Positions 1 to 64,000 of a stretch of 64,000 bases of DNA are shown one piece after another; positions within the stretch are counted from its first letter, which is position 1, and each line of letters starts with the position of its first letter. Origin of the DNA: an uncultured virus (IMG/VR IMGVR_UViG_2721755796_000006). Lineage: Duplodnaviria; Heunggongvirae; Uroviricota; Caudoviricetes. The translations under genes were made by a program, and so were the position numbers. Location: IMG/VR virus record IMGVR_UViG_2721755796_000006, one strand, 5' to 3'. A model generated the notes under the pieces. That model was given only the letters and a program-made list of their open reading frames with translations. It was not told where the DNA came from and did not search any database.

Positions 1-1620
1 TTATTTCACTTCTTCTTTACCGGGCTTCCAGCAGTTCGCAGGCAAGTTCGGTGACCATGGAAGCAGGTCATCCAGAAAGGCGCGGTTCGTATCATCCAGA
101 TGCTTCGGTATCTCGGTAAGCAGATATTCAAAATAATCATATGGCTTCAGATTGTTTGCTTTTGCCGTCTCTGCAATGCTATAGATGACTGCACTGGACT
201 TGGCACCGGCAACTGTATCGATCATCACCCAGTTCTTCTTACCGATACAGAACCCGCGGATCGACTGCTCGGCGGCATTGTTGTCCATTGGCACTTCACC
301 ATCATCAAGAAACACCTTCAGGTATTTTTCCTGGTTGATGGAATAACTGAAACCTTCCCAAGTCTTGCTTTTCTGTGGTACTTTCGGGATGTTTTCTTTT
401 ACCCACGTGAAATAGGCCTCCACCAGCGGGCGGACGCTTAACTGGCGGCGGGTTTTACGTTCTTCCGACGGAAGATCTTTCAGAAGCTTTTCCTCCCGGT
501 AGATGGCCTGTATCATTGTCAGCGCAAGGTATGCGCGGCTGTCCTTCCGCTTTGCCTTCGGTAGAGCACCCACTGCCTCGTCAAATCTCCGCCTGGCATG
601 GGACCAGCATCCGGCAACCTTTAAATCTTCCCGTTCGGCTTCGATCGTGTGGTAGACCTGATACCCGTCTGTGACGCATACCCCGCTGAAATCCTTCAGG
701 AATTCCCTGGGATGGCTGGCGTTACGTGTCTTCTGATATTCATACAGGACGATCTGTCGCCCTGTGTACATCCGTCCGGTACGGTAAACCCACATATAGC
801 TTTTGCTTCCGGCAGGACGCCCATCTTTATTTACCAGTACAGGCGTTTCATCTGCCTGCAGCACATGATAACCGTACATTTTTTCATGCAGGTAATCGTA
901 GAGAATTGCAAGATAACGGTCTGCACACTGGATTGTCCAGTTTGCCATGCTTTGCCTGGAAATATGCAGACCATAACGCTCAAACTCCTGCTCCTGACGG
1001 TAGAGCGGCACTGCATTGACATATTTGGCATTCATCACGGCTGCTTCCAGTGAAGGGGAAACGAGGCTGCCCCTTAACAGGCTTCCCGGATGAGGTGCCC
1101 TGATGATCTCATCTGTCTCTCTTCCGGCATATACTTTTACATGGTGTTCCTCCACCTCGACTTTTGCCGGGGTAAAACCATACCTGCGGTACACTTCATC
1201 CGGCAGCTGTTTCCATCCTTTCGTCCCGAACAGCGCCGTCAGTTCTTCCTGGGTCATGGAGTGTTCCACTACAACTACCGGTAGCCCTTCCAGATCTTCT
1301 TCCCGTTTTCCCTGCTTCTTCTTCGGTTTCCGGCGGAGGACAGCCTCCGGGGCTTCCTCGGACGCTTCGGCAGCAACGGCCTCTGATTCGTTAAAAAATA
1401 CGATCTTCCCGTCCACTTCCATAAAGGAAATCTGTTCATCTGGTTCATGTGCCTCCGATGATCTTCCGAAACGGTGTCTTTTCAAATCTGCCACCTGTTC
1501 CAAGACCAGCTGGAGCGTATGGTCAATGTTTTCCAGCTGCTCCTGCTGAGACAGAAACAGCTGGATCACTGTTTCTTTGTCAAGGCTGTTCAGTTTTTCC
1601 TCCGTGTATTTTAACGCCAT
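1..1620 (-). CDS. tnpC: IS66 transposase TnpC
   Basis: 539 aa; RHRFGRSSE, LQADETPV, VTDGYQVY, CWSHARRRF, DNNAAEQSIR motifs. Confidence 0.95.
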   Translation of the reverse strand: MALKYTEEKLNSLDKETVIQLFLSQQEQLENIDHTLQLVLEQVADLKRHRFGRSSEAHEPDEQISFMEVDGKIVFFNESEAVAAEASEEAPEAVLRRKPKKKQGKREEDLEGLPVVVVEHSMTQEELTALFGTKGWKQLPDEVYRRYGFTPAKVEVEEHHVKVYAGRETDEIIRAPHPGSLLRGSLVSPSLEAAVMNAKYVNAVPLYRQEQEFERYGLHISRQSMANWTIQCADRYLAILYDYLHEKMYGYHVLQADETPVLVNKDGRPAGSKSYMWVYRTGRMYTGRQIVLYEYQKTRNASHPREFLKDFSGVCVTDGYQVYHTIEAEREDLKVAGCWSHARRRFDEAVGALPKAKRKDSRAYLALTMIQAIYREEKLLKDLPSEERKTRRQLSVRPLVEAYFTWVKENIPKVPQKSKTWEGFSYSINQEKYLKVFLDDGEVPMDNNAAEQSIRGFCIGKKNWVMIDTVAGAKSSAVIYSIAETAKANNLKPYDYFEYLLTEIPKHLDDTNRAFLDDLLPWSPNLPANCWKPGKEEVK

Positions 1621-1896
1621 GCCGCTTTTTCCCTCCTGATATCATATCCTTATTATATCAGAAATCCGCATTTTTGCGAACCGGACTGTTCACGGCATCC
1701 GTCATAATGCCTACGCTTCTGACTGCGGAACAGGCTTTTCGCCAGACCGCTTTTTTACGCTGTTTTAAATGAGGCTGCTCTGTGTACCATACGCCAGAAC
1801 TGGCTTTCCGGCGTATATGGCCGGCTGTATACTGCCAGAATGCAGCAACTCCCGAAGTATCAAAACTGTCTGGAAATTTCTCTGTTTTGCACAAAT

Positions 1897-2259
1897 TCAC
1901 CCCATATATTCCGGCGGCTCCACTGGCCGGACAGATTTCTTCGGGGTTATCGTCAGCCCTTCCATCAGCCAGCGGAATTGCTGCGGCGTTAATGTACGCA
2001 CTTCCTCCGGACTGCGCGGCCATTGGTAACGGCTTTCTGACAGTCTCTTATACAGCAGGAGCCATCCGTCTCCTTCCCATACAAGCCCTTTGATGCGGTC
2101 TGTACGTCTCCCGCAGAAAAGATACAGGGTATCCGGAATATATGGTTTGTTTCCGGTCTGCGCTTCCACCAGTGCAGCCAAACGGTCCATGCCGGATCGT
2201 AGATCCGTGTATCCGCAGACGATATACACGGCCTTAAAGCAGGTGGCGTCATTAAGCAT
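1897..2259 (-). CDS. tnpB: IS66 accessory protein TnpB (Orf2)
   Basis: GYTDLRSGMDRL...LFCGRRTDRIKGLVWEGDGWLLLYKRL. Confidence 0.95.
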   Translation of the reverse strand: MLNDATCFKAVYIVCGYTDLRSGMDRLAALVEAQTGNKPYIPDTLYLFCGRRTDRIKGLVWEGDGWLLLYKRLSESRYQWPRSPEEVRTLTPQQFRWLMEGLTITPKKSVRPVEPPEYMG

Positions 2260-2623
2260 GCTGCGCCACCTTAAGAACCTCTGCCAAAAGGGACATAGAT
2301 GTGGATTCCGTTACATGGATGGAAATACCTTTGATAGACAGATCCAGTCCTGACTGTGGGAAGCTGTCATTTCCTTCCGCCACCTGTAAAAGACCCGGAT
2401 CTACAGGAACAATCTGTCGTGACGGTATTTCTTCGGGAATGTTTTCAAGGCAGGCTTTTCTGACACGGCGGAGCCGGTAATAATAATTTGCTTTTGTGAT
2501 GCCATGACAGGCACACCAGCTGACAACACTCGTGCCGGCCGGGCGACTCTGGCAGTCCCTGATCTGTGCAGCCCATTCCTGGAGACGGCACTGTTTAGCG
2601 ACCATAGTTGTTTCTGAACTCAT
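2252..2623 (-). CDS. tnpA: IS66 accessory protein TnpA
   Basis: WAAQIRDCQS...WCACHGITKANYYYRLRRVR; ATG at 2623 follows GGAGG. Confidence 0.9.
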   Translation of the reverse strand: MSSETTMVAKQCRLQEWAAQIRDCQSRPAGTSVVSWCACHGITKANYYYRLRRVRKACLENIPEEIPSRQIVPVDPGLLQVAEGNDSFPQSGLDLSIKGISIHVTESTSMSLLAEVLKVAQHA

Positions 2624-3186
2624 AGACTTACCTCCGTATGCCGGTATCAAAAGTTGAGACTTAACTTTTGATACTTATAATAGAAATATAGTCTATTGTC
2701 ACATACTTTCCCTCTGTAGTCGAGGTACGCACTATTTACCGTTTACCTTTCATTTGTAAATGATGGGACTTCACTCTACGTTTATCTCTCTGATGCAAAT
2801 ACAACCATTACCTGGGACGTCACATTTTACCCAAAGGGAGTAGCAAATAGTCTCGAGCTCAATAATGGTGTGCAAGTTGACAACACTAAAAATATCATTT
2901 TTGTTTGGTATAGCGTTATGCAAGTCCTTACAGTTTTTGAGCAAGAATAGAACGAATTCAATCCACTTCAAAAATCTGTTTGTGACATATATTGAACGGG
3001 CATTGGTAAACTTTTTTCGAGGAATCAATTTATGGAGCACATTTTAAAAATAAGATGTATGGTGTATATGCTGTAGGAAAAAGCAGTTCGGAGAAAGACA
3101 GAATTGAAGATAATCGAATGAATTACCATCATCAAGAGGTAACACTTAAAAATAAAAGGTTACTACTATGTATATAAAACGGTTAA

Positions 3187-3702
3187 AGTTGTTTTACATT
3201 AGAGCAAATAAATTTACCTGAAAGTGTTACTAAAATAGAACATGATGCATTTCATGGTTGCTCTTTATTACAACAGATAGATTTACCCAATAGCCTTATT
3301 GAAATAGGCAACGGTGCATTTTACTGGTGTTTTAGTTTGACAGAAATAAAAATCCCTCAAAGTTTAGCGAATGATGCAAAGGACACAGCTGAGGATGCTT
3401 TGAAATCACAATATAGTAAATCATTAAAAGATATTGGTATAGATGACATGGAGGATATAGATGAGGCATTAGATGAAGAATTACTTGGAGGTGATGTTCT
3501 GGTAGTTGAGTATACTCCTTTTAATGGAAAGGGTATAAACTATAGGGGCAATGACAGGTATTATTTGAAACCCAACGATGTTAAACTCAGTATTTTGGAA
3601 GAGGGCCATAGCGGATATACAGGACAATACACGGTGGTTTTATCGAAAGATATGCAAGGTGACCCTATGGAGATAAGAGTATTATGGTATTATAAACAAT
3701 AA
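3187..3702 (+). pseudogene. BspA-type leucine-rich-repeat remnant fused in frame to an unrelated acidic ORF
   Basis: After a TAA at 3184 the frame reads LEQINLPESVTKIEHDAFHGCSLLQQIDLPNSLIEIGNGAFYWCFSLTEIKIPQSL and continues into ORF 3337-3702; no proper start. Confidence 0.6.
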
Positions 3703-3717
3703 AGGAGTAGAGACTAT

Positions 3718-4269
3718 ATGGAAAAAGAGTTATGTGGATATTCGGTTCCTGAAATAATAGATTTTGTTGGAAAGGGAAACGAAAAGTATTTAATACGTTT
3801 TAAAAGTCTACAGAACAAGAGAAAATTTAACTTTGCGGCGGCGTTGTTCGGAGGTTTTTGGTTTGGATATAGAAAAATGTGGCTTGAAGGAGTTGCTGTA
3901 ATGGCTTTCTGTACACTCTTATTTTTTCTGAAAAGTGCTGTTTATTATGCTTTATTATATAATCGAATTTTTGATTTAGATAAAACATATGACCTTTTTA
4001 AATGGTTAACCTATATTGTTGAATTTATTATAATTGGTTTTGTGGCAGATAACATATACTGGAAAAATATAAAGAAAAGAATTGATTTTCTGCATTCGCC
4101 AATAGAAGTGCGTGAAAACAAATTGGGAATAGTCACCGTATTTAAGGAATGCAAAGGTGTTTCTATTTGTCTGGGAGCTTTGCCAATGATATTCTGGTAT
4201 CAAGTTTTTAGTATGGTAAAGCTTAGTGGTAATGGTATTGTAATCAAATTTGTTCAGTGGGTATTTTAA
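3718..4269 (+). CDS. DUF2628-like membrane protein
   Basis: FNFAAALFGGFWFGYRKMW motif, hydrophobic segments, AAGGAG RBS. Confidence 0.75.
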   Translation: MEKELCGYSVPEIIDFVGKGNEKYLIRFKSLQNKRKFNFAAALFGGFWFGYRKMWLEGVAVMAFCTLLFFLKSAVYYALLYNRIFDLDKTYDLFKWLTYIVEFIIIGFVADNIYWKNIKKRIDFLHSPIEVRENKLGIVTVFKECKGVSICLGALPMIFWYQVFSMVKLSGNGIVIKFVQWVF

Positions 4270-4548
4270 ATGATAAGGCAGCATTAAATTGTAGGGGTTA
4301 TGATATGCTGCCTTATGTATTGTGTTATAGGAACCTCAAAGAGAAGAAATCAAGGAATATAACTGATTCAGGCCAAACCATACTTTCAAAACAAGAGCTC
4401 TGTACAATAGAGTTAATGCATTTGTTTTTGGAACTTGAAATAGAAACTATTAATGAAAGTATAGACAGAACTTAGTATTCGTTCGAGTATAAGGGCTGTC
4501 ACTCAATTATAATTTACAAGTTGTCAGATAAATGCTATAGAGAAGGTC

Positions 4549-5640
4549 ATGAAATACATTATGAAAAATATTGAATCTTTTCCCCCATTAAAAGCGATTG
4601 AATTGGCAAATAAAAAATTACCTGAGATATGGGCTGCTATTGAAAAAGCCAGAGCAGATATGCTTTCTACAGGTCACAACCCATGGAGAGAAGATATATA
4701 TATACCCGCCTGGCAGATATATGAAAATATTCTATTAAATGGTCCGTACCACGTCCAAATGGAGGCAAGCCCCCGGGAGCTTGCCGTCACCCTGTCAATG
4801 TTGGCATCATGGAGACAGTATAAAGAGGTATATCGCTTTGCACCTGAAATGGAAGACTTATTGTATAAGCAGGCAGATTTGAATCTACCATTGGATGTAT
4901 TGCGAAATTTACCATTTCCCTGCTTTTATATAGAAACACCACAGATATTGGGAGATCGGTATCATGGATTTTTCGTTGCATATGATCAGGTGAAAGATGG
5001 TACTCCTTTACTGAGATGCATGGCAGTCAAAAAGGAAGATACTTTAAATTTTAATTTTTCAGAAATCAGATTGGAGAAGGGGATTAACCTGAGTAATGGG
5101 ATCACCGGGGCTGTCACAAAAGCGGCAACTGAAGCAGGTATAACTTTTCTTAAGGGTGATCCTAACATAGAAATAATCATTTATATAAAATATTGGAGGG
5201 AAATATTATCTAAATTATGTCAGCTGCTGTTGTATATTACCGCTGAAAATGCTGATTTGAAAGAATTGCCAGGGAAAGGTCATGGACGGACTGCCGGGAG
5301 GATAATAAAAGATAAATACCGGGAAATCAGAAATTGGGATGTAGGGTATCGAGTTGTAAATAAACTAAAGAAAGCAAAAATTGTTTCCGAAGATAATTCT
5401 GTTCAATACGATTACAATATGGATAGGAGCACAGCTAGCCAGAGGAGAATGTCACCAAAACCACATTGGCGTGGCGGTCACTGGCATTTATTCTGGACTG
5501 GAAAGCGAAAAAGTGAAAATCGAAAATTTATAATAAAATGGATTCCGCCTACACCTATAAATTGCAGGTCAGCAAAGGATATACCGGTTACTGTTAATCA
5601 AGTTCCTTTAAAAGCTGCTCCGCAAAATCGTGCAGATTAA
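4549..5640 (+). CDS. AcrVA2/FinQ-like protein (candidate anti-CRISPR or fertility inhibitor)
   Basis: Collinear motifs SWRQYKEVYRF, NLPFPCFYI, GFFVAYD, LLLYITAENAD, WDVGYR and C-terminal PHWRGGHWHLFWTG...KWIPP, matching recalled AcrVA2 motifs. Confidence 0.7.
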   Translation: MKYIMKNIESFPPLKAIELANKKLPEIWAAIEKARADMLSTGHNPWREDIYIPAWQIYENILLNGPYHVQMEASPRELAVTLSMLASWRQYKEVYRFAPEMEDLLYKQADLNLPLDVLRNLPFPCFYIETPQILGDRYHGFFVAYDQVKDGTPLLRCMAVKKEDTLNFNFSEIRLEKGINLSNGITGAVTKAATEAGITFLKGDPNIEIIIYIKYWREILSKLCQLLLYITAENADLKELPGKGHGRTAGRIIKDKYREIRNWDVGYRVVNKLKKAKIVSEDNSVQYDYNMDRSTASQRRMSPKPHWRGGHWHLFWTGKRKSENRKFIIKWIPPTPINCRSAKDIPVTVNQVPLKAAPQNRAD

Positions 5641-6290
5641 AGGATATGGAATATGAGAAGTGAATTTATTTATCTGTCCCACCCCCGGCACAGGAGGAGT
5701 ACACAATGCTTTTTATGATAGTGGCAATCCTAATTCTTATGGGGCTGGCGGATGCCTCTGTGCATTTTCCTGACGGTCCTTGCTTTGGTGGGATTGCCGC
5801 AAATCCTGGGATTTCCCGTAGAAGAGCACTACCAGGTGTTTGGGCGGGACTGGGGAAATTTAGGGGATTTTACTCCAACTGAGGAACGCACGGAGGGATG
5901 GAGAAACCGGTATGGTGTACCGGGAAGACTTTGGGAAAATGAACAGCTTTATCCTAGAAATCCTACAAGGGCTTCGTGAGACCATCCAGTATGGTCAGGG
6001 AAAAGAACATCTGGCCTGTATGGAAGAGATGGCCGGGGAGCTGTCTGGGAAAAATCCGCGTCTGAAGGCGATTCTGCGGCCTGTGACCGGAACCTGCATC
6101 TTAATGCTTCTCTTTGCCATGCTGTATTTGAGCATGTGGCCGTATGGAGGGGGCGCCTGAGCACTTTTGAAAACGATGACCATGATGAAATCCTTTGGCC
6201 TGGTGATGACCTAGTCCAGTGTAAGCCTGCAAAGCATGATATTAGTAGTTTTCCTATTAAAATTATTTCTATAAAACGCTAAACATTATA

Positions 6291-6336
6291 AGAGCCTTCA
6301 GACCTAAGAACTCTAAAACTGGTTTGAAGGCTTTTG
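6291..6336. terminator. Hairpin, probable intrinsic terminator
   Basis: AGAGCCTTCAGACC (6291-6304) / GGTTTGAAGGCTTT (6321-6334). Confidence 0.55.
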
Positions 6337-6523
6337 TATTTAGTCAAAACTGGCAGGTTCATTTTGAATATTATAATTGGTTTTTTACAAAAAACTTTGT
6401 TTAAATATGGTAAGCGTCAAATAAGAACGTGTAGTGAAATATTTGGCGTTCTCCTGTAAACTTAGGGTTAGAGTTCTTAGAGTTCACTCTCAAAACTCTA
6501 AATCCAGGTAAAGGAGAATACTC

Positions 6524-6919
6524 ATGGACATTTCCACTTTAACTCCGGATAAGCAGGTAAAACTTCAGTACTGGCTGGACGTGATCCGGCAATGCAGAGC
6601 CTCCGGTCTGACGAACCAGGCATGGTGCGAACAGCATGATATCTCTTTAAAAAGTTATTATTACTGGATTGCAAAGATCCGGAAGCTGGCTCTTGAAGAA
6701 CTGCCCAGAAAGAATCATGGATGCAGGCCGGTAATGGAGCGGACTGTGTTGCTGCCGGATGCGGCTCCGGAATTTACAGAGGTATCCCTTCGCGGCAGAC
6801 AGGATTCCTGTGCCGCCCCCGCAGCAGTACTCCATATTGATTCTGTGACTGTTGACCTCTTTGAAGATACTCCCCGCGAGTTGCTGGAGGCCATCCTGAA
6901 AGCAGTGCGGTCATGTTAG
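6524..6919 (+). CDS. tnpA: IS66 accessory protein TnpA
   Basis: WLDVIRQCRASGLTNQAWCEQHDISLKSYYYW. Confidence 0.92.
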   Translation: MDISTLTPDKQVKLQYWLDVIRQCRASGLTNQAWCEQHDISLKSYYYWIAKIRKLALEELPRKNHGCRPVMERTVLLPDAAPEFTEVSLRGRQDSCAAPAAVLHIDSVTVDLFEDTPRELLEAILKAVRSC

Positions 6920-7287
6920 GCGACCTCTCCCGGGTAGAAAAGATCTATCTGCGCGCCGGGTACACAGATATGAGAAAACAGCTGGACGGCCTGGTGGATA
7001 TCATCCAGTACAGCTTTCAGCTTGACCCTTACAGCAACTCCCTGTTCCTTTTCTGCGGGAAACGTGCGGACCGGATCAAGGCAGTCCATTATGAAGGAGA
7101 CGGCTTCTGCCTTTTCTATAAGCGCTACGAAAACGGCCGTCTCCAGTGGCCGCGCACGGGTGAAGAAGCCAGACAGATCTCCCATCAGCAGCTCCGCTGG
7201 CTGTTGGAAGGCCTGAATCCGGAGCAGCCCAAAGCAGTCCGGAAATGGACTCCCCAAAAGACCGGAAAAGTCGAAAATTCCTTATAA
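6913..7287 (+). CDS. tnpB: IS66 accessory protein TnpB (Orf2)
   Basis: GYTDMRKQLDGL...LFCGKRADRIK...GDGFCLFYKR. Confidence 0.95.
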   Translation: MLGDLSRVEKIYLRAGYTDMRKQLDGLVDIIQYSFQLDPYSNSLFLFCGKRADRIKAVHYEGDGFCLFYKRYENGRLQWPRTGEEARQISHQQLRWLLEGLNPEQPKAVRKWTPQKTGKVENSL

Positions 7288-7318
7288 ATACTGGAATATC
7301 CTGCTGTTTTATGGTACA

Positions 7319-8887
7319 ATGGATTCATCATTACAGGAAGGTTTTCAGCCCATGCCGGACACAGAACAGGAGTACAAAAAGCAGATCAAAGAACTGGAAC
7401 AGCAGGTCCGGCTCCTGAAGGAGCAGGTTGATTTCCTTACCCGTAAACTTTATGGGACAAAATCAGAAAAGACGTCTGCCTTCGAAATAGCGGGGCAGAT
7501 GTCTCTTTTTAATGAAATAGAATCCTGTGCCGCTCCGGATGTACACGAGCCGGACCTGGTCGAAGTCGAAAAACATCTACGTAAAAGGAAGTACGCAGGC
7601 CAGCGGGAAAAACTGATCAAAGACCTTCCCCGCAGCAAAGTGCTCCATACGATCGATGAAAGTGAACAGATCTGTGAAAGGTGCGGGGGTGCCATGGTAA
7701 AAGTCGGTGAGGAGTTTGTCCGTACCGAGGTACAGTTCATTCCTGCACGCCTCAAAGTGATTGACCACTACCGGGAAACCTATGAATGCAGGACATGCCG
7801 CAAAAACAGAACACCTTATATGGAGAAGTCCCCGGTGCCCTGTCCCCCGGTCATGCATTCCCTTGCGTCTGCTTCCACAATCGCATGGCTCATCCATCAG
7901 AAGTTTGAACTGGGCATTCCATTATACCGCCAGGAAAAGGAATGGGAGGCCCTGGGCCTTTCTTTAAGCAGGGCGACGATGTCGAACTGGCTTCTGACAG
8001 TCTACCGGGACTGGCTTTCCCATGTGGTCGGTCATCTCAGAGAGGAACTTCTGAAACAGAAGTATCTGCATATCGATGAGACTCACGTACAGGTGCTGAA
8101 GGAATCAGGGAGGAAGAACACTTCGGATTCTTATATGTGGGTATATTGCAGCATCAGGGACTGTAAACGGCCAGTCAGGTATTTTGAGTACCAGCCGGGG
8201 AGAGGTGGAAAATATCCGGAAGCATTTTTAAAGGGTTATACCGGATATATCCATACGGATGCTTATTCCGGGTACAATGGAGTCAGGGATGTCACAAGAT
8301 GCCTGTGCTACACCCATCTGCGCCGCGCTTTTGTAGACGCGCTGCCAAAAGACATCCATGACCCGAAAGCTTCAAAACCCGCGGAAGCGGTCGTTCGTCT
8401 GAATAAGCTGTTTGAGATAGAAAAGGAACTGGACGGCCTTCCCCCGGAACAGAAGAAAAAAGAACGGATGAACCGCGAGAGACCACTTCTCGAGGCTTTC
8501 TGGTCGTGGGCGGAGATAAACTCTGCCGGAGAACTTCCAAAGTCGAAGCTCCATACAGCTTTCCATTATGCCCTGAACAACCGCCAGGAATTCTTCAATT
8601 ATCTGGAAGACGGGCACTGTTCGATCAGCAACTCACTTGCTGAAAACTGTATCCGTCCATTCGTGATCGGCCGGAAAAACTGGCTGTTTACCGGAAGTCC
8701 GAAGGGTGCTGCCGCAAGTGCAGGGATCTACACTCTGGTCGAGACAGCGAAAGCCAATGGACTGGATGCAATGAAATATATCAAATATATCCTGTCAGAT
8801 ATGCCAGGGAGTACATTTCTTGAAAATCCGGAATATCTGGATGACTATCTGCCATGGGAGCCCATGGTGCAGGAACGTTGCCGATGA
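7319..8887 (+). CDS. tnpC: IS66 transposase TnpC
   Basis: LYGTKSEK, Zn ribbon CERCG..CRTC, HIDETHV, HTDAYSGY, SNSLAENCIRP; true start may be slightly downstream. Confidence 0.95.
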   Translation: MDSSLQEGFQPMPDTEQEYKKQIKELEQQVRLLKEQVDFLTRKLYGTKSEKTSAFEIAGQMSLFNEIESCAAPDVHEPDLVEVEKHLRKRKYAGQREKLIKDLPRSKVLHTIDESEQICERCGGAMVKVGEEFVRTEVQFIPARLKVIDHYRETYECRTCRKNRTPYMEKSPVPCPPVMHSLASASTIAWLIHQKFELGIPLYRQEKEWEALGLSLSRATMSNWLLTVYRDWLSHVVGHLREELLKQKYLHIDETHVQVLKESGRKNTSDSYMWVYCSIRDCKRPVRYFEYQPGRGGKYPEAFLKGYTGYIHTDAYSGYNGVRDVTRCLCYTHLRRAFVDALPKDIHDPKASKPAEAVVRLNKLFEIEKELDGLPPEQKKKERMNRERPLLEAFWSWAEINSAGELPKSKLHTAFHYALNNRQEFFNYLEDGHCSISNSLAENCIRPFVIGRKNWLFTGSPKGAAASAGIYTLVETAKANGLDAMKYIKYILSDMPGSTFLENPEYLDDYLPWEPMVQERCR

Positions 8888-8989
8888 CCACTGCCCTTTT
8901 AGTATAAGAGGCTGGTGGTTATTTTTCTATCCACTATCTTATTTGACGCTTACTAAATATGTATCTCTGCTACCAACATATAATGCTTT

Positions 8990-9028
8990 AAAAGCCATGT
9001 CTGTAAACATACTGATATGGCTTTTTTT
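8990..9028 (+). terminator. Intrinsic terminator-like hairpin
   Basis: AAAAGCCATGTC / GATATGGCTTTTTTT. Confidence 0.55.
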
Positions 9029-9122
9029 GCGCCATTTTTTAATTGAATTAACCGCTTTGTCGCTTTGCCGTGGTCCTCCTCCGAGCTTGAACCATACAAA
9101 TTCAAACTTGGAGGAGAGGATA

Positions 9123-9614
9123 TTGAAAAATTATACAGATAGCGATTATGCCCTAAACAAGTACAGCGAGGGTATTGTATATAAATTTGCCGATGGAATT
9201 GTCGAAGTCACTCTCGCAGACTATCTGCGGGATAATCCGGGAAAAACAGAAGAAGACTTTGCCAGATTAAAGGCTCTGTCCGATGAAATTTATCATCAAC
9301 AGGATAGGCAGGCTCAGAGGACATGCCGTTTGGATGTAAGCATTCATGGATTAGAGGAAACATATTTTATTGCAACCCCTGCCATAGACACGGAATTAAT
9401 ACAAAAGTACGAAGCAGATAGGGCGGCGGAGGCCGCCTACCACCTGCTACATAGCGGTAAACTGACGGAGATTCAGAAACGCAGGTTTATCCAACATTTC
9501 TTTCAAGGGCTGTCTACCCGGCAGATTGCCAACCTTGAGGGAGTCCATCAGCGGGCTGTTTGGGACAGCTTGATGTGGGCAGAGAAAAAATTAAAAAAAT
9601 TTTATAAGGAATGA
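9123..9614 (+). CDS. Sigma70 region-4-like HTH protein of mobile elements
   Basis: TTG start after GGAGGAGAGG; C-terminal LTEIQKRRFIQHFFQGLSTRQIANLEGVHQRAVWDSL. Confidence 0.8.
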   Translation: MKNYTDSDYALNKYSEGIVYKFADGIVEVTLADYLRDNPGKTEEDFARLKALSDEIYHQQDRQAQRTCRLDVSIHGLEETYFIATPAIDTELIQKYEADRAAEAAYHLLHSGKLTEIQKRRFIQHFFQGLSTRQIANLEGVHQRAVWDSLMWAEKKLKKFYKE

Positions 9615-9692
9615 CTCGTCACCCCCCTTGTTTTTTGACGTTAGGTGAAGGCGTTTTTTAGATGTCTTTCCTGCACATTGCCAACTGCATAT

Positions 9693-10000
9693 AGGTGTGG
9701 CAGATACACGTTGACAGGTCGGGAAACCGGAAGCGACACGCTGGGACGCGCCAAGACGATGTGTTTATTAATTTTCGTAACACATTCCGAGCGATACCGT
9801 CTGCGGTAGTTACGCCCTATGGTGGGGTGGATTGCGACAACCCCTGTCACAGATCATGATACTTCTGCTGAGAACCAGCAGCCCTGAGAAACGGGAAAAT
9901 GCATCACCCTCATTTGAGAAAGAATGAGGGGCGGCTTTTATGGTGTCCGTGGGAAATAATATGAATTGCTACCCAAACCAGCGGAACGTTTGCCACACCT
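9693..10000 (+). ncRNA. Candidate large structured RNA (strand inferred)
   Basis: Closing helix AGGTGTGGCA (9693-9702)/TGCCACACCT (9991-10000); inner helix TGACAGG (9712-18)/CCTGTCA (9843-49); at least five local hairpins. Confidence 0.5.
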
Positions 10001-10139
10001 TTGAATGATATAAACCCCTATTGGGGCGATAGAAATCATGCGGCGGCTCAGGCATTTTTGTCAGCAGACATCCAAACCAACCCTGCCCCGCCGCATTCTT
10101 GTGTCGCTCCTTTAGGCTTCAAAGGAGGCATAAAATTAC

Positions 10140-12383
10140 ATGGAAGAAGAAATCATCCACTGCACGGCGGATATTCAAAATAAGATTTATGAGGCTGGCC
10201 TGTTCCGGCCGGAGGAAAAGGTAGTGCTCGCCACCAAGGGCTGTGTGCTACTGGAGCATTTCACAGGCAAGACATACAGCTACCGCATGGTGGATTTAAC
10301 GACCTTAAAGGCAAAACGCCTGTTTTCCCGCCAAAAGCCACTCACACAGGAGGGCTATGAACGGGCAATCGAGAAAATGCTGGCATTGGCGCCAGAAACG
10401 CCGGTACAGGAGGACAAGCGGGAAAGAGCCGAAACGCTCCTGGCCCATGTGTTCACAGACATATTGCCCCGGCATGGAATGGTTCTCAGGGAAAACCAGC
10501 TTTCCCTTGCCCTGTCTATGCTGGACGCGATCTGGGACGGTAAGGTGGCATTGTGCGAGGCAGAGGTGGGAACCGGAAAGACCCATGCCTATATCCTTTC
10601 GGCCACGGTGTACCGCCTTTTCAACCCCGGTGCGCAGGCCGTACTCATTTCCACATCAACCATTGCCCTGCAACGGGCGCTGACCGAGGAATATATCCCG
10701 CAGATATCCGGCATCCTCATGGAACACCGGATTATCGACCGGCCGCTGACCTTTGCGGTGCGCAAGGGGAAAGCCCACTATGCCTGTTTTGACCGGGTGA
10801 GGAACTACCTGTCCTCCCTCCGGCATAATGACCGCCCGGAGGATCGGGAGCTGATGGAAACCCTGACGGCGCTTGTCGCCGGGAACAGTACTTTTGATTT
10901 AGACGCCCTGACCCTGACCAATTACGTCAAGGAACGTATCTGTGTGGAACGCTGCCATTACCATTGTAATCTTTCCGCACTCTGCCCTTACCGCAGTTTC
11001 CTGCGGCGGACAAGAACGGCGGGCTATGATTTTCAGATCGTCAACCACAACCTTGTGCTGGCGGATATATTAAGCCAAAAAGGGGGAAGAAGCAGACTGC
11101 TCCCGCCCAGCGGCCTGATGGTTTGTGACGAGGCCCATAAGCTGCTGGACGCCGCAAGGAAGATGTACGGCATGGTGTTTTGCAGCACGGAGCTGGAACA
11201 GGTTGCGGCCAGTGTGTGCCGTGCGGCTGTTTCCAGTACTGACAAAAAGGAAATCCTGCACTTACGCGGGGAAATGCTGCGGCTGAACACCCTGCTCTTT
11301 GAAACACTGAAGCAGGAGGCCGGAGCCAAATACGATAAAACCAGTCAGGCAGTCCGCTTTACTCCGGCTGTCACACGGATCCTACGGGCGCTGGCAGTGG
11401 TGTTAGGCAGGCTGTCATCCTGTTTCCAGACCGCAAAGCGCTATACGCTGCTTGCCAGCCGTATCGACCAGAAACAGGAAAAACTCATGGTCCTGCTGGA
11501 ACACGCACAGTCAATCTGCTGGCTGGAGCATACCGGCGTTACCTCCTGTCAGGTCTGTGCGCTGCCCAAGGAACTGGATTATCTGCTTTACGAGGATATT
11601 TGGAACAGTGACATCCCCTGTGTCCTGACCTCGGCTACTCTGTCCATCGGCGGCGATTTCAGCCATTTCATGCACCAGACGGGGATTGACCTGTTGGAAC
11701 AGAACCGGCTCCTGATGACCAGCAAAGCGTCCCCCTTTGATTATGAAAACCATGCCCTGCTGTATCTGCCGGATTGTATGCCGTTCCCGGACACAAAAAA
11801 CAGCGCCTACATGACAGCGGTACTTAAGCAGCTCACGGAACTGATCCGGCAGAGCCATGGACATACGCTGGTACTGTTCACGTCTTACCGGATGATGGAG
11901 ATTGTATATCAGGAGTTGTCTAAGCCGCAGGCGGTGGATTATCCGCTGTTCTGCATGGGCAGGGGGCGGCTGGCAGCACTATCTGCCTTCCGAAAGAGCG
12001 GAAACGGCGTGCTGCTGGCAAGCGACAGCGCCGGTGAGGGTATCGACCTTGCAGGGGATATTTTATCCTCCCTTGTGGTGGTGAAGCTGCCGTTCCCCAT
12101 GCCTGACCCGGTATCGGAATATGAACGTTCCCTCCATGATGACTTTCACAGTTATTTATCCGAGAACATTGTGCCGAGTATGTTGATTAAATTGCGCCAG
12201 TGGATCGGACGCGGCATACGCCGGGAAACGGACACCTGCGTGTTCTCCATCCTCGACAGCCGTGCCAGAGGACGGTATCGAAGCGATATATTGGCCGCCC
12301 TGCCTGATATGCCGGTTACTGACCGGATCGATGACGTGGGGCGGTTTCTTTTGGAGAAAAAGTCGGATGCCTACTTTCAGTGA
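10140..12383 (+). CDS. DinG-family ATP-dependent helicase
   Basis: Q motif LRENQ, Walker A AEVGTGKT, Cys cluster, CDEAH, TSATL, GEGIDL, QWIGRGIR. Confidence 0.92.
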   Translation: MEEEIIHCTADIQNKIYEAGLFRPEEKVVLATKGCVLLEHFTGKTYSYRMVDLTTLKAKRLFSRQKPLTQEGYERAIEKMLALAPETPVQEDKRERAETLLAHVFTDILPRHGMVLRENQLSLALSMLDAIWDGKVALCEAEVGTGKTHAYILSATVYRLFNPGAQAVLISTSTIALQRALTEEYIPQISGILMEHRIIDRPLTFAVRKGKAHYACFDRVRNYLSSLRHNDRPEDRELMETLTALVAGNSTFDLDALTLTNYVKERICVERCHYHCNLSALCPYRSFLRRTRTAGYDFQIVNHNLVLADILSQKGGRSRLLPPSGLMVCDEAHKLLDAARKMYGMVFCSTELEQVAASVCRAAVSSTDKKEILHLRGEMLRLNTLLFETLKQEAGAKYDKTSQAVRFTPAVTRILRALAVVLGRLSSCFQTAKRYTLLASRIDQKQEKLMVLLEHAQSICWLEHTGVTSCQVCALPKELDYLLYEDIWNSDIPCVLTSATLSIGGDFSHFMHQTGIDLLEQNRLLMTSKASPFDYENHALLYLPDCMPFPDTKNSAYMTAVLKQLTELIRQSHGHTLVLFTSYRMMEIVYQELSKPQAVDYPLFCMGRGRLAALSAFRKSGNGVLLASDSAGEGIDLAGDILSSLVVVKLPFPMPDPVSEYERSLHDDFHSYLSENIVPSMLIKLRQWIGRGIRRETDTCVFSILDSRARGRYRSDILAALPDMPVTDRIDDVGRFLLEKKSDAYFQ

Positions 12384-12430
12384 GCGGGTATCCGGCTTTT
12401 GCAAAACGGGATGGAAAAGAGGAGGAGACC

Positions 12431-12694
12431 ATGGGCGGTTATGATTTATCCGAAATGGATTTACAGGAATTAAAACAGGTGGATGTGCGGACGGTCGATC
12501 CCGACACGCTTGTGGATATAAGAGAAATCGAAATTGACAGGACACTTCCCAAAGGAGAGCGGATACAGGAATTTATCCGGCAGATCAGGAATCCGTACTG
12601 CTTTCGGGTGGGAAAGGTCGCCGTCAGCGTGGGTTACGCAGAGGGCGGCGCTACCTTTGAACAGCGGATGGAACACTATCTGCAAACTCTGTGA
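12431..12694 (+). CDS. DUF6870-like small protein typically preceding recombinase clusters
   Basis: VDPDTLVDIREIEID...ERIQEFIRQIRNPYCFRVG; ATG after GAGGAG. Confidence 0.75.
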   Translation: MGGYDLSEMDLQELKQVDVRTVDPDTLVDIREIEIDRTLPKGERIQEFIRQIRNPYCFRVGKVAVSVGYAEGGATFEQRMEHYLQTL

Positions 12695-12877
12695 GGAATC
12701 AAAATGAATATAGCAAATCAGGCTTTTGGATTTCAGAAATTTGTCTGGACGCGGAGAAAATTTTGTGGTAAGCTGAGTCACAGATCGCAGGGGCTGGGTA
12801 AAACCCTGTGATACAGGACTTGCGGTAAAACTCCCAATCCATTTTCTGAAATTCAGAAGCGATTAGGAGAATACCGA

Positions 12878-14545
12878 ATGGATACACAGGAACTTTTACA
12901 GCAATACGACGGAGATATGTACCTCCGTATTTCCCATGAGGACGGCGACAAAGCCGAAAGTGACAGTATCGCAAACCAGCGGGATTTGATTACAGCCTTT
13001 TTGGAAAAACACCCTGAAATCACCCTTCGCAAAGTATGGGTTGATGATGGGTATACCGGAGTCAATTTCGACCGGCCTGATTTTATCCGTATGATGGAAT
13101 CGGTCAGAAATAAGAAAACCAACTGCATCATCGTCAAGGACTTTTCAAGGCTTGGCAGAAACTTTATCGAAACGGGAAAATATATCGAAAAAATCTTTCC
13201 GTTCATGGGTGTGCGGTTTATTTCTGTCAATGATGATTATGACAGCGCAAAGCCGCGAACCGCATCGGACAATCTGATAGTGCCGGTAAAAAATCTGATG
13301 AATGATGCCTACTGCCGGGATATTTCCATCAAGATACGGAGCCATCAGGACATTAAGCGCAGGAAAGGGCAGTTTATCGCACCCTTCGCTATGTTTGGCT
13401 ACCTGAAAGACCCGGAGGATAAGCACCATCTCATTATTGATGAGTTTGCGGCAGGCGTGGTGCAGGATATGTTCCATCTGATACTGGAGGGATATTCCTC
13501 GGAAGCGATTGCCGACCGCCTGAACGAACAAGGCATCCCCTCTCCCCTTGAATATAAGAGGCTGCTGGGGAGCACCTATAAGACACCCTTCCGGCGTAAT
13601 CCCAAAGCGGTGTGGACAGCAACTGCCGTTCTCCGCATTTTGAAAAACCCCGTCTATATCGGAACGCTGGAACAGGGGAAACGCAGCAGTCCCAATTACA
13701 AAGTAAAAAAGCAGTTTGCCGTGCCGGAGGAGCAGTGGGCGGTAAAGGAAAACACCCACGAACCGGCGGTCAGCCGTGATACCTTTGAGAATGTGGCAAA
13801 GATCCTGCGCACAGACACCCGGACGGCACCCGGTGAGGAAACGGTTTTCCCGTTGGGAGGGCTTCTCTACTGTGCTGACTGCGGGCGGAGCATGGTGCGA
13901 AAGAACAACTCCACCGCAGATAAGCCCTATTATTACTATATCTGTTCAGGCAGCAAGGAAAAGAGCGGCTGTAAAAGCCACAGCATCCGTGACATTCTGC
14001 TGGAACAGGCCGTTTTTGCGGTTGTGCGGGAGCATATCCGTTCTGTCCTTGATGTGGAACAGATACTTACCGCAATTACAAAGCTGCCCTACACCAGCCG
14101 TCAGATAAAAAAGATGGATGAACGGCTCAAAGCAAAGCGGGACGAGGTGGAAAAATACCAGCTCTACCGCATGAAACTCCACGAGGACTACATGGATGGC
14201 ATCATTTCCCGTGAGGATTATATCGCTTTTGGCAAACGGTATGACCTGAAAGCACAGAACGCCGGAGAAGCGATCCTTTCTCTGGAACAGGAAATAGACC
14301 GGCTTGTGGAGGGGAAATCCGAGGAACAGAAATGGATTGCCTATTTCAAACAGTATCAGGATATTGAGGAACTGAACCGTAAGCTGGCGGTGGAACTGAT
14401 TGACCGCATCTTAGTCTTTGAAAATCAGCGGATAAACATCAAGTTCAAATTTCAGTTTGAGTATGACAGTGCGATGTCACTTATACAGAGCGTGGAGCGT
14501 ATCAATCCGGCTCTGACCGTATCATCCGGAAGGGAGGCGGTGTGA
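12878..14545 (+). CDS. Large serine recombinase 1
   Basis: YLRIS catalytic motif, DDGYTG, KDFSRLGRN, recombinase domain, Zn ribbon CADCG. Confidence 0.95.
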   Translation: MDTQELLQQYDGDMYLRISHEDGDKAESDSIANQRDLITAFLEKHPEITLRKVWVDDGYTGVNFDRPDFIRMMESVRNKKTNCIIVKDFSRLGRNFIETGKYIEKIFPFMGVRFISVNDDYDSAKPRTASDNLIVPVKNLMNDAYCRDISIKIRSHQDIKRRKGQFIAPFAMFGYLKDPEDKHHLIIDEFAAGVVQDMFHLILEGYSSEAIADRLNEQGIPSPLEYKRLLGSTYKTPFRRNPKAVWTATAVLRILKNPVYIGTLEQGKRSSPNYKVKKQFAVPEEQWAVKENTHEPAVSRDTFENVAKILRTDTRTAPGEETVFPLGGLLYCADCGRSMVRKNNSTADKPYYYYICSGSKEKSGCKSHSIRDILLEQAVFAVVREHIRSVLDVEQILTAITKLPYTSRQIKKMDERLKAKRDEVEKYQLYRMKLHEDYMDGIISREDYIAFGKRYDLKAQNAGEAILSLEQEIDRLVEGKSEEQKWIAYFKQYQDIEELNRKLAVELIDRILVFENQRINIKFKFQFEYDSAMSLIQSVERINPALTVSSGREAV

Positions 14546-14546
14546 C

Positions 14547-16253
14547 ATGGCAAGGAAAAGCAGATTCAGGGTGCCCGTGCAGGAAAAACCGAAACTGCGG
14601 GTGTATAGCACAGGGGCGTATGTGCGTCTTTCCGTGCTGGACGGCCATCAGTGCGACAGTGATTCCATTGAAAATCAGGAAGCCCTTGTCCGGGCATATG
14701 TCGAAAGTGACCCCAGCCTTTCCCTCTTCTCCGTCTATTCAGACAATGGGGAAACAGGGGTGGATTTTGAACGGGATGATTTTGAACGCTTGCTTGATGA
14801 TATACGGGCGGGCAAGGTGGATTGCGTCATCGTCAAAGACCTTTCACGTTTTGGACGGAATTACATAGAGGCCGGTGAGTATTTAGAGAAGATATTTCCC
14901 TTTATGGGAGTCCGTTTCATAGCGGTGAATGACGGTTATGACAGCATTGACCCAGCGGCCTCGGACAGCCTTTCCATGCACTTAAAAAATCTGGTGAACG
15001 ATGTATATGCCCGTGACATCTCACAGAAAATCTGCCCCGTGCTGCAAGAGAAGCAGGAACGGGGGGAGTTTATCGGCAACTGGGCGGCATATGGCTACCT
15101 GAAATCGGCGGAGGATAAGCACCGCCTTGTGGTGGACGAAGAAACAGCCCCGGTTGTCCGCGACATCTTTCAGTGGCGCTTAATCGGTATGGACTATCAG
15201 GAAATCGCAAAAAGGCTGACCGAGCTGGGGATTCCATCCCCCAGCCGTTACCGTTTTGAAAAAGGGATGGTGAAGTCCAAACGTTTTGCGGCTTCCGTCT
15301 GGACGGGACAGGTCATTAAAAACATGGTCCGAAGTGAGGTTTACTTAGGCCATGTGGTGCAGGGTAAGACCCGCAAGGCGCTTTGGAAAGGACAGAAACG
15401 CACTACCCAGCCGAGAGAAAAGTGGACGGTCGTAAAAAATACCCACGAAGCGATTATTGACCGGCAGACCTTTGACGAGGTACAGAGGATGGTGGAACAG
15501 GATAAGCAGATGTTTGATGACAGACAGGGGGCTTTCCCGGAAATCATTAATCCTGAAAACATCTTAAAAGGGCTTGTTTATTGTGGGGACTGTGGGAGAA
15601 AACTTGTACGTCAGAGAAGTGTCCACGAAAGAAAAGTTAAGAACCCCGGAATCCATGTGCGGTATTTTTTTTACTGCCATACCCATGCGGAGGACTCCAG
15701 CCGTTGTGTCGGTATCAGGGTGCCGGAGGATACCCTTTTAGAAACTGTTTCCCAAGTGATTCGGTCCCATTTTGCAATGGCGCTGGATATGGACAGGCTG
15801 ATAAAAAGTGCGGGCAGAAAGGCGCTCAATCTTTCTAAAAAGCAGGAAATCCTCCGCCGTATCATGCAGGCAGAGGAACAGCTTGACCGGATTGCCCATC
15901 TGCGGGAAACTCTCTATGATGATTATTTAGACCACCTGATGAATGAGCACGACTATCTCTACGCCAGAAACCGTTATATAGAGCAGGAAGAAGCACAGAG
16001 AGCGCTGCTGGAAGAACTGGAAGCACAGAATGCGGCTGTCAGGGAACCGGGAACCGGTAAACCGGCGTGGCTCAGGGCGCTGCTCGCTGTCCATGAGGCA
16101 CCGGAACTGACACGGGGGATGGCGCTGGAACTGATTGATCGGATTACCGTATACAGCAGCTCCAACATCGCCGTGCGGCTCCGATTTGAGGACGAATATG
16201 AGTGCATGAAGGAATGGCTGTTCCCTCCGATGGGGGTGGAAGCCAGTGAATAA
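14547..16253 (+). CDS. Large serine recombinase 2
   Basis: YVRLS, DNGETG, KDLSRFGRN, CGDCG. Confidence 0.95.
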   Translation: MARKSRFRVPVQEKPKLRVYSTGAYVRLSVLDGHQCDSDSIENQEALVRAYVESDPSLSLFSVYSDNGETGVDFERDDFERLLDDIRAGKVDCVIVKDLSRFGRNYIEAGEYLEKIFPFMGVRFIAVNDGYDSIDPAASDSLSMHLKNLVNDVYARDISQKICPVLQEKQERGEFIGNWAAYGYLKSAEDKHRLVVDEETAPVVRDIFQWRLIGMDYQEIAKRLTELGIPSPSRYRFEKGMVKSKRFAASVWTGQVIKNMVRSEVYLGHVVQGKTRKALWKGQKRTTQPREKWTVVKNTHEAIIDRQTFDEVQRMVEQDKQMFDDRQGAFPEIINPENILKGLVYCGDCGRKLVRQRSVHERKVKNPGIHVRYFFYCHTHAEDSSRCVGIRVPEDTLLETVSQVIRSHFAMALDMDRLIKSAGRKALNLSKKQEILRRIMQAEEQLDRIAHLRETLYDDYLDHLMNEHDYLYARNRYIEQEEAQRALLEELEAQNAAVREPGTGKPAWLRALLAVHEAPELTRGMALELIDRITVYSSSNIAVRLRFEDEYECMKEWLFPPMGVEASE

Positions 16254-17838
16254 AACCTTTGTTATCGTTTTGTATATCCGTATTTCTGTGGAGGACGAGG
16301 ACAGCCGTGAAGGAATCAGGGATGAGAGCAACAGCGTCTCCAACCAGCGTGACCTGCTACGGCGCTTTATCGGGCAGTCCCCGGAGTTTGAGGGCCGCAA
16401 GGTCATGGAACTGTGTGATGACGGATTTTCCGGCACCAGCATGGAACGGCCCAATATGCAGAAACTTTTGCAGAAAGCCAAGGCAAAGGAAATCGACTGT
16501 ATCATCGTAAAGGATTTTTCGCGGTTTGGCAGGGATTATATCACGGTCAGCGACTATGTGGATCAGATATTCCCGTTTCTCGGCATCCGCTTTATTTCGG
16601 TCAACGATGGCTATGACAGCGCCAAAATGAACGGCAAGACCAGCGGCGTGGATATTGCTTTCCGCAACGTGATTTACAGCTATTACAGCAAGGACTTGTC
16701 CCTGAAAGTAAAAAGCGGCTTACAGACAAAGGCGCGCAAAGGTGATTTTTTAAGCTCCTTTGCCCCCATAGGCTACCGCAAAGACGAAAAGGACAAAAAC
16801 CGGCTTGTCGCTGATAAGGACAGTGCAGGGATTGTCCGGCGCATTTTTGAACTGGCTGGCGCAGGGATGACCGTGGTGGAAATCACCCGTCTGTTCAATG
16901 CAGAGAAAGTGCCTACCCCCAGCGCCATCAAGAACAGGCAGGGCTATTATCATAAATGGTGGATTGGGGTGAAAGGTGCCGACCTCTGGAATGAGAGCGC
17001 AATCACAAATATTCTGCGGGATGAACGGTATTTAGGTAAGACCATCTACGGCAAGCGATACCGCCCACAGATCGGGAACAGAAAAACCCTTAAAAACAGC
17101 AGGTCGGATTGGATCATTGCAGAGGAACGGCATGAACCGCTCGTCAGTGCAGATGAGTTTCAGAAAGCGCAGGAACATTTGGCGGAATTTGTGGAACGGG
17201 ACTTAGGGCAGGCAGGGATATACCTTTTTACGGATAAACTGCGGTGCGGTCATTGCGGTTATGCCCTTATCAGACGGTCACGTTCCAATCCACAATATTT
17301 TTGCAGGACAAGATACAGGACTACCGGTTTTGGATGTATGGAGGGCAGCGTCAGGGAAAGTGAAATTGCAGACGTTGTGCTGGCTGCCATCCAAGCTTAT
17401 ATAAAAACCCTGATGGACGAGAAGGAACTGCTGCTAAAGGCCGGGAACACGGATACGCTTGCCAGCCTGCAAAAACAGGTCACTTCCTATCAGAGCGCCT
17501 GTGCCAAGATTGATGAGCAGAAAGCTGAACTGTACGATGCGATGGCAGAGGAAAAAATCAGCCGGGAGAAGTACCGGCAGGAACGGGATAAGCTGTCACG
17601 GGGGCAGGCAGAGATGGCACAGCGGGCTGAAGCGGCAGAAGCAGAACTCACAGAACTGCGGAGCAAGCTGGCCGCCGCCAAGCAGGGGGAACCAAAGCTC
17701 ATACGCTATTTACAGGCAGATGCCCTTACACGGCAGATGGTAGTTGACTTTGTGGACTGCGTTTATGTTTACAACGACAAATCCATTCATATCGAGTGGA
17801 GCTTTTCAGAAAAAGGAGAGAAAAATGAATCAGCATAA
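16246..17838 (+). CDS. Large serine recombinase 3
   Basis: YIRIS, DDGFSG, KDFSRFGRD, CGHCG. Confidence 0.95.
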   Translation: MNKTFVIVLYIRISVEDEDSREGIRDESNSVSNQRDLLRRFIGQSPEFEGRKVMELCDDGFSGTSMERPNMQKLLQKAKAKEIDCIIVKDFSRFGRDYITVSDYVDQIFPFLGIRFISVNDGYDSAKMNGKTSGVDIAFRNVIYSYYSKDLSLKVKSGLQTKARKGDFLSSFAPIGYRKDEKDKNRLVADKDSAGIVRRIFELAGAGMTVVEITRLFNAEKVPTPSAIKNRQGYYHKWWIGVKGADLWNESAITNILRDERYLGKTIYGKRYRPQIGNRKTLKNSRSDWIIAEERHEPLVSADEFQKAQEHLAEFVERDLGQAGIYLFTDKLRCGHCGYALIRRSRSNPQYFCRTRYRTTGFGCMEGSVRESEIADVVLAAIQAYIKTLMDEKELLLKAGNTDTLASLQKQVTSYQSACAKIDEQKAELYDAMAEEKISREKYRQERDKLSRGQAEMAQRAEAAEAELTELRSKLAAAKQGEPKLIRYLQADALTRQMVVDFVDCVYVYNDKSIHIEWSFSEKGEKNESA

Positions 17839-18214
17839 AAGAGTTTGGATCTATTGCAGGGTGGCAAATACTGATACCATAGCATTGGAAAATCAGAAGC
17901 GTTTACTGGTGGATTATTCTGAACAAAAGGGTTTTGAGGTTGTCGGTATTACCGCCGAGATAGCACATGGATCGTCCATCAAAAGGCGCGGCATGGCCGA
18001 TGTGTTTTCCGCTGCTTCTAAACGGCGGATAGACATTTTGCTTGTGGTCAATCCTGCCAGGATTACAAGAAAGATAAGCGAGTTTTTATATTGTGTTAAG
18101 AAATTGAATGGATACGGCGTTGAAATACTGACACCAACTTCGGGTGTGGTAGGACTGCCGGAAGCTGATTTCTATGCAAGGATTGCAGGGATTGCAAAGA
18201 ACATGAAAGGTTGA
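17825..18214 (+). CDS. Small resolvase-fold protein lacking the catalytic serine
   Basis: YCRVA in place of YxRxS; ALENQ, IDILLVVNPARITR; ATG after AAGGAG. Confidence 0.75.
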   Translation: MNQHKRVWIYCRVANTDTIALENQKRLLVDYSEQKGFEVVGITAEIAHGSSIKRRGMADVFSAASKRRIDILLVVNPARITRKISEFLYCVKKLNGYGVEILTPTSGVVGLPEADFYARIAGIAKNMKG

Positions 18215-18217
18215 GCC

Positions 18218-18267
18218 AAGGGCGGTAGCCCACAGGGGATGGCACCTGTGGCTGCCGCCCTTTTTTC
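18218..18267 (+). terminator. Intrinsic terminator after the recombinase operon
   Basis: AAGGGCGGTAGCC...GGCTGCCGCCC followed by T6. Confidence 0.8.
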
Positions 18268-18379
18268 TTTCAAAAATGTAGTAGGTACGGTATAATGAGG
18301 GCAGTCAGGGAATAGAACGATGTGATTTGATGGCAGTTCAAAAATATCTCAGATTTTTTTACGTCCCTACTTGACACAA

Positions 18380-18769
18380 GCATACAATACAAATGGTAAC
18401 CGTGGAGTGGGATGCGGACTTAACAACATACAGAAAATTGCCGACGGGGAACCCCTGTCCGGCAGGACGACAGCAGAAGAAGACTTCGGCGGGTCCAATG
18501 CGTATGCAGGTTCCGCGGCAGCCCCGAACGGGTATGGGCAGCCTGCGTATCAGCCACCGGCCTATCAGACGCCATCCTACCAGGCGCAGGCTTATCAGCA
18601 GCCAGCCGGCGGTTTTGGGGGCGCGCCGGCCAGCCCTCCCGGGATGATGCCTGGATATACGGCGCCGCCCATGGGGTACGCCCCTCCTGCAGGCGGGGCG
18701 CCACAGCAGCAGACGATTGACCCGGTGACGGGAAGGCCGCTGCCAGCCGGGGGAGTGATGGGGATTTGA
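18380..18769 (+). pseudogene. 3' half of phage ssDNA-binding protein (DUF2815, T7 gp2.5-like)
   Basis: AYNTNGNRGVGCGLNNIQKIADGEPLSGRTTAEEDF plus P/G/Q/Y-rich tail; directly precedes phage PolA; no RBS or N-terminal half. Confidence 0.85.
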
Positions 18770-20730
18770 GGACCCTGAGTATTGACATAGAAACATATAG
18801 CAGTGTAGATATCCGGAAATCAGGACTGTACAAATATGTACAGTCCCCTGATTTTGAAATCCTTCTGTTTGCCTATGCTTATGACGATAATCCGGTACAG
18901 GTTGTAGACCTGGCACAGGGGGAGAAAATCCCGTATTTCACGGTCATGGATCTGCACAGGCCCGAAGTCATGAAGACGGCATTCAATGCGGCATTTGAAT
19001 ATTACTGCCTCAGCAAGTTCTTTGAGACACACCTGGAGCAATGGCAATGCACCATGGTCCATGCCTGGTACTGCGGATATGCAGGAGGGCTGGAGGCCAT
19101 CGGCAGAGCCATGGAATTTCCCGAAGACAAGCGGAAACTGTCCACAGGCAAGTCCCTGATTAAATATTTCTGTACCCCATGCGCCCGTACGAAACGGAAC
19201 GGTGGGCGTACCAGGAATCTACCGGAACATGCCCCGGATAAGTGGAAGCTGTTTAAGGAATACTGTGGCCAGGATGTGGTGACCGAACGGGAAATCAAGA
19301 ACCGGCTGGCGGAATATCCCGTGCCTGCATTTGAGCATCAGTTATGGGTGATTGACCAGGCCATTAACATTGGCGGGGTGGCCATCGATACGGTACTGAT
19401 AGACGGAGCGTTGGCTGTCAGTGCCCAAATGACGGAGGAGCTCACGGAAAAGGCCCGGGATATCACAGGGCTGGAGAATCCGAACAGCGTAGCCCAGCTC
19501 AAGCAATGGGTGATAGACAATGCGGACGTGGAGATAGAGAGCCTGAACAAGCAGACGGTTGCAGACCTCCTGGCCCAGGAGTCCGGAACCGATGATGTAC
19601 AGGCAATGCTCCGGATACGCCAGGAGATGGCAAAGACCTCTGTAAAGAAGTACCAGGCCATGCAGGACGCGCTGTGTGATGACGGCCGGGTGCGCGGGCT
19701 CCTGCAGTTCTATGGGGCCTGCCGTACAGGGAGATGGGCCGGAAGGCTTGTGCAGGTGCAGAACCTGCCACGAAACTATATTGACAGCCTGGATACGGCC
19801 AGGGAGCTTGTGCAGAAACAAAAAATAGATGCCCTCCGGATTATATACGGGAATGTGCCTGACACGCTTTCACAGCTCATCCGGACGGCATTTATACCTG
19901 GAGACGGATACACCTTCGCCGTGGCTGATTTCTCGGCCATAGAGGCGCGTGTGATTGCCTGGCTGGCGGGAGAGGAATGGCGATTGGATGTGTTCCGGAC
20001 ACACGGGAAGATTTATGAAGCCTCGGCCAGTACCATGTTCGGGGTACCGATAGAGAAAATAAAGAAAGGGAACCCGGAATACGCCCTGCGTAGTAAGGGA
20101 AAGGTCGCTGAGCTGGCCTTGGGATACCAGGGAGCCGCCGGAGCACTTATCCAGATGGGCGCCCTGCGGATGGGCCTTCATGAGGAAGAACTGCCGGACA
20201 TCGTACAGAGATGGCGGGCATCAAACAAACGGATTGTGGACCTGTGGTACAGCATAGAGCGGCACGCGGCGGAATGCGTGGAATATGGTGTGATATCATC
20301 CCTGCCGAACGGCATTTCCTTCTCAAGGGACGCAGACCGGATGATGATCACTCTGCCGAGCGGCCGTAAGCTGTTCTACCTTAAACCCCGGATGATTCCG
20401 GACGAGAGGAATTACAAGCGGATATATTTCATGGGGCAGAATCAAAAGAGCCATAAATGGGATTTGCTCCCGACCTACGGCGGCAAGCTCACGGAGAATA
20501 TCGTACAGGCCGTGGCAAGAGACTGCCTGGCCAACGCCATGGTGAACCTGCATACGGCAGGATACCGGATTAACTTCCACATCCATGACGAGGTGATACT
20601 GGAAATTCCCAAGGGCGGCAGGCAGAGTCTGGAGGAGGCAATAAGCCTCATGTGCAGGCCTCCGGCATGGGCTGAGGGGCTTCCTCTGAATGCGGATGGA
20701 TTCACGGGAGATTATTACAAAAAGGAGTAG
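18766..20730 (+). CDS. Phage family-A DNA polymerase
   Basis: SIDIETYS exonuclease motif, RTGRWAG, ADFSAIEARV, KVAELALGY, HIHDE. Confidence 0.95.
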   Translation: MRTLSIDIETYSSVDIRKSGLYKYVQSPDFEILLFAYAYDDNPVQVVDLAQGEKIPYFTVMDLHRPEVMKTAFNAAFEYYCLSKFFETHLEQWQCTMVHAWYCGYAGGLEAIGRAMEFPEDKRKLSTGKSLIKYFCTPCARTKRNGGRTRNLPEHAPDKWKLFKEYCGQDVVTEREIKNRLAEYPVPAFEHQLWVIDQAINIGGVAIDTVLIDGALAVSAQMTEELTEKARDITGLENPNSVAQLKQWVIDNADVEIESLNKQTVADLLAQESGTDDVQAMLRIRQEMAKTSVKKYQAMQDALCDDGRVRGLLQFYGACRTGRWAGRLVQVQNLPRNYIDSLDTARELVQKQKIDALRIIYGNVPDTLSQLIRTAFIPGDGYTFAVADFSAIEARVIAWLAGEEWRLDVFRTHGKIYEASASTMFGVPIEKIKKGNPEYALRSKGKVAELALGYQGAAGALIQMGALRMGLHEEELPDIVQRWRASNKRIVDLWYSIERHAAECVEYGVISSLPNGISFSRDADRMMITLPSGRKLFYLKPRMIPDERNYKRIYFMGQNQKSHKWDLLPTYGGKLTENIVQAVARDCLANAMVNLHTAGYRINFHIHDEVILEIPKGGRQSLEEAISLMCRPPAWAEGLPLNADGFTGDYYKKE

Positions 20731-20734
20731 GCTT

Positions 20735-23197
20735 ATGTTCGTGAATGACAGGAAAGTCAGAATATCAGTAGGTACGAGCAGGAAAGCCACGTCATGGCAC
20801 CGGCAGGAGCTCCTGTGGTCGGACTTCGTCCAACGGATATCCAGGCCGGAACGCACGGGTGAAACCTTTGCGGAGTATAAAGGGCTTACGAAGGCGCGTC
20901 AGGATGAATTAAAGGATGTCGGAGGCTTTGTCGGCGGGGAACTGAACGGGGAGGCCCGCAGGAATGAGAACGCCGGTGACAGGCACCTGGTGACACTGGA
21001 TGCGGACAACATCATCCCGGGAGGGACACAGGCGGTTCTGAATGCCGTGGAGGCACTGGGGTGTTCCTATGCCGTATATTCCACAAGGAAACATGAGGGC
21101 GCGGCCCCCAGGCTGCGCATCATCCTTCCATTGGACGTGGCATGCACGGCCGATGAATATGAGCCTATAGCCCGGAAGGTGGCGGCTTTCCTGGGGATAC
21201 AGATATTTGACCCTACCACGTTTGAGCCGGTCCGGCTCATGTACTGGCCAAGCTGCAGCGCGGACAGCGAGTATGTATTTCTTTATGGGGATAAGCCATT
21301 CCTGTCAAAGGACGGGGTTCTAAGGCTCTACCAAAACTGGCGCAACGTGGCAGAATGGCCTGAGGTACCGGGGGCCGCAAAGCTCCGCGACCGGTCGGCA
21401 AAGAAACAGGGTAACCCGCTGGAAAAGCAGGGGGTGGTAGGCGCGTTCTGCCGGGCATACGATGTGACGGAAGCCATAGCACAGTTTATACCGGATGCGT
21501 ATATCCCCTGCGGGGAGGGCCGGTATACATACAGCGAGGGCTCGACCATGGGTGGTGCCGTATTATATGAGGACGGCAATTTCCTGTACAGCCACCATGC
21601 GACCGACCCGGCCAGCGGTAAACTCTGTAATGCGTTCGACCTGGTCCGCCTCCATAAATTCAACGAGGAGGATTATGACGCGAAACCGGAAACCCCAGTG
21701 ACACAGCTGCCATCATTTAAGGCCATGTGTGAGTTTGCCCTGCAGCAGGAGCCGGTATCCAAGGCAATGGCCCTGGAGCGGTACAGGAAGGCTCAGGAGG
21801 ACTTTTCACAGCCTGACCAGGGGGAGACAGAGGTAGTCCCGGATTTTGAGTGGATGGGAGAGCTTAAGTGCAGCTCACGGACAGGACAGCCCCTCAATAC
21901 CATCGACAATGTCCTCATTATACTGAACCATGACCCAAAACTGAACGGGCGGTTCTGGCATGATGAGTTCGCAAACAGGGCGGTTGTTGGACAGGCTATG
22001 CCTTGGGAGGCACCAAAGGACAATTACAAGCCAAGGGCCTGGGCGGACGAGGATGACTCAGGGCTCAGGCATTATATAGAGAAAGTATACGGGATAACTG
22101 GGAAAGAGAAGATATATGATGCAATGGCTGTATATGCGACAAACCATAAGCAGCATAAGATAAGGGAATATCTGACTGGGCTGGTCTGGGATGGTATTCC
22201 GCGTATTGATACCCTGCTGATTGATTATTTTGGGGCGGAGGACAGTACCTATACAAGGCAGGCTATGCGCAAGACATTGGCAGCAGCCGTGGCCAGGGCC
22301 ATGGTCCCAGGAATTAAGTTTGACAGCATGCTGATACTGTCAGGAGCCCAGGGGGTAGGAAAGAGTACCTTCTTCCGCTTCCTGGGAAGGGACTGGTATT
22401 CTGACAGCCTGGCAACGTTTGAGGGCAAGGACGCCGCGGAGCTCATACAAGGATATTGGATTATAGAAGCCGGGGAACTGGCAGGCATGAATAAATCAGA
22501 AATGAACACAGTCAAACAGTTCATGAGCAAAACAGAGGATGTCTACAGGGAGCCATACGGAAGGCGGACGAAGCCATTTCCGCGTTCCTGTATTATTGTA
22601 GGAACAACCAATGACAAAGAGTTTTTGAAGGACCAGACAGGCAACAGACGGTTCTGGCCGATTGACCTTGGAAAAATCCCCAGCAGAAAAAACGTGTTTG
22701 GGCAGCTTCCAGGTGAGGTGGACCAGATTTGGGCGGAGGCATTTATGAGATGGCAGTGCGGCGAGAAGCTGTTTTTGGAGGGGGCCGTGGCGGAGGAAGC
22801 GGTACGCCAGCAGGAGGAACATAAGGAGAGCAATCCTAAGGAGGGTATCATCCGGGAGTTCCTGGGCAGGAAGATACCGGTAGACTGGAGCCGGAAGGAC
22901 CTGGCAGCCAGGAGAGAGTTCTGGAACTTTGCGGGGCGGGATTATGATGAGAACCTGCTTTTGCCGCGTGACAGGGTGTGCGCAGCAGAGATATGGTGTG
23001 AATGCTTTTATGGGGATTTGAAGATGATGAAGAAGTCGGATGCCCATGAAATCAACAGCATACTATCCGGTCTGTCTGGATGGGAACGGAGCTCCGGAGC
23101 CATTCCATTCGGCCCATACTATGGAAAACAGAGGGGATATGTCTTAAGCCAGGAGGCAAGATTAGATTGTTGCCCGGCAACATTCCAAAAATTGTAA
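20735..23197 (+). CDS. Primase-helicase, virulence-associated E (VapE) family
   Basis: N-terminal primase-like TLDAD...STRKH..PRLR; Walker A GAQGVGKS; DQTGNRRFWP. Confidence 0.9.
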   Translation: MFVNDRKVRISVGTSRKATSWHRQELLWSDFVQRISRPERTGETFAEYKGLTKARQDELKDVGGFVGGELNGEARRNENAGDRHLVTLDADNIIPGGTQAVLNAVEALGCSYAVYSTRKHEGAAPRLRIILPLDVACTADEYEPIARKVAAFLGIQIFDPTTFEPVRLMYWPSCSADSEYVFLYGDKPFLSKDGVLRLYQNWRNVAEWPEVPGAAKLRDRSAKKQGNPLEKQGVVGAFCRAYDVTEAIAQFIPDAYIPCGEGRYTYSEGSTMGGAVLYEDGNFLYSHHATDPASGKLCNAFDLVRLHKFNEEDYDAKPETPVTQLPSFKAMCEFALQQEPVSKAMALERYRKAQEDFSQPDQGETEVVPDFEWMGELKCSSRTGQPLNTIDNVLIILNHDPKLNGRFWHDEFANRAVVGQAMPWEAPKDNYKPRAWADEDDSGLRHYIEKVYGITGKEKIYDAMAVYATNHKQHKIREYLTGLVWDGIPRIDTLLIDYFGAEDSTYTRQAMRKTLAAAVARAMVPGIKFDSMLILSGAQGVGKSTFFRFLGRDWYSDSLATFEGKDAAELIQGYWIIEAGELAGMNKSEMNTVKQFMSKTEDVYREPYGRRTKPFPRSCIIVGTTNDKEFLKDQTGNRRFWPIDLGKIPSRKNVFGQLPGEVDQIWAEAFMRWQCGEKLFLEGAVAEEAVRQQEEHKESNPKEGIIREFLGRKIPVDWSRKDLAARREFWNFAGRDYDENLLLPRDRVCAAEIWCECFYGDLKMMKKSDAHEINSILSGLSGWERSSGAIPFGPYYGKQRGYVLSQEARLDCCPATFQKL

Positions 23198-23392
23198 AAG
23201 GCAACAACGGGAACAGGATGCAACAATCCAATGTTGCTGTAAAAACCCTTGATTTTCAAGGCTTAAGCCCTTAAGCAACAGTAGCAACATTCTTATATAT
23301 AAAAATATAAAATAAAGGGTAATGTATATATAATACCCCTGCGCCCGCATACGTGTATATATATATAGAATGCTGTAGCCCGTTGTTGCCAA
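23165..23392. repeat. GCAACA/TGTTGC repeats with TA-rich tract; putative phage replication origin
   Basis: About eight direct and inverted copies clustered at the end of the primase-helicase gene. Confidence 0.5.
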
Positions 23393-23414
23393 GGGATAAA
23401 GAGGAGGCGTCAAA

Positions 23415-23771
23415 ATGCTAGAAAAAGAGCTAGAAAAGAAATTCACGGAAGCAGTCAAGAAGTGTGGTGGTATCGCATTCAAGTTTGTCTCCCCCGGTAA
23501 TGTCGGCGTGCCGGACAGGCTGGTGGTACTCCCCGGAGGCCGGATTGGGTTCGTGGAGCTTAAACAGGAGGGGAAGAAAGCGACAGTACTGCAGAGTAAA
23601 AGGATACATGCCCTAAGGGAACTGGGGTGCGCAGCTTGTGTGCTTGACCGGGAGCCAGATATAGGCAGGGCAATCATGTACATAGCGTCAGATGCGGGAA
23701 AGGATCCGGCCTGGCTGGACTGGAAACTGAAAGAATTCCTTGAGGAATCGAGAAAGCGGGAGCAGCCATGA
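23415..23771 (+). CDS. VRR-NUC domain nuclease
   Basis: KFVSPGNVGVPDRLV...FVELK. Confidence 0.92.
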   Translation: MLEKELEKKFTEAVKKCGGIAFKFVSPGNVGVPDRLVVLPGGRIGFVELKQEGKKATVLQSKRIHALRELGCAACVLDREPDIGRAIMYIASDAGKDPAWLDWKLKEFLEESRKREQP

Positions 23772-25141
23772 AGTTTGTACCGCACGATTACCAGAGATAC
23801 TGCATCAACCGTATGATAACGGACCCTGCCCTGGGGCTGTTTCTGGACATGGGCCTTGGGAAGACCGTGATTACCCTGACCGCGGTCAATGACCTTCGGT
23901 ATAACCGTTTTGAGGTCGGGAAGTCGTTGGTAATAGCACCCAAGAAAGTGGCGGAGGATACCTGGACCCGAGAGGCCGGGAAATGGGACCATCTGAAACT
24001 GCTTCGGATTATCCCCGTGCTTGGCAGCAGAGAAAAGCGGATAAAGGCCCTTAATACCCCGGGAGATGTGTATGTGCTGAGCCGGGATAACGTGCAATGG
24101 CTTGTGGACCATTACCGCAACGCCTGGCCGTTTGATACGGTAATCATAGATGAGCTGTCCAGTTTCAAGAACCCGCAGGCCAAGCGTTTCAAGAGCCTGT
24201 GCCTGGTGAGGAACCATATACGCCGGATTTATGGGCTAACCGGTACACCGGCGCCAAACGGCCTTCTGGACCTGTGGTCCCAGATTTATTTACTTGATCA
24301 AGGGGAGCGATTAGGACAGCGGATAGGGCAGTATCGGGAAGAATATTTCTCGCCGGCATCCAGGAACCGGGACACTATTTTTTCTTATGCGCCGCTTCCA
24401 GGGGCAGACCGGGTTATCCAGCAGCGGATATCCGACATCTGCATCAGCCTGCAGGCAAAGGATTACCTGCAGCTTCCCGAGCGTATTGATAATGCTATTC
24501 ATGTGCGCCTTAATCCCAGGGAACAGGCGGCGTATGAGAAGTTTGAGAGAGAGATGTTTTTGGAGGTGGACGAGGCCACGTTGGATGCCGGATCCGCCGC
24601 GGTCCTCTCGGGAAAACTCCTACAATTCTGTAATGGCGCAGTATATGACGGTGACAAGAATGCAGTGGAGGTCCATGGTGAGAAGCTGGAGGCATTCAAG
24701 GAGATTGTGGAAGGCAGCCAGGGGAAACCGATACTGGTATTCTACAACTTCCAGCATGACAAGTCCCGTATCATCAAGTGCCTTCCGAAGGGACTTAGGG
24801 TAGCGGAACTTAAGGGCCCGGGCGTAATCAGCCAGTGGAATGAGCGGAAGATAGATGTACTCCTGGCGCATCCGGCAAGTGCCGCTTACGGACTCAATCT
24901 CCAGGCGGGTGGAAACATCATAGTATGGTTTGGCCTTAATTGGTCCCTGGAACTGTATCAACAGGCAAATGCCAGGCTGCACAGGCAGGGACAGACGGAT
25001 AATGTTATCATACACCATTTGATTGTATCCGGATGCATGGATGAGGATGTCATGGCAGCCCTGCAGAATAAGCAGGTTACCCAGGATTCATTGCTTACGG
25101 CCCTTAAAGCCCGAATAAGCAGAGTGAAAGGGGAAAAGTGA
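23768..25141 (+). CDS. SNF2-related phage helicase
   Basis: DMGLGKT, IIDELS, LTGTP, GLNLQ, QANARLHRQGQ. Confidence 0.93.
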   Translation: MKFVPHDYQRYCINRMITDPALGLFLDMGLGKTVITLTAVNDLRYNRFEVGKSLVIAPKKVAEDTWTREAGKWDHLKLLRIIPVLGSREKRIKALNTPGDVYVLSRDNVQWLVDHYRNAWPFDTVIIDELSSFKNPQAKRFKSLCLVRNHIRRIYGLTGTPAPNGLLDLWSQIYLLDQGERLGQRIGQYREEYFSPASRNRDTIFSYAPLPGADRVIQQRISDICISLQAKDYLQLPERIDNAIHVRLNPREQAAYEKFEREMFLEVDEATLDAGSAAVLSGKLLQFCNGAVYDGDKNAVEVHGEKLEAFKEIVEGSQGKPILVFYNFQHDKSRIIKCLPKGLRVAELKGPGVISQWNERKIDVLLAHPASAAYGLNLQAGGNIIVWFGLNWSLELYQQANARLHRQGQTDNVIIHHLIVSGCMDEDVMAALQNKQVTQDSLLTALKARISRVKGEK

Positions 25142-25449
25142 TGGAGGAAGTTAAGAAAACAGGATTGACCTTTATAGATACCAGGCGGCTGGCCAATATA
25201 GCCTACAAGGATATCAAAAATGGTTTTGTAGGCTTCGGTTATTACCTGAAAATCATCCGGGATGAAAAGCTGTGGCAGGGACAAGGTTACGACAGCTTTA
25301 ACGAGTTTTTGGGTGGTAAGTGGAACAGACATGAGACGTATGACCGGTATCCGGACAGTGAAACGGAATTAGTTGAGTTTCTGAAGGAGATCCAGAAATG
25401 TTCAGATGCCGGAGCCATATCAACAAGAAGATTAATGAGGAATATATAA
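25138..25449 (+). CDS. Phage hypothetical protein, possibly an internal-deletion chimera
   Basis: Coupled to the helicase stop; GYYLKIIRDEKLW..GYDSFNEF segment. Confidence 0.5.
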   Translation: MMEEVKKTGLTFIDTRRLANIAYKDIKNGFVGFGYYLKIIRDEKLWQGQGYDSFNEFLGGKWNRHETYDRYPDSETELVEFLKEIQKCSDAGAISTRRLMRNI

Positions 25450-25631
25450 TGACGAAAATAATGTTGACAGATACAAACCAGACCATACGGGTACAGTTAT
25501 GGACCAACGGAGCATGGAGGAAAAATCTTCGTGGCCAGGCCATTGGAAGCTATGAAGGGACTGTTGGCGTGTTACTGGATTGTGGTGAGTACGTGGATGT
25601 GCCAGAGGAACGGTTAAGAATAGTATTATAA
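25449..25631 (+). CDS. Small phage hypothetical protein
   Basis: ATG after GAGG, overlapping previous stop. Confidence 0.55.
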   Translation: MTKIMLTDTNQTIRVQLWTNGAWRKNLRGQAIGSYEGTVGVLLDCGEYVDVPEERLRIVL

Positions 25632-25913
25632 ATTGTGGACATTGGTGAAAACAGTAGCAATATAGGCTATATGCAAGTAGTCATGTAAATCCACAAAACT
25701 GACAAATTAAGATTTTTAGAAGGAGAATACAATGAAAAAATATGTGAATGACGACACCAGAGCTTTAATGGAAGAGCAATTCGCAGACTGTCTGGATTTT
25801 GAACAATTGGCTGATTTATACGCGGATTTTCAGTGTGTGGTGCAGGAATTAATGCTTGATAAGAGTAGGGCATTGACTGAGGACAATTAGAATTTGAAGA
25901 AAGAAGGTGTGAA

Positions 25914-26240
25914 GTGTTAGAAATATTAATCATACCAGAAAATATGCAGCGGGGCGATAGGATACTCGATGCAATATGCAATATTGAAACAGAACCTATT
26001 GCAGAATATAGCAAGGGGAGAAAAAGGATTCGTACCCAAGGCGGGACGATATATAAGGTTATTCGTCCTGAAATACGATACTTGATGGGACATAGGGCAG
26101 ATCAAGTGATTTTAGATTTTGCATTTGTGAACTCGTTGAAAAATGAAGTTGATTCAATTCTATGTAGTTCATGTGTTCTAACAGAGTTTCAGATCATAGA
26201 TGACAGAAAAATTTTAAATGGTTGTATTCGACCATATTAA
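25914..26240 (+). CDS. Phage hypothetical protein
   Basis: 108-aa ORF with AAGGTG RBS. Confidence 0.65.
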   Translation: MLEILIIPENMQRGDRILDAICNIETEPIAEYSKGRKRIRTQGGTIYKVIRPEIRYLMGHRADQVILDFAFVNSLKNEVDSILCSSCVLTEFQIIDDRKILNGCIRPY

Positions 26241-26262
26241 CATTTAAGAAGGGAACTACGGT

Positions 26263-26607
26263 ATGGAGAGATTAACAGATTGGATTAATGAGGAAAAAAC
26301 TGAGGTAAGCATACGGCATGATAGATTTCGCGATGCGATGATAAGATTAGCTGACTATGAGGATACCGGCCTGGAGCCGGAAGGGATATTGGCATTGAAA
26401 AGGCATGAAAGATGGATACCAGTACAGGAGCGGCTGCCGAAGGCGAAAGAGGATGTTTTGGTTTGCACAAAGAGCGGGTGGATTTTGATAGCCTGGTATG
26501 GCCCTAATGGTCAAAGGTGGCATATAACACCAGCAGATGCAGGAATCACTCGGGAAGATATTGTTGCATGGCTGCCATTACCAGAACCATTTAATCCACA
26601 AAATTAA
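26263..26607 (+). CDS. DUF551-domain phage protein
   Basis: MERLT start, RLADYEDTGLEP, WIPVQERLP...VAWLPLPEPF. Confidence 0.85.
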   Translation: MERLTDWINEEKTEVSIRHDRFRDAMIRLADYEDTGLEPEGILALKRHERWIPVQERLPKAKEDVLVCTKSGWILIAWYGPNGQRWHITPADAGITREDIVAWLPLPEPFNPQN

Positions 26608-26627
26608 CATTTTTGGAGGTAAAAGAC

Positions 26628-26945
26628 ATGGAAGGTAAGGAAGATGTATTAAAATCTCTGGAAAGTCTTATGGAAAGAATTGATAACGGAGATATTGAAG
26701 TATTTGCTCATCATAAGGCAGCCCTTAAAGAAGTAATCAAAGACTATCATATCAATAAAACACCGATGACAGCTTATTTTGGTTTGGAAGATTGGTTATA
26801 TAAAGAGGATGACAAGTCCATTGAAATTAAGTCTGCAATGATTTGGGGCGGTTTATGGGTGGTTAGTAAAATGGGGTGTATCAGTTGGGATGAAATGCGG
26901 AAATTATACGGCGAGTTTATGAGCAAACAAATGAATTTACGGTAA
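26628..26945 (+). CDS. Phage hypothetical protein
   Basis: ATG after GGAGGT. Confidence 0.65.
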   Translation: MEGKEDVLKSLESLMERIDNGDIEVFAHHKAALKEVIKDYHINKTPMTAYFGLEDWLYKEDDKSIEIKSAMIWGGLWVVSKMGCISWDEMRKLYGEFMSKQMNLR

Positions 26946-26977
26946 TCAGCAAAATTAAAATTTAGGAGGGGTGAATA

Positions 26978-27451
26978 TTGAAAAGAATTTTAGATGCATG
27001 TTGCGGAAGTAAGATGTTCTGGTTTGAAAAAGATAACCCGGATGTAGAATTTTGCGATATACGGGAAATGGATAGGACTGAATATTATCCGGGGAGATAC
27101 ATTGAAATCAATCCTGACACGGTATGTGATTTCACAGATTTACCTTTTCAGGATAGCAGCTTTTATCTGGTGGTATATGACCCGCCACACCTGGAATATG
27201 CTGGTGACCAGTCAATCATGGCTTTAAAGTACGGGAAGCTAAGGGGAGACTGGAAAGCAATGTTGAGTAAAGGTTTTGAGGAGTGTATGAGAGTATTGAA
27301 ACCAAACGGTATTTTGATTTTCAAGTGGAGCGAGATACAGTTCCCGTTGAGTGTAATCCTTCCTCTTTTTAGCCAGAAGCCACTATTCGGGAATCGCTGT
27401 CGAAAGAGAGGAAATAAAACACATTGGTTATGCTTTATGAAAGATAACTAA
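26978..27451 (+). CDS. Small SAM-dependent (probable amino-DNA) methyltransferase
   Basis: ILDACCGSKMFW motif I, VVYDPPH motif IV, RVLKPNG. Confidence 0.85.
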   Translation: MKRILDACCGSKMFWFEKDNPDVEFCDIREMDRTEYYPGRYIEINPDTVCDFTDLPFQDSSFYLVVYDPPHLEYAGDQSIMALKYGKLRGDWKAMLSKGFEECMRVLKPNGILIFKWSEIQFPLSVILPLFSQKPLFGNRCRKRGNKTHWLCFMKDN

Positions 27452-27477
27452 ATTAACATTTTGAGGAGAAATGAACA

Positions 27478-27669
27478 ATGGTAAAAATCCAAAAATGTAA
27501 AAGACATGGAGTCTGTAATGATTGCGGCAGACAGCAGTCGAATGATACGGAAATCTGGGAAATCAAAGCATCGCCAATTGGGCAAGGATGGACAACAATA
27601 ATGCTTTGCAGAGACTGTATGTTGTCATTACATACGGCAATAGCGATAGCGGCCACTCAGATAAACTGA
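27478..27669 (+). CDS. Small protein with two CxxC motifs
   Basis: CNDC and CRDC; GAGGAG RBS. Confidence 0.6.
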   Translation: MVKIQKCKRHGVCNDCGRQQSNDTEIWEIKASPIGQGWTTIMLCRDCMLSLHTAIAIAATQIN

Positions 27670-27835
27670 TATTTGTGATACGAAAGGAGAAACAGAAGAT
27701 GTACAAGGAGTGTATTAAAAAAGTACTGGAATGGTACAGCTTTGGCGTCATCGTAGGGGTGGGATTTTATATAGGATTAACCTTTGCAGTACAGGTCCTA
27801 AAAGTGGTAACGGACGTAATGAGGCAGTGGTGTCT

Positions 27836-28054
27836 ATGAAAAATAGAGGTAGCAAGCAGTCCAAGGTCAGCCGCATCGACCGTAACAAGGCCCTGGCCGC
27901 CCAAGCGGACGAGGCAATCAAGGAGCGCATCCGGACGGCGCCGGCCTACATGTACACCAGCCTGTGCCCGGTTCCGGGACTGCGCAGGCTGCCGAAGGGA
28001 GTGATACGGTATTATGAGACAGTGCTACATAGACAACGGGCGCCGCGGGTGTGA
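27836..28054 (+). CDS. Small basic phage protein
   Basis: MKNRGSKQSK... in-operon ORF. Confidence 0.5.
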   Translation: MKNRGSKQSKVSRIDRNKALAAQADEAIKERIRTAPAYMYTSLCPVPGLRRLPKGVIRYYETVLHRQRAPRV

Positions 28055-28134
28055 TGGCCAGAGGACGAACAAGGGAAGGATACGGTACGGGTGCTGGGCG
28101 TGCCCGTGGCTGGACGCGCGAGGAGGTGATACCG

Positions 28135-28635
28135 GTGAAACAGACGGAAGCATTGGAGGAAGTGGCCAGGCTGGCCGCAAGGGAAGCCCTTAAGGAGCAT
28201 GAGAAGCAACTCCGGAGGGAAAAGAGAATAAAGGTATTCCAGAACACCAAGAAGCTGATGGAGAATTATAACCGCATCTGTCAGAGCGTGGAGGAGGGAG
28301 TGGCAGAACTGTCCGACATGGATAATGGCGATGAACTGGAGGAGTTCACAGAGGAAGATATCTTTATCAACAGTATCCTCAAGAGCAAGCTCCGGAGTAT
28401 TGTCATGATAGGACATATAGACAAGTGCTTGAAGCTCCTGGAGGATGAGGAGTGTCGGAAGAATACGCATGAGAAGTATCTGGCATTCAAGTATTTCTAT
28501 CTGGATGGGATGACATACGAAAGTATTGCAGAGATTTACGGATATGGGGAGCGGACAGCCAGGCGGTGGATAACGGAACTTACGGGGATTCTTAGTGTAT
28601 ATCTCTTTGGGGCTGATGCCCTCATGCTGGATTAG
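28135..28635 (+). CDS. Late-gene transcriptional activator (ArpU/RinA-like)
   Basis: GTG after GGAGGTG; C-terminal HTH YLDGMTYESIAEIYGYGERTARRW; last gene before terminase. Confidence 0.75.
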   Translation: MKQTEALEEVARLAAREALKEHEKQLRREKRIKVFQNTKKLMENYNRICQSVEEGVAELSDMDNGDELEEFTEEDIFINSILKSKLRSIVMIGHIDKCLKLLEDEECRKNTHEKYLAFKYFYLDGMTYESIAEIYGYGERTARRWITELTGILSVYLFGADALMLD

Positions 28636-28883
28636 ATACTTGACAGGAGCGTGTCAAAATCGTGTCCTTGTCATGTCCGTTTGGATGATTTATAATTGTA
28701 ATATGCAGAATTGGATGAAGCGGAAAGCTGATTGATTTTGCACCCTCCCCCACAAATAGCGGCTACCAGGCGTTACAGCCTGGTGGCCGACTCAAACAGA
28801 TATATTTGACATTGTGTTTTCTCCCTTAGGGCCTTCACGGATATGTGAGGGCTCTTTCCCTGTACAGAAAGAAGGTGAGCCAG

Positions 28884-29468
28884 ATGGCATTAACGCCAAA
28901 ACAGAAGATATTTGCAGATGAATACCTGATAGACCTTAATGCCACCAGGGCTTACAAGGTTGCGTATCCGAGCTGCAAGAAGGATGAGGCTGCGGCGGTC
29001 AACGGTAGTAAGCTACTAAGAAATACTAAGGTTGCGGAATATATCCAGGAGCGCATGAAGGAACGTGAGAAGCGCACTGAAATCACTCAGGATATGGTCC
29101 TGCAGGAACTGGCCAAGATTGCTTTTTCAAATGGGACTAATTACGCACAAGTTGTCGAGGAGCCAATCATCCGGAATAATGCTTATGTTGTGGATCCGGA
29201 TACAGGACAGGTAAAGACATTCCAACGGGTGAGGATAATTCCCACGGCCGAGCTGTCAGAAGACAAGCGGGCAGCCATTGCTGGTATAAAGGAGACAAAG
29301 TATGGCATTGATGTGCAGACGTATGATAAGGTCAGGGCCTTGGAATTGCTGGGGCGCCATCAAGGGATGTTTAAGGACAAGGTAGAGCTATCAGGCCAAG
29401 TGAAAACCAACAATCCGTATGAAGGCCTGACCACCGAGGAACTGAAGAAGCTGATACATGGTGGATAG
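28884..29468 (+). CDS. terS: Terminase small subunit
   Basis: LTPKQKIFADEYLIDLNATRAY; DKVRALELLGRH. Confidence 0.93.
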   Translation: MALTPKQKIFADEYLIDLNATRAYKVAYPSCKKDEAAAVNGSKLLRNTKVAEYIQERMKEREKRTEITQDMVLQELAKIAFSNGTNYAQVVEEPIIRNNAYVVDPDTGQVKTFQRVRIIPTAELSEDKRAAIAGIKETKYGIDVQTYDKVRALELLGRHQGMFKDKVELSGQVKTNNPYEGLTTEELKKLIHGG

Positions 29469-30849
29469 GGAGACTATAATGAGGGGAGCAAAGATAGAGC
29501 TTGCGCGGCGCGAGTTCTTTTTTTATTGCAATCTGAAGGCCCCTGATTTCTATAAGGAGGACAGGCAGTACCTGGTTGACCTCTGCAGCGAGTTCCAGGA
29601 CTTCATACAGTCTGACGATGAGGTAATGATTGTCAACGAACCTCCCAGACACGGAAAAAGCCGCACGGCCGGCCTAATGGTTGAGTGGGTGCTGGGCAAC
29701 GACCAGACGCAGAAAATCATGACCGGTTCTTACAACGAGACGCTTTCAACCATGTTCTCCAAAAATGTCCGCAACGACATTCAGGAGGAGAAGGCAGACG
29801 AGAACCGGATTGTATTCTCCGACATATTCCCAGGTGTATCCATCAAGCACGGTGATGGCGCCATGAATCTCTGGAGCCTGGAGGGCGGATACAACAACTA
29901 CCTGGCCACGTCCCCGACCGGCACAGCCACCGGTTTTGGTGCTACGCTGCTCATCATCGATGACCTCATCAAGAATGCTGAGGAAGCCAATAACGAGCTG
30001 ACCAAGGAGAAACACTGGAACTGGTTTACGGACACGATGCTGTCCCGCCTGGAGGAAGACGGAAAAATTATCATTATCATGACACGGTGGGCCAGCGATG
30101 ACTTGGCAGGCCGGGCATTGGAACACTTCAGGGAGGCCGGGGCTAAGATACGGCACATTTCTATGAAGGCCCTGCAGGGCGATGGGACAATGCTGTGTCC
30201 TGAAGTTCTGTCCAGGAAGTCCTACGAAGCCAAGATTAAGGCCATGGGCGCTGACATTGTATCAGCCAACTACCAGCAGGATCCGATTGACCTGAAGGGC
30301 AGGCTGTACACCAGTTTCAAGACCTATTCAGGGGAGCTTCCGCAGTTCAAGGAGATACGCAACTACACGGATACGGCCGATACCGGCGAGGATTACCTGT
30401 GTAGTATTAATTATGGTGTTACCTTTGCCAATGAAGCTTACGTACTGGATATCCTGTACACAAAGGAGCCGATGGAGGTCACGGAACCGGCCCTGGCCAG
30501 GATGCTGTTGGCAGGAGCGGTCAACCTGGCAAGGATTGAGTCTAACAATGGCGGCCGTGGGTTTGCAAGAAATGTACGCCGCATCCTGGAGGAACTGGGC
30601 AGCAATTATACAACGATAAAGTGGTTCACACAGACACAGAATAAACAGGCCCGCATTTATTCCAACTCTTCCTGGGTGATGCAGCATATCTATTACCCGG
30701 AGGATTGGAAGAACCGATGGCCTGAATACCATAATGCAATGATAAAATACCAGCGCGAGGGTCAGAACAAGCATGATGATGCTCCGGATGCAACGACGGG
30801 TATTGCCGAGAACTGTGCCAAGAAGGGCGGCATATCGGTTTTAAAATAA
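29458..30849 (+). CDS. terL: Terminase large subunit
   Basis: PPRHGKS, LIIDDLIK, MTRW, HDDAPD. Confidence 0.95.
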   Translation: MVDRETIMRGAKIELARREFFFYCNLKAPDFYKEDRQYLVDLCSEFQDFIQSDDEVMIVNEPPRHGKSRTAGLMVEWVLGNDQTQKIMTGSYNETLSTMFSKNVRNDIQEEKADENRIVFSDIFPGVSIKHGDGAMNLWSLEGGYNNYLATSPTGTATGFGATLLIIDDLIKNAEEANNELTKEKHWNWFTDTMLSRLEEDGKIIIIMTRWASDDLAGRALEHFREAGAKIRHISMKALQGDGTMLCPEVLSRKSYEAKIKAMGADIVSANYQQDPIDLKGRLYTSFKTYSGELPQFKEIRNYTDTADTGEDYLCSINYGVTFANEAYVLDILYTKEPMEVTEPALARMLLAGAVNLARIESNNGGRGFARNVRRILEELGSNYTTIKWFTQTQNKQARIYSNSSWVMQHIYYPEDWKNRWPEYHNAMIKYQREGQNKHDDAPDATTGIAENCAKKGGISVLK

Positions 30850-30862
30850 AGGAGGTGGTGGG

Positions 30863-32296
30863 ATGCCACAGATTATGTCAATTGATATAGTAAAGGAGTT
30901 GATAAAGAGCTGTTCTGTTGGACATCGGCGTTTCATAAGGGAATCCAAGGTAGCTGAGCGGTATTATGAGAATAGGAACGACATCCTTTATGGGGCTAGA
31001 AAGAGCCGGGAAAATGAACCGTTGCGGAATGCGGATAACCGCATACCGCGGAACTTCCACGGCCTGCTTGTCAACCAGAAGGCAGCCTACATGTTTTCTG
31101 CCCCGCCGCTGTTTGACGTAGGGAATGAGACTGTAAATAAACAGATTGCAGACCTGCTGGGTGACAAATATGCGAAGGTATGCAAGGACCTGTGCGTCAA
31201 GGCCTCAAACTGCAAGGTAGCATGGCTGCACTACTGGGAGGATGATGATGGGAACTGGAAGTATGGGACCATAGACCCGAAGCAGATTATCCCGGTGTAT
31301 TCCACAGACCTGGACCGACAGTTAGATGCCGTGTTGCGGAATTATAAGACAAGGGATGCCGTGGATGGAAAGGTAATCTATGTTTGGGAATATTGGACGG
31401 CAGAAAGGTGCTGCGTGTATAAGAAAAAAAGCAGTTCCATTTCAGAAACGGGACTGGAGGCCTATAACATATTCGAGATGGCTGATTCCCCAGACGGAAG
31501 CGCCCAGATGGTTAATGACTTTGAGCATGCCCTTGGGGAAGTGCCATTTATCCCATTTTATAACAATAACATTCCAGCGGATGACCTGGTTAACGTTAAG
31601 CCGCTGATTGATGCCTATGATAAGGTGTTCAGCGGTTTTTTGAATGACCTGGAGGATATACAGGAAATCATCTTTATCCTGACCAACTACGGGGGAGAGG
31701 ACCTAAAGACATTTGTGAGCGACCTGAAACAATATAAGGCAATCAAGGTGGAGACTGATGGTACCGGAGGAGGTGGAGATGTGGAGGCTCTGACTATCAG
31801 TATCCCGATTGAAGCCAGAGAGAAGTTCTTGGAAATTACCAGGAAGGCAATCTTTGAACAGGGGATGGGAGTGGACCCGGACCCGCAGAAGTTCGGCAAT
31901 ACTTCAGGGGAAGCGCTTAAATACCTGTATTCTCTTTTAGAGCTGAAGGCGGGCCTGATGGAGACGGAGTTTAAGCTTGGTTTCGGACGGCTGGTACGTG
32001 CAATCTGCCGGCATCTGGGTTTTGAGTGCAAACAGATAACACAGACCTGGACCAGGACAGCTATCCGAAGCGAATCGGAACTGGCTGACATTGCTACGAA
32101 GAGCGTGGGCATCATCTCCCATAAGACCATTCTTAAGAACCACCCATGGGTGGAAAATGCAGAAGAGGAAGAAAAGCAGCTGAAGAGGGAAGAAGAGGAA
32201 GATGTCCAGAAGGCGGATATCTATCAGCAAGCCTTTAAGCAGGGAGGGCAGCAGGAAGAGAAAGGTGGTGAAGGGGATGGAGATGAGAAAGAGTAA
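30863..32296 (+). CDS. Portal protein, SPP1 gp6-like
   Basis: Follows terL; FYNN..DDL..VKPLIDAYD, GNTSGEALKY. Confidence 0.93.
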   Translation: MPQIMSIDIVKELIKSCSVGHRRFIRESKVAERYYENRNDILYGARKSRENEPLRNADNRIPRNFHGLLVNQKAAYMFSAPPLFDVGNETVNKQIADLLGDKYAKVCKDLCVKASNCKVAWLHYWEDDDGNWKYGTIDPKQIIPVYSTDLDRQLDAVLRNYKTRDAVDGKVIYVWEYWTAERCCVYKKKSSSISETGLEAYNIFEMADSPDGSAQMVNDFEHALGEVPFIPFYNNNIPADDLVNVKPLIDAYDKVFSGFLNDLEDIQEIIFILTNYGGEDLKTFVSDLKQYKAIKVETDGTGGGGDVEALTISIPIEAREKFLEITRKAIFEQGMGVDPDPQKFGNTSGEALKYLYSLLELKAGLMETEFKLGFGRLVRAICRHLGFECKQITQTWTRTAIRSESELADIATKSVGIISHKTILKNHPWVENAEEEEKQLKREEEEDVQKADIYQQAFKQGGQQEEKGGEGDGDEKE

Positions 32297-32525
32297 ATTC
32301 TGTAAAATGATAGACAGAGTATGCCAGTTGCATCCTGAATGTGAAAATTACCATGAAGCAAGGGTATTGTTATGTGATGAATTTCTGGCAACAACAGGAG
32401 ATATGCAAGGTACGGATTTGGAGCCATACCTTGCAGAAATGAAATGCATACCTCATGAGGGATGTTTTAATATCTCGTTTAAGATTCCGATTGTTCCATA
32501 TAGTGAATTAAAGAATCTTCAATAA
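32277..32525 (+). CDS. Small hypothetical protein resembling ORF 40280-40579
   Basis: Overlaps portal end; shared CD..L......G.DL.PYL.E pattern. Confidence 0.55.
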   Translation: MEMRKSKFCKMIDRVCQLHPECENYHEARVLLCDEFLATTGDMQGTDLEPYLAEMKCIPHEGCFNISFKIPIVPYSELKNLQ

Positions 32526-32712
32526 CGAAGGAATAAGAAAACCCATTGTCAACAACGTCAGACACATAGCCACTCTCTTCCATGGAACTTATGGCATTTG
32601 CAGCATGAACCAAATCGTTACCATTGCGGGATTGGTAAGTGAAATCTGTTAGGCCGGTTTCCTTAAAGTGCGCATAACATTGGCGTGCCAATTCTTTTTC
32701 GTAAGGTGACAT
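32479..32712 (-). CDS. Antisense moron gene, 77 aa
   Basis: AAGGAGG RBS and own promoter. Confidence 0.7.
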   Translation of the reverse strand: MSPYEKELARQCYAHFKETGLTDFTYQSRNGNDLVHAANAISSMEESGYVSDVVDNGFSYSFVIEDSLIHYMEQSES

Positions 32713-32765
32713 AAGCGTGTACCTCCTTTCTTTTGCACTCGGTTCTGGCAGGGGCCTGTAAGTAC

Positions 32766-32794
32766 ATTATAAATTCAAGGGGGAGAAAAAGCAA
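32766..32794 (-). promoter_or_regulatory. Sigma-A promoter for the antisense moron
   Basis: TTGCTT-17 bp-TATAAT on the minus strand. Confidence 0.6.
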
Positions 32795-32803
32795 TGAAGG
32801 GAG

Positions 32804-34318
32804 GTGTGCTCCACGGTTAAGAATAAGGACTATTGGGGAAAACGCATGGCTTCCCTGGAGGATGACCAGTACCAACGTAGTGCTGCTTACTACAAGGATG
32901 TCCAGAGACAATACATACGTGCGACCAACAGCATACAGATGGATATTATGCGTTGGTACCAGCGCTTGGCAGACAACAACGATATTAGTTATGCGGGCGC
33001 CAAGAAGCTGCTTAAGAAGAACGAGTTGAAGGAATTCAGGTGGACGGTCGAGGATTACATAAAGGCTGGCGAGGAAAATGCCGTTGACCAGCGCTGGATG
33101 AAGGAGCTGGAGAATGCATCCGCCCGCCATCACATTTCCTATCTTGAGGCCATGAAACTCCAGATGCAGCAGCATGCGGAACTGCTATCCACGGAATTTG
33201 AAGGCGGCATGACGGATTACCTGCGCAAGTCCTATGGAGAGCAGTATTATCACACGGCCTATGAAATTGCTAAAGGGACTGGCATGGGGAGCAACCTGGT
33301 GCAACTGGATAACCGGAAGATGGATGTCATCATCAGGCACCCCTGGGCGCAGGACGGGGCGAATTTCTCAGACCGTATCTGGACTAATAAGGATAAGCTG
33401 GTCAGGAACCTGCATACCGAGCTGACGCAGAACATCATCCGTGGAGCCTCACCCCAGAAGGCCATAGACAGCCTGTCAAAGACAATGGAGGTCAGCCGAA
33501 GCCAGGCCGGGCGCCTCATCATGACTGAGTCAGCCGCCATCTCTTCAGCGGCCCAGAAGGATTGCCTGAAGGAACTGGGAGTGGAGAAGTATGAGATTCT
33601 GGCCACGCTGGACGGCCAGACCTCTGAAATATGCAGGGATATGGACGGCAAGGTCTTTGACATGAAGGATTACAGGGTGGGCGTTACAGCACCGCCTTTT
33701 CATCCCAATTGCAGGTCCACCACGGTACCATATTTCGATGATGAGTTCACGGAAGGGGAACAGCGGGCTGCCAGGGACGGGGATGGGGAAACATATTATG
33801 TACCTGCGGATTTAAAGTATAAGAACTGGAAAAGGAAGTTTGTTGTTGAAAAGGGGATAGAACCTGATATAATGAAGTCAGGAGCCCGTATCACAGACCT
33901 GTTCAGCAAAGAGGCAGAAGACTTTGCGAAAATGTATTATGCCGAGATACGAGTTTTCTCAACGGATGCTGGGAAGATAGCCGGGAATTTAGGGAAGAGT
34001 GAGACAGACATCCGGAAAATCAAGGAGTATCTGTTTGAGGCTGAATCCTTAACCGATCCGGATACGGGCGTCCGGAGACGCTTTGACCCGGATTGTGCAA
34101 TTGCCCAGAGCTGGCAAAGGCTCATGATTGGGAAAGACATTAAGCCGCATGACAGGACTCTGATTGAGCATGAACTGCTGGAAATGGAAATCAAGAGAAG
34201 AAATCCGGGAATATCGCATCAGCAAGCCCATGAGCTGGCATCACAGAAATATGATTATAACAAGGAGGTGTTGGAATACTATGGTAGTCTTGAAAAACAT
34301 AAAAAAAACCAGGGATGA
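32804..34318 (+). CDS. Minor head protein (MuF / SPP1 gp7) with C-terminal extension
   Basis: RLIMTES, ATLDGQTSEICRDMDG, APPFHPNCRST, then ~150 aa extra domain. Confidence 0.9.
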   Translation: MCSTVKNKDYWGKRMASLEDDQYQRSAAYYKDVQRQYIRATNSIQMDIMRWYQRLADNNDISYAGAKKLLKKNELKEFRWTVEDYIKAGEENAVDQRWMKELENASARHHISYLEAMKLQMQQHAELLSTEFEGGMTDYLRKSYGEQYYHTAYEIAKGTGMGSNLVQLDNRKMDVIIRHPWAQDGANFSDRIWTNKDKLVRNLHTELTQNIIRGASPQKAIDSLSKTMEVSRSQAGRLIMTESAAISSAAQKDCLKELGVEKYEILATLDGQTSEICRDMDGKVFDMKDYRVGVTAPPFHPNCRSTTVPYFDDEFTEGEQRAARDGDGETYYVPADLKYKNWKRKFVVEKGIEPDIMKSGARITDLFSKEAEDFAKMYYAEIRVFSTDAGKIAGNLGKSETDIRKIKEYLFEAESLTDPDTGVRRRFDPDCAIAQSWQRLMIGKDIKPHDRTLIEHELLEMEIKRRNPGISHQQAHELASQKYDYNKEVLEYYGSLEKHKKNQG

Positions 34319-34505
34319 TATATCGGCGGATTATTACCCGGAAGGCGGAGAACCAAAGGGGTTTATGAGGATGCGCCTGTCTGATGGTGAGGTTGTGGAA
34401 CACGACAGGGCTGGGATGATGGCTCCGGCGCATGTCAGATATGAACTTGCAAGGCTTTCTAAGTCAGAAAATCCTCCAGAAGAAAAAACGGTTTTATGGT
34501 ATTAG
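34281..34505 (+). CDS. Small protein overlapping MuF end, candidate immunity protein
   Basis: ATG after AAGGAGGTG, 74 aa, followed by terminator. Confidence 0.65.
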   Translation: MVVLKNIKKTRDDISADYYPEGGEPKGFMRMRLSDGEVVEHDRAGMMAPAHVRYELARLSKSENPPEEKTVLWY

Positions 34506-34508
34506 ATA

Positions 34509-34543
34509 ACCACCAGTCAGTAATGGCCGGTGGTATTTTATTT
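34509..34543 (+). terminator. Terminator after the MuF pair
   Basis: ACCACCAGTCA..TGGCCGGTGGT then TTTTATTT. Confidence 0.6.
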
Positions 34544-34576
34544 GTTGCGATATCGCAACGGAAAGAGAGGATAAGA

Positions 34577-34888
34577 ATGAAGTACAGAAAGAAACCAGTG
34601 GTAATTGAGGCATTTCAATGGACAGGGGGACCAGAGCAGGAGGATGACCCTGAATGGATTATCGAGGCTATCAAAAACAAGATGGCGTGGTTTGAAAATG
34701 CAGGGACGCCGGATGTGAAATTCATGATTCGGACTCTGGAAGGTGTACATGAGGCCAGTGTGGGGGATTACATTATCCGTGGTATAGCCGGGGAGATATA
34801 TCCATGTAAGCCGGATATCTTCCGGGAAACCTACGAGCTGGAGGAAGAGAGTAACCGCATGCATCTGGATGAAAAAGAATTGGGCTGA
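34577..34888 (+). CDS. Conserved phage protein (KYRKKPVVIEA...GDYII...YPCKPDIF)
   Basis: Motif commonly seen in phage head regions. Confidence 0.8.
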   Translation: MKYRKKPVVIEAFQWTGGPEQEDDPEWIIEAIKNKMAWFENAGTPDVKFMIRTLEGVHEASVGDYIIRGIAGEIYPCKPDIFRETYELEEESNRMHLDEKELG

Positions 34889-34987
34889 GCCATATTAAGA
34901 AGCATACACCGGACCGGTTACGAATTGTGTTAAGCACGCGGGACTATCCTGGGTGTTATTTTTATACCGAAAAGAAAGGAAAAGACC

Positions 34988-35599
34988 ATGAAAAAAGAAG
35001 AATTTGTCGCCCTGGGCATCAGCGAGGAGCTGGCGGCTAAGGCGGAACAGGAATCAAAGAAGGAGTTGGAGGGCTACGTTCCTAAAGCGGACTATGAGGC
35101 CCTGAACGCCACAAAGGCCCAACTGGAAAAAGACATTAAGACCAGGGACAAACAACTGGAGGAACTGAAGAAGGCCAGTGGCAGCAGCGAGGAGCTACAG
35201 CAACAGATTGCAGACCTGCAGGCAGAGAATAAGGCTGCCAAAGAGAAATATGAGGCGGATATGAAAGAATTAAAGCTGACCACTGCCATCAAGCTTGCAA
35301 TCGGTGACTCTGCCCATGACGCTGACCTTGTGTCCGGCCTTATTGATAAAAGCAAGCTGCTCCTGGGGGACGACGGGAAGGTCACTGGCATTGAAGAGCA
35401 GGTAAAGGCGCTGAAGGAAGGCAAGGCGTTCCTGTTTAAGGATTCTGCCCCTGCGGTCTCCAGACAGGGCAGTGGAAAACCCGGATATAAACCGAAGGCC
35501 GGTGAGACATCGGGAGGCGGCTGGGCCAAGACGGTGGCGGAGAGCCTGAACAAAGAAAACTCAAAAAACCCCTATGCGGATGCATGGGCAACAAAATAG
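34988..35599 (+). CDS. Head scaffolding protein (GP20-like)
   Basis: Coiled-coil, charged, upstream of capsid genes. Confidence 0.85.
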   Translation: MKKEEFVALGISEELAAKAEQESKKELEGYVPKADYEALNATKAQLEKDIKTRDKQLEELKKASGSSEELQQQIADLQAENKAAKEKYEADMKELKLTTAIKLAIGDSAHDADLVSGLIDKSKLLLGDDGKVTGIEEQVKALKEGKAFLFKDSAPAVSRQGSGKPGYKPKAGETSGGGWAKTVAESLNKENSKNPYADAWATK

Positions 35600-35617
35600 A
35601 GAAAGAGAGGAAATGAC

Positions 35618-36040
35618 ATGTATTTAGTAAAGAAGACGTACGATAATTCCCCGGAGTTCCTGAGGAATGAGCGCTATGAGAACATTACCTGTACGGTACT
35701 GGACACCGGGGTGACGGCGGACTCGGACGGGAAGAAGCTTGTCCTGGCAGGCAGCCTGTTGGACAAGGATGGGAAGGTGGTAAAGGTTACACGCAGCGGA
35801 GGCCCCGAGGCCTATACTTACGAATTCTCAACGGAACCCGTTGGCATCCTTTTCGCAACCACTGAGGTCACATACGGACAGCAGGCAGGAGCCCTGATGA
35901 TTGCCGGTTCCGTCAACACGGAGCGGCTGCAGGGGGATTACCTGGTGGAGGCCGTAGACCAGCTGGTGGAAAAGATGCCATTCGTTAAATTTTTTGTGGA
36001 CGGGAGCCTGCAGGTCAAGGCCGCCACACCTACAGCATAA
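35618..36040 (+). CDS. Probable head decoration protein
   Basis: Between scaffold and capsid; GKKLVLAGS...GIL..V..G. Confidence 0.65.
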   Translation: MYLVKKTYDNSPEFLRNERYENITCTVLDTGVTADSDGKKLVLAGSLLDKDGKVVKVTRSGGPEAYTYEFSTEPVGILFATTEVTYGQQAGALMIAGSVNTERLQGDYLVEAVDQLVEKMPFVKFFVDGSLQVKAATPTA

Positions 36041-36053
36041 GGAGGATTAAAAC

Positions 36054-37073
36054 ATGCCGAGAGTAGAAGAGTTATTGACACCACAGGAACTGATTGACTA
36101 TACAAAGGAAAGGCAGACCGAAGCATACATGGGCGAGGTGCTTTTTCCGGAGCGCAAGACGGAGGCAATGGAAATCAAGATGATTAAGGGCGCGTCCGAC
36201 CTCCCTGTGTCCGCCCACATCCATGCATTCGACACCGAGACGGAACTGGGTTCCAGGGAAGGCGCTGATTACAGCATGCAGGACCTGGCCCTCATCAAGA
36301 GGAAAATCCGCCTGGGCGAGAAAGAAATCATTGCCCTTGAAAGCCCTAGGAATGACCAGGAAGAGGCAGAGATGGTCCGGAAGATTTACAGTGATGTGGA
36401 TAACCTGGTGGCGGGAGTGAAAACCAGGGTCGAGTGCCTGAGAATGGAAGCCCTGTCTACTGGAAAGCTTTCCATCAATGAGAACGGCTTCAAGGCAAGC
36501 ATTGATTATGGAATTCCGAGCACACATAAGGCTGACAAGACATGGGGGAGCGGTGACCCCACTATCCTGGAGGATATGGATGCCTTTGTAGACCGGATTG
36601 TTAAAGATACCGGATTCACGCCAACACGGGCACTGACATCCAAAACCAATCTGAACCGCATTTTACGAGACCACAGGATACGCGCCGCAATCTATGGCGT
36701 GAACAGTGACCGGGTGCTTACCAGGGCGGAACTGAATGCTTTCCTGGCCCAGCAGAGCCTTCCACAGATTGCTGTATATGACAAACAGTACCGCCAGCAG
36801 GATGCAAAGGGGAAATATTCGTCGGCGCGCTTCCTTCCGGAATCAGCATTCATTATGATGCCGGATGGGAAACTGGGAGATACATTCTATGGCCTCACGG
36901 CTGAGGAGCTGGAGCTCCGTAAGAATCCGGATGTGGATGTGTCTGCTGTGGGGAATATCGTGGTGGTACAATATGACACAGTGGATCCGGTCGGCCGGTG
37001 GATTAAGGCAGTTGCCACGGCTATGCCGTCCTTCCCATATGCGGACCAGGTATTCATTGCTACCATTTCTTAA
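36054..37073 (+). CDS. Major capsid protein (phage capsid E-like)
   Basis: 339 aa; LFP, EALSTGK, IDYG, DPVG...SFP. Confidence 0.9.
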   Translation: MPRVEELLTPQELIDYTKERQTEAYMGEVLFPERKTEAMEIKMIKGASDLPVSAHIHAFDTETELGSREGADYSMQDLALIKRKIRLGEKEIIALESPRNDQEEAEMVRKIYSDVDNLVAGVKTRVECLRMEALSTGKLSINENGFKASIDYGIPSTHKADKTWGSGDPTILEDMDAFVDRIVKDTGFTPTRALTSKTNLNRILRDHRIRAAIYGVNSDRVLTRAELNAFLAQQSLPQIAVYDKQYRQQDAKGKYSSARFLPESAFIMMPDGKLGDTFYGLTAEELELRKNPDVDVSAVGNIVVVQYDTVDPVGRWIKAVATAMPSFPYADQVFIATIS

Positions 37074-37082
37074 GGAGGGGCC

Positions 37083-37421
37083 ATGGACCTGAAGAAGCTG
37101 AAGGGGCTGTTAGGGATACCGGAGAGTGATACAACACAGGATGCCGCCCTGCAGTTCCTTATGGAAGACGTGGATGAGACTATCCAGAACTATTGCAACT
37201 TAAAAGCGGTTCCGGCAGGTCTGACCAGCACATCATACCGGATGGCTATGGACCTGTACCGGTATGAGCGTCCCGGGGATGGGGATGCGCCGGCCCGGGT
37301 GTCATCCATATCAGAAGGAGACACATCCACCAGTTTCGCTAATGCGTCGGACGCTTTATCAGGCGGTATCCTGAAGGATTACCAGGGACAGCTGAACCGG
37401 TACAGGAAGCTGGGGTGGTAG
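37083..37421 (+). CDS. Head-tail connector
   Basis: LKGLLGI..D..L...IQNYCN; SISEGDTSTSF. Confidence 0.85.
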   Translation: MDLKKLKGLLGIPESDTTQDAALQFLMEDVDETIQNYCNLKAVPAGLTSTSYRMAMDLYRYERPGDGDAPARVSSISEGDTSTSFANASDALSGGILKDYQGQLNRYRKLGW

Positions 37422-37422
37422 A

Positions 37423-37809
37423 ATGATAAGAGATGCAATCAAACAGGCCCAGAGGATACACAGGAAGGCCATAGAGGCTACCTATGATGGAACGTGCCGG
37501 ATTTATGGCATGCAATCTGTAAAGGACCCCGTGACGAAAGTGACGAGGCAGGAGGAGGTCCTTGTACAGGATGGTATAGCCTGCCATTTGTCTTATTCCA
37601 GCACGGCGCCGGCGGCCGGCAGTGATACGGTTACGGCTGTGGTGCAGACCATCAAGCTGTTCCTGGCCCCAGAGTGGGTCATTTCCCCGGGAAGCCGGAT
37701 TGAGGTCACCCAGCAGGGCCGGACCGAGAGTTATGCCCAGAGTGGTAAGGCCGCGGTATATTCCTCCCACCAGGAGATTCTTCTGGAGATATGGAAGGAG
37801 TATGCATAA
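37423..37809 (+). CDS. Head closure-type protein
   Basis: Synteny; KLFLAPE..I.PGSRIEV...SHQE. Confidence 0.7.
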   Translation: MIRDAIKQAQRIHRKAIEATYDGTCRIYGMQSVKDPVTKVTRQEEVLVQDGIACHLSYSSTAPAAGSDTVTAVVQTIKLFLAPEWVISPGSRIEVTQQGRTESYAQSGKAAVYSSHQEILLEIWKEYA

Positions 37810-38360
37810 TGGCGAAGGGAGGAAGTTTTGATTTTCGGGAAATAAAGAAGCTGCAAAAGCAGATAGAACGTCTGGAGCAGGAGAGGGATAAATTTTGTGA
37901 GGCCTGTGCGAGGGAATTGGCAGCACGATTACTTCGGAAGGTAATAATGAGAACGCCAGTGGGTGACTATTCAGGCGGAAAATATAGCTGTAAGGCCAGA
38001 CAGGGCCCTTCTTTTACGCATCAGAGCTGGAAACGTAAAGGGATGGTAGGTGGTACATTACGAAGAGGATGGACTACCCAGTCATCAGGCTCTGGCGCAG
38101 AAGGCTTGAAATCACAGGGTGCAACCCAATATGCAGAGACCTTAAAAGTCCATCATTTTGCGGATACGTATGTAATAGAAGTCACAAATTCCACAGAGTA
38201 TGCATCCTACGTGGAATATGGCCACAGAACCGCTAGGGGTAACGGATGGGTCCCCGGACATTTCATGCTTACCATATCGGAAAAAGAAATCAATGACCTG
38301 GCGCCGAAGCTGATAGAGAAAAAGCTGGAAGCAAAACTTCGGGAGGTGTTCGATGCTTAA
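37809..38360 (+). CDS. HK97 gp10-family neck protein
   Basis: RTPVG, GTLRRGW, YASYVEYGHR. Confidence 0.88.
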   Translation: MAKGGSFDFREIKKLQKQIERLEQERDKFCEACARELAARLLRKVIMRTPVGDYSGGKYSCKARQGPSFTHQSWKRKGMVGGTLRRGWTTQSSGSGAEGLKSQGATQYAETLKVHHFADTYVIEVTNSTEYASYVEYGHRTARGNGWVPGHFMLTISEKEINDLAPKLIEKKLEAKLREVFDA

Positions 38361-38793
38361 TGATATCATGGATGCTGTCACCAGGCGGCTGAATGAACTG
38401 TTGGGCGATGGTTATGAAATTTACACAGATGCGGTAGAACAGGGCCTTAAGGAGCCTTGTTTTTTTGTGCAGTTTCTGGAACCGTCTGAAAAGCCGATGA
38501 TTGGCAGGCGGTATTTCAGGCAGACGGATATGTGTATCCAATACATGCCTGGGGACATTCCACAGATAGCCAGGGAACTGAACCGGGTATCAGACATCCT
38601 TATGGATGGAATGGAGTACATTACCCTGTCAGATAGCAGCCTGCTGCGCGGAACCGGACGAAGCCACAGATCAGAGAGTGGGGTTCTGTCCTTCTTCGTC
38701 AGTTATAACATGTTTGTGGTGAAGGAACAGCCACAGGAAGAATCCATGGAAGAACTGTCTGCAAATACAGAGTTAAGGAGGTCTGAGGATTGA
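38353..38793 (+). CDS. Tail terminator-like protein
   Basis: IYTDAVEQGLKEPCFFV; synteny. Confidence 0.75.
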   Translation: MLNDIMDAVTRRLNELLGDGYEIYTDAVEQGLKEPCFFVQFLEPSEKPMIGRRYFRQTDMCIQYMPGDIPQIARELNRVSDILMDGMEYITLSDSSLLRGTGRSHRSESGVLSFFVSYNMFVVKEQPQEESMEELSANTELRRSED

Positions 38794-38963
38794 AAACAGT
38801 AAAACAGGAAGAAATCAAATTTAAGAAGCAGGAGCTGCTGCAGGCGGAGTGCTACCAGGGAAAGAAGGACCTGGTAGGAGCCTTGTTGGAGGATGGTAGG
38901 GAGTATACGCTTGCAGAGGTGGATGCGGCAATCAAGAGATTTATGGAAGGAAAGGTGAGATAG
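38790..38963 (+). CDS. Small tail-region protein (57 aa)
   Basis: TTG after AAGGAGG, fills the gap before sheath. Confidence 0.65.
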   Translation: MKTVKQEEIKFKKQELLQAECYQGKKDLVGALLEDGREYTLAEVDAAIKRFMEGKVR

Positions 38964-40262
38964 ATGTTAGGAGGCGGAGGTTTTACAGCCCAGAATAAAG
39001 TACTTCCAGGGGCGTACATCAACTTTGTGAGCGCAGCCAGAATCGGGGCATTGCTTTCAGACCGTGGAACAGCGGCAATTCCGCTGGAATTTGGTTGGGG
39101 ACCGGAAAAGGAAGTGTTTATAGTGACGGCGCAGGACTACCAGGAGAGATGCCAGGAGATATTCGGCTATCCGGCGGATGCGCCGCAAATGTGGATGATA
39201 AGGGAACTGTTCAGGAATTTGACCAAGGGTATCTTTTACAGACTCAACACAGGCGCGAAGGCTGCCTGTGATTACGGGCAGGCAAGATACAGCGGTGTAC
39301 GTGGCAAGGACCTTACACTGGTCGTCAGTACCAATGTGGATAACGGCGATAAATTTGATGTGAGGACACTGCTTGGCAAGAAGGAAGTAGACCGTCAGAC
39401 CGTGAAGGCAGCTGCGGAGCTTATGGACAATCCGTATGTTGTGTTCAATAAGGAGGCGGTCCTTGCAAAAACGTCCGGAATGCCCTTTACGGGAGGGACT
39501 GACGGAGAGGCAGTGACCGGGGAGGATTATGCACAGTTCCTAGGCAAGATGGAGTCTCATACGTTCCAGATATTATGCTGCCCATCCAAGGATGATGCGG
39601 TTAAGGCCGTATTTGCAGAGTATACGAGGCGGATGCGTGACGAAGCCGGCGTGAAGTTCCAAACAGTGATGTACCGGAAGGCCGATACAGATTATGAGGG
39701 AATCATATCTGTGGAGAATAAGGCAACAGAGCAGGAGCAGGGGCTTGTGTATTGGACAACAGGGGTCCAGGCGGCTTGCGCGGTTAATAAGACCAACGAA
39801 AACCACGTGTATGATGGGGAGCTTACCGTAGATGTGGACTACACCCAGGGACAGCTGTCAGCGGGCGTACAGTCCGGAAAATTTATGTTCCACCGGGTGG
39901 GTGACGATGTGCGTGTTCTGATGGACATCAACACATTGACAACCTTCACGGAGGAAAAAGGCGAGGACTTTTCAAGCAATCAGACCGTGCGGGTTCTGGA
40001 CCAGATTGGCAATGATATCGCGTCTATGTTCAACACGAAGTATCTGGGCATCATGCCAAATGATGACGCGGGCCGGGTGAGCCTCTGGAATGACATCGTG
40101 ACCTACAACAAGGAGCTGGCAAGGATGCGGGCGATTGAGGATGTGGAGTCCAAAGAAATTACGGTAGAGCGCGGGAATAGCAAACGGTCTGTTGTGGTGA
40201 ATTGCCCGGTGACGCCGATTAACTGTATGTCGCAATTATATATGACAGTGGTGGTCAGCTGA
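38964..40262 (+). CDS. Tail sheath protein (XkdK-like)
   Basis: NKVLPGAYINF, WGP, DINTLT, RVLDQI. Confidence 0.93.
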   Translation: MLGGGGFTAQNKVLPGAYINFVSAARIGALLSDRGTAAIPLEFGWGPEKEVFIVTAQDYQERCQEIFGYPADAPQMWMIRELFRNLTKGIFYRLNTGAKAACDYGQARYSGVRGKDLTLVVSTNVDNGDKFDVRTLLGKKEVDRQTVKAAAELMDNPYVVFNKEAVLAKTSGMPFTGGTDGEAVTGEDYAQFLGKMESHTFQILCCPSKDDAVKAVFAEYTRRMRDEAGVKFQTVMYRKADTDYEGIISVENKATEQEQGLVYWTTGVQAACAVNKTNENHVYDGELTVDVDYTQGQLSAGVQSGKFMFHRVGDDVRVLMDINTLTTFTEEKGEDFSSNQTVRVLDQIGNDIASMFNTKYLGIMPNDDAGRVSLWNDIVTYNKELARMRAIEDVESKEITVERGNSKRSVVVNCPVTPINCMSQLYMTVVVS

Positions 40263-40279
40263 GAAAGGGGCATGGAGCA

Positions 40280-40579
40280 ATGATAGATTTGGTTGAATTG
40301 GCCAGTTCGATTGACCCTGAGTTGCCAGAAAAGAAGCAGAAGGAAGAATTCTGTGATTTGCTATTAGAAAAATTAAGGACCCTGAAAGGCATGGATTTGG
40401 CCCCATACCTTTCAGAATGTTTCTTTGATAAGCTGTGGCAGGTGCAAGTATTAACTTTTAGCTTCCCTATGGGAACGCATGTATTCGATTCCGGCGTCAG
40501 TAATATCAAAGGTGATGGGGTAACAGGGACAATACTGACATGTGAGGATATAACATTGTCAGAAACATTATCGATGTAG
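40280..40579 (+). CDS. Hypothetical protein between sheath and tube
   Basis: 99-aa ORF; resembles ORF 32277-32525. Confidence 0.6.
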   Translation: MIDLVELASSIDPELPEKKQKEEFCDLLLEKLRTLKGMDLAPYLSECFFDKLWQVQVLTFSFPMGTHVFDSGVSNIKGDGVTGTILTCEDITLSETLSM

Positions 40580-40652
40580 CCATCCTCATAAAGCTAAAGG
40601 CGATTGTACCATATGGAGGGGAAGATTACCAGATAAGAAAGGAGATACATAT

Positions 40653-41120
40653 ATGCAGTCAATGGACGCAAAAGATGCGGTAAGCGCATCCCTGGCGGAG
40701 TGCTTTGTCACGATTGAAGGGAACCGCTATAATTTCATGCAGGCTATCAACCTGGAGGCCAGTGTAGAAAAGACAAAGTCTGAGATACCGATACTGGGGA
40801 GGACCGGGAAAGGAAATAAGACGACCGGGTGGAAAGGGAGCGGGTCCGCGACCTTCCACTACAATACCAGCATCTTCAGGGAACAGTTGTACCGGTACAA
40901 GGAGACCGGCCAGGATGTGTATTTTGATATCCAGATAACCAACGAGGACCCGACCTCCAGTGTGGGGAGGCAGACCATTGTCCTGAAGGATTGTAATGTG
41001 GATGGTGGCATTTTGGCCAAGTTTGATGCGGATGCGGAGTATTTGGACGAGGACCTTGATTTTACCTTCGAGGATTGGGAGATGCCCGAACAGTTCAGAC
41101 ACCTGCAGGGAATGCAGTAA
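40653..41120 (+). CDS. Tail tube protein (XkdM-like)
   Basis: GWKGSGSATFHY, DPTSSVGRQ, FTFEDW. Confidence 0.92.
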   Translation: MQSMDAKDAVSASLAECFVTIEGNRYNFMQAINLEASVEKTKSEIPILGRTGKGNKTTGWKGSGSATFHYNTSIFREQLYRYKETGQDVYFDIQITNEDPTSSVGRQTIVLKDCNVDGGILAKFDADAEYLDEDLDFTFEDWEMPEQFRHLQGMQ

Positions 41121-41140
41121 GAAAGAGAGGATAAGAGGAT

Positions 41141-41569
41141 ATGGGAGATTTAAGTAGTTTTTTAGCACAGAACGCATTGAAGGCAGAAAATGAAATGTAT
41201 GTGGTTTCAAAGCGTTTCCTTGGAACCGATAGGAAACCGATGAAATGGGAGATACAGGCCATTACATCAACGGAGGATGAGACAATCAGAAAAGAATGCA
41301 CCAAGAGGGTTCCGGTGGTCGGAAAGAAAGGCCAGTTTACACAGGAGACGGATTACAATTTGTACCTTGGAAGGCTTGCATCCAGGTGCACAGTGTTCCC
41401 AAACCTAAATGATAAAGAGCTACAGGACTCGTATCATGTGATGGGAGCTGATGCACTTTTGAAGGCAATGCTGACTGCCGGCGAATATGCAAACTATTTA
41501 GAAAAGGTACAGGAAGTGAATGGGTTTGATGTATCAATGGACGAACTGGTGAATGAAGCAAAAAACTAA
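41141..41569 (+). CDS. Tail assembly chaperone (XkdN-like)
   Basis: FPNLNDKELQDSY...MLTAGEY; ends in A AAA AAC TAA. Confidence 0.88.
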   Translation: MGDLSSFLAQNALKAENEMYVVSKRFLGTDRKPMKWEIQAITSTEDETIRKECTKRVPVVGKKGQFTQETDYNLYLGRLASRCTVFPNLNDKELQDSYHVMGADALLKAMLTAGEYANYLEKVQEVNGFDVSMDELVNEAKN

Positions 41570-41751
41570 TTGATGGAGGCGATATGGAAGCAAATATCGC
41601 CTACTATTGTCTCCACAAATTACATCGATGGCCCCACGAATTCTTGGCACTTGACAGATATGAGAAGGCTATTGTGATTGCAGCCGTGGAAATGAAACTG
41701 GAAAAAGATAGGAAAGAGGCCCAGAAGTTAAAAAGGGGAAAGAAACGGTAG
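41560..41751 (+). other. -1 frameshift site and extension of the tail chaperone
   Basis: Slippery A AAA AAC at 41560-41566; -1 frame open to TAG 41751. Confidence 0.75.
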
Positions 41752-41798
41752 TTTTTTTTTCTTAATAGTATTTAAGATTCTGTGGGCCTCACAAAATA

Positions 41799-42893
41799 TT
41801 AGCCATGAAGAATATCGAATGTATGTTGCTGCATAGAAGTTAATAGCTTGCATTGCATCTCTTGCAATGTGGATAAGATTTCGGATTTTGAAATATGGCT
41901 GCTATCTGTTATACGCATAAAGAGATCTGCACTTTTGGAAATAGCAACTCCAAAAAATTCTCCAAGAATAACGCATGCCTTTAACTGAAGTTCATAAGGC
42001 TTTAAAACTTTAGGAATGAAGTCCGTGTCATGTTCAAGAAAATTTGTATAAAGCTGAAGCTTGAAGCTGGAAAGGCCTTTTTCATACTCTTGTTTCCAAT
42101 TCATTCCAATACCTCCTGGAATAGTTTTGTTCAGTTCATTTTCACAAACTAATTTATATGCCTCATTTATATTGTTTTTGAAAATACATTCCAAACAATG
42201 ATCCTCTAATTCAAGGTTCTTTGTCATTGATTTTGGTAAACCAGCTATGGCCTCTTTTCCTTTGCTGGTTAGCATATACCTCTTGTTTTTGTCGTTAAGA
42301 CTGGCAGAAAGCTGATCAATCGAAATATTTGTTTTTATACGTTGAATAAGTTCAGCTTTTTTACCTGAAACGCTAAGCCCGGATTGTTTTAAAATGGATT
42401 TGAGCTCAACGACGGTTAAATAGTCCAGATCCGCGAAAGAGTCAGATATTTGTAGGTAATTATTTACTAATAGTTTGGTCATGGTGGTTTCGAAATTCAA
42501 TGAATACTCGTAAACCCAGTAGGCGTATACAGTTGGATTTTCAATACTTTGTTCACTCATTTGTTTTAAAAAATACTTTTCTACAGAGGATAACGGGGAG
42601 GTATCCACTTTTTTAGTATTTAGCTCAAAGGGATTGAAATTGTGAACACGCTGCTGACGTTCATCGTATAATCGATTGGAGCGCTCTTGCGCTATACGGT
42701 CTAACTCGTCAATAGTAGCACTATTAGTCAACGCTGTTTCCTCAATGATTTGGTGTGTAATTTGTCGCTGGCTCAAGGAATTTTTACTTGTAAGGGGCGG
42801 ACTTTGTGGAATTGGTTCTGGGTCTACATAGTTAGGTGGAGAATCAAGTTCCTCTTTGTTTTTCCCCTTAAATAAGTTAAATAAGTTAAACAT
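41799..42893 (-). CDS. SAP-domain moron protein
   Basis: LTVVELKSILKQSGLSVSGKKAELIQRI; antisense, AT-rich, AAGGAGG RBS. Confidence 0.8.
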   Translation of the reverse strand: MFNLFNLFKGKNKEELDSPPNYVDPEPIPQSPPLTSKNSLSQRQITHQIIEETALTNSATIDELDRIAQERSNRLYDERQQRVHNFNPFELNTKKVDTSPLSSVEKYFLKQMSEQSIENPTVYAYWVYEYSLNFETTMTKLLVNNYLQISDSFADLDYLTVVELKSILKQSGLSVSGKKAELIQRIKTNISIDQLSASLNDKNKRYMLTSKGKEAIAGLPKSMTKNLELEDHCLECIFKNNINEAYKLVCENELNKTIPGGIGMNWKQEYEKGLSSFKLQLYTNFLEHDTDFIPKVLKPYELQLKACVILGEFFGVAISKSADLFMRITDSSHISKSEILSTLQEMQCKLLTSMQQHTFDILHG

Positions 42894-42913
42894 ATTTCGC
42901 ACCTCCTTAAACT

Positions 42914-42942
42914 ATTTTACAATGAGCAAACTGTAAAGGCAA
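42914..42942 (-). promoter_or_regulatory. Sigma-A promoter of the SAP moron
   Basis: TTGCCT-17 bp-TAAAAT on the minus strand. Confidence 0.6.
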
Positions 42943-43089
42943 GATAATCTAGTAAGAGTTTTTTTAACGCTTTAGTGACAAGGATAACGCGTTATGTTGA
43001 CATATAAGCTCAGCAGATTCAAAAAAATATTACCAGAACATCGTTCGTTGATAGGTGTTCTGTATATAGCAAGAAGGGAGAGTGATGAA

Positions 43090-45171
43090 ATGGCAACGAT
43101 ACAGTCATCCCTTAAACTCTATGACGGAATGACAGGCCCGCTACGCGCAATATCTAATGCCATGAACATAACCATCAGTACGTTTGAATCAATGCAGACG
43201 GCGTCCGAACACGCACTGGATGTGGCCGCTTTACAGAGCGCCCGCGAAGAACTCGCAAGAGTAAACGTGTCAGTTGACCAGATGGAGCGAAGTATACAGA
43301 TGGCAGGGCAGTCGCAGGATAAATTTAACAAGAAAATGCAGGACGGGAATGGCATTGCCAATGGGCTGGGGATGAAGATAAAACAATTCGTAGGGGCCTA
43401 CGCAGGTATTCAAGGGATTAGGATGGCGGTCAATTTTGTATCGGATACCATCTCACTGCAAAATGTCCAGAATGAGGCGGAAACAAAACTGGAGAGTATC
43501 ATGCGACAGCGTATGGGAGCCAGCCCTGCAGAGATACAGTCAGTAAAGGCGCTAACAGCAGCACAACAGGGACTGGGAGTGGTTGGGGACGAGGTACAGC
43601 TTTCAGGTGCCCAACAGTTGGCTACATTCCTTAGCTCCACGGATGCCTTAAACACACTGATACCTGCTATGAACAACCTGGCTGTGCAGCAGAATGGGGT
43701 AAACGTAAGCACCCAGGATGCAATTGGAATCGGTAACATGATGGGAAAGGTGATGCAGGGTCAGGTTAGTGCACTTACACGGGTAGGTGTTACGTTTGAT
43801 GCAGCACAGGAGAAAATATTAAAGTATGGAAATGAGCAGGAACGTGCGGCCACTCTTGCAGAGGTAATTACAAATAATGTAAGTAATATGAACGCTATCA
43901 TGGCAGCAACACCACAAGGTCAGATACAGCAAATGGCAAATACCTGGGGTGACATAAAAGAGACGGTTGGAGCAAAGTTATATCCTGCGGTTATGAGCTT
44001 TTTTACCGCACTCAATTCAAATATGCCGCAAGCAGAAAAGTTCCTAATGGGTATTGCAGGAGGTTTGAATGTTGTAATCACAGTTCTTAGCTGGCTGATT
44101 TCTGGTGCCGGTGCCGTGGTGGGGGTCTTTCAGGATAACTGGCCGGTAATTGAGCCAGTTATTTGGGGGATTATAGGAGCACTGATAGTATATAATGCGG
44201 TAATGGGGATAGGGTGGCTCACAACATTGAAGAATGCTGCCGCGCTCGCTTGGAAAACAATTTGTGATTGGGCGGAAACTGCGGCAATTATTGCGATGAT
44301 AGTAGCCCAAGATGGATTAAATGCAGCACTACTGGCCTGCCCCATTACCTGGATAATTATAGGAATCATTGCACTTATAGCCATTATTTATTCAGCAGTG
44401 GCAGCGGTAAACAAGTGGAAGGGCACGACCATAAGCGCAACGGGCATCATTGCAGGAACTTTCGCCGTCTTAGGAGCACATATTATCAATACGTTTATCA
44501 TACCAACCTGGAATATGATTGCAGCATTGGTGAATTTCTTCTATAACGTGTGGAATGACCCTGTGGCAGCGGTTAAGATACTGTTTCTTGATATGGCAAA
44601 CTCTGTGATAGGTTACATGTCCAATATGGCCCACGCCATTGAGGATATTATTAATAGGATTCCAGGCGTACATGTAGACATAACATCTGGTCTGGATAGT
44701 TTTAAGAGCAAGATAGAGGACACAGCAGCAAAAGTTAAATCAGAAGCAAAGTGGAAGGAAATCGTCAGCGCTAAAGACTTTATTGACTATGGAGATGCTG
44801 CAAAGGCAGGTTATAAGTTTGGACAGGGCATAGATTCCAGGGTAAGTGGCTTGTTTGATGGTTCTGGGGATTTCGGCATGGGAGGAGGTGCGCAAGGGGC
44901 ATGGGAAGGTATTAATGAGAATACTGGAAATACAGCAGGTAATACAGCAAAAATGGCTGATTCAATGGATGTGATGGATGAGGAGCTGAAATACATGCGT
45001 GACGCCGCCGAGCAGGAAATCATCAATCGGTTCACCCTGGCTGAACTCAAGGTGGATGTCAAAAACAATAACACCCTTACCAAAAAGACTGACTTTGATG
45101 ATATGGGAAGGGCCTTGGCGGCGTTTACGGGAGAGTTCCTGGCATCTGCCGCGGAAGGAGGGCATATCTGA
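43090..45171 (+). CDS. Tape measure protein
   Basis: MATIQSSLKL start, Ala/Gly-rich helical with hydrophobic stretch; position. Confidence 0.88.
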   Translation: MATIQSSLKLYDGMTGPLRAISNAMNITISTFESMQTASEHALDVAALQSAREELARVNVSVDQMERSIQMAGQSQDKFNKKMQDGNGIANGLGMKIKQFVGAYAGIQGIRMAVNFVSDTISLQNVQNEAETKLESIMRQRMGASPAEIQSVKALTAAQQGLGVVGDEVQLSGAQQLATFLSSTDALNTLIPAMNNLAVQQNGVNVSTQDAIGIGNMMGKVMQGQVSALTRVGVTFDAAQEKILKYGNEQERAATLAEVITNNVSNMNAIMAATPQGQIQQMANTWGDIKETVGAKLYPAVMSFFTALNSNMPQAEKFLMGIAGGLNVVITVLSWLISGAGAVVGVFQDNWPVIEPVIWGIIGALIVYNAVMGIGWLTTLKNAAALAWKTICDWAETAAIIAMIVAQDGLNAALLACPITWIIIGIIALIAIIYSAVAAVNKWKGTTISATGIIAGTFAVLGAHIINTFIIPTWNMIAALVNFFYNVWNDPVAAVKILFLDMANSVIGYMSNMAHAIEDIINRIPGVHVDITSGLDSFKSKIEDTAAKVKSEAKWKEIVSAKDFIDYGDAAKAGYKFGQGIDSRVSGLFDGSGDFGMGGGAQGAWEGINENTGNTAGNTAKMADSMDVMDEELKYMRDAAEQEIINRFTLAELKVDVKNNNTLTKKTDFDDMGRALAAFTGEFLASAAEGGHI

Positions 45172-45821
45172 TGGCATACGAGGTATATATAGACGACATG
45201 CTCCTTCCCATCCCGCCGCAGAAAATACCCATCAAGTATCCTGGTCAGAATGAGACTGCCACTCTGATTAATGGAGAGGAAATAAACATAACCCGTCCCC
45301 CGGGCCTGGCAGAAATCAGCATTGACGTGGTCCTGCCCCAGATGAACTATCCATGTGCCATGTGGGACGGAAGTGTGGAAGATGCGGAGGAGTTCATCAG
45401 CCGCTTACAGGACCTTAAGGAGAGCGGTGATACCTTTGAATTCATTGTCATCCGTGATTCTTTTGACACCAACATGGACGTGACCCTGGAGGACTACAAA
45501 GTGTCGGATGATGTGAAGGAGGGACTGGATTTGGTGGTATCCATCACCATGAAGGAGGCCAGGCATTATGGGACCAAAATCATGAATTTTGCCATAGTCC
45601 CAGAACAGCCGATACCGGCAGCGGCATCACCAGAACCGGAACGCCCGGCAGCGCGGCCACAAGTAAAAACACATACCGTAAAATCGGGTGACTGTCTGTG
45701 GAACATTGCAAAGAAGCAGCTGGGGGATGGAAGCCGGTGGAAGGAGATTCATGATTTAAACCGGGATAAAATTAGCAACCCCAACTTAATTCCCCCTGGT
45801 CTGGTGCTGGTGATGCCATAA
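45171..45821 (+). CDS. LysM-domain tail protein (XkdP-like)
   Basis: HTVKSGDCLWNIAK...NPNLI. Confidence 0.9.
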   Translation: MAYEVYIDDMLLPIPPQKIPIKYPGQNETATLINGEEINITRPPGLAEISIDVVLPQMNYPCAMWDGSVEDAEEFISRLQDLKESGDTFEFIVIRDSFDTNMDVTLEDYKVSDDVKEGLDLVVSITMKEARHYGTKIMNFAIVPEQPIPAAASPEPERPAARPQVKTHTVKSGDCLWNIAKKQLGDGSRWKEIHDLNRDKISNPNLIPPGLVLVMP

Positions 45822-45833
45822 GGAGGTGAGACA

Positions 45834-46793
45834 ATGAATGTGCATATATATATACAAAATGGACAGACCGTCTATGAGCCGGCGGTGAAAGGGAGCATAA
45901 CCTGGGAGACCCAACGCAGGGGGCAGCCGGGAAAATGCTCCTTCTCCATTCTATCAGATGGGAAATTGAAAATCGAAGAGGGGAACGCCGTCCGGTTGGA
46001 CGTGAATGGGAAACCGATGTTCTTTGGGTTTATCTTTGAACGGAATTGGAGTAAGGGAACGGAAATCAAGGTGATGGCATACGACCAGCTCCGTTACCTT
46101 AAGAATAAGGACAGCTACAACTATGAAAGCAAGACAGCAGGTGAGATCATCCAGATGATTGCTGGAGACTTCAATCTGCAGACAGGGACACTGGAGGATA
46201 CCGGCTACCCGATACCTTACCGTAATGAGCCGGATACGGCGCTGTTTGATATTATCCTGAATGCCCTGGACCTGACCATGATGGCCACAGGGAAGATGTT
46301 CGTGCTGTATGACGATGTCGGGAAACTAACTCTCAGGAATGTAGAGGATATGAAGCTCAATGTGATGATTGATGATGAAACGGCTCAGGACTATGACTTC
46401 ACGGTGAGTATTGATAAGGATACCTACAACCAAATCAAGCTTTTCCGCGATAACGATGATACAAATAAACGAGATGTTTTTATGACAAAACATACGGAAA
46501 ATATCAACAAGTGGGGCGTCTTGCAGATGAGCGAGTCCCTGGACAAGGGTGTGGACGGACAGAAGGTAGCGGAGACGTATCTGGGCCTGTACAACCGTCC
46601 ATCCAAAAGCCTTTCCATCAAGAAGGCGTTTGGGGATATCAAGGTACGGGCTGGATGCCTTATACCCGTGTTCTTGGATGTGAAGGACATGCAGCTCAGG
46701 AACTATCTGCTGGTGGAAACTGTCACGCATACGATAAACAAAGGTGTCCATACCATGGACCTAACATTGAAAGGGGCTGGAATAAGTGGATAA
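45834..46793 (+). CDS. Baseplate hub (XkdQ-like)
   Basis: FFGFIF, AYDQLRYL, YNQIKL, KWGVLQ. Confidence 0.85.
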   Translation: MNVHIYIQNGQTVYEPAVKGSITWETQRRGQPGKCSFSILSDGKLKIEEGNAVRLDVNGKPMFFGFIFERNWSKGTEIKVMAYDQLRYLKNKDSYNYESKTAGEIIQMIAGDFNLQTGTLEDTGYPIPYRNEPDTALFDIILNALDLTMMATGKMFVLYDDVGKLTLRNVEDMKLNVMIDDETAQDYDFTVSIDKDTYNQIKLFRDNDDTNKRDVFMTKHTENINKWGVLQMSESLDKGVDGQKVAETYLGLYNRPSKSLSIKKAFGDIKVRAGCLIPVFLDVKDMQLRNYLLVETVTHTINKGVHTMDLTLKGAGISG

Positions 46794-47097
46794 TGATTGG
46801 ATTGAGAACTTACGGAACATTTCACGGCAGGCAGAGGAGGCGGCAAAACCGTGCAACGTACTCACAGGGACTGTGACAGGGACGTCTCCGGTGGCAGTGC
46901 AGATAGATCAGAAAATAACCGTCACAGCCAGCCAGCTGCTCATACCGCGGTATCTGACGGACCATGTGGAACAGATGTCAATTCTGGGAGTGGGTGATGT
47001 TGCGGTCACGGTGAAGAATGCCCTGAAAGGCGGAGAGGCGGTTATATTGGTACAAAAACGAGGGGCGCAGCAGTATCTTGTGGTGGACCGGTATTGA
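46786..47097 (+). CDS. DUF2577 / XkdR-like protein
   Basis: GTVTGTSPV...LKGGEAVILVQKRGAQQYLVVD. Confidence 0.8.
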   Translation: MDNDWIENLRNISRQAEEAAKPCNVLTGTVTGTSPVAVQIDQKITVTASQLLIPRYLTDHVEQMSILGVGDVAVTVKNALKGGEAVILVQKRGAQQYLVVDRY

Positions 47098-47113
47098 TAA
47101 GGAGGTGTTTGAG

Positions 47114-47515
47114 ATGCTGCCGAAGACGGGAGACATTTTAAGAGCGGATTTTACTATCCGAAAACAGCCGTCAAAGACATATCGATTGAAGGATGGAAGG
47201 GTGATAGGGAATGTGGACGGGATAGAGGCCGTAAAGCAGTCCGTGTTCTGTATTCTGAATACAGAGCGGTTTGAACACATCGTTTACAGTTGGAACTATG
47301 GTAGGGAGTTCACAGACTTGTATGGCGGGTCAATGGGTGTGTTGGAGTCTAAGATTAAAAAGCGGATTAAGGAAGCACTGATGCAGGATGACCGGATCCG
47401 GAGCGTCGGGGCTTTTTCTTTTACACGAAATGGAAAGCAAGTTGTGGTAGCCTTTACCGTTTCCAGTGATGTGGGAGTGTTCGCAGCAGAAAAGGAGGTG
47501 GTTGTAAGTGTATGA
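47114..47515 (+). CDS. DUF2634 / XkdS-like wedge protein
   Basis: EAVKQ..LNTERF...YSWNYG; EALMQDDRI. Confidence 0.85.
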   Translation: MLPKTGDILRADFTIRKQPSKTYRLKDGRVIGNVDGIEAVKQSVFCILNTERFEHIVYSWNYGREFTDLYGGSMGVLESKIKKRIKEALMQDDRIRSVGAFSFTRNGKQVVVAFTVSSDVGVFAAEKEVVVSV

Positions 47516-48563
47516 AAACGTAACATATGAGGAAATCTTGAAGCGTATGTTGGACCGGGTTCCAAGTGATGTTGACAAACGGGAAGGGTCAATCATTTAT
47601 GATGCATTGGCTCCGTCTGCGGTGGAGATGCAACTAATGTACACAGAATTACATGCAGTTTTGAATGAATTGTTCGCGGATACGGCTAGCCGTGAGTTTT
47701 TAATCAAGCGAGCATCAGAGCGTGGCCTGCATCCGAAAGAGGCCACATATGCAGTACTTAAAGGTGAATTTGACACGGATATACCTATTGGCAGCCGTTT
47801 TTCGTTGGAGACGTTGAACTATGTGACAGTTGAACGTATTGCTCAAGGGCAGTATATAATGCAGTGTGAGACTATAGGTACAGCAGGGAACACGCTGTTT
47901 GGGCCGCTCATACCAATTGAGTATATCAGAGGGCTGTCACGGGCAGAACTGACAGAATTACTGATTCCAGGAGAGGACGAGGAGGGGACGGAACAGCTCC
48001 GGCACCGTTATTTTGACAGTCTGTATTCACAAGCTTTTGGTGGGAATATTGCGGATTACCGTGAAAAGGTGAATGGCATATCTGGTGTGGGAGGTGTCAA
48101 GGTATATCCGGCCTGGGATGGAGGAGGGACCGTGAAGCTGGTAATCATCAACTCGGAATATGGAATCCCGTCAAATGAACTAATCCAGGCAGTAAAGGAT
48201 GTGATTGACCCAGCTCCGGATACAGGGGCGGGATATGGCCTGGCACCCATTGGTCACACAGTTACCGTAGAGGGGGCAGCAGAAGAGAGGGTTTCCATCA
48301 TATCCACCATTGTCTATCAGGCGGGCTACAACTTTGAGAGGTGCAGAGAGGATATTTTTCAGGCAATTGATACATATCTTCATGAACTGAACATGGCATG
48401 GCAGGATGATGCTCAGACAGTTGTGAGGGTGTCACGAATTGAGGGACGCCTGTTGGACATCGAAGGTATTGTGGATGTTTATGATACAAAGATTAATGGA
48501 AGTCCCGGCAATCATGTACTCTCTTCCAGTTCAATCGCAGTAAGGGGGGATATAAGTGGATGA
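47508..48563 (+). CDS. Baseplate J (XkdT-like)
   Basis: DKREGSIIYDALAP, GGNIADY, APIGHTVTV. Confidence 0.92.
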   Translation: MYENVTYEEILKRMLDRVPSDVDKREGSIIYDALAPSAVEMQLMYTELHAVLNELFADTASREFLIKRASERGLHPKEATYAVLKGEFDTDIPIGSRFSLETLNYVTVERIAQGQYIMQCETIGTAGNTLFGPLIPIEYIRGLSRAELTELLIPGEDEEGTEQLRHRYFDSLYSQAFGGNIADYREKVNGISGVGGVKVYPAWDGGGTVKLVIINSEYGIPSNELIQAVKDVIDPAPDTGAGYGLAPIGHTVTVEGAAEERVSIISTIVYQAGYNFERCREDIFQAIDTYLHELNMAWQDDAQTVVRVSRIEGRLLDIEGIVDVYDTKINGSPGNHVLSSSSIAVRGDISG

Positions 48564-49644
48564 TAAGGGTGGGCAGTCAGGACGGGTACTGGATTTAGCC
48601 AGGTATGTCCCGGATTTCCTGCGGGAAGTAAAGGAATTCAGACAGCTATACGGGGCGCAGGAAGGTGAGTTGAGACGGCTGTATGGCAATGTGGATGCGC
48701 TGCGGAAGGACAGCCTGATTCCTGCTGCCACGATTCAGGGGATTAAACGCTATGAGTTGATGCTAGGACTAAAACCATATCCGGGAGACACACTGGAAGA
48801 ACGTAGAGCTGCAGTTGCGCTCAAATGGAACCAACAGCTTCCTTACACACTTCCCCGTCTAAAGGAACGCCTAGAGGTAATCGTGGGGAACGATGGGTAT
48901 GTCTTGTGGGTGAGAGGCAAGACATATGAGTTGGAGTTGTGGATTGTTGAGCAGCCGTGTCGTGTATTACAGGAACTTCGGGACATGACGCGTCAGATGA
49001 TACCGGCCAACCTGTTGTTCATTTTTGCTGGTCTGTACCCAATAGAGATACCGGCCAATACAGCCACATCAGGTAGGTTGGAACTGATTTCCGATTTCTA
49101 TGCCCGATATAACCGTGAGTTCTTGTACTTGGATGGAACCTGGGAATTGGACGGGACTTATTTACTCAATGGGTACAAGGCGGCAGGACTGGATCTGTAT
49201 CCCTTTGAGATGGTAATCAGGGATAGCCTCTCGGTAAGCAATGCAGTGGACGGCAGGGCAGTCGGTATGATATCAGAGGCATTCAAGGAAATGAAGGTCC
49301 ATCCTGTATTACGGCTACTGTCATCCATGTCGGCGAGGCTCAGAACGGATGTGCAGCAATGGCTTAAAGGCCACACGGCAGTCCCAATAGATGCAGGGGT
49401 GCGGACTGCCTGTCAGTCTGACGCTACGGCGTATCAAAAGACGAGGGAAGTGCTGACGCTACACGGTGACGGACAGGCAAATGCCTCCATATGTTCCGTG
49501 TCCGGTATAGTACAGCAGATATCTACCGGACCTGAGATGATTTGCAAGCTGACTGTCGAGAACGACCTATGGTATCTGGATGGGACTTACCTGCTGGACG
49601 GAACCAAGCTATTAGACGCAGAAATATTTGAATATGAATTATGA
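48556..49644 (+). CDS. XkdU/YmfQ-like baseplate protein with LDG-repeat extension
   Basis: TLEERR, IPANL; YLDGTWELDGTYLLNG and YLDGTYLLDGTKLLD. Confidence 0.75.
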   Translation: MDDKGGQSGRVLDLARYVPDFLREVKEFRQLYGAQEGELRRLYGNVDALRKDSLIPAATIQGIKRYELMLGLKPYPGDTLEERRAAVALKWNQQLPYTLPRLKERLEVIVGNDGYVLWVRGKTYELELWIVEQPCRVLQELRDMTRQMIPANLLFIFAGLYPIEIPANTATSGRLELISDFYARYNREFLYLDGTWELDGTYLLNGYKAAGLDLYPFEMVIRDSLSVSNAVDGRAVGMISEAFKEMKVHPVLRLLSSMSARLRTDVQQWLKGHTAVPIDAGVRTACQSDATAYQKTREVLTLHGDGQANASICSVSGIVQQISTGPEMICKLTVENDLWYLDGTYLLDGTKLLDAEIFEYEL

Positions 49645-49661
49645 AAGGATGGTAAGACAAT

Positions 49662-50048
49662 ATGGCACAAGGAATAATCACAGAGATAGGACGTAAGAAG
49701 CTGTGCAGGTCACATGCAGGGGACCAGATACTGCCAGCAATCACCCAGATGGCCTTCGGGTCTGGCGGTGTAGATGCGGATGGGAATGTTATTGAGACAA
49801 CCGGAACAGAGACGGCTCTTAAGGCAGAACTGCTTAAGAAGGATATCGACAGCCACAACTATACGGATGATAAGGAGACCACTTGCCGGTACACGGTGCG
49901 ACTTGGGAAAGCGGAGCTGGCCAATCAGAATATATCCGAACAGGGGTTGTTTGACTCAGACGGGGACCTGATTGCGTATAAGACATTCCTGCCAAAAGGC
50001 AAGGATGATGACATGGAGTTCATTTTTGACATGGACGAGGTATTTTAA
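49662..50048 (+). CDS. Tail-collar/fibre attachment-type protein
   Basis: ITEIGR, ITQMAFGSG, ISEQGLFDSDGDLIAY. Confidence 0.75.
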   Translation: MAQGIITEIGRKKLCRSHAGDQILPAITQMAFGSGGVDADGNVIETTGTETALKAELLKKDIDSHNYTDDKETTCRYTVRLGKAELANQNISEQGLFDSDGDLIAYKTFLPKGKDDDMEFIFDMDEVF

Positions 50049-50059
50049 GGAGGCTAAGT

Positions 50060-50524
50060 ATGGCACAGTTACCAATTACAGATAATCCGGCGTTCAGCCA
50101 GACCATGGAGCAGGTGACGACCAAGGACCGGGGAGCGCCTGATACCTTTAATCCACGGTATCAGGTACTGCTGGATAATGACAATTATCTTAAGAAAAAG
50201 GTCGAGCGTGCCGCCCTGAGGAATGACAAACAAATTACCATCCCTGCATTCACGCAGTCCGCTGCGCCATATACAGCAGACATAAAAGTGCAACATCTCA
50301 AGACAACAGATGCGATTGAACTGTATGCGGGGCTGATAAAGAGTGACAGCGAACTTACGGCGGAGCAGAAAGCAGAAAAAATAAAAATACGAAGAAAATA
50401 CCTGAACATGATTGATGATGCAGAGTGTAATACAGATGGCATATTGACGGTAACCTCCTACAGCAAGAAACCGGCCACGGAATTTGCTGTATGGTTAAGG
50501 GGCTGCTCAGCAGAGGAGGAATAG
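50060..50524 (+). CDS. Tail-associated hypothetical protein
   Basis: LLDNDNYLK; strong RBS; position. Confidence 0.65.
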   Translation: MAQLPITDNPAFSQTMEQVTTKDRGAPDTFNPRYQVLLDNDNYLKKKVERAALRNDKQITIPAFTQSAAPYTADIKVQHLKTTDAIELYAGLIKSDSELTAEQKAEKIKIRRKYLNMIDDAECNTDGILTVTSYSKKPATEFAVWLRGCSAEEE

Positions 50525-50527
50525 AGA

Positions 50528-51733
50528 TTGAAAGCAATTATACACGGCAGTGGAGGAGCAGATACAGATGGTTTGACCGCTATTTCCGCTCACGTACTGA
50601 ACGGAGAGATATTTTATGGAGCCGATAGCGACGAACCTCAGACCGGAACCATGACAGTAAATAGTATACTGTCTTTTAGTGTAGCCGCATATAGTGGACG
50701 CCGAGTACTTTTGAAATGGCAGAATCCGTATGCGGCTCCTGGAAAACCTTATTGCGGAGTAATAATAAAAGCCAGTACGGGCGGATATCCAGCTTGGAAT
50801 GCGCCTGCTTGGGATGCAATTTATGTAGGAGCAGGAGACAATGCTACTCCTGGAGGCTGGTCACAAGCATTTATGGATTTACCAGCTTTAAATACCACTT
50901 ATTATTTTACATGCTTTGGGTATGCCACAACAAACTTTGGAGAGATATACAGTCCGGTATATGACCCGTCGTCAGTTAAAAATGCTGTATATACGACCGT
51001 AGGACCTTCGTTGGTTACGATAGCCGGAACGCAGGATTACGTAATTCCAGATGGATTTACATCTGCGGATATATTTTGCGTAGGCGGCGGAGGCGGTGGT
51101 GGTAAAGGATACCGATATACTTCGAATGCCTATCAACAAGCCGGTGGTGGAGGCGGTGGTGGATATACTGCTACTGTTTATAATATTGGCGTGGCGGCCG
51201 GACAAGTATTAAATTGTGTAGTAGGTGCCGGAGGCGCACCCAATGGTAGTCTTAGTGGTAACGGCGGTACAGGAGGTACAACATCAGTATCAAGAAGCGG
51301 TACTGTCTTATGTACGGCTAATGGCGGACACGGAGGTGAAAACGCTAATGGTGGCAATGGTGGCATAGGTGGTTCCGGTGGTGGTAGTGGTGGATATAAT
51401 GACTTAGACACAAGGCCGGTCATAAGAGCCGGTGAAGATGGATTTTCAGACGGTAGCGGATGGAGTAATAGACCCGGCCAGGGACGTACAACAAGAGCTT
51501 TTGGCGAAGCCGGAAACACTTTATATGCTGGCGGCGGAGGAGGCGGAGGAGTAACCCATGGTGGTCCCGGCGCTGGTGGTGCTGGAGGTGGCGGAGCAGG
51601 CAGTTATGATACAGGCAGTCCGGGTAGCGCTAACACTGGCGGCGGAGGCGGCGGCGGAGGCGGCGATCTTTACGGAACCGCCGAGTGGGGCGGTACTGGC
51701 GGCTCAGGAGTTATTTTAATCAGATTAAAATAG
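50528..51733 (+). CDS. Glycine-rich tail fibre / receptor-binding candidate
   Basis: VGGGGGGG, ANTGGGGGG, GGSGVILIR glycine-rich domain. Confidence 0.75.
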   Translation: MKAIIHGSGGADTDGLTAISAHVLNGEIFYGADSDEPQTGTMTVNSILSFSVAAYSGRRVLLKWQNPYAAPGKPYCGVIIKASTGGYPAWNAPAWDAIYVGAGDNATPGGWSQAFMDLPALNTTYYFTCFGYATTNFGEIYSPVYDPSSVKNAVYTTVGPSLVTIAGTQDYVIPDGFTSADIFCVGGGGGGGKGYRYTSNAYQQAGGGGGGGYTATVYNIGVAAGQVLNCVVGAGGAPNGSLSGNGGTGGTTSVSRSGTVLCTANGGHGGENANGGNGGIGGSGGGSGGYNDLDTRPVIRAGEDGFSDGSGWSNRPGQGRTTRAFGEAGNTLYAGGGGGGGVTHGGPGAGGAGGGGAGSYDTGSPGSANTGGGGGGGGGDLYGTAEWGGTGGSGVILIRLK

Positions 51734-51743
51734 GAGGATTAAT

Positions 51744-52046
51744 ATGGTAGCACACGAAGTATTCGCAATGATATTTGACGAAACGGTACAGAATGTGGTG
51801 GTAGGGCATTATGAAGAGGTCAACCGAGTAGCACGGTGCGTATATGGTGACGATGCCTTTGCGGTGGATTGCCTGCAATATCCCTGTGAGATAGGAGATA
51901 AGTACATAAACGGCGTATTTTACAAGGCCGATGGGATAACACCCATTGAATATATCCCTACCCAGGAGCAGCAGGTGGCTCAGCTCCGGCGAGAAAATGC
52001 GGAGCTTACACTTGCCCTGGCAGACATGATAGGAGGTGCAATGTAA
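51744..52046 (+). CDS. Fibre-associated small protein
   Basis: VQNVVV...IGDKYINGVF; position. Confidence 0.65.
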   Translation: MVAHEVFAMIFDETVQNVVVGHYEEVNRVARCVYGDDAFAVDCLQYPCEIGDKYINGVFYKADGITPIEYIPTQEQQVAQLRRENAELTLALADMIGGAM

Positions 52047-52192
52047 TGTTATCCAATATACAGCGCAACATCATTATCCGGGCCCTGCAGATTCGGATGA
52101 ATCAGGGGGAGGAACCGGCAGGCATCCTGGATGGTTACAAGAACCTGACAGAAGAGGAAAAGGCAGAGCTGTTGGAAGCCTTAGAAGAATAG
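52046..52192 (+). CDS. Small phage protein (48 aa)
   Basis: ATG overlapping previous TAA after GGAGGT. Confidence 0.6.
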   Translation: MLSNIQRNIIIRALQIRMNQGEEPAGILDGYKNLTEEEKAELLEALEE

Positions 52193-52206
52193 GAAAGGTG
52201 AGGTTA

Positions 52207-52635
52207 ATGAAGATGAAGAAAGATATTGTATGTGCCATTATGGGAATGGCAGCGGCGGCAGGAGTAAAGCTTTTTGGGGGCTGGACCCCGACATTGAGTA
52301 TCGTGCTCATACTTATGGGACTGGACCTGATGGCAGGGTTCTTGGTGGCTGTGGTGTTTAAAAAGTCACCAAAATCGGAGAGCGGTGCTGCTAGCTCAAA
52401 CGCGATGCTTAAAGGGCTGTGCAAGAAATTTATGATGGTGTGCCTTCTGGCGGTAGCCCATCAGCTTGATGTGGCCCTGGGAGTGGATTACATTATGCTG
52501 GCAGCTACATATGGATTTATCGCAAATGAGTCGTTGTCGATTGTGGAGAATGCCGGACTCATGGGTATTGTGAAATCCGATGTGATAATCAATGCCATTG
52601 AAGTGTTAAAGGGCAAATCGCAGAAAACAGAGTAA
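52207..52635 (+). CDS. Holin (phage holin 4 / toxin-secretion type)
   Basis: LFGGW, TM helices, ANESLSIVENAG. Confidence 0.9.
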   Translation: MKMKKDIVCAIMGMAAAAGVKLFGGWTPTLSIVLILMGLDLMAGFLVAVVFKKSPKSESGAASSNAMLKGLCKKFMMVCLLAVAHQLDVALGVDYIMLAATYGFIANESLSIVENAGLMGIVKSDVIINAIEVLKGKSQKTE

Positions 52636-52719
52636 TTGCGATATCGCAACTTGTGACGTCACAACTTTTTATGGCCTGGGAGTAAGTCCCGGGCCTTATC
52701 TTTTGATTGGAGGTACGAT

Positions 52720-53493
52720 ATGAGTAAAACAGCAGCAGGATTAATTGAGCATTGCAAGGACAAGCTTGGCACACCCTACGTCTACGGCGCCAAGGGTGAG
52801 GTCCTTACCCAAGCCATACTGGATAGGTTGGCCCGGGAGAACCCAGGCACATACACATCTACTTACAAGGCCAAGGCCGCCAAGTACATAGGCCAGCGCT
52901 GCACGGACTGTTCCGGCCTCATCAGCTGGTACACCGGGCGCATCCGCGGCAGTTACAACTACCACGACACAGCCGTGGAGCGGATAGGCGTTGACCATCT
53001 GGACGAGTCCATGGTCGGTTGGGCGCTCTGGAAGCCGGGACACATCGGGGTATACATCGGGGATGGATGGTGCATCGAGGCCAAGGGCATCAACTACGGG
53101 ACCATCAAGTCCAGAGTGGCGGTCACACCCTGGCAGAAAGCCCTTAAGCTCTGTGATATTGATTATGCCCCGGTTCAGGTGACATACACCCAGGGCTTCC
53201 GGCCGGCCGCAGACGGGCAGCGCTGGTGGTATCAGTTTACAGATGGTAGCTTTGCGGCCAACGGCTGGTACTGGCTCCGGGAGGCCACGGACGGCACATA
53301 TGGCTGGTACCTGTTTGACAGCGGGGGCTACATGCTGACCGGCTACCAGGTGGACCCTGCTGGCGAAGCCTTCCTGCTCTGCCCGGTCAAGGGCTCTGAC
53401 GAGGGCAAATGCATGATTACGGATGCCAGGGGAGTGCTCCGGATTGCGGAGGAGTATGACATGGTAAATCGACGGTACGTGTTTAATTGGTAG
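52720..53493 (+). CDS. Endolysin: NlpC/P60-like catalytic domain plus cell-wall-binding repeats
   Basis: PYVYGA, DCSGLI, GHIGVYIG; WYLFDSGGYMLTG. Confidence 0.88.
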   Translation: MSKTAAGLIEHCKDKLGTPYVYGAKGEVLTQAILDRLARENPGTYTSTYKAKAAKYIGQRCTDCSGLISWYTGRIRGSYNYHDTAVERIGVDHLDESMVGWALWKPGHIGVYIGDGWCIEAKGINYGTIKSRVAVTPWQKALKLCDIDYAPVQVTYTQGFRPAADGQRWWYQFTDGSFAANGWYWLREATDGTYGWYLFDSGGYMLTGYQVDPAGEAFLLCPVKGSDEGKCMITDARGVLRIAEEYDMVNRRYVFNW

Positions 53494-53502
53494 ATTACCG
53501 AA

Positions 53503-53523
53503 GGGCGCTGCAATAGCGCCCTG
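53503..53523. terminator. Hairpin between convergent endolysin and Spo0A-like genes
   Basis: AGGGCGCT / AGCGCCCT. Confidence 0.5.
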
Positions 53524-53529
53524 GCTTAC

Positions 53530-53871
53530 TCAATCATAATAATGGCGTACAACATAATGAGCCAGCGCATCAATAAAGGCGCCGTTCCGCGGCTTTTGTG
53601 CCAACTCAAAGCTGAAAACCTGGTTTAAAAGATTCCGGTCGCCATGGAGCCAGATAGTATTAATGATGGTGCGTATATTACGTTCTACACATCCTACAGA
53701 TGTTTGGTAGCGGGCGGCAATTTCTACATATAGCCCTTTTGATATATAAGAAAGCAGGTCCGGTTCATGGACTGAGCGGATTACACCATAAATAGTATAG
53801 CGGAATCCTACGTAGGAATTATTGACACCAAGCCGTCGAAGCAGGTTACTGGTTTCTCTTTCGTATTTCAT
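53530..53871 (-). CDS. Spo0A C-terminal DNA-binding-domain protein, no receiver domain
   Basis: LLRRLGV...GFRY, KGLYVEIA, VERNIR, KPRNGAFI. Confidence 0.9.
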   Translation of the reverse strand: MKYERETSNLLRRLGVNNSYVGFRYTIYGVIRSVHEPDLLSYISKGLYVEIAARYQTSVGCVERNIRTIINTIWLHGDRNLLNQVFSFELAQKPRNGAFIDALAHYVVRHYYD

Positions 53872-54158
53872 ACTGATTCCTCCTTGTTTTTTGTTACTAA
53901 TTTAACGATATATGCAAGGAGGGGCATTATCAAGTGAAGATTGAACGACAAAAAGCAACGAAAAGTGTCGTAAAATGCGAATAAACGGACCATTTATGGT
54001 ATTATTTGCCAGGACAACCCCTGCATTGAAAGGAGTACAATGGCCTTGGAAGGAGGCGCATAAAGATGGATGGAAGGCGAGGAGGAATTGGAAATCTTCC
54101 TTTTTTATTCAGATTATGCTATGATGCATATATAAAATATAAAAAGGGGGAAACATAG

Positions 54159-54410
54159 ATGAATGGAGTAAATAATAAACCAGATGCTATTTATGCCAAC
54201 TTTGTAGCCATCAGTAATAGCGCATATGAAATGAGGATTGAGTTCTTGGTAGAATCTCCAGAACAAGATAATAGCCTAAAAGAGGTAGCCGATGTGAGAA
54301 TCAGCCCTCAGTTAGCAAAGAAGATGTGTGAAATCCTAAAGGAAAGCATTGCAAGGTATGAGGAAAAAATTGGTGCGATACCGGCAATGAATGATGAAAG
54401 CGGTGAGTAG
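54159..54410 (+). CDS. DUF3467-like small protein
   Basis: IYANFVAIS.S.YEMRIEF...VRISPQLAK...YEEKIGAI. Confidence 0.7.
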   Translation: MNGVNNKPDAIYANFVAISNSAYEMRIEFLVESPEQDNSLKEVADVRISPQLAKKMCEILKESIARYEEKIGAIPAMNDESGE

Positions 54411-54412
54411 AG

Positions 54413-54928
54413 ATGACCATTTACACAGAACCTATTTGTTCTTGGCAAATTTTTAGTCCGCATATATTAGATGTTAGGAACAGGTATAGGAGAATAAGCC
54501 ATAGTCATCCCACAATAGAAACCAGACTAACCAGTCAAAAGGGCATATGGGATTATGATTCCGCAATGTGCTTAGAGGGGACATATATGGATATAGAAAA
54601 ACAGGAGAATATCAAGAAGCTGCACGAAATAGCAAAACTCCCATACAATTGGAATGAAAATTGCGCAGATTCATTCAGCCCACAGGTGATTTCGGAGTGT
54701 CTGGATATTGTGGACATGGTGCCGAGACAACCTGAAATCTTTCCAACTGCTGCGGAATCTATACAGATGGAATATGAAAAGGAAGACGGCGAGTATCTGG
54801 AGTTCAATATTTTTGAGAACCACATAGAGGTATTTGGGATTGGGCCTGACGGAACCGAAAAAGAAGCCCAGATGCCAATCGCGGACAAAGGAAAAATACA
54901 GCAGATGGTGATGGAATTTTATGGATGA
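54413..54928 (+). CDS. Hypothetical protein (L..NW...A...P.IFPT...IQMEY), candidate antitoxin
   Basis: Coupled to both neighbours; acidic C-terminal domain; possible alternative start at MDIEKQ. Confidence 0.7.
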   Translation: MTIYTEPICSWQIFSPHILDVRNRYRRISHSHPTIETRLTSQKGIWDYDSAMCLEGTYMDIEKQENIKKLHEIAKLPYNWNENCADSFSPQVISECLDIVDMVPRQPEIFPTAAESIQMEYEKEDGEYLEFNIFENHIEVFGIGPDGTEKEAQMPIADKGKIQQMVMEFYG

Positions 54929-55331
54929 AACGAAGACTGTGTACAGAAGAATGAGAAATCTACCGGATTACATTCGGAAAGATGGAAGCATATCATCGGC
55001 ATTATTCAGCGACAGAAACGGCGTATCTGTTGATATTGATGCAGGAAGAAGTCTTGAGGATATCATAAAGGATGAGGAACGTTTACATCAATCCTATCAT
55101 CCTGGTATGTCACAGGACGAAATGATAAGAACCAAGCGGGCATTGAAAGCAATTATTGCGGTTGAAAGAGAAGAATGTGAAAGTAAAAGTATTGTGATAC
55201 AGCCTGAACCCATCAGGGAAGAAAATGAATACCATGCAATCCTGAGACGTGACGATGGTACATTGCAATTGACCCACGGACAGTGTAAGCATTTATCTAA
55301 CAAGTGTAGATACGTAAAGAAATATTTTTAG
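54921..55331 (+). CDS. Hypothetical protein with ART/RES-like motif pattern
   Basis: VYRR, ISSALF, GVSVD, YHAIL. Confidence 0.6.
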   Translation: MDETKTVYRRMRNLPDYIRKDGSISSALFSDRNGVSVDIDAGRSLEDIIKDEERLHQSYHPGMSQDEMIRTKRALKAIIAVEREECESKSIVIQPEPIREENEYHAILRRDDGTLQLTHGQCKHLSNKCRYVKKYF

Positions 55332-55361
55332 CAATTGAGTGATATTCAAGAAATAAGTGAA

Positions 55362-55397
55362 AGGCGGGTACCGGATGCGACCGGACCCGCCTAAAAA
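55362..55397. terminator. Hairpin closing the three-gene moron
   Basis: AGGCGGGTACCGG / CCGGACCCGCCT. Confidence 0.6.
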
Positions 55398-55402
55398 TAT
55401 TT

Positions 55403-55579
55403 GGTAGGCAACGTCTACCATTTGCCTACCTTGCACAAGTTTTTCTATAATACGCCTGGTTACGCTATAGTATTTCTGGTTTTTCTATTTCTTGAAAATC
55501 CCTTATTTTAAAAGATAATAAGTTACGCTATAATATTGTGTAGCACACATGATTTTTTGACATCGACTTACCGGGAACT
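55403..55579 (+). other. Probable prophage right att region; core resembles the 3' end of Lachnospiraceae 6S RNA
   Basis: GGTAGGCAA/TTGCCTACC inverted repeat, GTTACGCTATA at 55459 and 55522, then ACACATGATTTTTTGACATCGACTTACCGGGAACT (55545-55579). Confidence 0.55.
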
Positions 55580-55663
55580 GCGAAGTTTGTGTGGAATTGT
55601 GCCAAAATTAAATATAATAAGGCGATATGTAAAAACGTTTTTTGAATTTAAATCAGAGGGGAT

Positions 55664-56270
55664 GTGTATAAAATGCCGGAGGACATAAATTGGAAGTTTG
55701 AATTAGAAGAATATATTAAACAGGGAGAACCGGAAAAAGCCGAGAAGAGTGAAGCCTGGCAAACTGCGGTTGGCTTACAGGCGGTTGACGGATTGAGGAC
55801 TTCCGAGTATTTGCTTGAAACGGCGAAGTCACATATTGAAGGTAAGATTTACATTGATACGGCACAAAAGAAAATTCAAAGGTATTATAAGGAGAGGAAA
55901 AACGGGTTGAGATAGAAGATGATACGAGAGAAGCAGATATTGTTTCATCAAGAATTGCAGCACTTCTTGGCGAAAAAACATTTCAGTTTTCACCGATGAA
56001 ATAGATATTTTCATTTGGACTATCATTCTGATACAGGAGAAAAAACAGTTCAAAGTGCAAAATGGCATTTTGAATTGCACTTTAGATGAATTAATACTTT
56101 TGAAGATTATAAAACAGGAACCAGCGATTACGCAAAAAAGCTGGCTATTAAAGTAGGAAAATCCGAGCGAACAATAAAAAAGAACAATAGAATTACAAGA
56201 AAAGGGATACATCAGACGAGTTAATGGTAAAAGAAATGGACGATGGAAAACTCTTGGTGAATTAATGCAG
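55664..56270 (+). pseudogene. Fic-family gene remnant: N-terminus and C-terminal HTH, catalytic core missing
   Basis: EEYIKQGEP..WQTAVGLQAVDGL; later broken frame with GKSERTIK..KGYIRRVNGKRNGRW. Confidence 0.7.
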
Positions 56271-56282
56271 TGAGGTGATATT

Positions 56283-56520
56283 TTGGATTTGAATAGAAAT
56301 GCAATAAATAGGCACATAAAGACGCATTCCAAGCGTTCTGTAGAAGATGAGGCAGCCGTTACAACATTAAATTCGTTTTTGAACTCAGATGGGAAAATAA
56401 ACACAGATTTTTCTTATCATGATACTTGGCCGAACATTGATGGTTCATTCGAGTTTGTTTCAAACCCAGAATTATCAAGAATACCGGAACAGACTTTTAT
56501 TGTTCAAATAAAAGGGACTA
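56283..56520 (+). pseudogene. DUF4365-like PD-(D/E)xK nuclease N-terminus interrupted by IS630
   Basis: DTWPNIDGSFEF...VQIKGT cut at a TA. Confidence 0.7.
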
Positions 56521-57537
56521 GTACAGCATTGCCAAAATAATAATGAATAGACGCTGCTTTTTTATTGTAGTCGGTGCATAATAATTCTATCACTAAAGAA
56601 TGGATGTGTTATTATGCGAAGGAAAACAATTGATACTATCCCGGTTTTATCTGATGCCATGAAAAACATATTATCTGCTTTTTCAAAAAGCCGCTCCCTT
56701 CCGTCAGGACTGGTCAAAAGAGCCAGCATTGTCCTGCTTGCGTCACAGGGGGAACTCAACCAGAATATTGCACCACAGGTCGGGCTTCATTATAATAATG
56801 CTGCCACCTGGCGCAGTCGGTTCCTCGCGGCGCTCCCAGCCTTGCGGAGGATTGAAATGGACGACCCGGAAAAGCTTGAAGATGAGATACGGGCAGTCCT
56901 GTCCGATAAAAAACGCCCCGGTGCCCCGTCTGTTTTTACGCCGGACCAGATCATGCGGATCATCGGCCTTGCCTGCGGCAGCCCAAATGATTTTGGGTAC
57001 GAAGTAAGCCAGTGGAGCCTCCCGCTGTTAGTGGCAGAAATTAAAAAGCAGGGGATCGCTGAACAGATTTCTGAGAAATCTGTCAGCCGTTTTTTAAAAA
57101 TGAGGTAGATTTACATCCCCACAGAATCCGTTACTGGCTTCATTCTCCGGAAAAGACGGAAGGCCCGAAATCTTTTGCGCGGAAAGTAAACGAAATCTGC
57201 GGCCTGTACCAGAGCGCCCAGGAACAAAGCCGGGAAGGTGCACACATTGTTTCCACGGATGAAATGACCGGGGTACAGGCGCTGGAACATAAATATCCTG
57301 ACAAGCTCCCATTACCCGGCCAGTGCGCCAAAATGGAGTTTGAGTATATCCGCCATGGCACGGCCAGCCTCATCGGGTTCTTTGATGTTGCAACGGGCCG
57401 TATGGAAATGCCGTATTTAAACTCCACACGCACAGAAGAGGATTTTGTGGAAGCCGTGAAAGCATTGGTAAGGACAGACCCGCAAGCCCCATGGACATTT
57501 ATATGCGATGGCCTAAACACCCATAAGTCGGAAGCTT
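56519..57537 (+). mobile_element. IS630-family element, 3' truncated
   Basis: Starts at TA; HTH ORF 56614-57108; slippery TTTTTTAAAAA; catalytic frame STDEMTG, EYIRHGT, CDGLNTHKS ends before the final acidic residue. Confidence 0.88.
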
Positions 57538-59693
57538 TAATAGAATCACTGTATATACTAAAGAAAATATATCAACTAGATATTCTGTACAAATTGCTTA
57601 TGAAAATGCAGAAATAAACTTATGGGGTGTAAAAAATAAAGTTAAAGTTGTGACGAATTGGAAAGTGTCTATTGACCCTAGATGTTTAAATTTGTTAAAT
57701 AAAATTCTATATAAAAGTACAAAAATTAGTTCTAATTATGGTGAGTATAACTCATTAATGAATTTCTTAACCAAGGCGGGTATGAACTTTTTGGATATCA
57801 TTCGATTGAGTGATGCAAATTATAACAAAGTACTAAATGATATTTTTGGAAAAACAAACACTTCAGAAATTAAAGAAATTTTAAATGAATTAAAACAAAA
57901 ATACTCAAAATCATCGAGTCAAAGTGGACAATATACAATACGATATATATTGCTCAATTTGAGGGAGGAGACAATAGAAGAAGTATTACCTGACTCTTAT
58001 AATCCAAAGACACTAAAAAATGGCCCATATATCTCAAGTAAATGTTATCCATTCGAAACAAAGCCATTCATTTCCAACATAGCAGGGGGAAAATCCAGTA
58101 AGGGTAGATTAACGGATATTCTTGAAATTGTTGATGATCCTGAAAAGTATAATGTTGTACGACCTTATTTAGAAATTGAGAGGTATATAAGGGAAACAAG
58201 AGAAGTGTATTTTAATATAGATTCTGTTGCAAGCCAAGAGGAAGTTGATAAATATAACGCAAGTTTGGATGATTGGGAAAAAGGTCAAGGATTTTCAATA
58301 AAAAGTGACAATAAATCACTTTTTATCGAGTCCTATGAAAAAACCACATTGTCCATAATAACCAAATTAATCTCTTTTTCTAAGTGCGAGAATAAAGGAC
58401 AGAAGACTGTAAATGAAAAACATATTAAAAAAAAAAGGGGGAGGGGGGTATCGATTTTGATGATAAGATAAAAGAGTTGGCTTTGAAAAATGCATTTGTA
58501 CATACTAATGTAATGCTTATTTATGGAGCAGCAGGGACAGGAAAGACTACACTGATGAATTATATATCAAATATGATGGGTGATTCTAAAAGTTGTTTCT
58601 TTCAAAAACACGTACAGCCTTAGAAAATTTAGAAAGAAATATAGATGATCCAGGAGCTAATAGTGATTTTAAAACAATTGATAGTTATGCAAAATCATGT
58701 ATAATTTTAGATTATGTTATTGTATTCATTGATGAGTGTAGCACTATAGATAATAGAACAATGGATATGTTTCTAAAAAAAGTAAATGAACAAACATTAC
58801 TTGTCTTGTCAGGAGATGTATATCAAATTGAATCAATTGATTATGGAAATTGGTTCTATTATGCGAAAGATATTGTCAAATCAAAAGGTTCTAATGTTGA
58901 ACTTTTTAGCACATGGAGAACTAACAAGCAAGAGTTAAGGAGTCTGTGGGAGGAAGTGAGAACTGTTAAATCGATAATTACAGAAAAGCTTTCCATGGAC
59001 GGTCCATTTTCTTCTGATATTGGAGAAGATATATTTGTACACGAAGATGGTGAGATTGTATTGTGCTTAAATTATGATGGGAAATTTGGGTTAAATAATA
59101 TGAATCTCTATTTTCGAAATGCGAATACATCTAGCAAAGCTTATTCGTGGAATGAATGGACATTTAAGGTTGGAGATCCGATTATTTTTGTGAATTCTAA
59201 TCGTTCATCATTACTTTACAATAATCTTACTGGAAGAATTGTTTCTATTTCAAAAAATGATAGTGCAATTTTATTTACGCTTGATGTTGATACAGTTTTA
59301 AATGAACAACAGTGTAGAAATGAGAGCTTTGAAGTATTGCAGGGAATGAAAACGAAGACAAGAATTCTGTTAGATGTAATTGTGTATAATGATGAAATGA
59401 AAGATGAAGACCGAATTAAGACAATTATTCCGTTTCAGATTGCATATGCAGTATCTATTCATAAAGCGCAGGGGTTAGAGTTTAATTCCGTAAAGATAGT
59501 AATTCCTTCAAATAATGCGGAAAAAATAACCCATGATATATTTTACACTGCAATTACTCGTGCTAAGGAAAAACTAAGAATCTATTGGAGTGCTGAAACA
59601 ATGCAAAGTATAGTGGAAAGGTTTGCCGAAGAGAAAAGAGAACAAAAATCGCTAATGTTGATTAAGAAAAAATTAGGTATAAATACTGATTAA
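57538..59693 (+). pseudogene. RecD-like SF1B helicase split by frameshifts
   Basis: Walker A GAAGTGKT (58525-58548) is in a different frame from ORFs 57650-58471 and 58593-59693 (IDECS, GDVYQI, SIHKAQGLEF, YTAITRA). Confidence 0.8.
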
Positions 59694-60029
59694 TAAGAAA
59701 TTAAAAGAGCAAAAGAAAATAGATAGTACGGCAAAAAAGTAGTAGAAAAGGTTTTAAATACAGACAATATTCTTTTTAGATGTCGCGACATACCTCGGGC
59801 AGCTCTTAGAAAGAGTCGTTGATGTCTGTGACCAAACAAAGCTATATTGCTTCACTGGAGAAGTATTTGCAAATATTACGTGAAAATGGATGGACCTCAA
59901 ACTGATGAATACTTTTTAAGACAGCTAGATGAGATACAATGGTGATTTTGAGAATAGGGTTTGCAAAGAGAGGATTGCGATTTAGATAATGTGATTATGT
60001 ATTTAAATATTTATTGAGGAAAAGAAAAT

Positions 60030-61073
60030 ATGGCGAACAAGAAAAAAGAGATTACAATACACAGCTCAGCCGCAGAGTATCTAACATATGTGGCATCTAC
60101 AGGTAATAGCTCAGATAGTCTTGAGATGCGCTATGAAGACGAGAACATCTGGCTGACACAGAAAATGATGGCTGCCTTATATGATGTTTCGGTTTCGGCA
60201 ATCAATCAGCACCTTAAAAGAATATTTGAAGATAATGAGCTGGTAGAAGAATCAGTTATTAAGAAATACTTAATAACTGCCTCGGATGGTAAATCCTACA
60301 GTACGAAACATTATAACTTACAGGCAATCATTGCCGTTGGCTTTAAAGTGAACAACGACCGTGCCGTAAGATTCCGTAAATGGGCTGGTCAGATTGTCAA
60401 GGATTATACAATTCAAGGCTGGACGATGGACAAAGAGCGCCTGAAAAAAGGGCATATGTTCACCGATGAATATTTTGAACGTCAGTTGGAAAATATTCGT
60501 GAGATACGCCTATCTGAGCGCAAGTTTTATCAAAAGGTTACAGATCTCTATGCCACAGCGTTTGATTACGACAAAGATGCCAAGACTACCCGGCAGTTTT
60601 TCAAAATGGTACAGAATAAGATGCATTGGGCCGTACACCGGCATACAGCAGCAGAATTGATTGTAGAGCGTGCAAATGCTGAAAAAGAGCATATGGGCCT
60701 GACAACATGGGAATCAGCGCCAGATGGGAAAATTGTCAAAGCAGATGTTACTATTGCTAAGTACTACCTGAGCGAAAAGGAAATGTCCTATTTGGAAAGA
60801 ATCGTTTCACTGTATCTTGACTATGCGGAGTTACAGGCGGAACGAAGAATACCGATGAGTATGGAGGACTGGGCAAAGCGCCTTGACGGATTCCTGGAGT
60901 TTAATGGAAACGAATTGCTGATGGGACCGGGAAAAGTCAGTGCGGAACAGGCGAAGCTTTATGCAGAAACTGAGTTTGAAAAATATCGTATTGTGCAGGA
61001 TCGATTATTTATGTCGGATTATGATAAGTATTTGTTGGAATTAGAACATCAAGCAAATCAAAATGGCGCGTAA
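60030..61073 (+). CDS. RhuM-family protein
   Basis: WLTQKMMAALY, YNLQAIIAVG, IREIRLSERKFYQK, VQNKMHWA. Confidence 0.92.
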   Translation: MANKKKEITIHSSAAEYLTYVASTGNSSDSLEMRYEDENIWLTQKMMAALYDVSVSAINQHLKRIFEDNELVEESVIKKYLITASDGKSYSTKHYNLQAIIAVGFKVNNDRAVRFRKWAGQIVKDYTIQGWTMDKERLKKGHMFTDEYFERQLENIREIRLSERKFYQKVTDLYATAFDYDKDAKTTRQFFKMVQNKMHWAVHRHTAAELIVERANAEKEHMGLTTWESAPDGKIVKADVTIAKYYLSEKEMSYLERIVSLYLDYAELQAERRIPMSMEDWAKRLDGFLEFNGNELLMGPGKVSAEQAKLYAETEFEKYRIVQDRLFMSDYDKYLLELEHQANQNGA

Positions 61074-61446
61074 AGACAATTATATAGTTTCCGCCCAGGA
61101 TCAATTCTGCCCTGGCAACATCATTATTATCCACTCAACAAATGTGGAGACCATTGTCGAATTATGTCAACATTTCTGAATTAAGAAGATTCAGGTAGTA
61201 GATAGAAAGAAACAGCACTAAGTTTTCACAAGTATTAAATTCTATGGTATTATTTAAAGGAATATGTGGACAGGGCATTCAAAAGAAACTTGATGTCTTC
61301 TCAGTGAGATTGAACGATCTATCCTGTCAAAGTGATTCTGAGTTGCTTAATTTAATAAAATAGGAATATTTTTCGAATATGTAAACAATTTCTTTGTTTT
61401 TTATGAAAACTAGAGTATTATTGTAGCAAATAAAGGAGTTTCCAGT

Positions 61447-62125
61447 ATGGATAAACATAGATTTTCACAATTATATTGGAAAAACTATATTTCTGTAGAG
61501 AAGGAATTTATGCAGACACTAAGTTATATAGATTTTGATAAAGAAAACTATAAGGTTTTTTCTTCTGCGTATATTAAACTCTTATTGCAGATAGGAAGTG
61601 AAATTGACATAGTAGCAAAATCATTTTGTAGACATTATAATAACCTTTTAAATGTGAAAATTATTGATGAATATAGAAAAGAAATTTTAAAATATGTTCC
61701 CGATTTTGCCAGTGCAGAAGTGAAAATATTACAAGGCGATGGAATACAACCAATAAAGCCATAGGGAGCATGGAATATAACGGCAGCCACATCTCAACCA
61801 TCCAATCCAATTTGGTGGAAGGTATATAATATGGTAAAACATCATAGAACAGAGTCCGGGAGTATAGAGGGAGAGTAAGGAGTATTATAAATTCGCCAAC
61901 TTGGAATATACATTATTTGCATTAGCAGGTTTATATCAAATATTAATTTATTATTTTTTTGAGTTAGCAAAAACAGAAAGAATAAAAGTACCGCTTCCAG
62001 GTTCACATTTGTTCGAACTATCTGGAGGAAAGTGGGATACTATAATTTTTTATCAGGATTTCGCTTTTTATGTGGATGATTCAGATGGCCATTTATATAG
62101 TGAAACGGGGGAGTTTATCTATTAG
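61447..62125 (+). pseudogene. Disrupted hypothetical gene with WW..YN..KH.R motif
   Basis: In-frame TAG at 61762 followed by NPIWWKVYNMVKHHR, second break near 61876. Confidence 0.6.
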
Positions 62126-62666
62126 ATAGCTGTTTACTCGGATGCTTAGTATCGTATTATGTAGAAATATTTGAATATTTGATACATGTAGCATTTGAAT
62201 TAAAGAATGAAATTAAAACTAACCGATTGTGTGGAATAACAGGGGAAAAACACATAGACGATGAGAAGAGATTATATTAAATACTATAAACTTATCATTT
62301 GAAAGAGGTTTTTAACAGTGGAGATTTATATAGAGAGGCAATTGTTCGAAGATTTCGAGTAGCTCAAAGGGAAGGAACCCTGTCAGTAAATCGGGAGATT
62401 GAGATACAAAATACTTTTGCATGTGAAAGAGGATAAAGCATAAATTATAATAAGCCATCTGTTTTCTGTAATGTTGTGGTTTGAAAACATGATGATGTTT
62501 CAGCAAAAGTGGTATTTTGTTTCTTAGGCACCCGAATCACAACCTCAACAAATGGTGAAGTTTATGTGGAATTATGTCGAAAAAAGACATACCTTCTGGT
62601 CCGATGGAAAAAGAAGAAAAATTCGTAGTATCATAAGAAGATTTCTGGTATAATACTACTAGGAAG

Positions 62667-62849
62667 GTGGAGGTGGAAATCTTGAAGAAAGATGCGGTAA
62701 AGTTAGCAAAACAGGTTGCTGGAACCATGGCGATTGAAGGAATGAAGTTGAAACAGTCAGAGTATAATCAGCTTTTGCGTTGTGCTAATGGTCAACAATC
62801 AACTTCGGCAACGATAAAGAAGGCTATTAGGCAATATACGGTCAAATAG
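62667..62849 (+). CDS. VbhA-like antitoxin
   Basis: GTMAIEGM motif directly upstream of fic. Confidence 0.75.
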   Translation: MEVEILKKDAVKLAKQVAGTMAIEGMKLKQSEYNQLLRCANGQQSTSATIKKAIRQYTVK

Positions 62850-62857
62850 GTGAAAAG

Positions 62858-63322
62858 ATGGAACAATATTATTATGAGTACGAACAGGATAGCATTTATT
62901 GTTATCCTGATTCTTTTATCCTGAAAAATAAATTGAACATTAGAGAACCGGAAACTTTGGAGGAAGCAGAACGCAATATTACGGCACTCAGAATTTTGGA
63001 GTTGAAACAAAATCCCCCCAAAGGCAAGCTGACTTTTAAATATTTTCAAAAGTTGCATAAACAAATCTTTGGAGACATTTATGAATGGGCTGGAAAAGTA
63101 CGGAATGTGAATATTGCAAAGGGAAATATGTTTTGTGACTGCAGATTTATTGAAGACATGATGGAGGAAGTATTTAGTGAACTGGAAAAGGAGAACTATC
63201 TGCAGTCGTGTGATACTGAAGAAATGGCTGACAGATTAGCATACTATTTATCAGAGATAAATGCGTTACATCCGTTTCGAGATGGAAATGTAACACAGAG
63301 ACACCAGCAGAAAGCGGCGTAA
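62858..63322 (+). pseudogene. Fic-domain toxin truncated inside its catalytic motif
   Basis: LKNKLNI, HKQIFGDIYEWAG, HPFRDGN then VTQRHQQKAA* instead of GR. Confidence 0.85.
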
Positions 63323-63620
63323 CAGCGGCAAACTGCTTTGTACATAAAATTTAATAGCATATATGCCAAAGGACATTTCATCTTTTATTTAGGTGGATGT
63401 CCTTTTTTGTACTTACTTTTAAGAGTATGGCATACCACCTTGTACATCATACGGATGCATGACTTCCAATATGCCAGAAACCTTGCAACCATAGGCTTTT
63501 TCGAGCGTTCCACTCGTTACAGAGTTTTTGTCCATATAACGTATTTCTTGCTAATTCTGTATCGTATCGTCCTATTAGCAAATCCAATTATACATGCAAG
63601 ATACAAATACAGTCTTTTGT

Positions 63621-63646
63621 GACTTATTGTATGTTGACTTATTGTA
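63621..63646 (+). promoter_or_regulatory. C-box-like tandem operator
   Basis: GACTTATTGTA twice at 15-bp period upstream of an XRE gene. Confidence 0.55.
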
Positions 63647-63681
63647 TTCACTCGGTTATACTAAAGAAGGGTGAATTTAGC

Positions 63682-63921
63682 GTGGATGTAATTAAGGTAT
63701 TTTCAAAAAATGTAAAAGCATATCGTATGCAATTAGGTCTTTCTCAAGAACATTTCGCAGAAAAAGCAGGATTGCATAGGACATATATTAGTGCGATAGA
63801 ATGTGGAAAACGAAGTATCTCTTTAGACAATATACAAAAAATTGCTGACGCGTTGCAGATAGACACGTATTTACTTTTTATTGATCAAGAAAATTTCAAT
63901 CAAAAGGGAGGTGAGGTTTAG
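63682..63921 (+). CDS. XRE HTH protein, R-M controller (C protein)-like
   Basis: GLSQEHFAEKAGLHRTYISAIECGKRSISLDNI. Confidence 0.85.
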   Translation: MDVIKVFSKNVKAYRMQLGLSQEHFAEKAGLHRTYISAIECGKRSISLDNIQKIADALQIDTYLLFIDQENFNQKGGEV

Positions 63922-64000
63922 TGCCTTCTACCGCAATAGATTTATTCTGTGGAATTGGTGGCTTAACAAAAGGATTATCTCTGTCGGGTATAACTGTGCA
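63921..64000 (+). CDS. DNA cytosine-C5 methyltransferase, N-terminus only
   Basis: GTG after GGAGGTGAGG; AIDLFCGIGGLTKG motif I. Confidence 0.8.
   Translation, partial: MPSTAIDLFCGIGGLTKGLSLSGITV

Follow-up and report, generated by a model that had tools for sequence, protein, structure and literature searches.

What is the DNA that separates a sigma-like gene from a DinG-type helicase gene in this virus, and what does it do? The window, by which we mean the whole 64,000-nucleotide stretch that was analysed, is a prophage with terminase, portal, capsid, sheath and tail genes. A sequence-only reading had placed a large structured RNA between the two genes, and both neighbors are indeed found on its flanks (Table 1). 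We find that the window at 9674-10003 on the + strand is best explained as encoding an ornate RNA of ~310 nucleotides (nt) of the same family as canT of the conjugative transposon Tn916, an assignment made by sequence comparison. The RNA is probably a cis-acting processive antiterminator of the canT class.

The protein encoded upstream resembles sigma-70 region 4, with a score under Pfam's cut-off, and its start codon is uncertain because the listed open reading frame (ORF) overlaps the 3' end of an IS66 transposase gene. A hairpin-rich spacer follows, which may act as a terminator or already belong to the transcript as its 5' portion; it receives no call in a simple terminator scan, and simple scans of the + strand from 9600 to 10140 call neither a promoter nor a terminator. 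The order after the helicase gene is DUF6870, three tandem serine recombinases, replication-type genes (ssDNA-binding protein, family A polymerase, VapE-type primase-helicase and SNF2 helicase) and then the virion genes. All but a few of the scanned genes from 10140 to the tail genes at ~46.8 kb are on the + strand, and the RNA stands at the head of this long same-strand array. Searching genome contigs with the helicase protein returns a single locus, L001, with a helicase 99% identical, where a host carboxyltransferase gene stops ~170 nt before the sigma-like gene; the sigma/RNA module is therefore the first inside the prophage and reads inward. The window has an IS66 copy where L001 has the host gene. 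A blastn search with 9673-10140 against plasmid and phage records gives no match.

Does the stretch fold, and does it code for protein? The ORFs that cross it are only 31-69 amino acids long, and the positions and sequences quoted in the sequence-only reading are all found in the window letters. A multi-helix fold spans 9693-10000 on the + strand, closed by a perfect 10-bp helix (P1) whose two arms are exact reverse complements. The nested helix TGACAGG/CCTGTCA (P2 below) is present as well, together with the hairpins CGG-GAAA-CCG at 9720-9729, ATGTGTT/AACACAT at 9759-9765 / 9779-9785, CTGCTG/CAGCAG at 9865-9870 / 9876-9881 and CCCTCA/TGAGGG at 9907-9912 / 9926-9931. One proposed hairpin, TACCG/CGGTA, has to be given up: it is not kept in the relatives, where its bases form the 3' side of P3, a long-range helix that covaries. 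Folded alone, the + strand gives -108.5 kcal/mol with z = -2.45, 3 of 100 shuffles being as good, and the - strand gives z = -1.55. This single-sequence support for a structure is modest, suggestive and not decisive; the main support for the fold is the comparison of relatives.

The fold has nine helices, with P1 closing it. From the 5' end, the elements run in the order: 5' box, P1, a GGUACA-like junction, P2 enclosing the optional P2a, AAGCGAC, P3 with a bulged G, the invariant P3a around the variable P4, P5, GAUUGCGAYRAY, the AUAAUGAUACUUC box, the three dinG hairpins, AUGR, the variable hairpin P9 and the 3' arm of P1. Their coordinates are collected in Table 1 with those of the neighboring features.

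Table 1. Genes, helices and conserved single-stranded elements in and around the predicted RNA (window positions)
Feature	Position	Strand	Basis or remark
Sigma-70 region-4-like protein gene	8820..9614	+	Pfam Sigma70_r4_2, E 7e-4, 19.6 bits (cut-off 25.7)
Hairpin-rich spacer, sigma-like gene to RNA	9617..9672	+	read by eye
Conserved 5' box CAYTTGAMAAY...ATAT	9676..9692	+	unpaired in model
P1 closing helix	9693..9702 / 9991..10000	+	exact complement; predicted by RNAalifold
P2	9712..9718 / 9843..9849	+	covariation
P2a hairpin, GAAA loop, optional	9719..9730	+	79.8% of cells paired
Conserved junction AAGCGAC	9731..9737	+	near-invariant columns in two alignments
P3	9740..9747 / 9799..9807, G9803 bulged	+	covariation, RNAalifold
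P3a (CGC 9749-9751 / GCG 9791-9793) enclosing CCAAGAC, P4 and CGAGCGA	9749..9793	+	
P4 variable hairpin	9759-9785	+	length varies among copies
P5 hairpin, conserved GUGGUG-type loop	9813..9829	+	5/5 pairs changed on both sides
Conserved junction GAUUGCGAYRAY	9830..9841	+	alignment columns
Single-stranded box, window AUCAUGAUACUUC, family AUAAUGAUACUUC	9853..9865	+	common to Rfam dinG and pemK models
P6, P7 and P8 hairpins with loop UUUGAGAAAGAAU	9855..9939	+	Rfam dinG RNA RF03082
P9 variable hairpin	9946..9985	+	91.7% of cells paired, 3/4 pairs changed on both sides
Second conserved long hairpin with internal loops	10018..10115	+	-49.9 kcal/mol, z = -3.62
Small hairpin, CUCCUUU pairing with Shine-Dalgarno AAAGGAG, then start codon	10116..10139	+	
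DinG/XPD-type helicase gene	10140..12383	+	Pfam Helicase_C_2 8.7e-29, DEAD 1.6e-6
DUF6870 gene and three tandem large serine recombinase genes	12380..17838	+	Pfam
Large serine recombinase genes, tandem	12878-14545, 14547-16253, 16246-17838	+	

The sequence that had been called boxA-like is the conserved 5' box, which over 19 sequences has the invariant columns C3, T5, T6, G7, A10, A11, A16 and A18. A hairpin is inserted inside the box in L006, L011 and L154, and the box is therefore no fixed -35/-10 pair. A promoter made of the TTGNNA in the box and a GTACA-like hexamer 17 nt on was considered and rejected, both for these inserted hairpins and because the intervening P1 arm covaries with a distant partner.

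The next question is whether the fold has been kept in relatives. A sample of 151 genomes of the same order has the Rfam family RF03082, which covers part of the fold, in 8 genomes, and in 6 of these above the cut-off. A two-box pattern finds 13 stretches in viral contigs, of which inspection by eye accepts 9 as real and rejects 4 as chance matches within AT-rich coding sequence, and at least 117 stretches in metagenome contigs. Among the matches listed (at least 142 pattern-bearing loci), at least 76 are type A, which has the upstream junction of the window, at least 26 are type B, which has a different one, and at least 40, mostly chance matches, are unclassified. Without near-duplicates, type A comes to 24 sequences among the matches listed. 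We aligned 19 of them with MAFFT, leaving out L052 (a misfiled type B), L081 (a truncated copy) and L011, L019 and L111 (large insertions).

In this alignment of 19 non-redundant sequences, which was not fitted to the model, 84.8% of 1135 cells hold standard pairs, against 68.0% after shuffling (0 of 500 shuffles reach the observed value) and 38-44% when the partners are slid by 1-3 columns; 52 of the 68 pairs have changed on both sides. As a covariation score we obtain 0.477, where shuffling yields 0.215 and sliding 0.08-0.13. RNAalifold, given no structure, predicts P1, P3, P3a, P5, P6 and P8, a total of 46 pairs of which 33 show compensatory change. The large structured element of the sequence-only reading is supported: a covarying multi-helix fold is kept through compensatory changes in relatives from genomes, viral contigs and metagenomes. 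With 104 G.U cells against 33 A.C cells, the folding strand is the + strand.

Individual helices can be followed in the same way. All nine pairs of P1 have changed on both sides in the unfitted alignment, and P1 can also be tested without any alignment, by folding each 5' arm against the 3' tail of every sequence. The best partner is the sequence's own 3' arm in 14 of the 19 sequences and the second best in 2; it ranks third in L009 and tenth in L007 and L029. Own partners average -14.7 kcal/mol, unrelated ones -8.75 kcal/mol. In an alignment of the 5' domain fitted to the model (32 sequences), 91.4% of cells are paired, compared with 62.0% after shuffling and 32-41% after sliding, and 24 of 27 pairs have changed on both sides; these values are to be read with the caveat that such an alignment leans toward the model's structure. 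P2, which MAFFT misaligns (68.2% of cells paired), reaches 89.0% in the fitted alignment with 7/7 pairs changed on both sides; P3 is paired in 98.0% of cells (7/8 pairs changed on both sides) without fitting and in 97.8% (8/8) with it. P3a, being invariant in 19/19 sequences, shows no covariation. P2a is missing from 11 of the 32 sequences, and P4 is swapped for a tetraloop-sized turn in L023-type copies.

Is any of this already catalogued? Scanning the whole window against Rfam 15 with cmscan gives one match above threshold, dinG RNA (RF03082), at 9855-9939 on the + strand; the match scores 54.7 bits against a gathering score of 46.9 and takes in all 87 model positions (1-87). This motif, which comes from a 2017 survey of candidate structured RNAs (PMC5737381, in the available text), lies upstream of a DinG-type helicase gene here also. 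In a permissive scan of 9550-10200, pemK RNA (RF02913) overlaps the dinG bases with 20.1 bits, against a gathering score of 34.8, so that the window RNA is not a pemK member, and nothing besides dinG and pemK appears at E<=5. The 5' two thirds (180 nt before the dinG motif) and the 60 nt after it have no Rfam match. The sequence-only reading had been unable to assign a known family and had held that an Rfam hit would remove the novelty. Part of the novelty does go, since the dinG motif is already catalogued and includes two of the hairpins then noticed, CTGCTG/CAGCAG and CCCTCATT/AATGAGGG; for the 5' two thirds the statement holds. The Rfam dinG model consists of three hairpins only, which form the 3' domain of the ~310-nt fold, while P1-P5, P9 and the 5' box lie outside the Rfam 15 models. 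Both families have the AUGAUACUUC box on the 5' side and share their first two hairpins, the third hairpin being short in pemK RNA and long in dinG RNA. Rfam types dinG RNA as 'Gene; sRNA' and pemK RNA as cis-regulatory.

We turn to Tn916, where the function of a related sequence has been studied. As reported in the available text of the paper (PMC11658703; preprint 10.64898/2026.10.01.756105), canT is a cis-acting processive antiterminator RNA that lies between the orf7/orf8 sigma-like genes and xis/int. The same text (PMC11658703) describes it as essential for Tn916 transfer, without function when supplied in trans, able to read through heterologous downstream terminators, independent of any other Tn916 gene, and orientation-specific and RNA-like in its effect from a chromosomal reporter that lacks the transfer genes. 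Its authors state there that secondary-structure predictions failed to explain the mutants and that they took the analysis of sequence and structure no further.

To compare, we scanned 12 loci with Tn916-Xis genes with Rfam. In L146, a gene for a 141-amino-acid Sigma70_r4 protein, the RNA, xis and the integrase gene follow one another, the RNA being a pemK RNA of 63.1 bits ~240 nt upstream of xis; L152 has pemK RNA too, at its cut end. The locus that matches Tn916-Xis best, L142, was set aside as unrelated: it has a replication-gene context and the RNA is absent. In the plasmid pMG2200 (L154) a sigma-family gene and an HTH gene are followed by a 423-nt gap, an excisionase gene and an integrase gene, and the gap holds pemK RNA at 2546-2643 (57.8 bits). 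The gene order is the same in pCF10 (L155), with pemK RNA at 1598-1698 (55 bits). That L155 carries a Tn916-type element is a conclusion resting on annotation and on the fit of published coordinates.

This fit can be stated base by base, using the coordinates in the available text of PMC11658703. L155 has an 83-codon orf5 on the opposite strand that overlaps xis, as described there. The 452-bp active canT fragment (126-577 after the orf8 stop) corresponds to L155 1441-1892, and the RNA that we predict, at L155 1437-1723, lies within it save for its first four bases. The 162-bp canT deletion corresponds to L155 1544-1705. The inactivating mutation canT(S3), at an ATA at +283 after the orf8 stop, corresponds to L155 1598-1600, which reads ATA and is positions 1-3 of the AUAAUGAUACUUC of the pemK model, i.e., the first three bases of the shared box; the counterpart of this box in the window is AUCAUGAUACUUC at 9853-9865. 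In a 400-bp fragment, canT(S3) had little or no effect (PMC11658703), which indicates that the box is not essential in every construct.

Similarity extends beyond the box. By eye, the pMG2200 and pCF10 sequences carry the 5' box, P1, P2, P3 and a P5-type hairpin. We built a covariance model, R1, that describes the 5' domain in 181 positions with 27 pairs; its training set was 19 dinG-type sequences, with no Tn916-type sequence among them. R1 matches L155 1437-1612 over its full length with 54.1 bits (E 8e-12, by a rough calibration), matches just upstream of xis in L144 (40.7 bits), L146 (38.1 bits) and L145 (32.8 bits), and matches the pMG2200 element with 23.9 bits. Over 77 sources R1 gives 32 matches at E<=0.001, one only in the 64-kb window; it gives none in 12 chance-match control loci and, at that threshold, none in type B loci. 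At the level of sequence, the comparison shows the 5' domain of the predicted window RNA to be homologous to the canT region of Tn916-type elements. The two RNAs have in common the 5' box, P1, P2, P3, the P5-type hairpin and the AUAAUGAUACUUC box, and they are placed alike, with a sigma-region-4 gene before, recombination genes after and the same strand as the flanking genes. They differ in the 3' domain, which is of the pemK type in canT and of the dinG type in the window RNA, and in the element around them: canT is carried by a conjugative transposon and, once this has excised, reads outward through the joint, whereas the window RNA, at the left end of a prophage, reads inward. BLASTP shows no similarity between window-type sigma-like proteins and those of Tn916 (E 0.35).

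Gene context across the related loci bears on what such an RNA might do. The ORF upstream matches Sigma70_r4 or r4_2 at E<=0.01 in 17 of 27 loci, 7 of these 17 region-4 matches reaching Pfam's own cut-off; in the remaining 10 it is a kinase, S-layer, protease, ATPase, HTH, coupling-protein or unassigned ORF. The RNA is always upstream of the next gene and on its strand. That gene encodes a DEAD/DinG-like helicase in 15 of 27 loci, NikA/MobC/relaxase in 3 (L007, L009 and L029), a serine recombinase in 3 and a chemotaxis protein in 1 (500 nt away); it is unassigned in 5. The constant position and strand would suit a local cis-regulatory leader, that is, an attenuator or a protein- or ligand-sensing 5' untranslated region. 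It would set the expression of the helicase or recombinase through a second hairpin and a hairpin covering the ribosome-binding site, with no processive effect on the polymerase. Such hairpins do follow the RNA in the window: a conserved one at 10018-10115, whose stems covary and whose internal-loop sequences are kept in DinG-type loci (by eye), and then the small one that pairs with the Shine-Dalgarno sequence. Rfam's filing of the sister motif pemK as cis-regulatory points the same way. We nevertheless consider a leader of this kind unlikely, as the next gene varies among loci (helicase, relaxase accessory gene, recombinase or none), the second hairpin is seen in DinG-type loci only, and the Tn916 homologue acts processively and on heterologous terminators, as far as the available text of PMC11658703 goes.

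RNA libraries offer a further view. The RNA stretch occurs in 20 runs, 8 of which are recorded as RNA, and we compared four RNA runs from three studies. All of these are assembled contigs, from which transcript ends, strand and level cannot be read. In three of the four, the RNA is on a short contig (9622-10081, 9661-10077 and 9703-10107) that stops inside the second hairpin; the word depths of these contigs are 367, 27 and 1044, against 77, 10 and 17 for the helicase contigs, which start at 10151-10187. The contig beginning at 9622 adjoins adapter letters, in one RNA library. The fourth run has a single contig from 9696 to past 10600. The interval 9300-9607 is without contig cover in the four RNA runs, and absent cover proves nothing. 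These contigs weakly hint at an abundant discrete species that includes the fold and the next hairpin, and at a continuation of some transcripts, or of DNA, into the helicase gene; the second hairpin may serve in processing, in termination or attenuation, or as a protein site. At face value, contigs ending before the helicase gene and the drop in depth speak for an attenuated leader or a separate small RNA over read-through, with the reservation for the leader, as for any reading, that contigs show neither RNA ends nor levels.

The separate small RNA would be a stable, trans-acting prophage RNA. Its partner might be the sigma-like protein, RNA polymerase or the DinG-like helicase, and in this it could resemble 6S RNA or a ribonucleoprotein scaffold. 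Besides the short, high-depth contigs in libraries of three studies, it is favored by the Rfam type of dinG RNA, by an ornate fold with many conserved unpaired positions and by the tight linkage to the sigma-like gene. The fixed position and strand relative to the downstream gene count against it, as does the inactivity of the homologous canT in trans (PMC11658703, available text), and we regard a trans-acting RNA as distinctly improbable.

Could the fold be one of single-stranded DNA, serving the mobile element as, for example, a single-strand origin or promoter? Comparative methods cannot separate RNA folds from ssDNA folds, as the available text of PMC5737381 notes, and the copies in L007, L009 and L029 are just upstream of relaxase accessory genes, a frequent place for transfer origins. 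The window copy, by contrast, belongs to a prophage, with its terminase, portal and tail genes, rather than to a conjugative element; RNA libraries contain the stretch, the loops include the GNRA type, and canT is orientation-specific from a chromosomal reporter with the transfer genes absent (PMC11658703, available text). A folded ssDNA element is accordingly the reading to which we give very little credence.

Among the roles that the sequence-only reading had listed, the antitermination scaffold is the one now favored, by way of the homology to canT of Tn916, and nothing points to the ribozyme that it also mentioned. We prefer the canT-like reading because there is a real covarying fold, a dinG core, homology to canT, a fit of coordinates and a parallel gene context; the presence of the stretch in RNA libraries of three studies is counted for it as a weak hint. 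Counted against it are the dinG-type 3' domain, the dissimilar sigma-like proteins, the region-4 matches being mostly under the cut-off, the weakness of S3 in the 400-bp fragment, the type B loci missed by R1 and the terminator-like sites downstream of the RNA, which show no excess over shuffles (7 vs 7.1; 14 vs 17.8), a comparison that by itself settles nothing about read-through. According to the proposed mechanism, the RNA would be transcribed at the head of the long same-strand array, just after the sigma-like gene, would fold while emerging and would remain with the transcribing RNA polymerase. The single-stranded AUAAUGAUACUUC box and the junction sequences would serve as the contact surface. 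The polymerase would thereby become resistant to terminators, and the helicase, the recombinases and the genes beyond could be expressed from one promoter.

The proposal can be widened. With about equal weight for and against, dinG, pemK and canT may constitute one superfamily of ~300-nt RNAs that reprogram RNA polymerase. These RNAs would travel together with element-encoded sigma-like factors as a module, and in Clostridia and Bacilli they would serve prophages, conjugative transposons and mobilisable elements to switch on element-length transcription units. If this is true, the covariation-supported fold is the first structural model for canT, and it would explain the failure of the canT deletion and point mutants. 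Through the comparison, canT acquires a conserved architecture, two uncharacterised Rfam motifs become linked to it, and its class is placed also at the head of prophage gene arrays in gut Clostridia, so that the function of dinG and pemK RNA and the structure of canT merge into one testable question. The comparison also suggests that mobile elements with resistance and phage genes are commonly controlled through terminator-proof transcription launched beside a sigma-like factor of their own. Relative to the searchable papers, the full fold, the extension to pemK-type and canT sequences and the prophage placement appear to be new, and we found no literature link of pemK or dinG RNA to canT or antitermination in a search that excluded subscription journals and the supplement of the 2017 survey (PMC5737381), which may bear on the novelty of the full fold.

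Other RNAs with the same proposed action, in which a nascent structured RNA modifies its own polymerase, are HK022 put, the Bacillus eps-associated RNA (EAR) and conAn2 of pLS20, and these too head long phage or conjugative-element operons, as is proposed for the window RNA (PMC11658703 and PMC8191782, available text). In the all-Rfam cmscan the window RNA matched dinG and pemK alone. The conAn system differs from canT in that its RNA is paired with the ConAn1 protein, while canT has no need of another Tn916 gene (PMC11658703, available text).

The position of canT, the cis-acting processive antiterminator RNA of Tn916, is occupied in Tn916-type and vanB-transposon-type elements (pCF10 and pMG2200) by the Rfam pemK motif, a sister of the dinG motif that Rfam classes as a cis-regulator of toxin genes. 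In both elements, the 5' domain upstream and the pemK motif form one fold, with the architecture of the window's RNA.

A variant, type B, is found at 26 of the 142 pattern-bearing loci among the matches listed (including L002, L010, L013, L022, L031-L033, L041, L042, L044, L049 and others), and it also lies between sigma-like and helicase genes. Its 5' box is that of the family with a hairpin inserted within it, and its 3' domain is dinG-type as in the family. The inner 5' domain differs, and is not matched by R1, the covariance model of the dinG-type 5' domain, at E<=0.001. The partial copy at L081 begins only at the 3' arm of the long-range helix P3 and is fused to unrelated coding-looking sequence.

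A second long conserved hairpin follows the RNA and is also present in the DinG-type loci L004, L012, L016, L047, L084, L094 and others. By eye, across DinG-type loci, its stems covary and its internal-loop sequences are kept. The ends of RNA-library contigs fall within this hairpin or shortly 3' of it, though assembled contigs cannot show RNA ends. Translation of the helicase gene may be masked by the small hairpin that comes next.

Coordinates of the features
Feature	Location	Strand	Remarks
pemK motif + upstream 5' domain	L155 1437-1723		pCF10
pemK motif + upstream 5' domain	L154 2364-2674		pMG2200
Partial copy of the RNA	L081 ~1222-1740	-	
Second long conserved hairpin	window 10018-10115		between the RNA and helicase gene
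Small hairpin	window 10116-10139		CUCCUUU paired with the helicase gene's AAAGGAG Shine-Dalgarno sequence
IS66-family copy, first	window 1-1620	-	
IS66-family copy, second	window 6524-8887	+	orf1, TnpB-like orf2, transposase
Three large serine recombinase genes, tandem	window 12878-17838		directly 3' of DUF6870 gene

Near a Tn916-Xis gene, L153 has a sub-threshold match (2907-2947, minus strand; 32.5 bits versus 41.5) to the Rfam ssNA-helicase RNA. In the window, the sigma-like gene adjoins the second IS66 copy, and its listed start is overlapped by the transposase ORF. At L001, the locus with a 99% identical helicase, a host carboxyltransferase gene stands in place of that copy, and at least two of the serine recombinase genes are present in unchanged order.

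Follow-up and report, generated by a model that had tools for sequence, protein, structure and literature searches.

The window analysed here, a stretch of 64,000 nucleotides from an uncultured virus (IMG/VR record IMGVR_UViG_2721755796_000006), holds a mouse-gut prophage whose end region carries a coupled cassette of three genes, designated g1, g2 and g3 (Table 1). The three open reading frames are co-oriented, g1 and g2 are separated by 2 nt and g2 and g3 overlap by 8 nt, which confirms the tight coupling described in an earlier note on this DNA. The whole cassette comprises 1.3 kb. Its G+C content is 40.1% as compared to 48.9% for the prophage body. The same note had placed the cassette between the lysis genes and the att site. 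A holin gene (Phage_holin_4_1, E 8.3e-26) and a gene for an NlpC/P60-like endolysin (E 4.4e-4, under the Pfam cut-off) are indeed found upstream, whereas the att site was not confirmed; a repeat search, carried out within each region only, gave no att-marking repeat. The lysis genes and the cassette are separated by a Spo0A_C-like gene on the minus strand, which is absent from the earlier account. A metagenome contig with different flanks (L015) shares a block that contains the end of the endolysin gene, the Spo0A_C-like gene, g1 to g3 and the hairpin. Three right-hand limits were obtained: the 98% identical copy in L015 ends at 55432, contigs from RNA libraries diverge past 55571, and the IMG/VR provirus record extends to 56540.

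Table 1. Features of the prophage end that carries the three-gene cassette (positions in the window).
Feature	Position	Strand	Description
Block shared with contig L015	53420..55432		98% identity; metagenome contig with different flanks
Spo0A_C-like gene	53530-53871	-	between lysis genes and cassette
Terminator-like hairpin	54079..54102	+	8 pairs, then TTTTATT; just upstream of cassette
TGcTATGAT, extended -10-like element	54117..54125	+	candidate promoter; weak -35
g1	54159-54410	+	83 aa, DUF3467
g2	54413-54928	+	171 aa
g2 N-terminal extension	54413..54586	+	residues 1-58, poorly conserved, near-neutral
g2 C-domain	54587..54928	+	residues 59-171, pI 4.27
g3	54921-55331	+	136 aa, predicted ART-fold protein
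G+C-rich hairpin closing the cassette	55362..55392	+	without T-run

The hairpin in front of the cassette may insulate it from upstream transcription. The extended -10 element TGnTATGAT of the earlier note is present in its letters, as TGcTATGAT; a consensus promoter scan called no promoter at this site because the -35 region is poor. RNA-library contigs of two studies begin at 54084 and 54089, a weak hint for a promoter, and contigs from four libraries of three studies span all three genes, a weak hint of expression. The word depth of the cassette contigs as compared to the tail-gene contigs of the same runs was 358.6 versus 3.5-13 in X15, 335.5 versus 7.8-11.8 in X16, 81.6 versus 2.2-2.9 in X19 and about 56 versus 11.3 in X18. 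Since such depths cannot rank genes and DNA was possibly present, they were not counted for lysogenic expression. At the other end of the cassette, the proposed closing hairpin proved to be real by folding: the segment 55335-55410 folds with an MFE of -25.6 kcal/mol (z -4.0), and 0 of 200 shuffled sequences fold as well. The hairpin was not called as a plus-strand terminator in a terminator scan.

The assignment of g1 to DUF3467 was borne out by a match to Pfam PF11950 (E 1.2e-10, 41.7 bits versus a gathering cut-off of 25, profile positions 26-90 of 92); PHROG 7919 is matched as well (E 6.8e-9). The gene is preceded by a strong ribosome-binding site (AAGGGGGA, 54144-54151), and its product is acidic (pI 4.6). 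An AF2 model built from 11 sequences (pLDDT 77.5) shows a beta-beta-beta-alpha arrangement of three strands and one long helix, for which COMM, PC4 and Pur-alpha domains were the top structural matches with Z scores of 4.8 or lower. This model is only moderately confident, and the beta-beta-beta-alpha units that it matches best serve in nucleic-acid binding or oligomerisation and are not chaperones. SecB did not occur among the best 50 structural rows, all of them at Z ≤ 4.8, which is still compatible with a SecB likeness, nor was there a SecB match for g1 in Pfam at E ≤ 1. A sequence search of the PDB with g1 gave nothing below E 0.1.

The product of g2 consists of an acidic domain behind a 58-aa leader, as had been noticed before. 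The C-domain, about 110 aa in length, is conserved among 64 homologues with the alignment motif NWN..FS..QPEIFPTA..SIQMEYEK..YLE. A 113-aa short form could arise from an ATG inside the gene at 54587, which has a good ribosome-binding site. In the homologue P0009 (46% identity over 100% of g2) the extension is kept and the internal Met is absent. PDB sequence searches with g2 returned nothing below E 0.1, and tblastn with the C-domain (g2C) gave one weak match, in an unannotated record of an uncultured phage. In some relatives g2C is fused to a SocA/Panacea antitoxin domain (P0066, P0070, L057/L058), and one g2C domain is fused to a cytidylyltransferase-like, NMNAT-type domain (L086/L087). The acidic C-domain and the Panacea fusions of the same domain were counted as indirect signs that g2 may be antitoxin-like.

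For g3, a confident AF2 model (pLDDT 96, pTM 0.88) shows a fold of the ADP-ribosyltransferase (ART) type, nearest to the NAD lobe of Tpt1/KptA. An unbiased VIA-align search covered 48,161 PDB chains; among its best 50 rows, 43 were ART-fold enzymes or toxins according to our own reading of the titles. The C-lobe of KptA stood at the top (Z 7.0, rmsd 2.7 Å, 86 aa), and in a second structural look nine Tpt1/KptA entries were found at Z 6.9-7.4 with an rmsd of 2.5-3.0 Å over 86-91 aa; all Z scores are below 8, a range which, according to the tool, can reflect a mere common arrangement. Sequence searches with g3 gave no usable match in Pfam, NCBIfam, PHROGs or PADLOC, and there were 0 consistent Pfam matches in the 126 members of the g3 family. 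The g3 profile found nothing below E 0.5 in the PDB, and Foldseek against the PDB gave no match at E ≤ 0.001. Among the protein clusters of the ESM Atlas, in which g2C and g3 fall into unnamed clusters, DUF6098 was the one named lead for g3 (feature score 0.93). The earlier description of gene 3 as ART/RES-like holds for the ART-type fold by model and fails for RES by sequence profile: PF08808 is not matched by g3 at E ≤ 1 or by any of the 126 members at E ≤ 0.01, and hhalign against a profile of 10 RES domains gave a probability of 0.09%. Membership in Tpt1/KptA (PF01885) was rejected likewise, with no Pfam match and an hhalign probability of 0.24% against 6 Tpt1 sequences.

The g3 family has a signature of its own, comprising Y8 R9, S25 S26 A27 F29, G34 S36 V37 D38, R43, P97 and N102 Y104 H105, to which the pattern YR..SS.LF..SV..H of the earlier note corresponds. 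R9 and H105 are conserved in 126/126 members, S36 in 125/126, F29 in 119/126, N102 in 116/126 and S26 in 113/126. In the model R9 is located in strand 6-12, S36 in strand 35-39 and H105 at the beginning of strand 105-109; the motifs I-III of ART enzymes, of which motif I is an Arg or His on the first strand, are likewise placed on strands. The catalytic Glu of ART motif III (Q/E-x-E at the start of the fifth strand) is not conserved, with E103 being present in 29/126 members. Because this canonical residue is not conserved, ADP-ribosyl transfer by g3 is not assured. The g3 of the window deviates at three strongly conserved positions, namely K5 (E in 108/126), S30 (K in 111/126) and I39 (R in 102/126), and with a pI of 6.97 the protein is not basic. 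The family profile is matched at E ≤ 0.001 by at least 349 clusters at 50% identity. The g3 family may thus be regarded as an uncharacterised ART-fold family with an R-S-N/H signature and without the catalytic Glu, which the supplementary tables of the PDC preprint, the Panacea work or NetFlax may list.

Furthermore, the linkage of g2 and g3 was assessed. In 10 of 14 loci that were collected with g3, a g2-like ORF overlaps the g3 start. Collection with g2 gave 75 metagenome loci with 76 g2C ORFs, and the ORF downstream of g2C is a g3-family member in 59 of the 71 cases that could be evaluated, with an intact gene in 48, a partial one in 8 and one truncated at a contig end in 3. A g3 gene is absent in the other 12, and 5 further g2C ORFs lack the room for one. 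After clustering of the g2C sequences at 70% identity, 29 of 37 clusters have a g3 neighbour. Many of the loci are close kin, and the counts therefore overstate the independent support for the linkage. In 8 entries an intact g2C is found next to a truncated or split g3; in L039/L040 an IS element interrupts g3, and in L016 nothing of it remains beyond the first 25 nt. The only locus with a deleted g2 and a full-length g3 is L007, and its g3 carries the exchange S36L at the position that is Ser in 125 of the 126 members. The decay of g3 beside an intact g2 and the exchange in L007 are indirect signs that g3 may be toxic. Together with the conserved overlap of g2 and g3, they may also point to a type II toxin-antitoxin pair.

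Comparison with PADLOC connected the g2-g3 pair to the candidate system PDC-M32. The two-gene core is alike. The C-domain of g2 matches the C-terminal ~105 positions of PDC-M32A (262-368 of 375, E 3.2e-6) and not the model over its length; the first ~260 positions are missing in g2, which has the 58-aa tail and the separate DUF3467 gene instead. PDC-M32B, the counterpart of the g3 family, is matched over its full length by 50 of the 126 members at E ≤ 0.001 (best E 1.2e-9), among them proteins of L002 and L014 with 44-45% identity to g3 (2.3e-6 and 2.5e-4). The g3 of the window itself gave no match to PDC-M32B at E ≤ 1. Judged by these profile matches, the g2C-g3 pair is a remote relative of PDC-M32. 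PDC systems are described as candidates whose genes lay inside BREX, DISARM or type I RM loci (bioRxiv 10.1101/2024.01.29.577857), and in the literature PDC-M32 was found merely listed, without a function. As to the proposal of a new defence system, the pair is thus tied to a candidate from within known defence loci, but the cassette is not wholly new, because it contains a remote form of PDC-M32.

On this basis we favour, with a probability of about 0.5, the reading that the cassette is a prophage-carried module of the toxin-antitoxin type with three parts, most likely an abortive-infection or defence moron. The effector would be g3, a small ART-fold enzyme which we infer to use NAD+ for the modification of its target. 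Free g3 would be harmful, and like Tpt1/KptA it may act on a phosphate group of RNA or DNA. We propose that the acidic C-domain of g2 neutralises g3 by binding to it and holding it in check, and that the N-terminal extension of g2 is a docking tail that serves as the handle for the product of the first gene. The latter would be an exchangeable accessory component that stabilises or senses via the tail and thereby sets the condition under which g3 is released; g1 would work like a TAC chaperone without being a SecB protein.

The part assigned to the first gene is where the strongest of the alternatives departs from this reading, a plain two-gene toxin-antitoxin pair of g2 and g3, in which the first gene would encode a nucleic-acid-binding or regulatory protein, e.g. 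of the PC4/Pur-alpha kind, that regulates the operon or targets the DNA or RNA of phages. Two-gene forms do exist, one of them in a phage (L014), others together with short g2 forms (L019, L020, L052 and L069), and in L091 DUF3467 heads another small cassette with unrelated genes. The matches of the g1 model to PC4, Sub1, Pur-alpha, Whirly and MRP1/2 at Z 2.7-4.5 point in the same direction, but the Z scores of g1 are all below 5. The earlier note had treated the three genes as one unit. This holds for g2 and g3, which occur together almost always, whereas the first gene is exchangeable: this place is taken by DUF3467, by DUF6941 or by a member of three unknown families with lengths of 206-223 aa. 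The trio of DUF3467, g2 and g3 recurs across divergent lineages, with DUF3467 as the first gene in 7 of the 37 g2C clusters. By hhalign no profile similarity was detected among the five first-gene families, whose profiles are shallow, and none of them is present in PADLOC v2. In the literature DUF3467 was found named only in an unrelated context, and DUF6941 was not found named. The presence of at least five sequence-unrelated first-gene families in the same place fits interchangeable adaptors better than one DNA-binding regulator. In addition, a recurrent first gene goes with the N-terminal tail of g2, which would not be predicted for a free-standing regulator. Among 70 entries (17 were dropped for having less than 700 nt upstream), such a gene is present in 48 and absent in 9 of the loci with an extension of at least 30 aa, as compared to 2 and 11 of those with short forms of g2; the corresponding table at the level of clusters, which are not independent, reads 17/6/1/5 (Fisher p 0.018). 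The gap of 2 nt between g1 and g2 also speaks against the plain two-gene pair. We therefore consider the two-gene pair unlikely and retain the three-part module.

ADP-ribosyltransferases are also used by phages as weapons, for which AcrIF11 and the T4 proteins Alt, ModA and ModB are models. In the same manner, g3 might modify a component of defence or transcription of the host or of a rival phage, with g2 and g1 as chaperone or timing inhibitor. The position of the cassette at a prophage end, the relatives on the IMG/VR viral contigs L013 and L014 and the stand-alone g2C-like clusters in the ESM Atlas, which are 70-75% viral, are consistent with this. However, most relatives lie in chromosomal, non-phage surroundings, e.g. 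directly behind the EF-Tu gene in L009 and L010, and tblastn with g3 gave no match in the 50,697 deposited phage records of INPHARED. The search of the PLSDB plasmids with g3 gave no match either. Of 300 genomes sampled from the class, 2 contained the g3 family and 3 contained DUF3467; together with the lower G+C content and the different flanks in L015, this marks the distribution of the cassette as sporadic and mobile. Moreover, decay of g3 with retention of g2 is the pattern of a self-toxic gene, and family members match a candidate system described as embedded in defence loci. A weapon of the phage is improbable in view of these observations, which are more in line with the toxin-antitoxin-type module.

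The structural proximity of g3 to Tpt1/KptA leads to a further possibility, namely that g3 does no harm and handles NAD or ADP-ribose as an enzyme of this kind, engaged in RNA repair or end modification, or a sensor that binds NAD or ADP-ribose, with g2 as its regulator and with no toxin-antitoxin logic. The nearest structures of g3 are the NAD lobes of Tpt1/KptA, both proteins have an ART-type fold without the catalytic Glu, and one g2C domain is fused to an NMNAT-type domain. On the other hand, g3 aligns only to residues 87-181 of the Tpt1 chain and the whole N-terminal lobe, which carries most of the catalytic residues of Tpt1, is absent; the conserved residues R, S, N and H of g3 differ, and a sequence relation is lacking, as seen from the hhalign probability of 0.24%. 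To our knowledge, Tpt1 is not paired with an inhibitor gene, and the acidic partner coupled by an overlap, the sporadic occurrence and the way in which g3 decays are in keeping with a conflict system. A harmless enzyme thus appears hardly probable. A reversed polarity, in which g2 is the harmful protein and is modified by g3 as an enzymatic antitoxin in a type VII-like manner, is highly improbable: enzymatic antitoxins exist and an ART fold would suit the modification of a protein, but stand-alone g2C is common, with 12 cases lacking g3 among the 71 evaluable ones and many others in viral clusters, g3 is the decaying gene while g2 stays intact, and g2C is fused to Panacea antitoxin domains.

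The favoured module resembles several known systems in its design. Toxin-antitoxin-chaperone (TAC) systems consist of a toxin, an antitoxin and a SecB-like chaperone (bioRxiv 10.1101/2024.02.24.581848). CmdTAC, as described in PMC11618068, is likewise phage-related and encodes in three genes an effector with the ART fold, its neutraliser and a third partner; in both systems this partner is linked to an extension of the neutraliser, in our cassette by gene co-occurrence. In contrast, the gene order is reversed in the cassette and the extension is located at the N-terminus of g2, and the third protein is DUF3467 where the described TAC chaperone is SecB-like. CmdT is described with an H-Y-[E/D/Q] triad and a resemblance to exotoxin A (PMC11618068), whereas g3 has R..S..N.YH in place of this triad and resembles Tpt1. 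The RES-Xre, ParST, MbcTA and DarTG systems share with the cassette a small ART-fold protein encoded beside a cognate neutraliser, with structural Z scores against g3 of 5.5 for VPA0770, 5.0 for Xre-RES, 5.0 for DarT, 4.2 for ParT and 3.1 for MbcT; the partner of g3 is, however, neither an Xre/HTH protein nor a macrodomain. The relation to Panacea (SocA/DUF4065) and PanAT lies in the g2 relatives in which a Panacea-g2C fusion is followed by a g3-family gene (P0066, P0070, L057/L058), and accessory third genes are noted for Panacea loci in PMC8832971; the g2 of the window is without a Panacea domain.

A more far-reaching form of the three-part reading is put forward tentatively and as rather unlikely in its entirety. 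Here, g3 would be a new miniature ART protein of Tpt1/KptA shape that, once released, ADP-ribosylates phosphate ends or the backbone of RNA or DNA without the catalytic Glu and is held by g2C, while a disordered g2 tail would be guarded by the interchangeable non-SecB proteins of the DUF3467, DUF6941 and three unknown families. This would amount to a second, independently evolved TAC logic and assign a first function to DUF3467 and DUF6941, with stand-alone g2C being carried by phages as decoy antitoxins.

If the interpretation as a three-part module is true, it provides the first mechanistic hypothesis for the PADLOC candidate PDC-M32 and delineates an ART-fold family, so far unrecognised, that has the R-S-N/H signature and lacks the catalytic Glu. 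DUF3467 and DUF6941 would obtain their first functional context as swappable third components. The toxin-antitoxin-chaperone design would then have arisen with partners other than SecB, and phages may counter it with free-standing versions of the domain that neutralises g3.

With a probability that we place at about 0.5, g1, g2 and g3 together form a module of the toxin-antitoxin type, a moron of the prophage. As judged from sequences and structural models, g3 would be the effector, a predicted and probably NAD-dependent ART-fold protein, g2 would neutralise it via its acidic C-domain, and g1 would be an exchangeable accessory working on the g2 tail.

The window holds a tailed prophage, as recognised by marker genes including terminase, portal, capsid, sheath and baseplate, and the right limit of an IMG/VR provirus record (97% word-identical, rated 100% complete) falls at window position 56540. 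The earlier note had described three tightly coupled genes between the lysis genes and att. The three ORFs are present with a gap of 2 nt between g1 and g2 and an overlap of 8 nt between g2 and g3, and they lie downstream of holin and endolysin, but an att site was not found by a repeat search within each region. Likewise, the TGnTATGAT sequence proposed as an extended -10 is there, but a consensus scan called no promoter at this position, and the proposed closing hairpin is a strong fold but lacks a T-run. The G+C content of the cassette is 40.1% as opposed to 48.9% in the prophage body. Metagenome contig L015 carries a 98%-identical copy of window 53420-55432 in different flanks; this common block includes a stand-alone Spo0A C-terminal domain gene, situated between endolysin and cassette, which could be a phage-borne sporulation-regulator mimic.

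Features of the prophage, the cassette and its surroundings, in window coordinates
Feature	Position	Strand	Remark
IS66-family transposase gene	1-1620	-	
IS66-family transposase gene	7319-8887	+	
Three large serine recombinases, tandem	12878-17838	+	Resolvase + Recombinase + Zn_ribbon_recom; presumed left prophage end
Holin	52036-52635		prophage marker
NlpC/P60-like endolysin	52720-53493		prophage marker
Spo0A_C gene	53530-53871	-	Pfam E 1.5e-28
RNA-library contig, run X15	53909-55571		
Terminator-like hairpin	54079-54102		directly upstream of cassette
RNA-library contigs, run X18	54084-54544 + 54515-55571		
RNA-library contig, run X19	54089-55465		
TGcTATGAT	54117-54125		candidate extended -10
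g1	54159-54410	+	83 aa
RNA-library contig, run X16	54216-55392		
g2	54413-54928	+	171 aa
g3	54921-55331	+	136 aa
Strong hairpin	55362-55392		z -4.0
IS630-type transposase	56614-57617	+	split into HTH_32 + DDE_3 ORFs
Candidate mobile or defence-type island	58593-63921	+	right of prophage

In four RNA libraries, which come from three studies of the mouse gut, assembled contigs span the whole cassette, and RNA-library contigs also cover the Spo0A_C gene; beyond 55571 three runs depart from the window sequence. Since such contigs give no strand, ends or level and DNA may be present in such libraries, this is a mere hint that the region is transcribed. The IS630 region reaches a word depth of hundreds to thousands in all four libraries, its borders marked by loose ends at 56517/56518 and 57535. 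The stretch to the right of the prophage, which looks like a mobile or defence-type island, encodes a helicase of the UvrD/AAA_30 type, a member of the RhuM family (E 1.1e-104), one Fic/DOC and one HTH_3 protein.

The identification of gene 1 as DUF3467-like is confirmed by Pfam, and the same family provides the first gene at loci L015, L017, L030, L070 and L089 by Pfam and at L037/L046 and L084 by BLAST clustering only. Elsewhere this place is taken by DUF6941 (eight of eight tested at E <= 0.0053, three over the cut-off), by a 210-aa family in mouse-gut Lachnospiraceae or by two further families of 206-223 aa (L041, L072, L076-L082 and kin); the remaining loci have no recurrent first gene. 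The first-gene families show no mutual profile similarity and none is among the PADLOC models. A recurrent first gene tends to accompany an N-terminal extension of g2 of at least 30 aa: among 70 entries (17 having been dropped for lack of upstream DNA), extended g2 occurs 48 times with and nine times without a first gene, short g2 twice with and 11 times without. By cluster the table reads 17/6/1/5 (p 0.018; clusters not independent). These extensions are weakly conserved and S/T/N-rich. That the first gene is unrelated, leaving a two-gene pair, we regard as unlikely, if worth bearing in mind. The model of g1 (pLDDT 77.5) consists of three strands and a long helix, and it aligns best with units of COMM, PC4 and Pur-alpha, at Z no higher than 4.8; SecB is absent from the 50 matches listed. 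Within the class DUF3467 is rare: it was detected in three of 300 genomes, once over the cut-off. In that genome DUF3467 (E 3.3e-9) also heads another tight three-gene cassette (L091:1498-2749), whose other two products, 199 aa and 119 aa long, match neither Pfam nor PADLOC. Metagenome contig L076 contains two tandem cassettes of a 223-aa first gene, g2-like and g3-like genes (3127-4805 and 5075-6786). In the Schaedlerella-like loci L009 and L010 a 210-aa/g2/g3 cassette lies directly 3' of the EF-Tu gene, whereas nothing but a remnant of g3 is left in this position in L011 (positions around 3367-6393 in L009-L011).

Pfam, NCBIfam, PHROG and PADLOC gave no match for g3, which has only six close homologues; their profile retrieves at least 349 clusters (50% identity, E <= 0.001). 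Nearly all family members are 120-140 aa long, and no Pfam family recurs among 126 of them. An AlphaFold2 model from the family alignment (pLDDT 96, pTM 0.88) gave nothing in Foldseek at E <= 0.001. In an exhaustive VIA-align search of 48,161 PDB representatives, ART-fold proteins, as we read the entry titles, make up 43 of the best 50 rows: KptA/Tpt1, AvrPphF, RES toxins, Tse2, DarT and Rhs ART toxins as well as pertussis, cholera-like and diphtheria-like toxins. All Z values are below 8, the comfort line of the tool; the assignment is based on the one-sided composition of this list. In a second structural comparison the top nine were Tpt1/KptA entries (Z 6.9-7.4, rmsd 2.5-3.0 A, 86-91 residues), all aligned within the NAD lobe only. 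The family signature is E5-x-L-[YF]-R9, [ST]25-S-A-x-F-K-D, G34-x-S36-V-D-R, R43, P97 and N102-x-[YF]-H105, which encompasses the YR...SS.LF...SV...H pattern noticed earlier; the g3 of the window deviates from the consensus at E5, K30 and R39. R9 and H105 are invariant, S36 is found in 125/126, and in the model the three residues each occupy a strand, three strands in all. ART motifs I-III likewise sit on three strands. The canonical ART glutamate is not conserved (E103 in 29/126), and nearest in modelled shape is the Glu-less Tpt1/KptA clade. Comparison by hhalign with RES and Tpt1 alignments built here gave probabilities below 1%. Thus, of the proposed ART/RES-like character the ART-type fold is retained in the model and the RES affiliation is not supported by sequence, and g3 is predicted to be an ART-fold protein of a family unrecognisable by sequence. 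That g3 serves the phage as an offensive ART seems improbable to us, and a harmless Tpt1-like enzyme slightly more so.

The acidic domain of g2 was described correctly: about 110 conserved residues (59-171, pI 4.27; g2C) follow a poorly conserved leader of 58 aa. A g2-like gene overlaps the g3 start in 10 of 14 g3-seeded loci. Seeding with g2 gave 75 metagenome loci with 76 g2C ORFs, five of which have no room on the contig; a g3-family ORF directly follows 59 of the 71 evaluable ones (48 intact, including five full-length ORFs that missed a strict scripted threshold, eight partial, three cut by the contig end) and is absent from 12. It is also the neighbour in 29 of 37 g2C clusters (70% identity), so that the suggested co-occurrence holds for genes 2 and 3. 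Elsewhere g2C is fused to Panacea antitoxin domains or TPR repeats, evidence for a shuffled module, and further evidence comes from P0047 and kin (224 aa), in which g2C is followed by a C-terminal extension resembling the N-terminal part of PADLOC PDC-M02B (E 3.3e-21). At L086:974-1915 and L087:3986-4723 the fusion partner of g2C is a cytidylyltransferase-like domain (PF01467, E 3e-12) whose motif resembles, by eye, NMN/NaMN adenylyltransferases. This fusion may link g2C to NAD metabolism; both contigs stop before any g3 position.

Several observations hint that, of the two, g3 would be the harmful one: it decays beside intact g2C, it carries a substitution at L007, and g2C occurs alone. In eight entries g2C is intact and the adjoining g3 truncated or split. 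At L039:4458-5297 and L040:2219-4408 about 20 recognisable N-terminal g3 residues are followed by an IS200/IS605-like TnpA and a TnpB-like ORF (element assigned by eye), with the DUF3467 and g2 genes upstream retained; at L016 g3 is lost beyond 25 nt. In L007, a single case, an in-frame deletion has removed most of gene 1 and g2, and the full-length g3 carries S36L, at the position that is otherwise nearly always Ser. g2C genes without g3 occur as stand-alones, and the Atlas clusters nearest to such proteins of 125-130 aa are 70-75% viral. The reversed polarity, with g2 harmful and g3 protective, is very improbable.

PADLOC PDC-M32A is matched at its C-terminus by g2C, and PDC-M32B by 50 of the 126 g3-family members. 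The PDC systems are 145 candidates, predicted from genes that lie within BREX, DISARM and type I RM loci (bioRxiv 10.1101/2024.01.29.577857). Judging by these matches, the cassette is distantly related to the predicted candidate PDC-M32, in a rearranged form. Of the proposed new tripartite system, the modular first gene is thus new and the g2-g3 pairing is not. The comparison with CmdTAC applies by analogy to the proposed three-part working logic (PMC11618068), but membership among TAC systems is not supported: SecB was seen neither by sequence nor among the 50 structural matches listed for g1, the H-Y-E triad of CmdT is lacking in g3, the genes stand in the opposite order, and g2 has its tail at the N-terminus.

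What is new here is the recognition, from models and alignments, of the putative effector's fold and signature, and of a modular first gene apparently tied to the antitoxin tail. No paper on these points or on a role of DUF3467 or DUF6941 was found in the literature searched. For DUF3467 and DUF6941, the cassette offers a possible first role.
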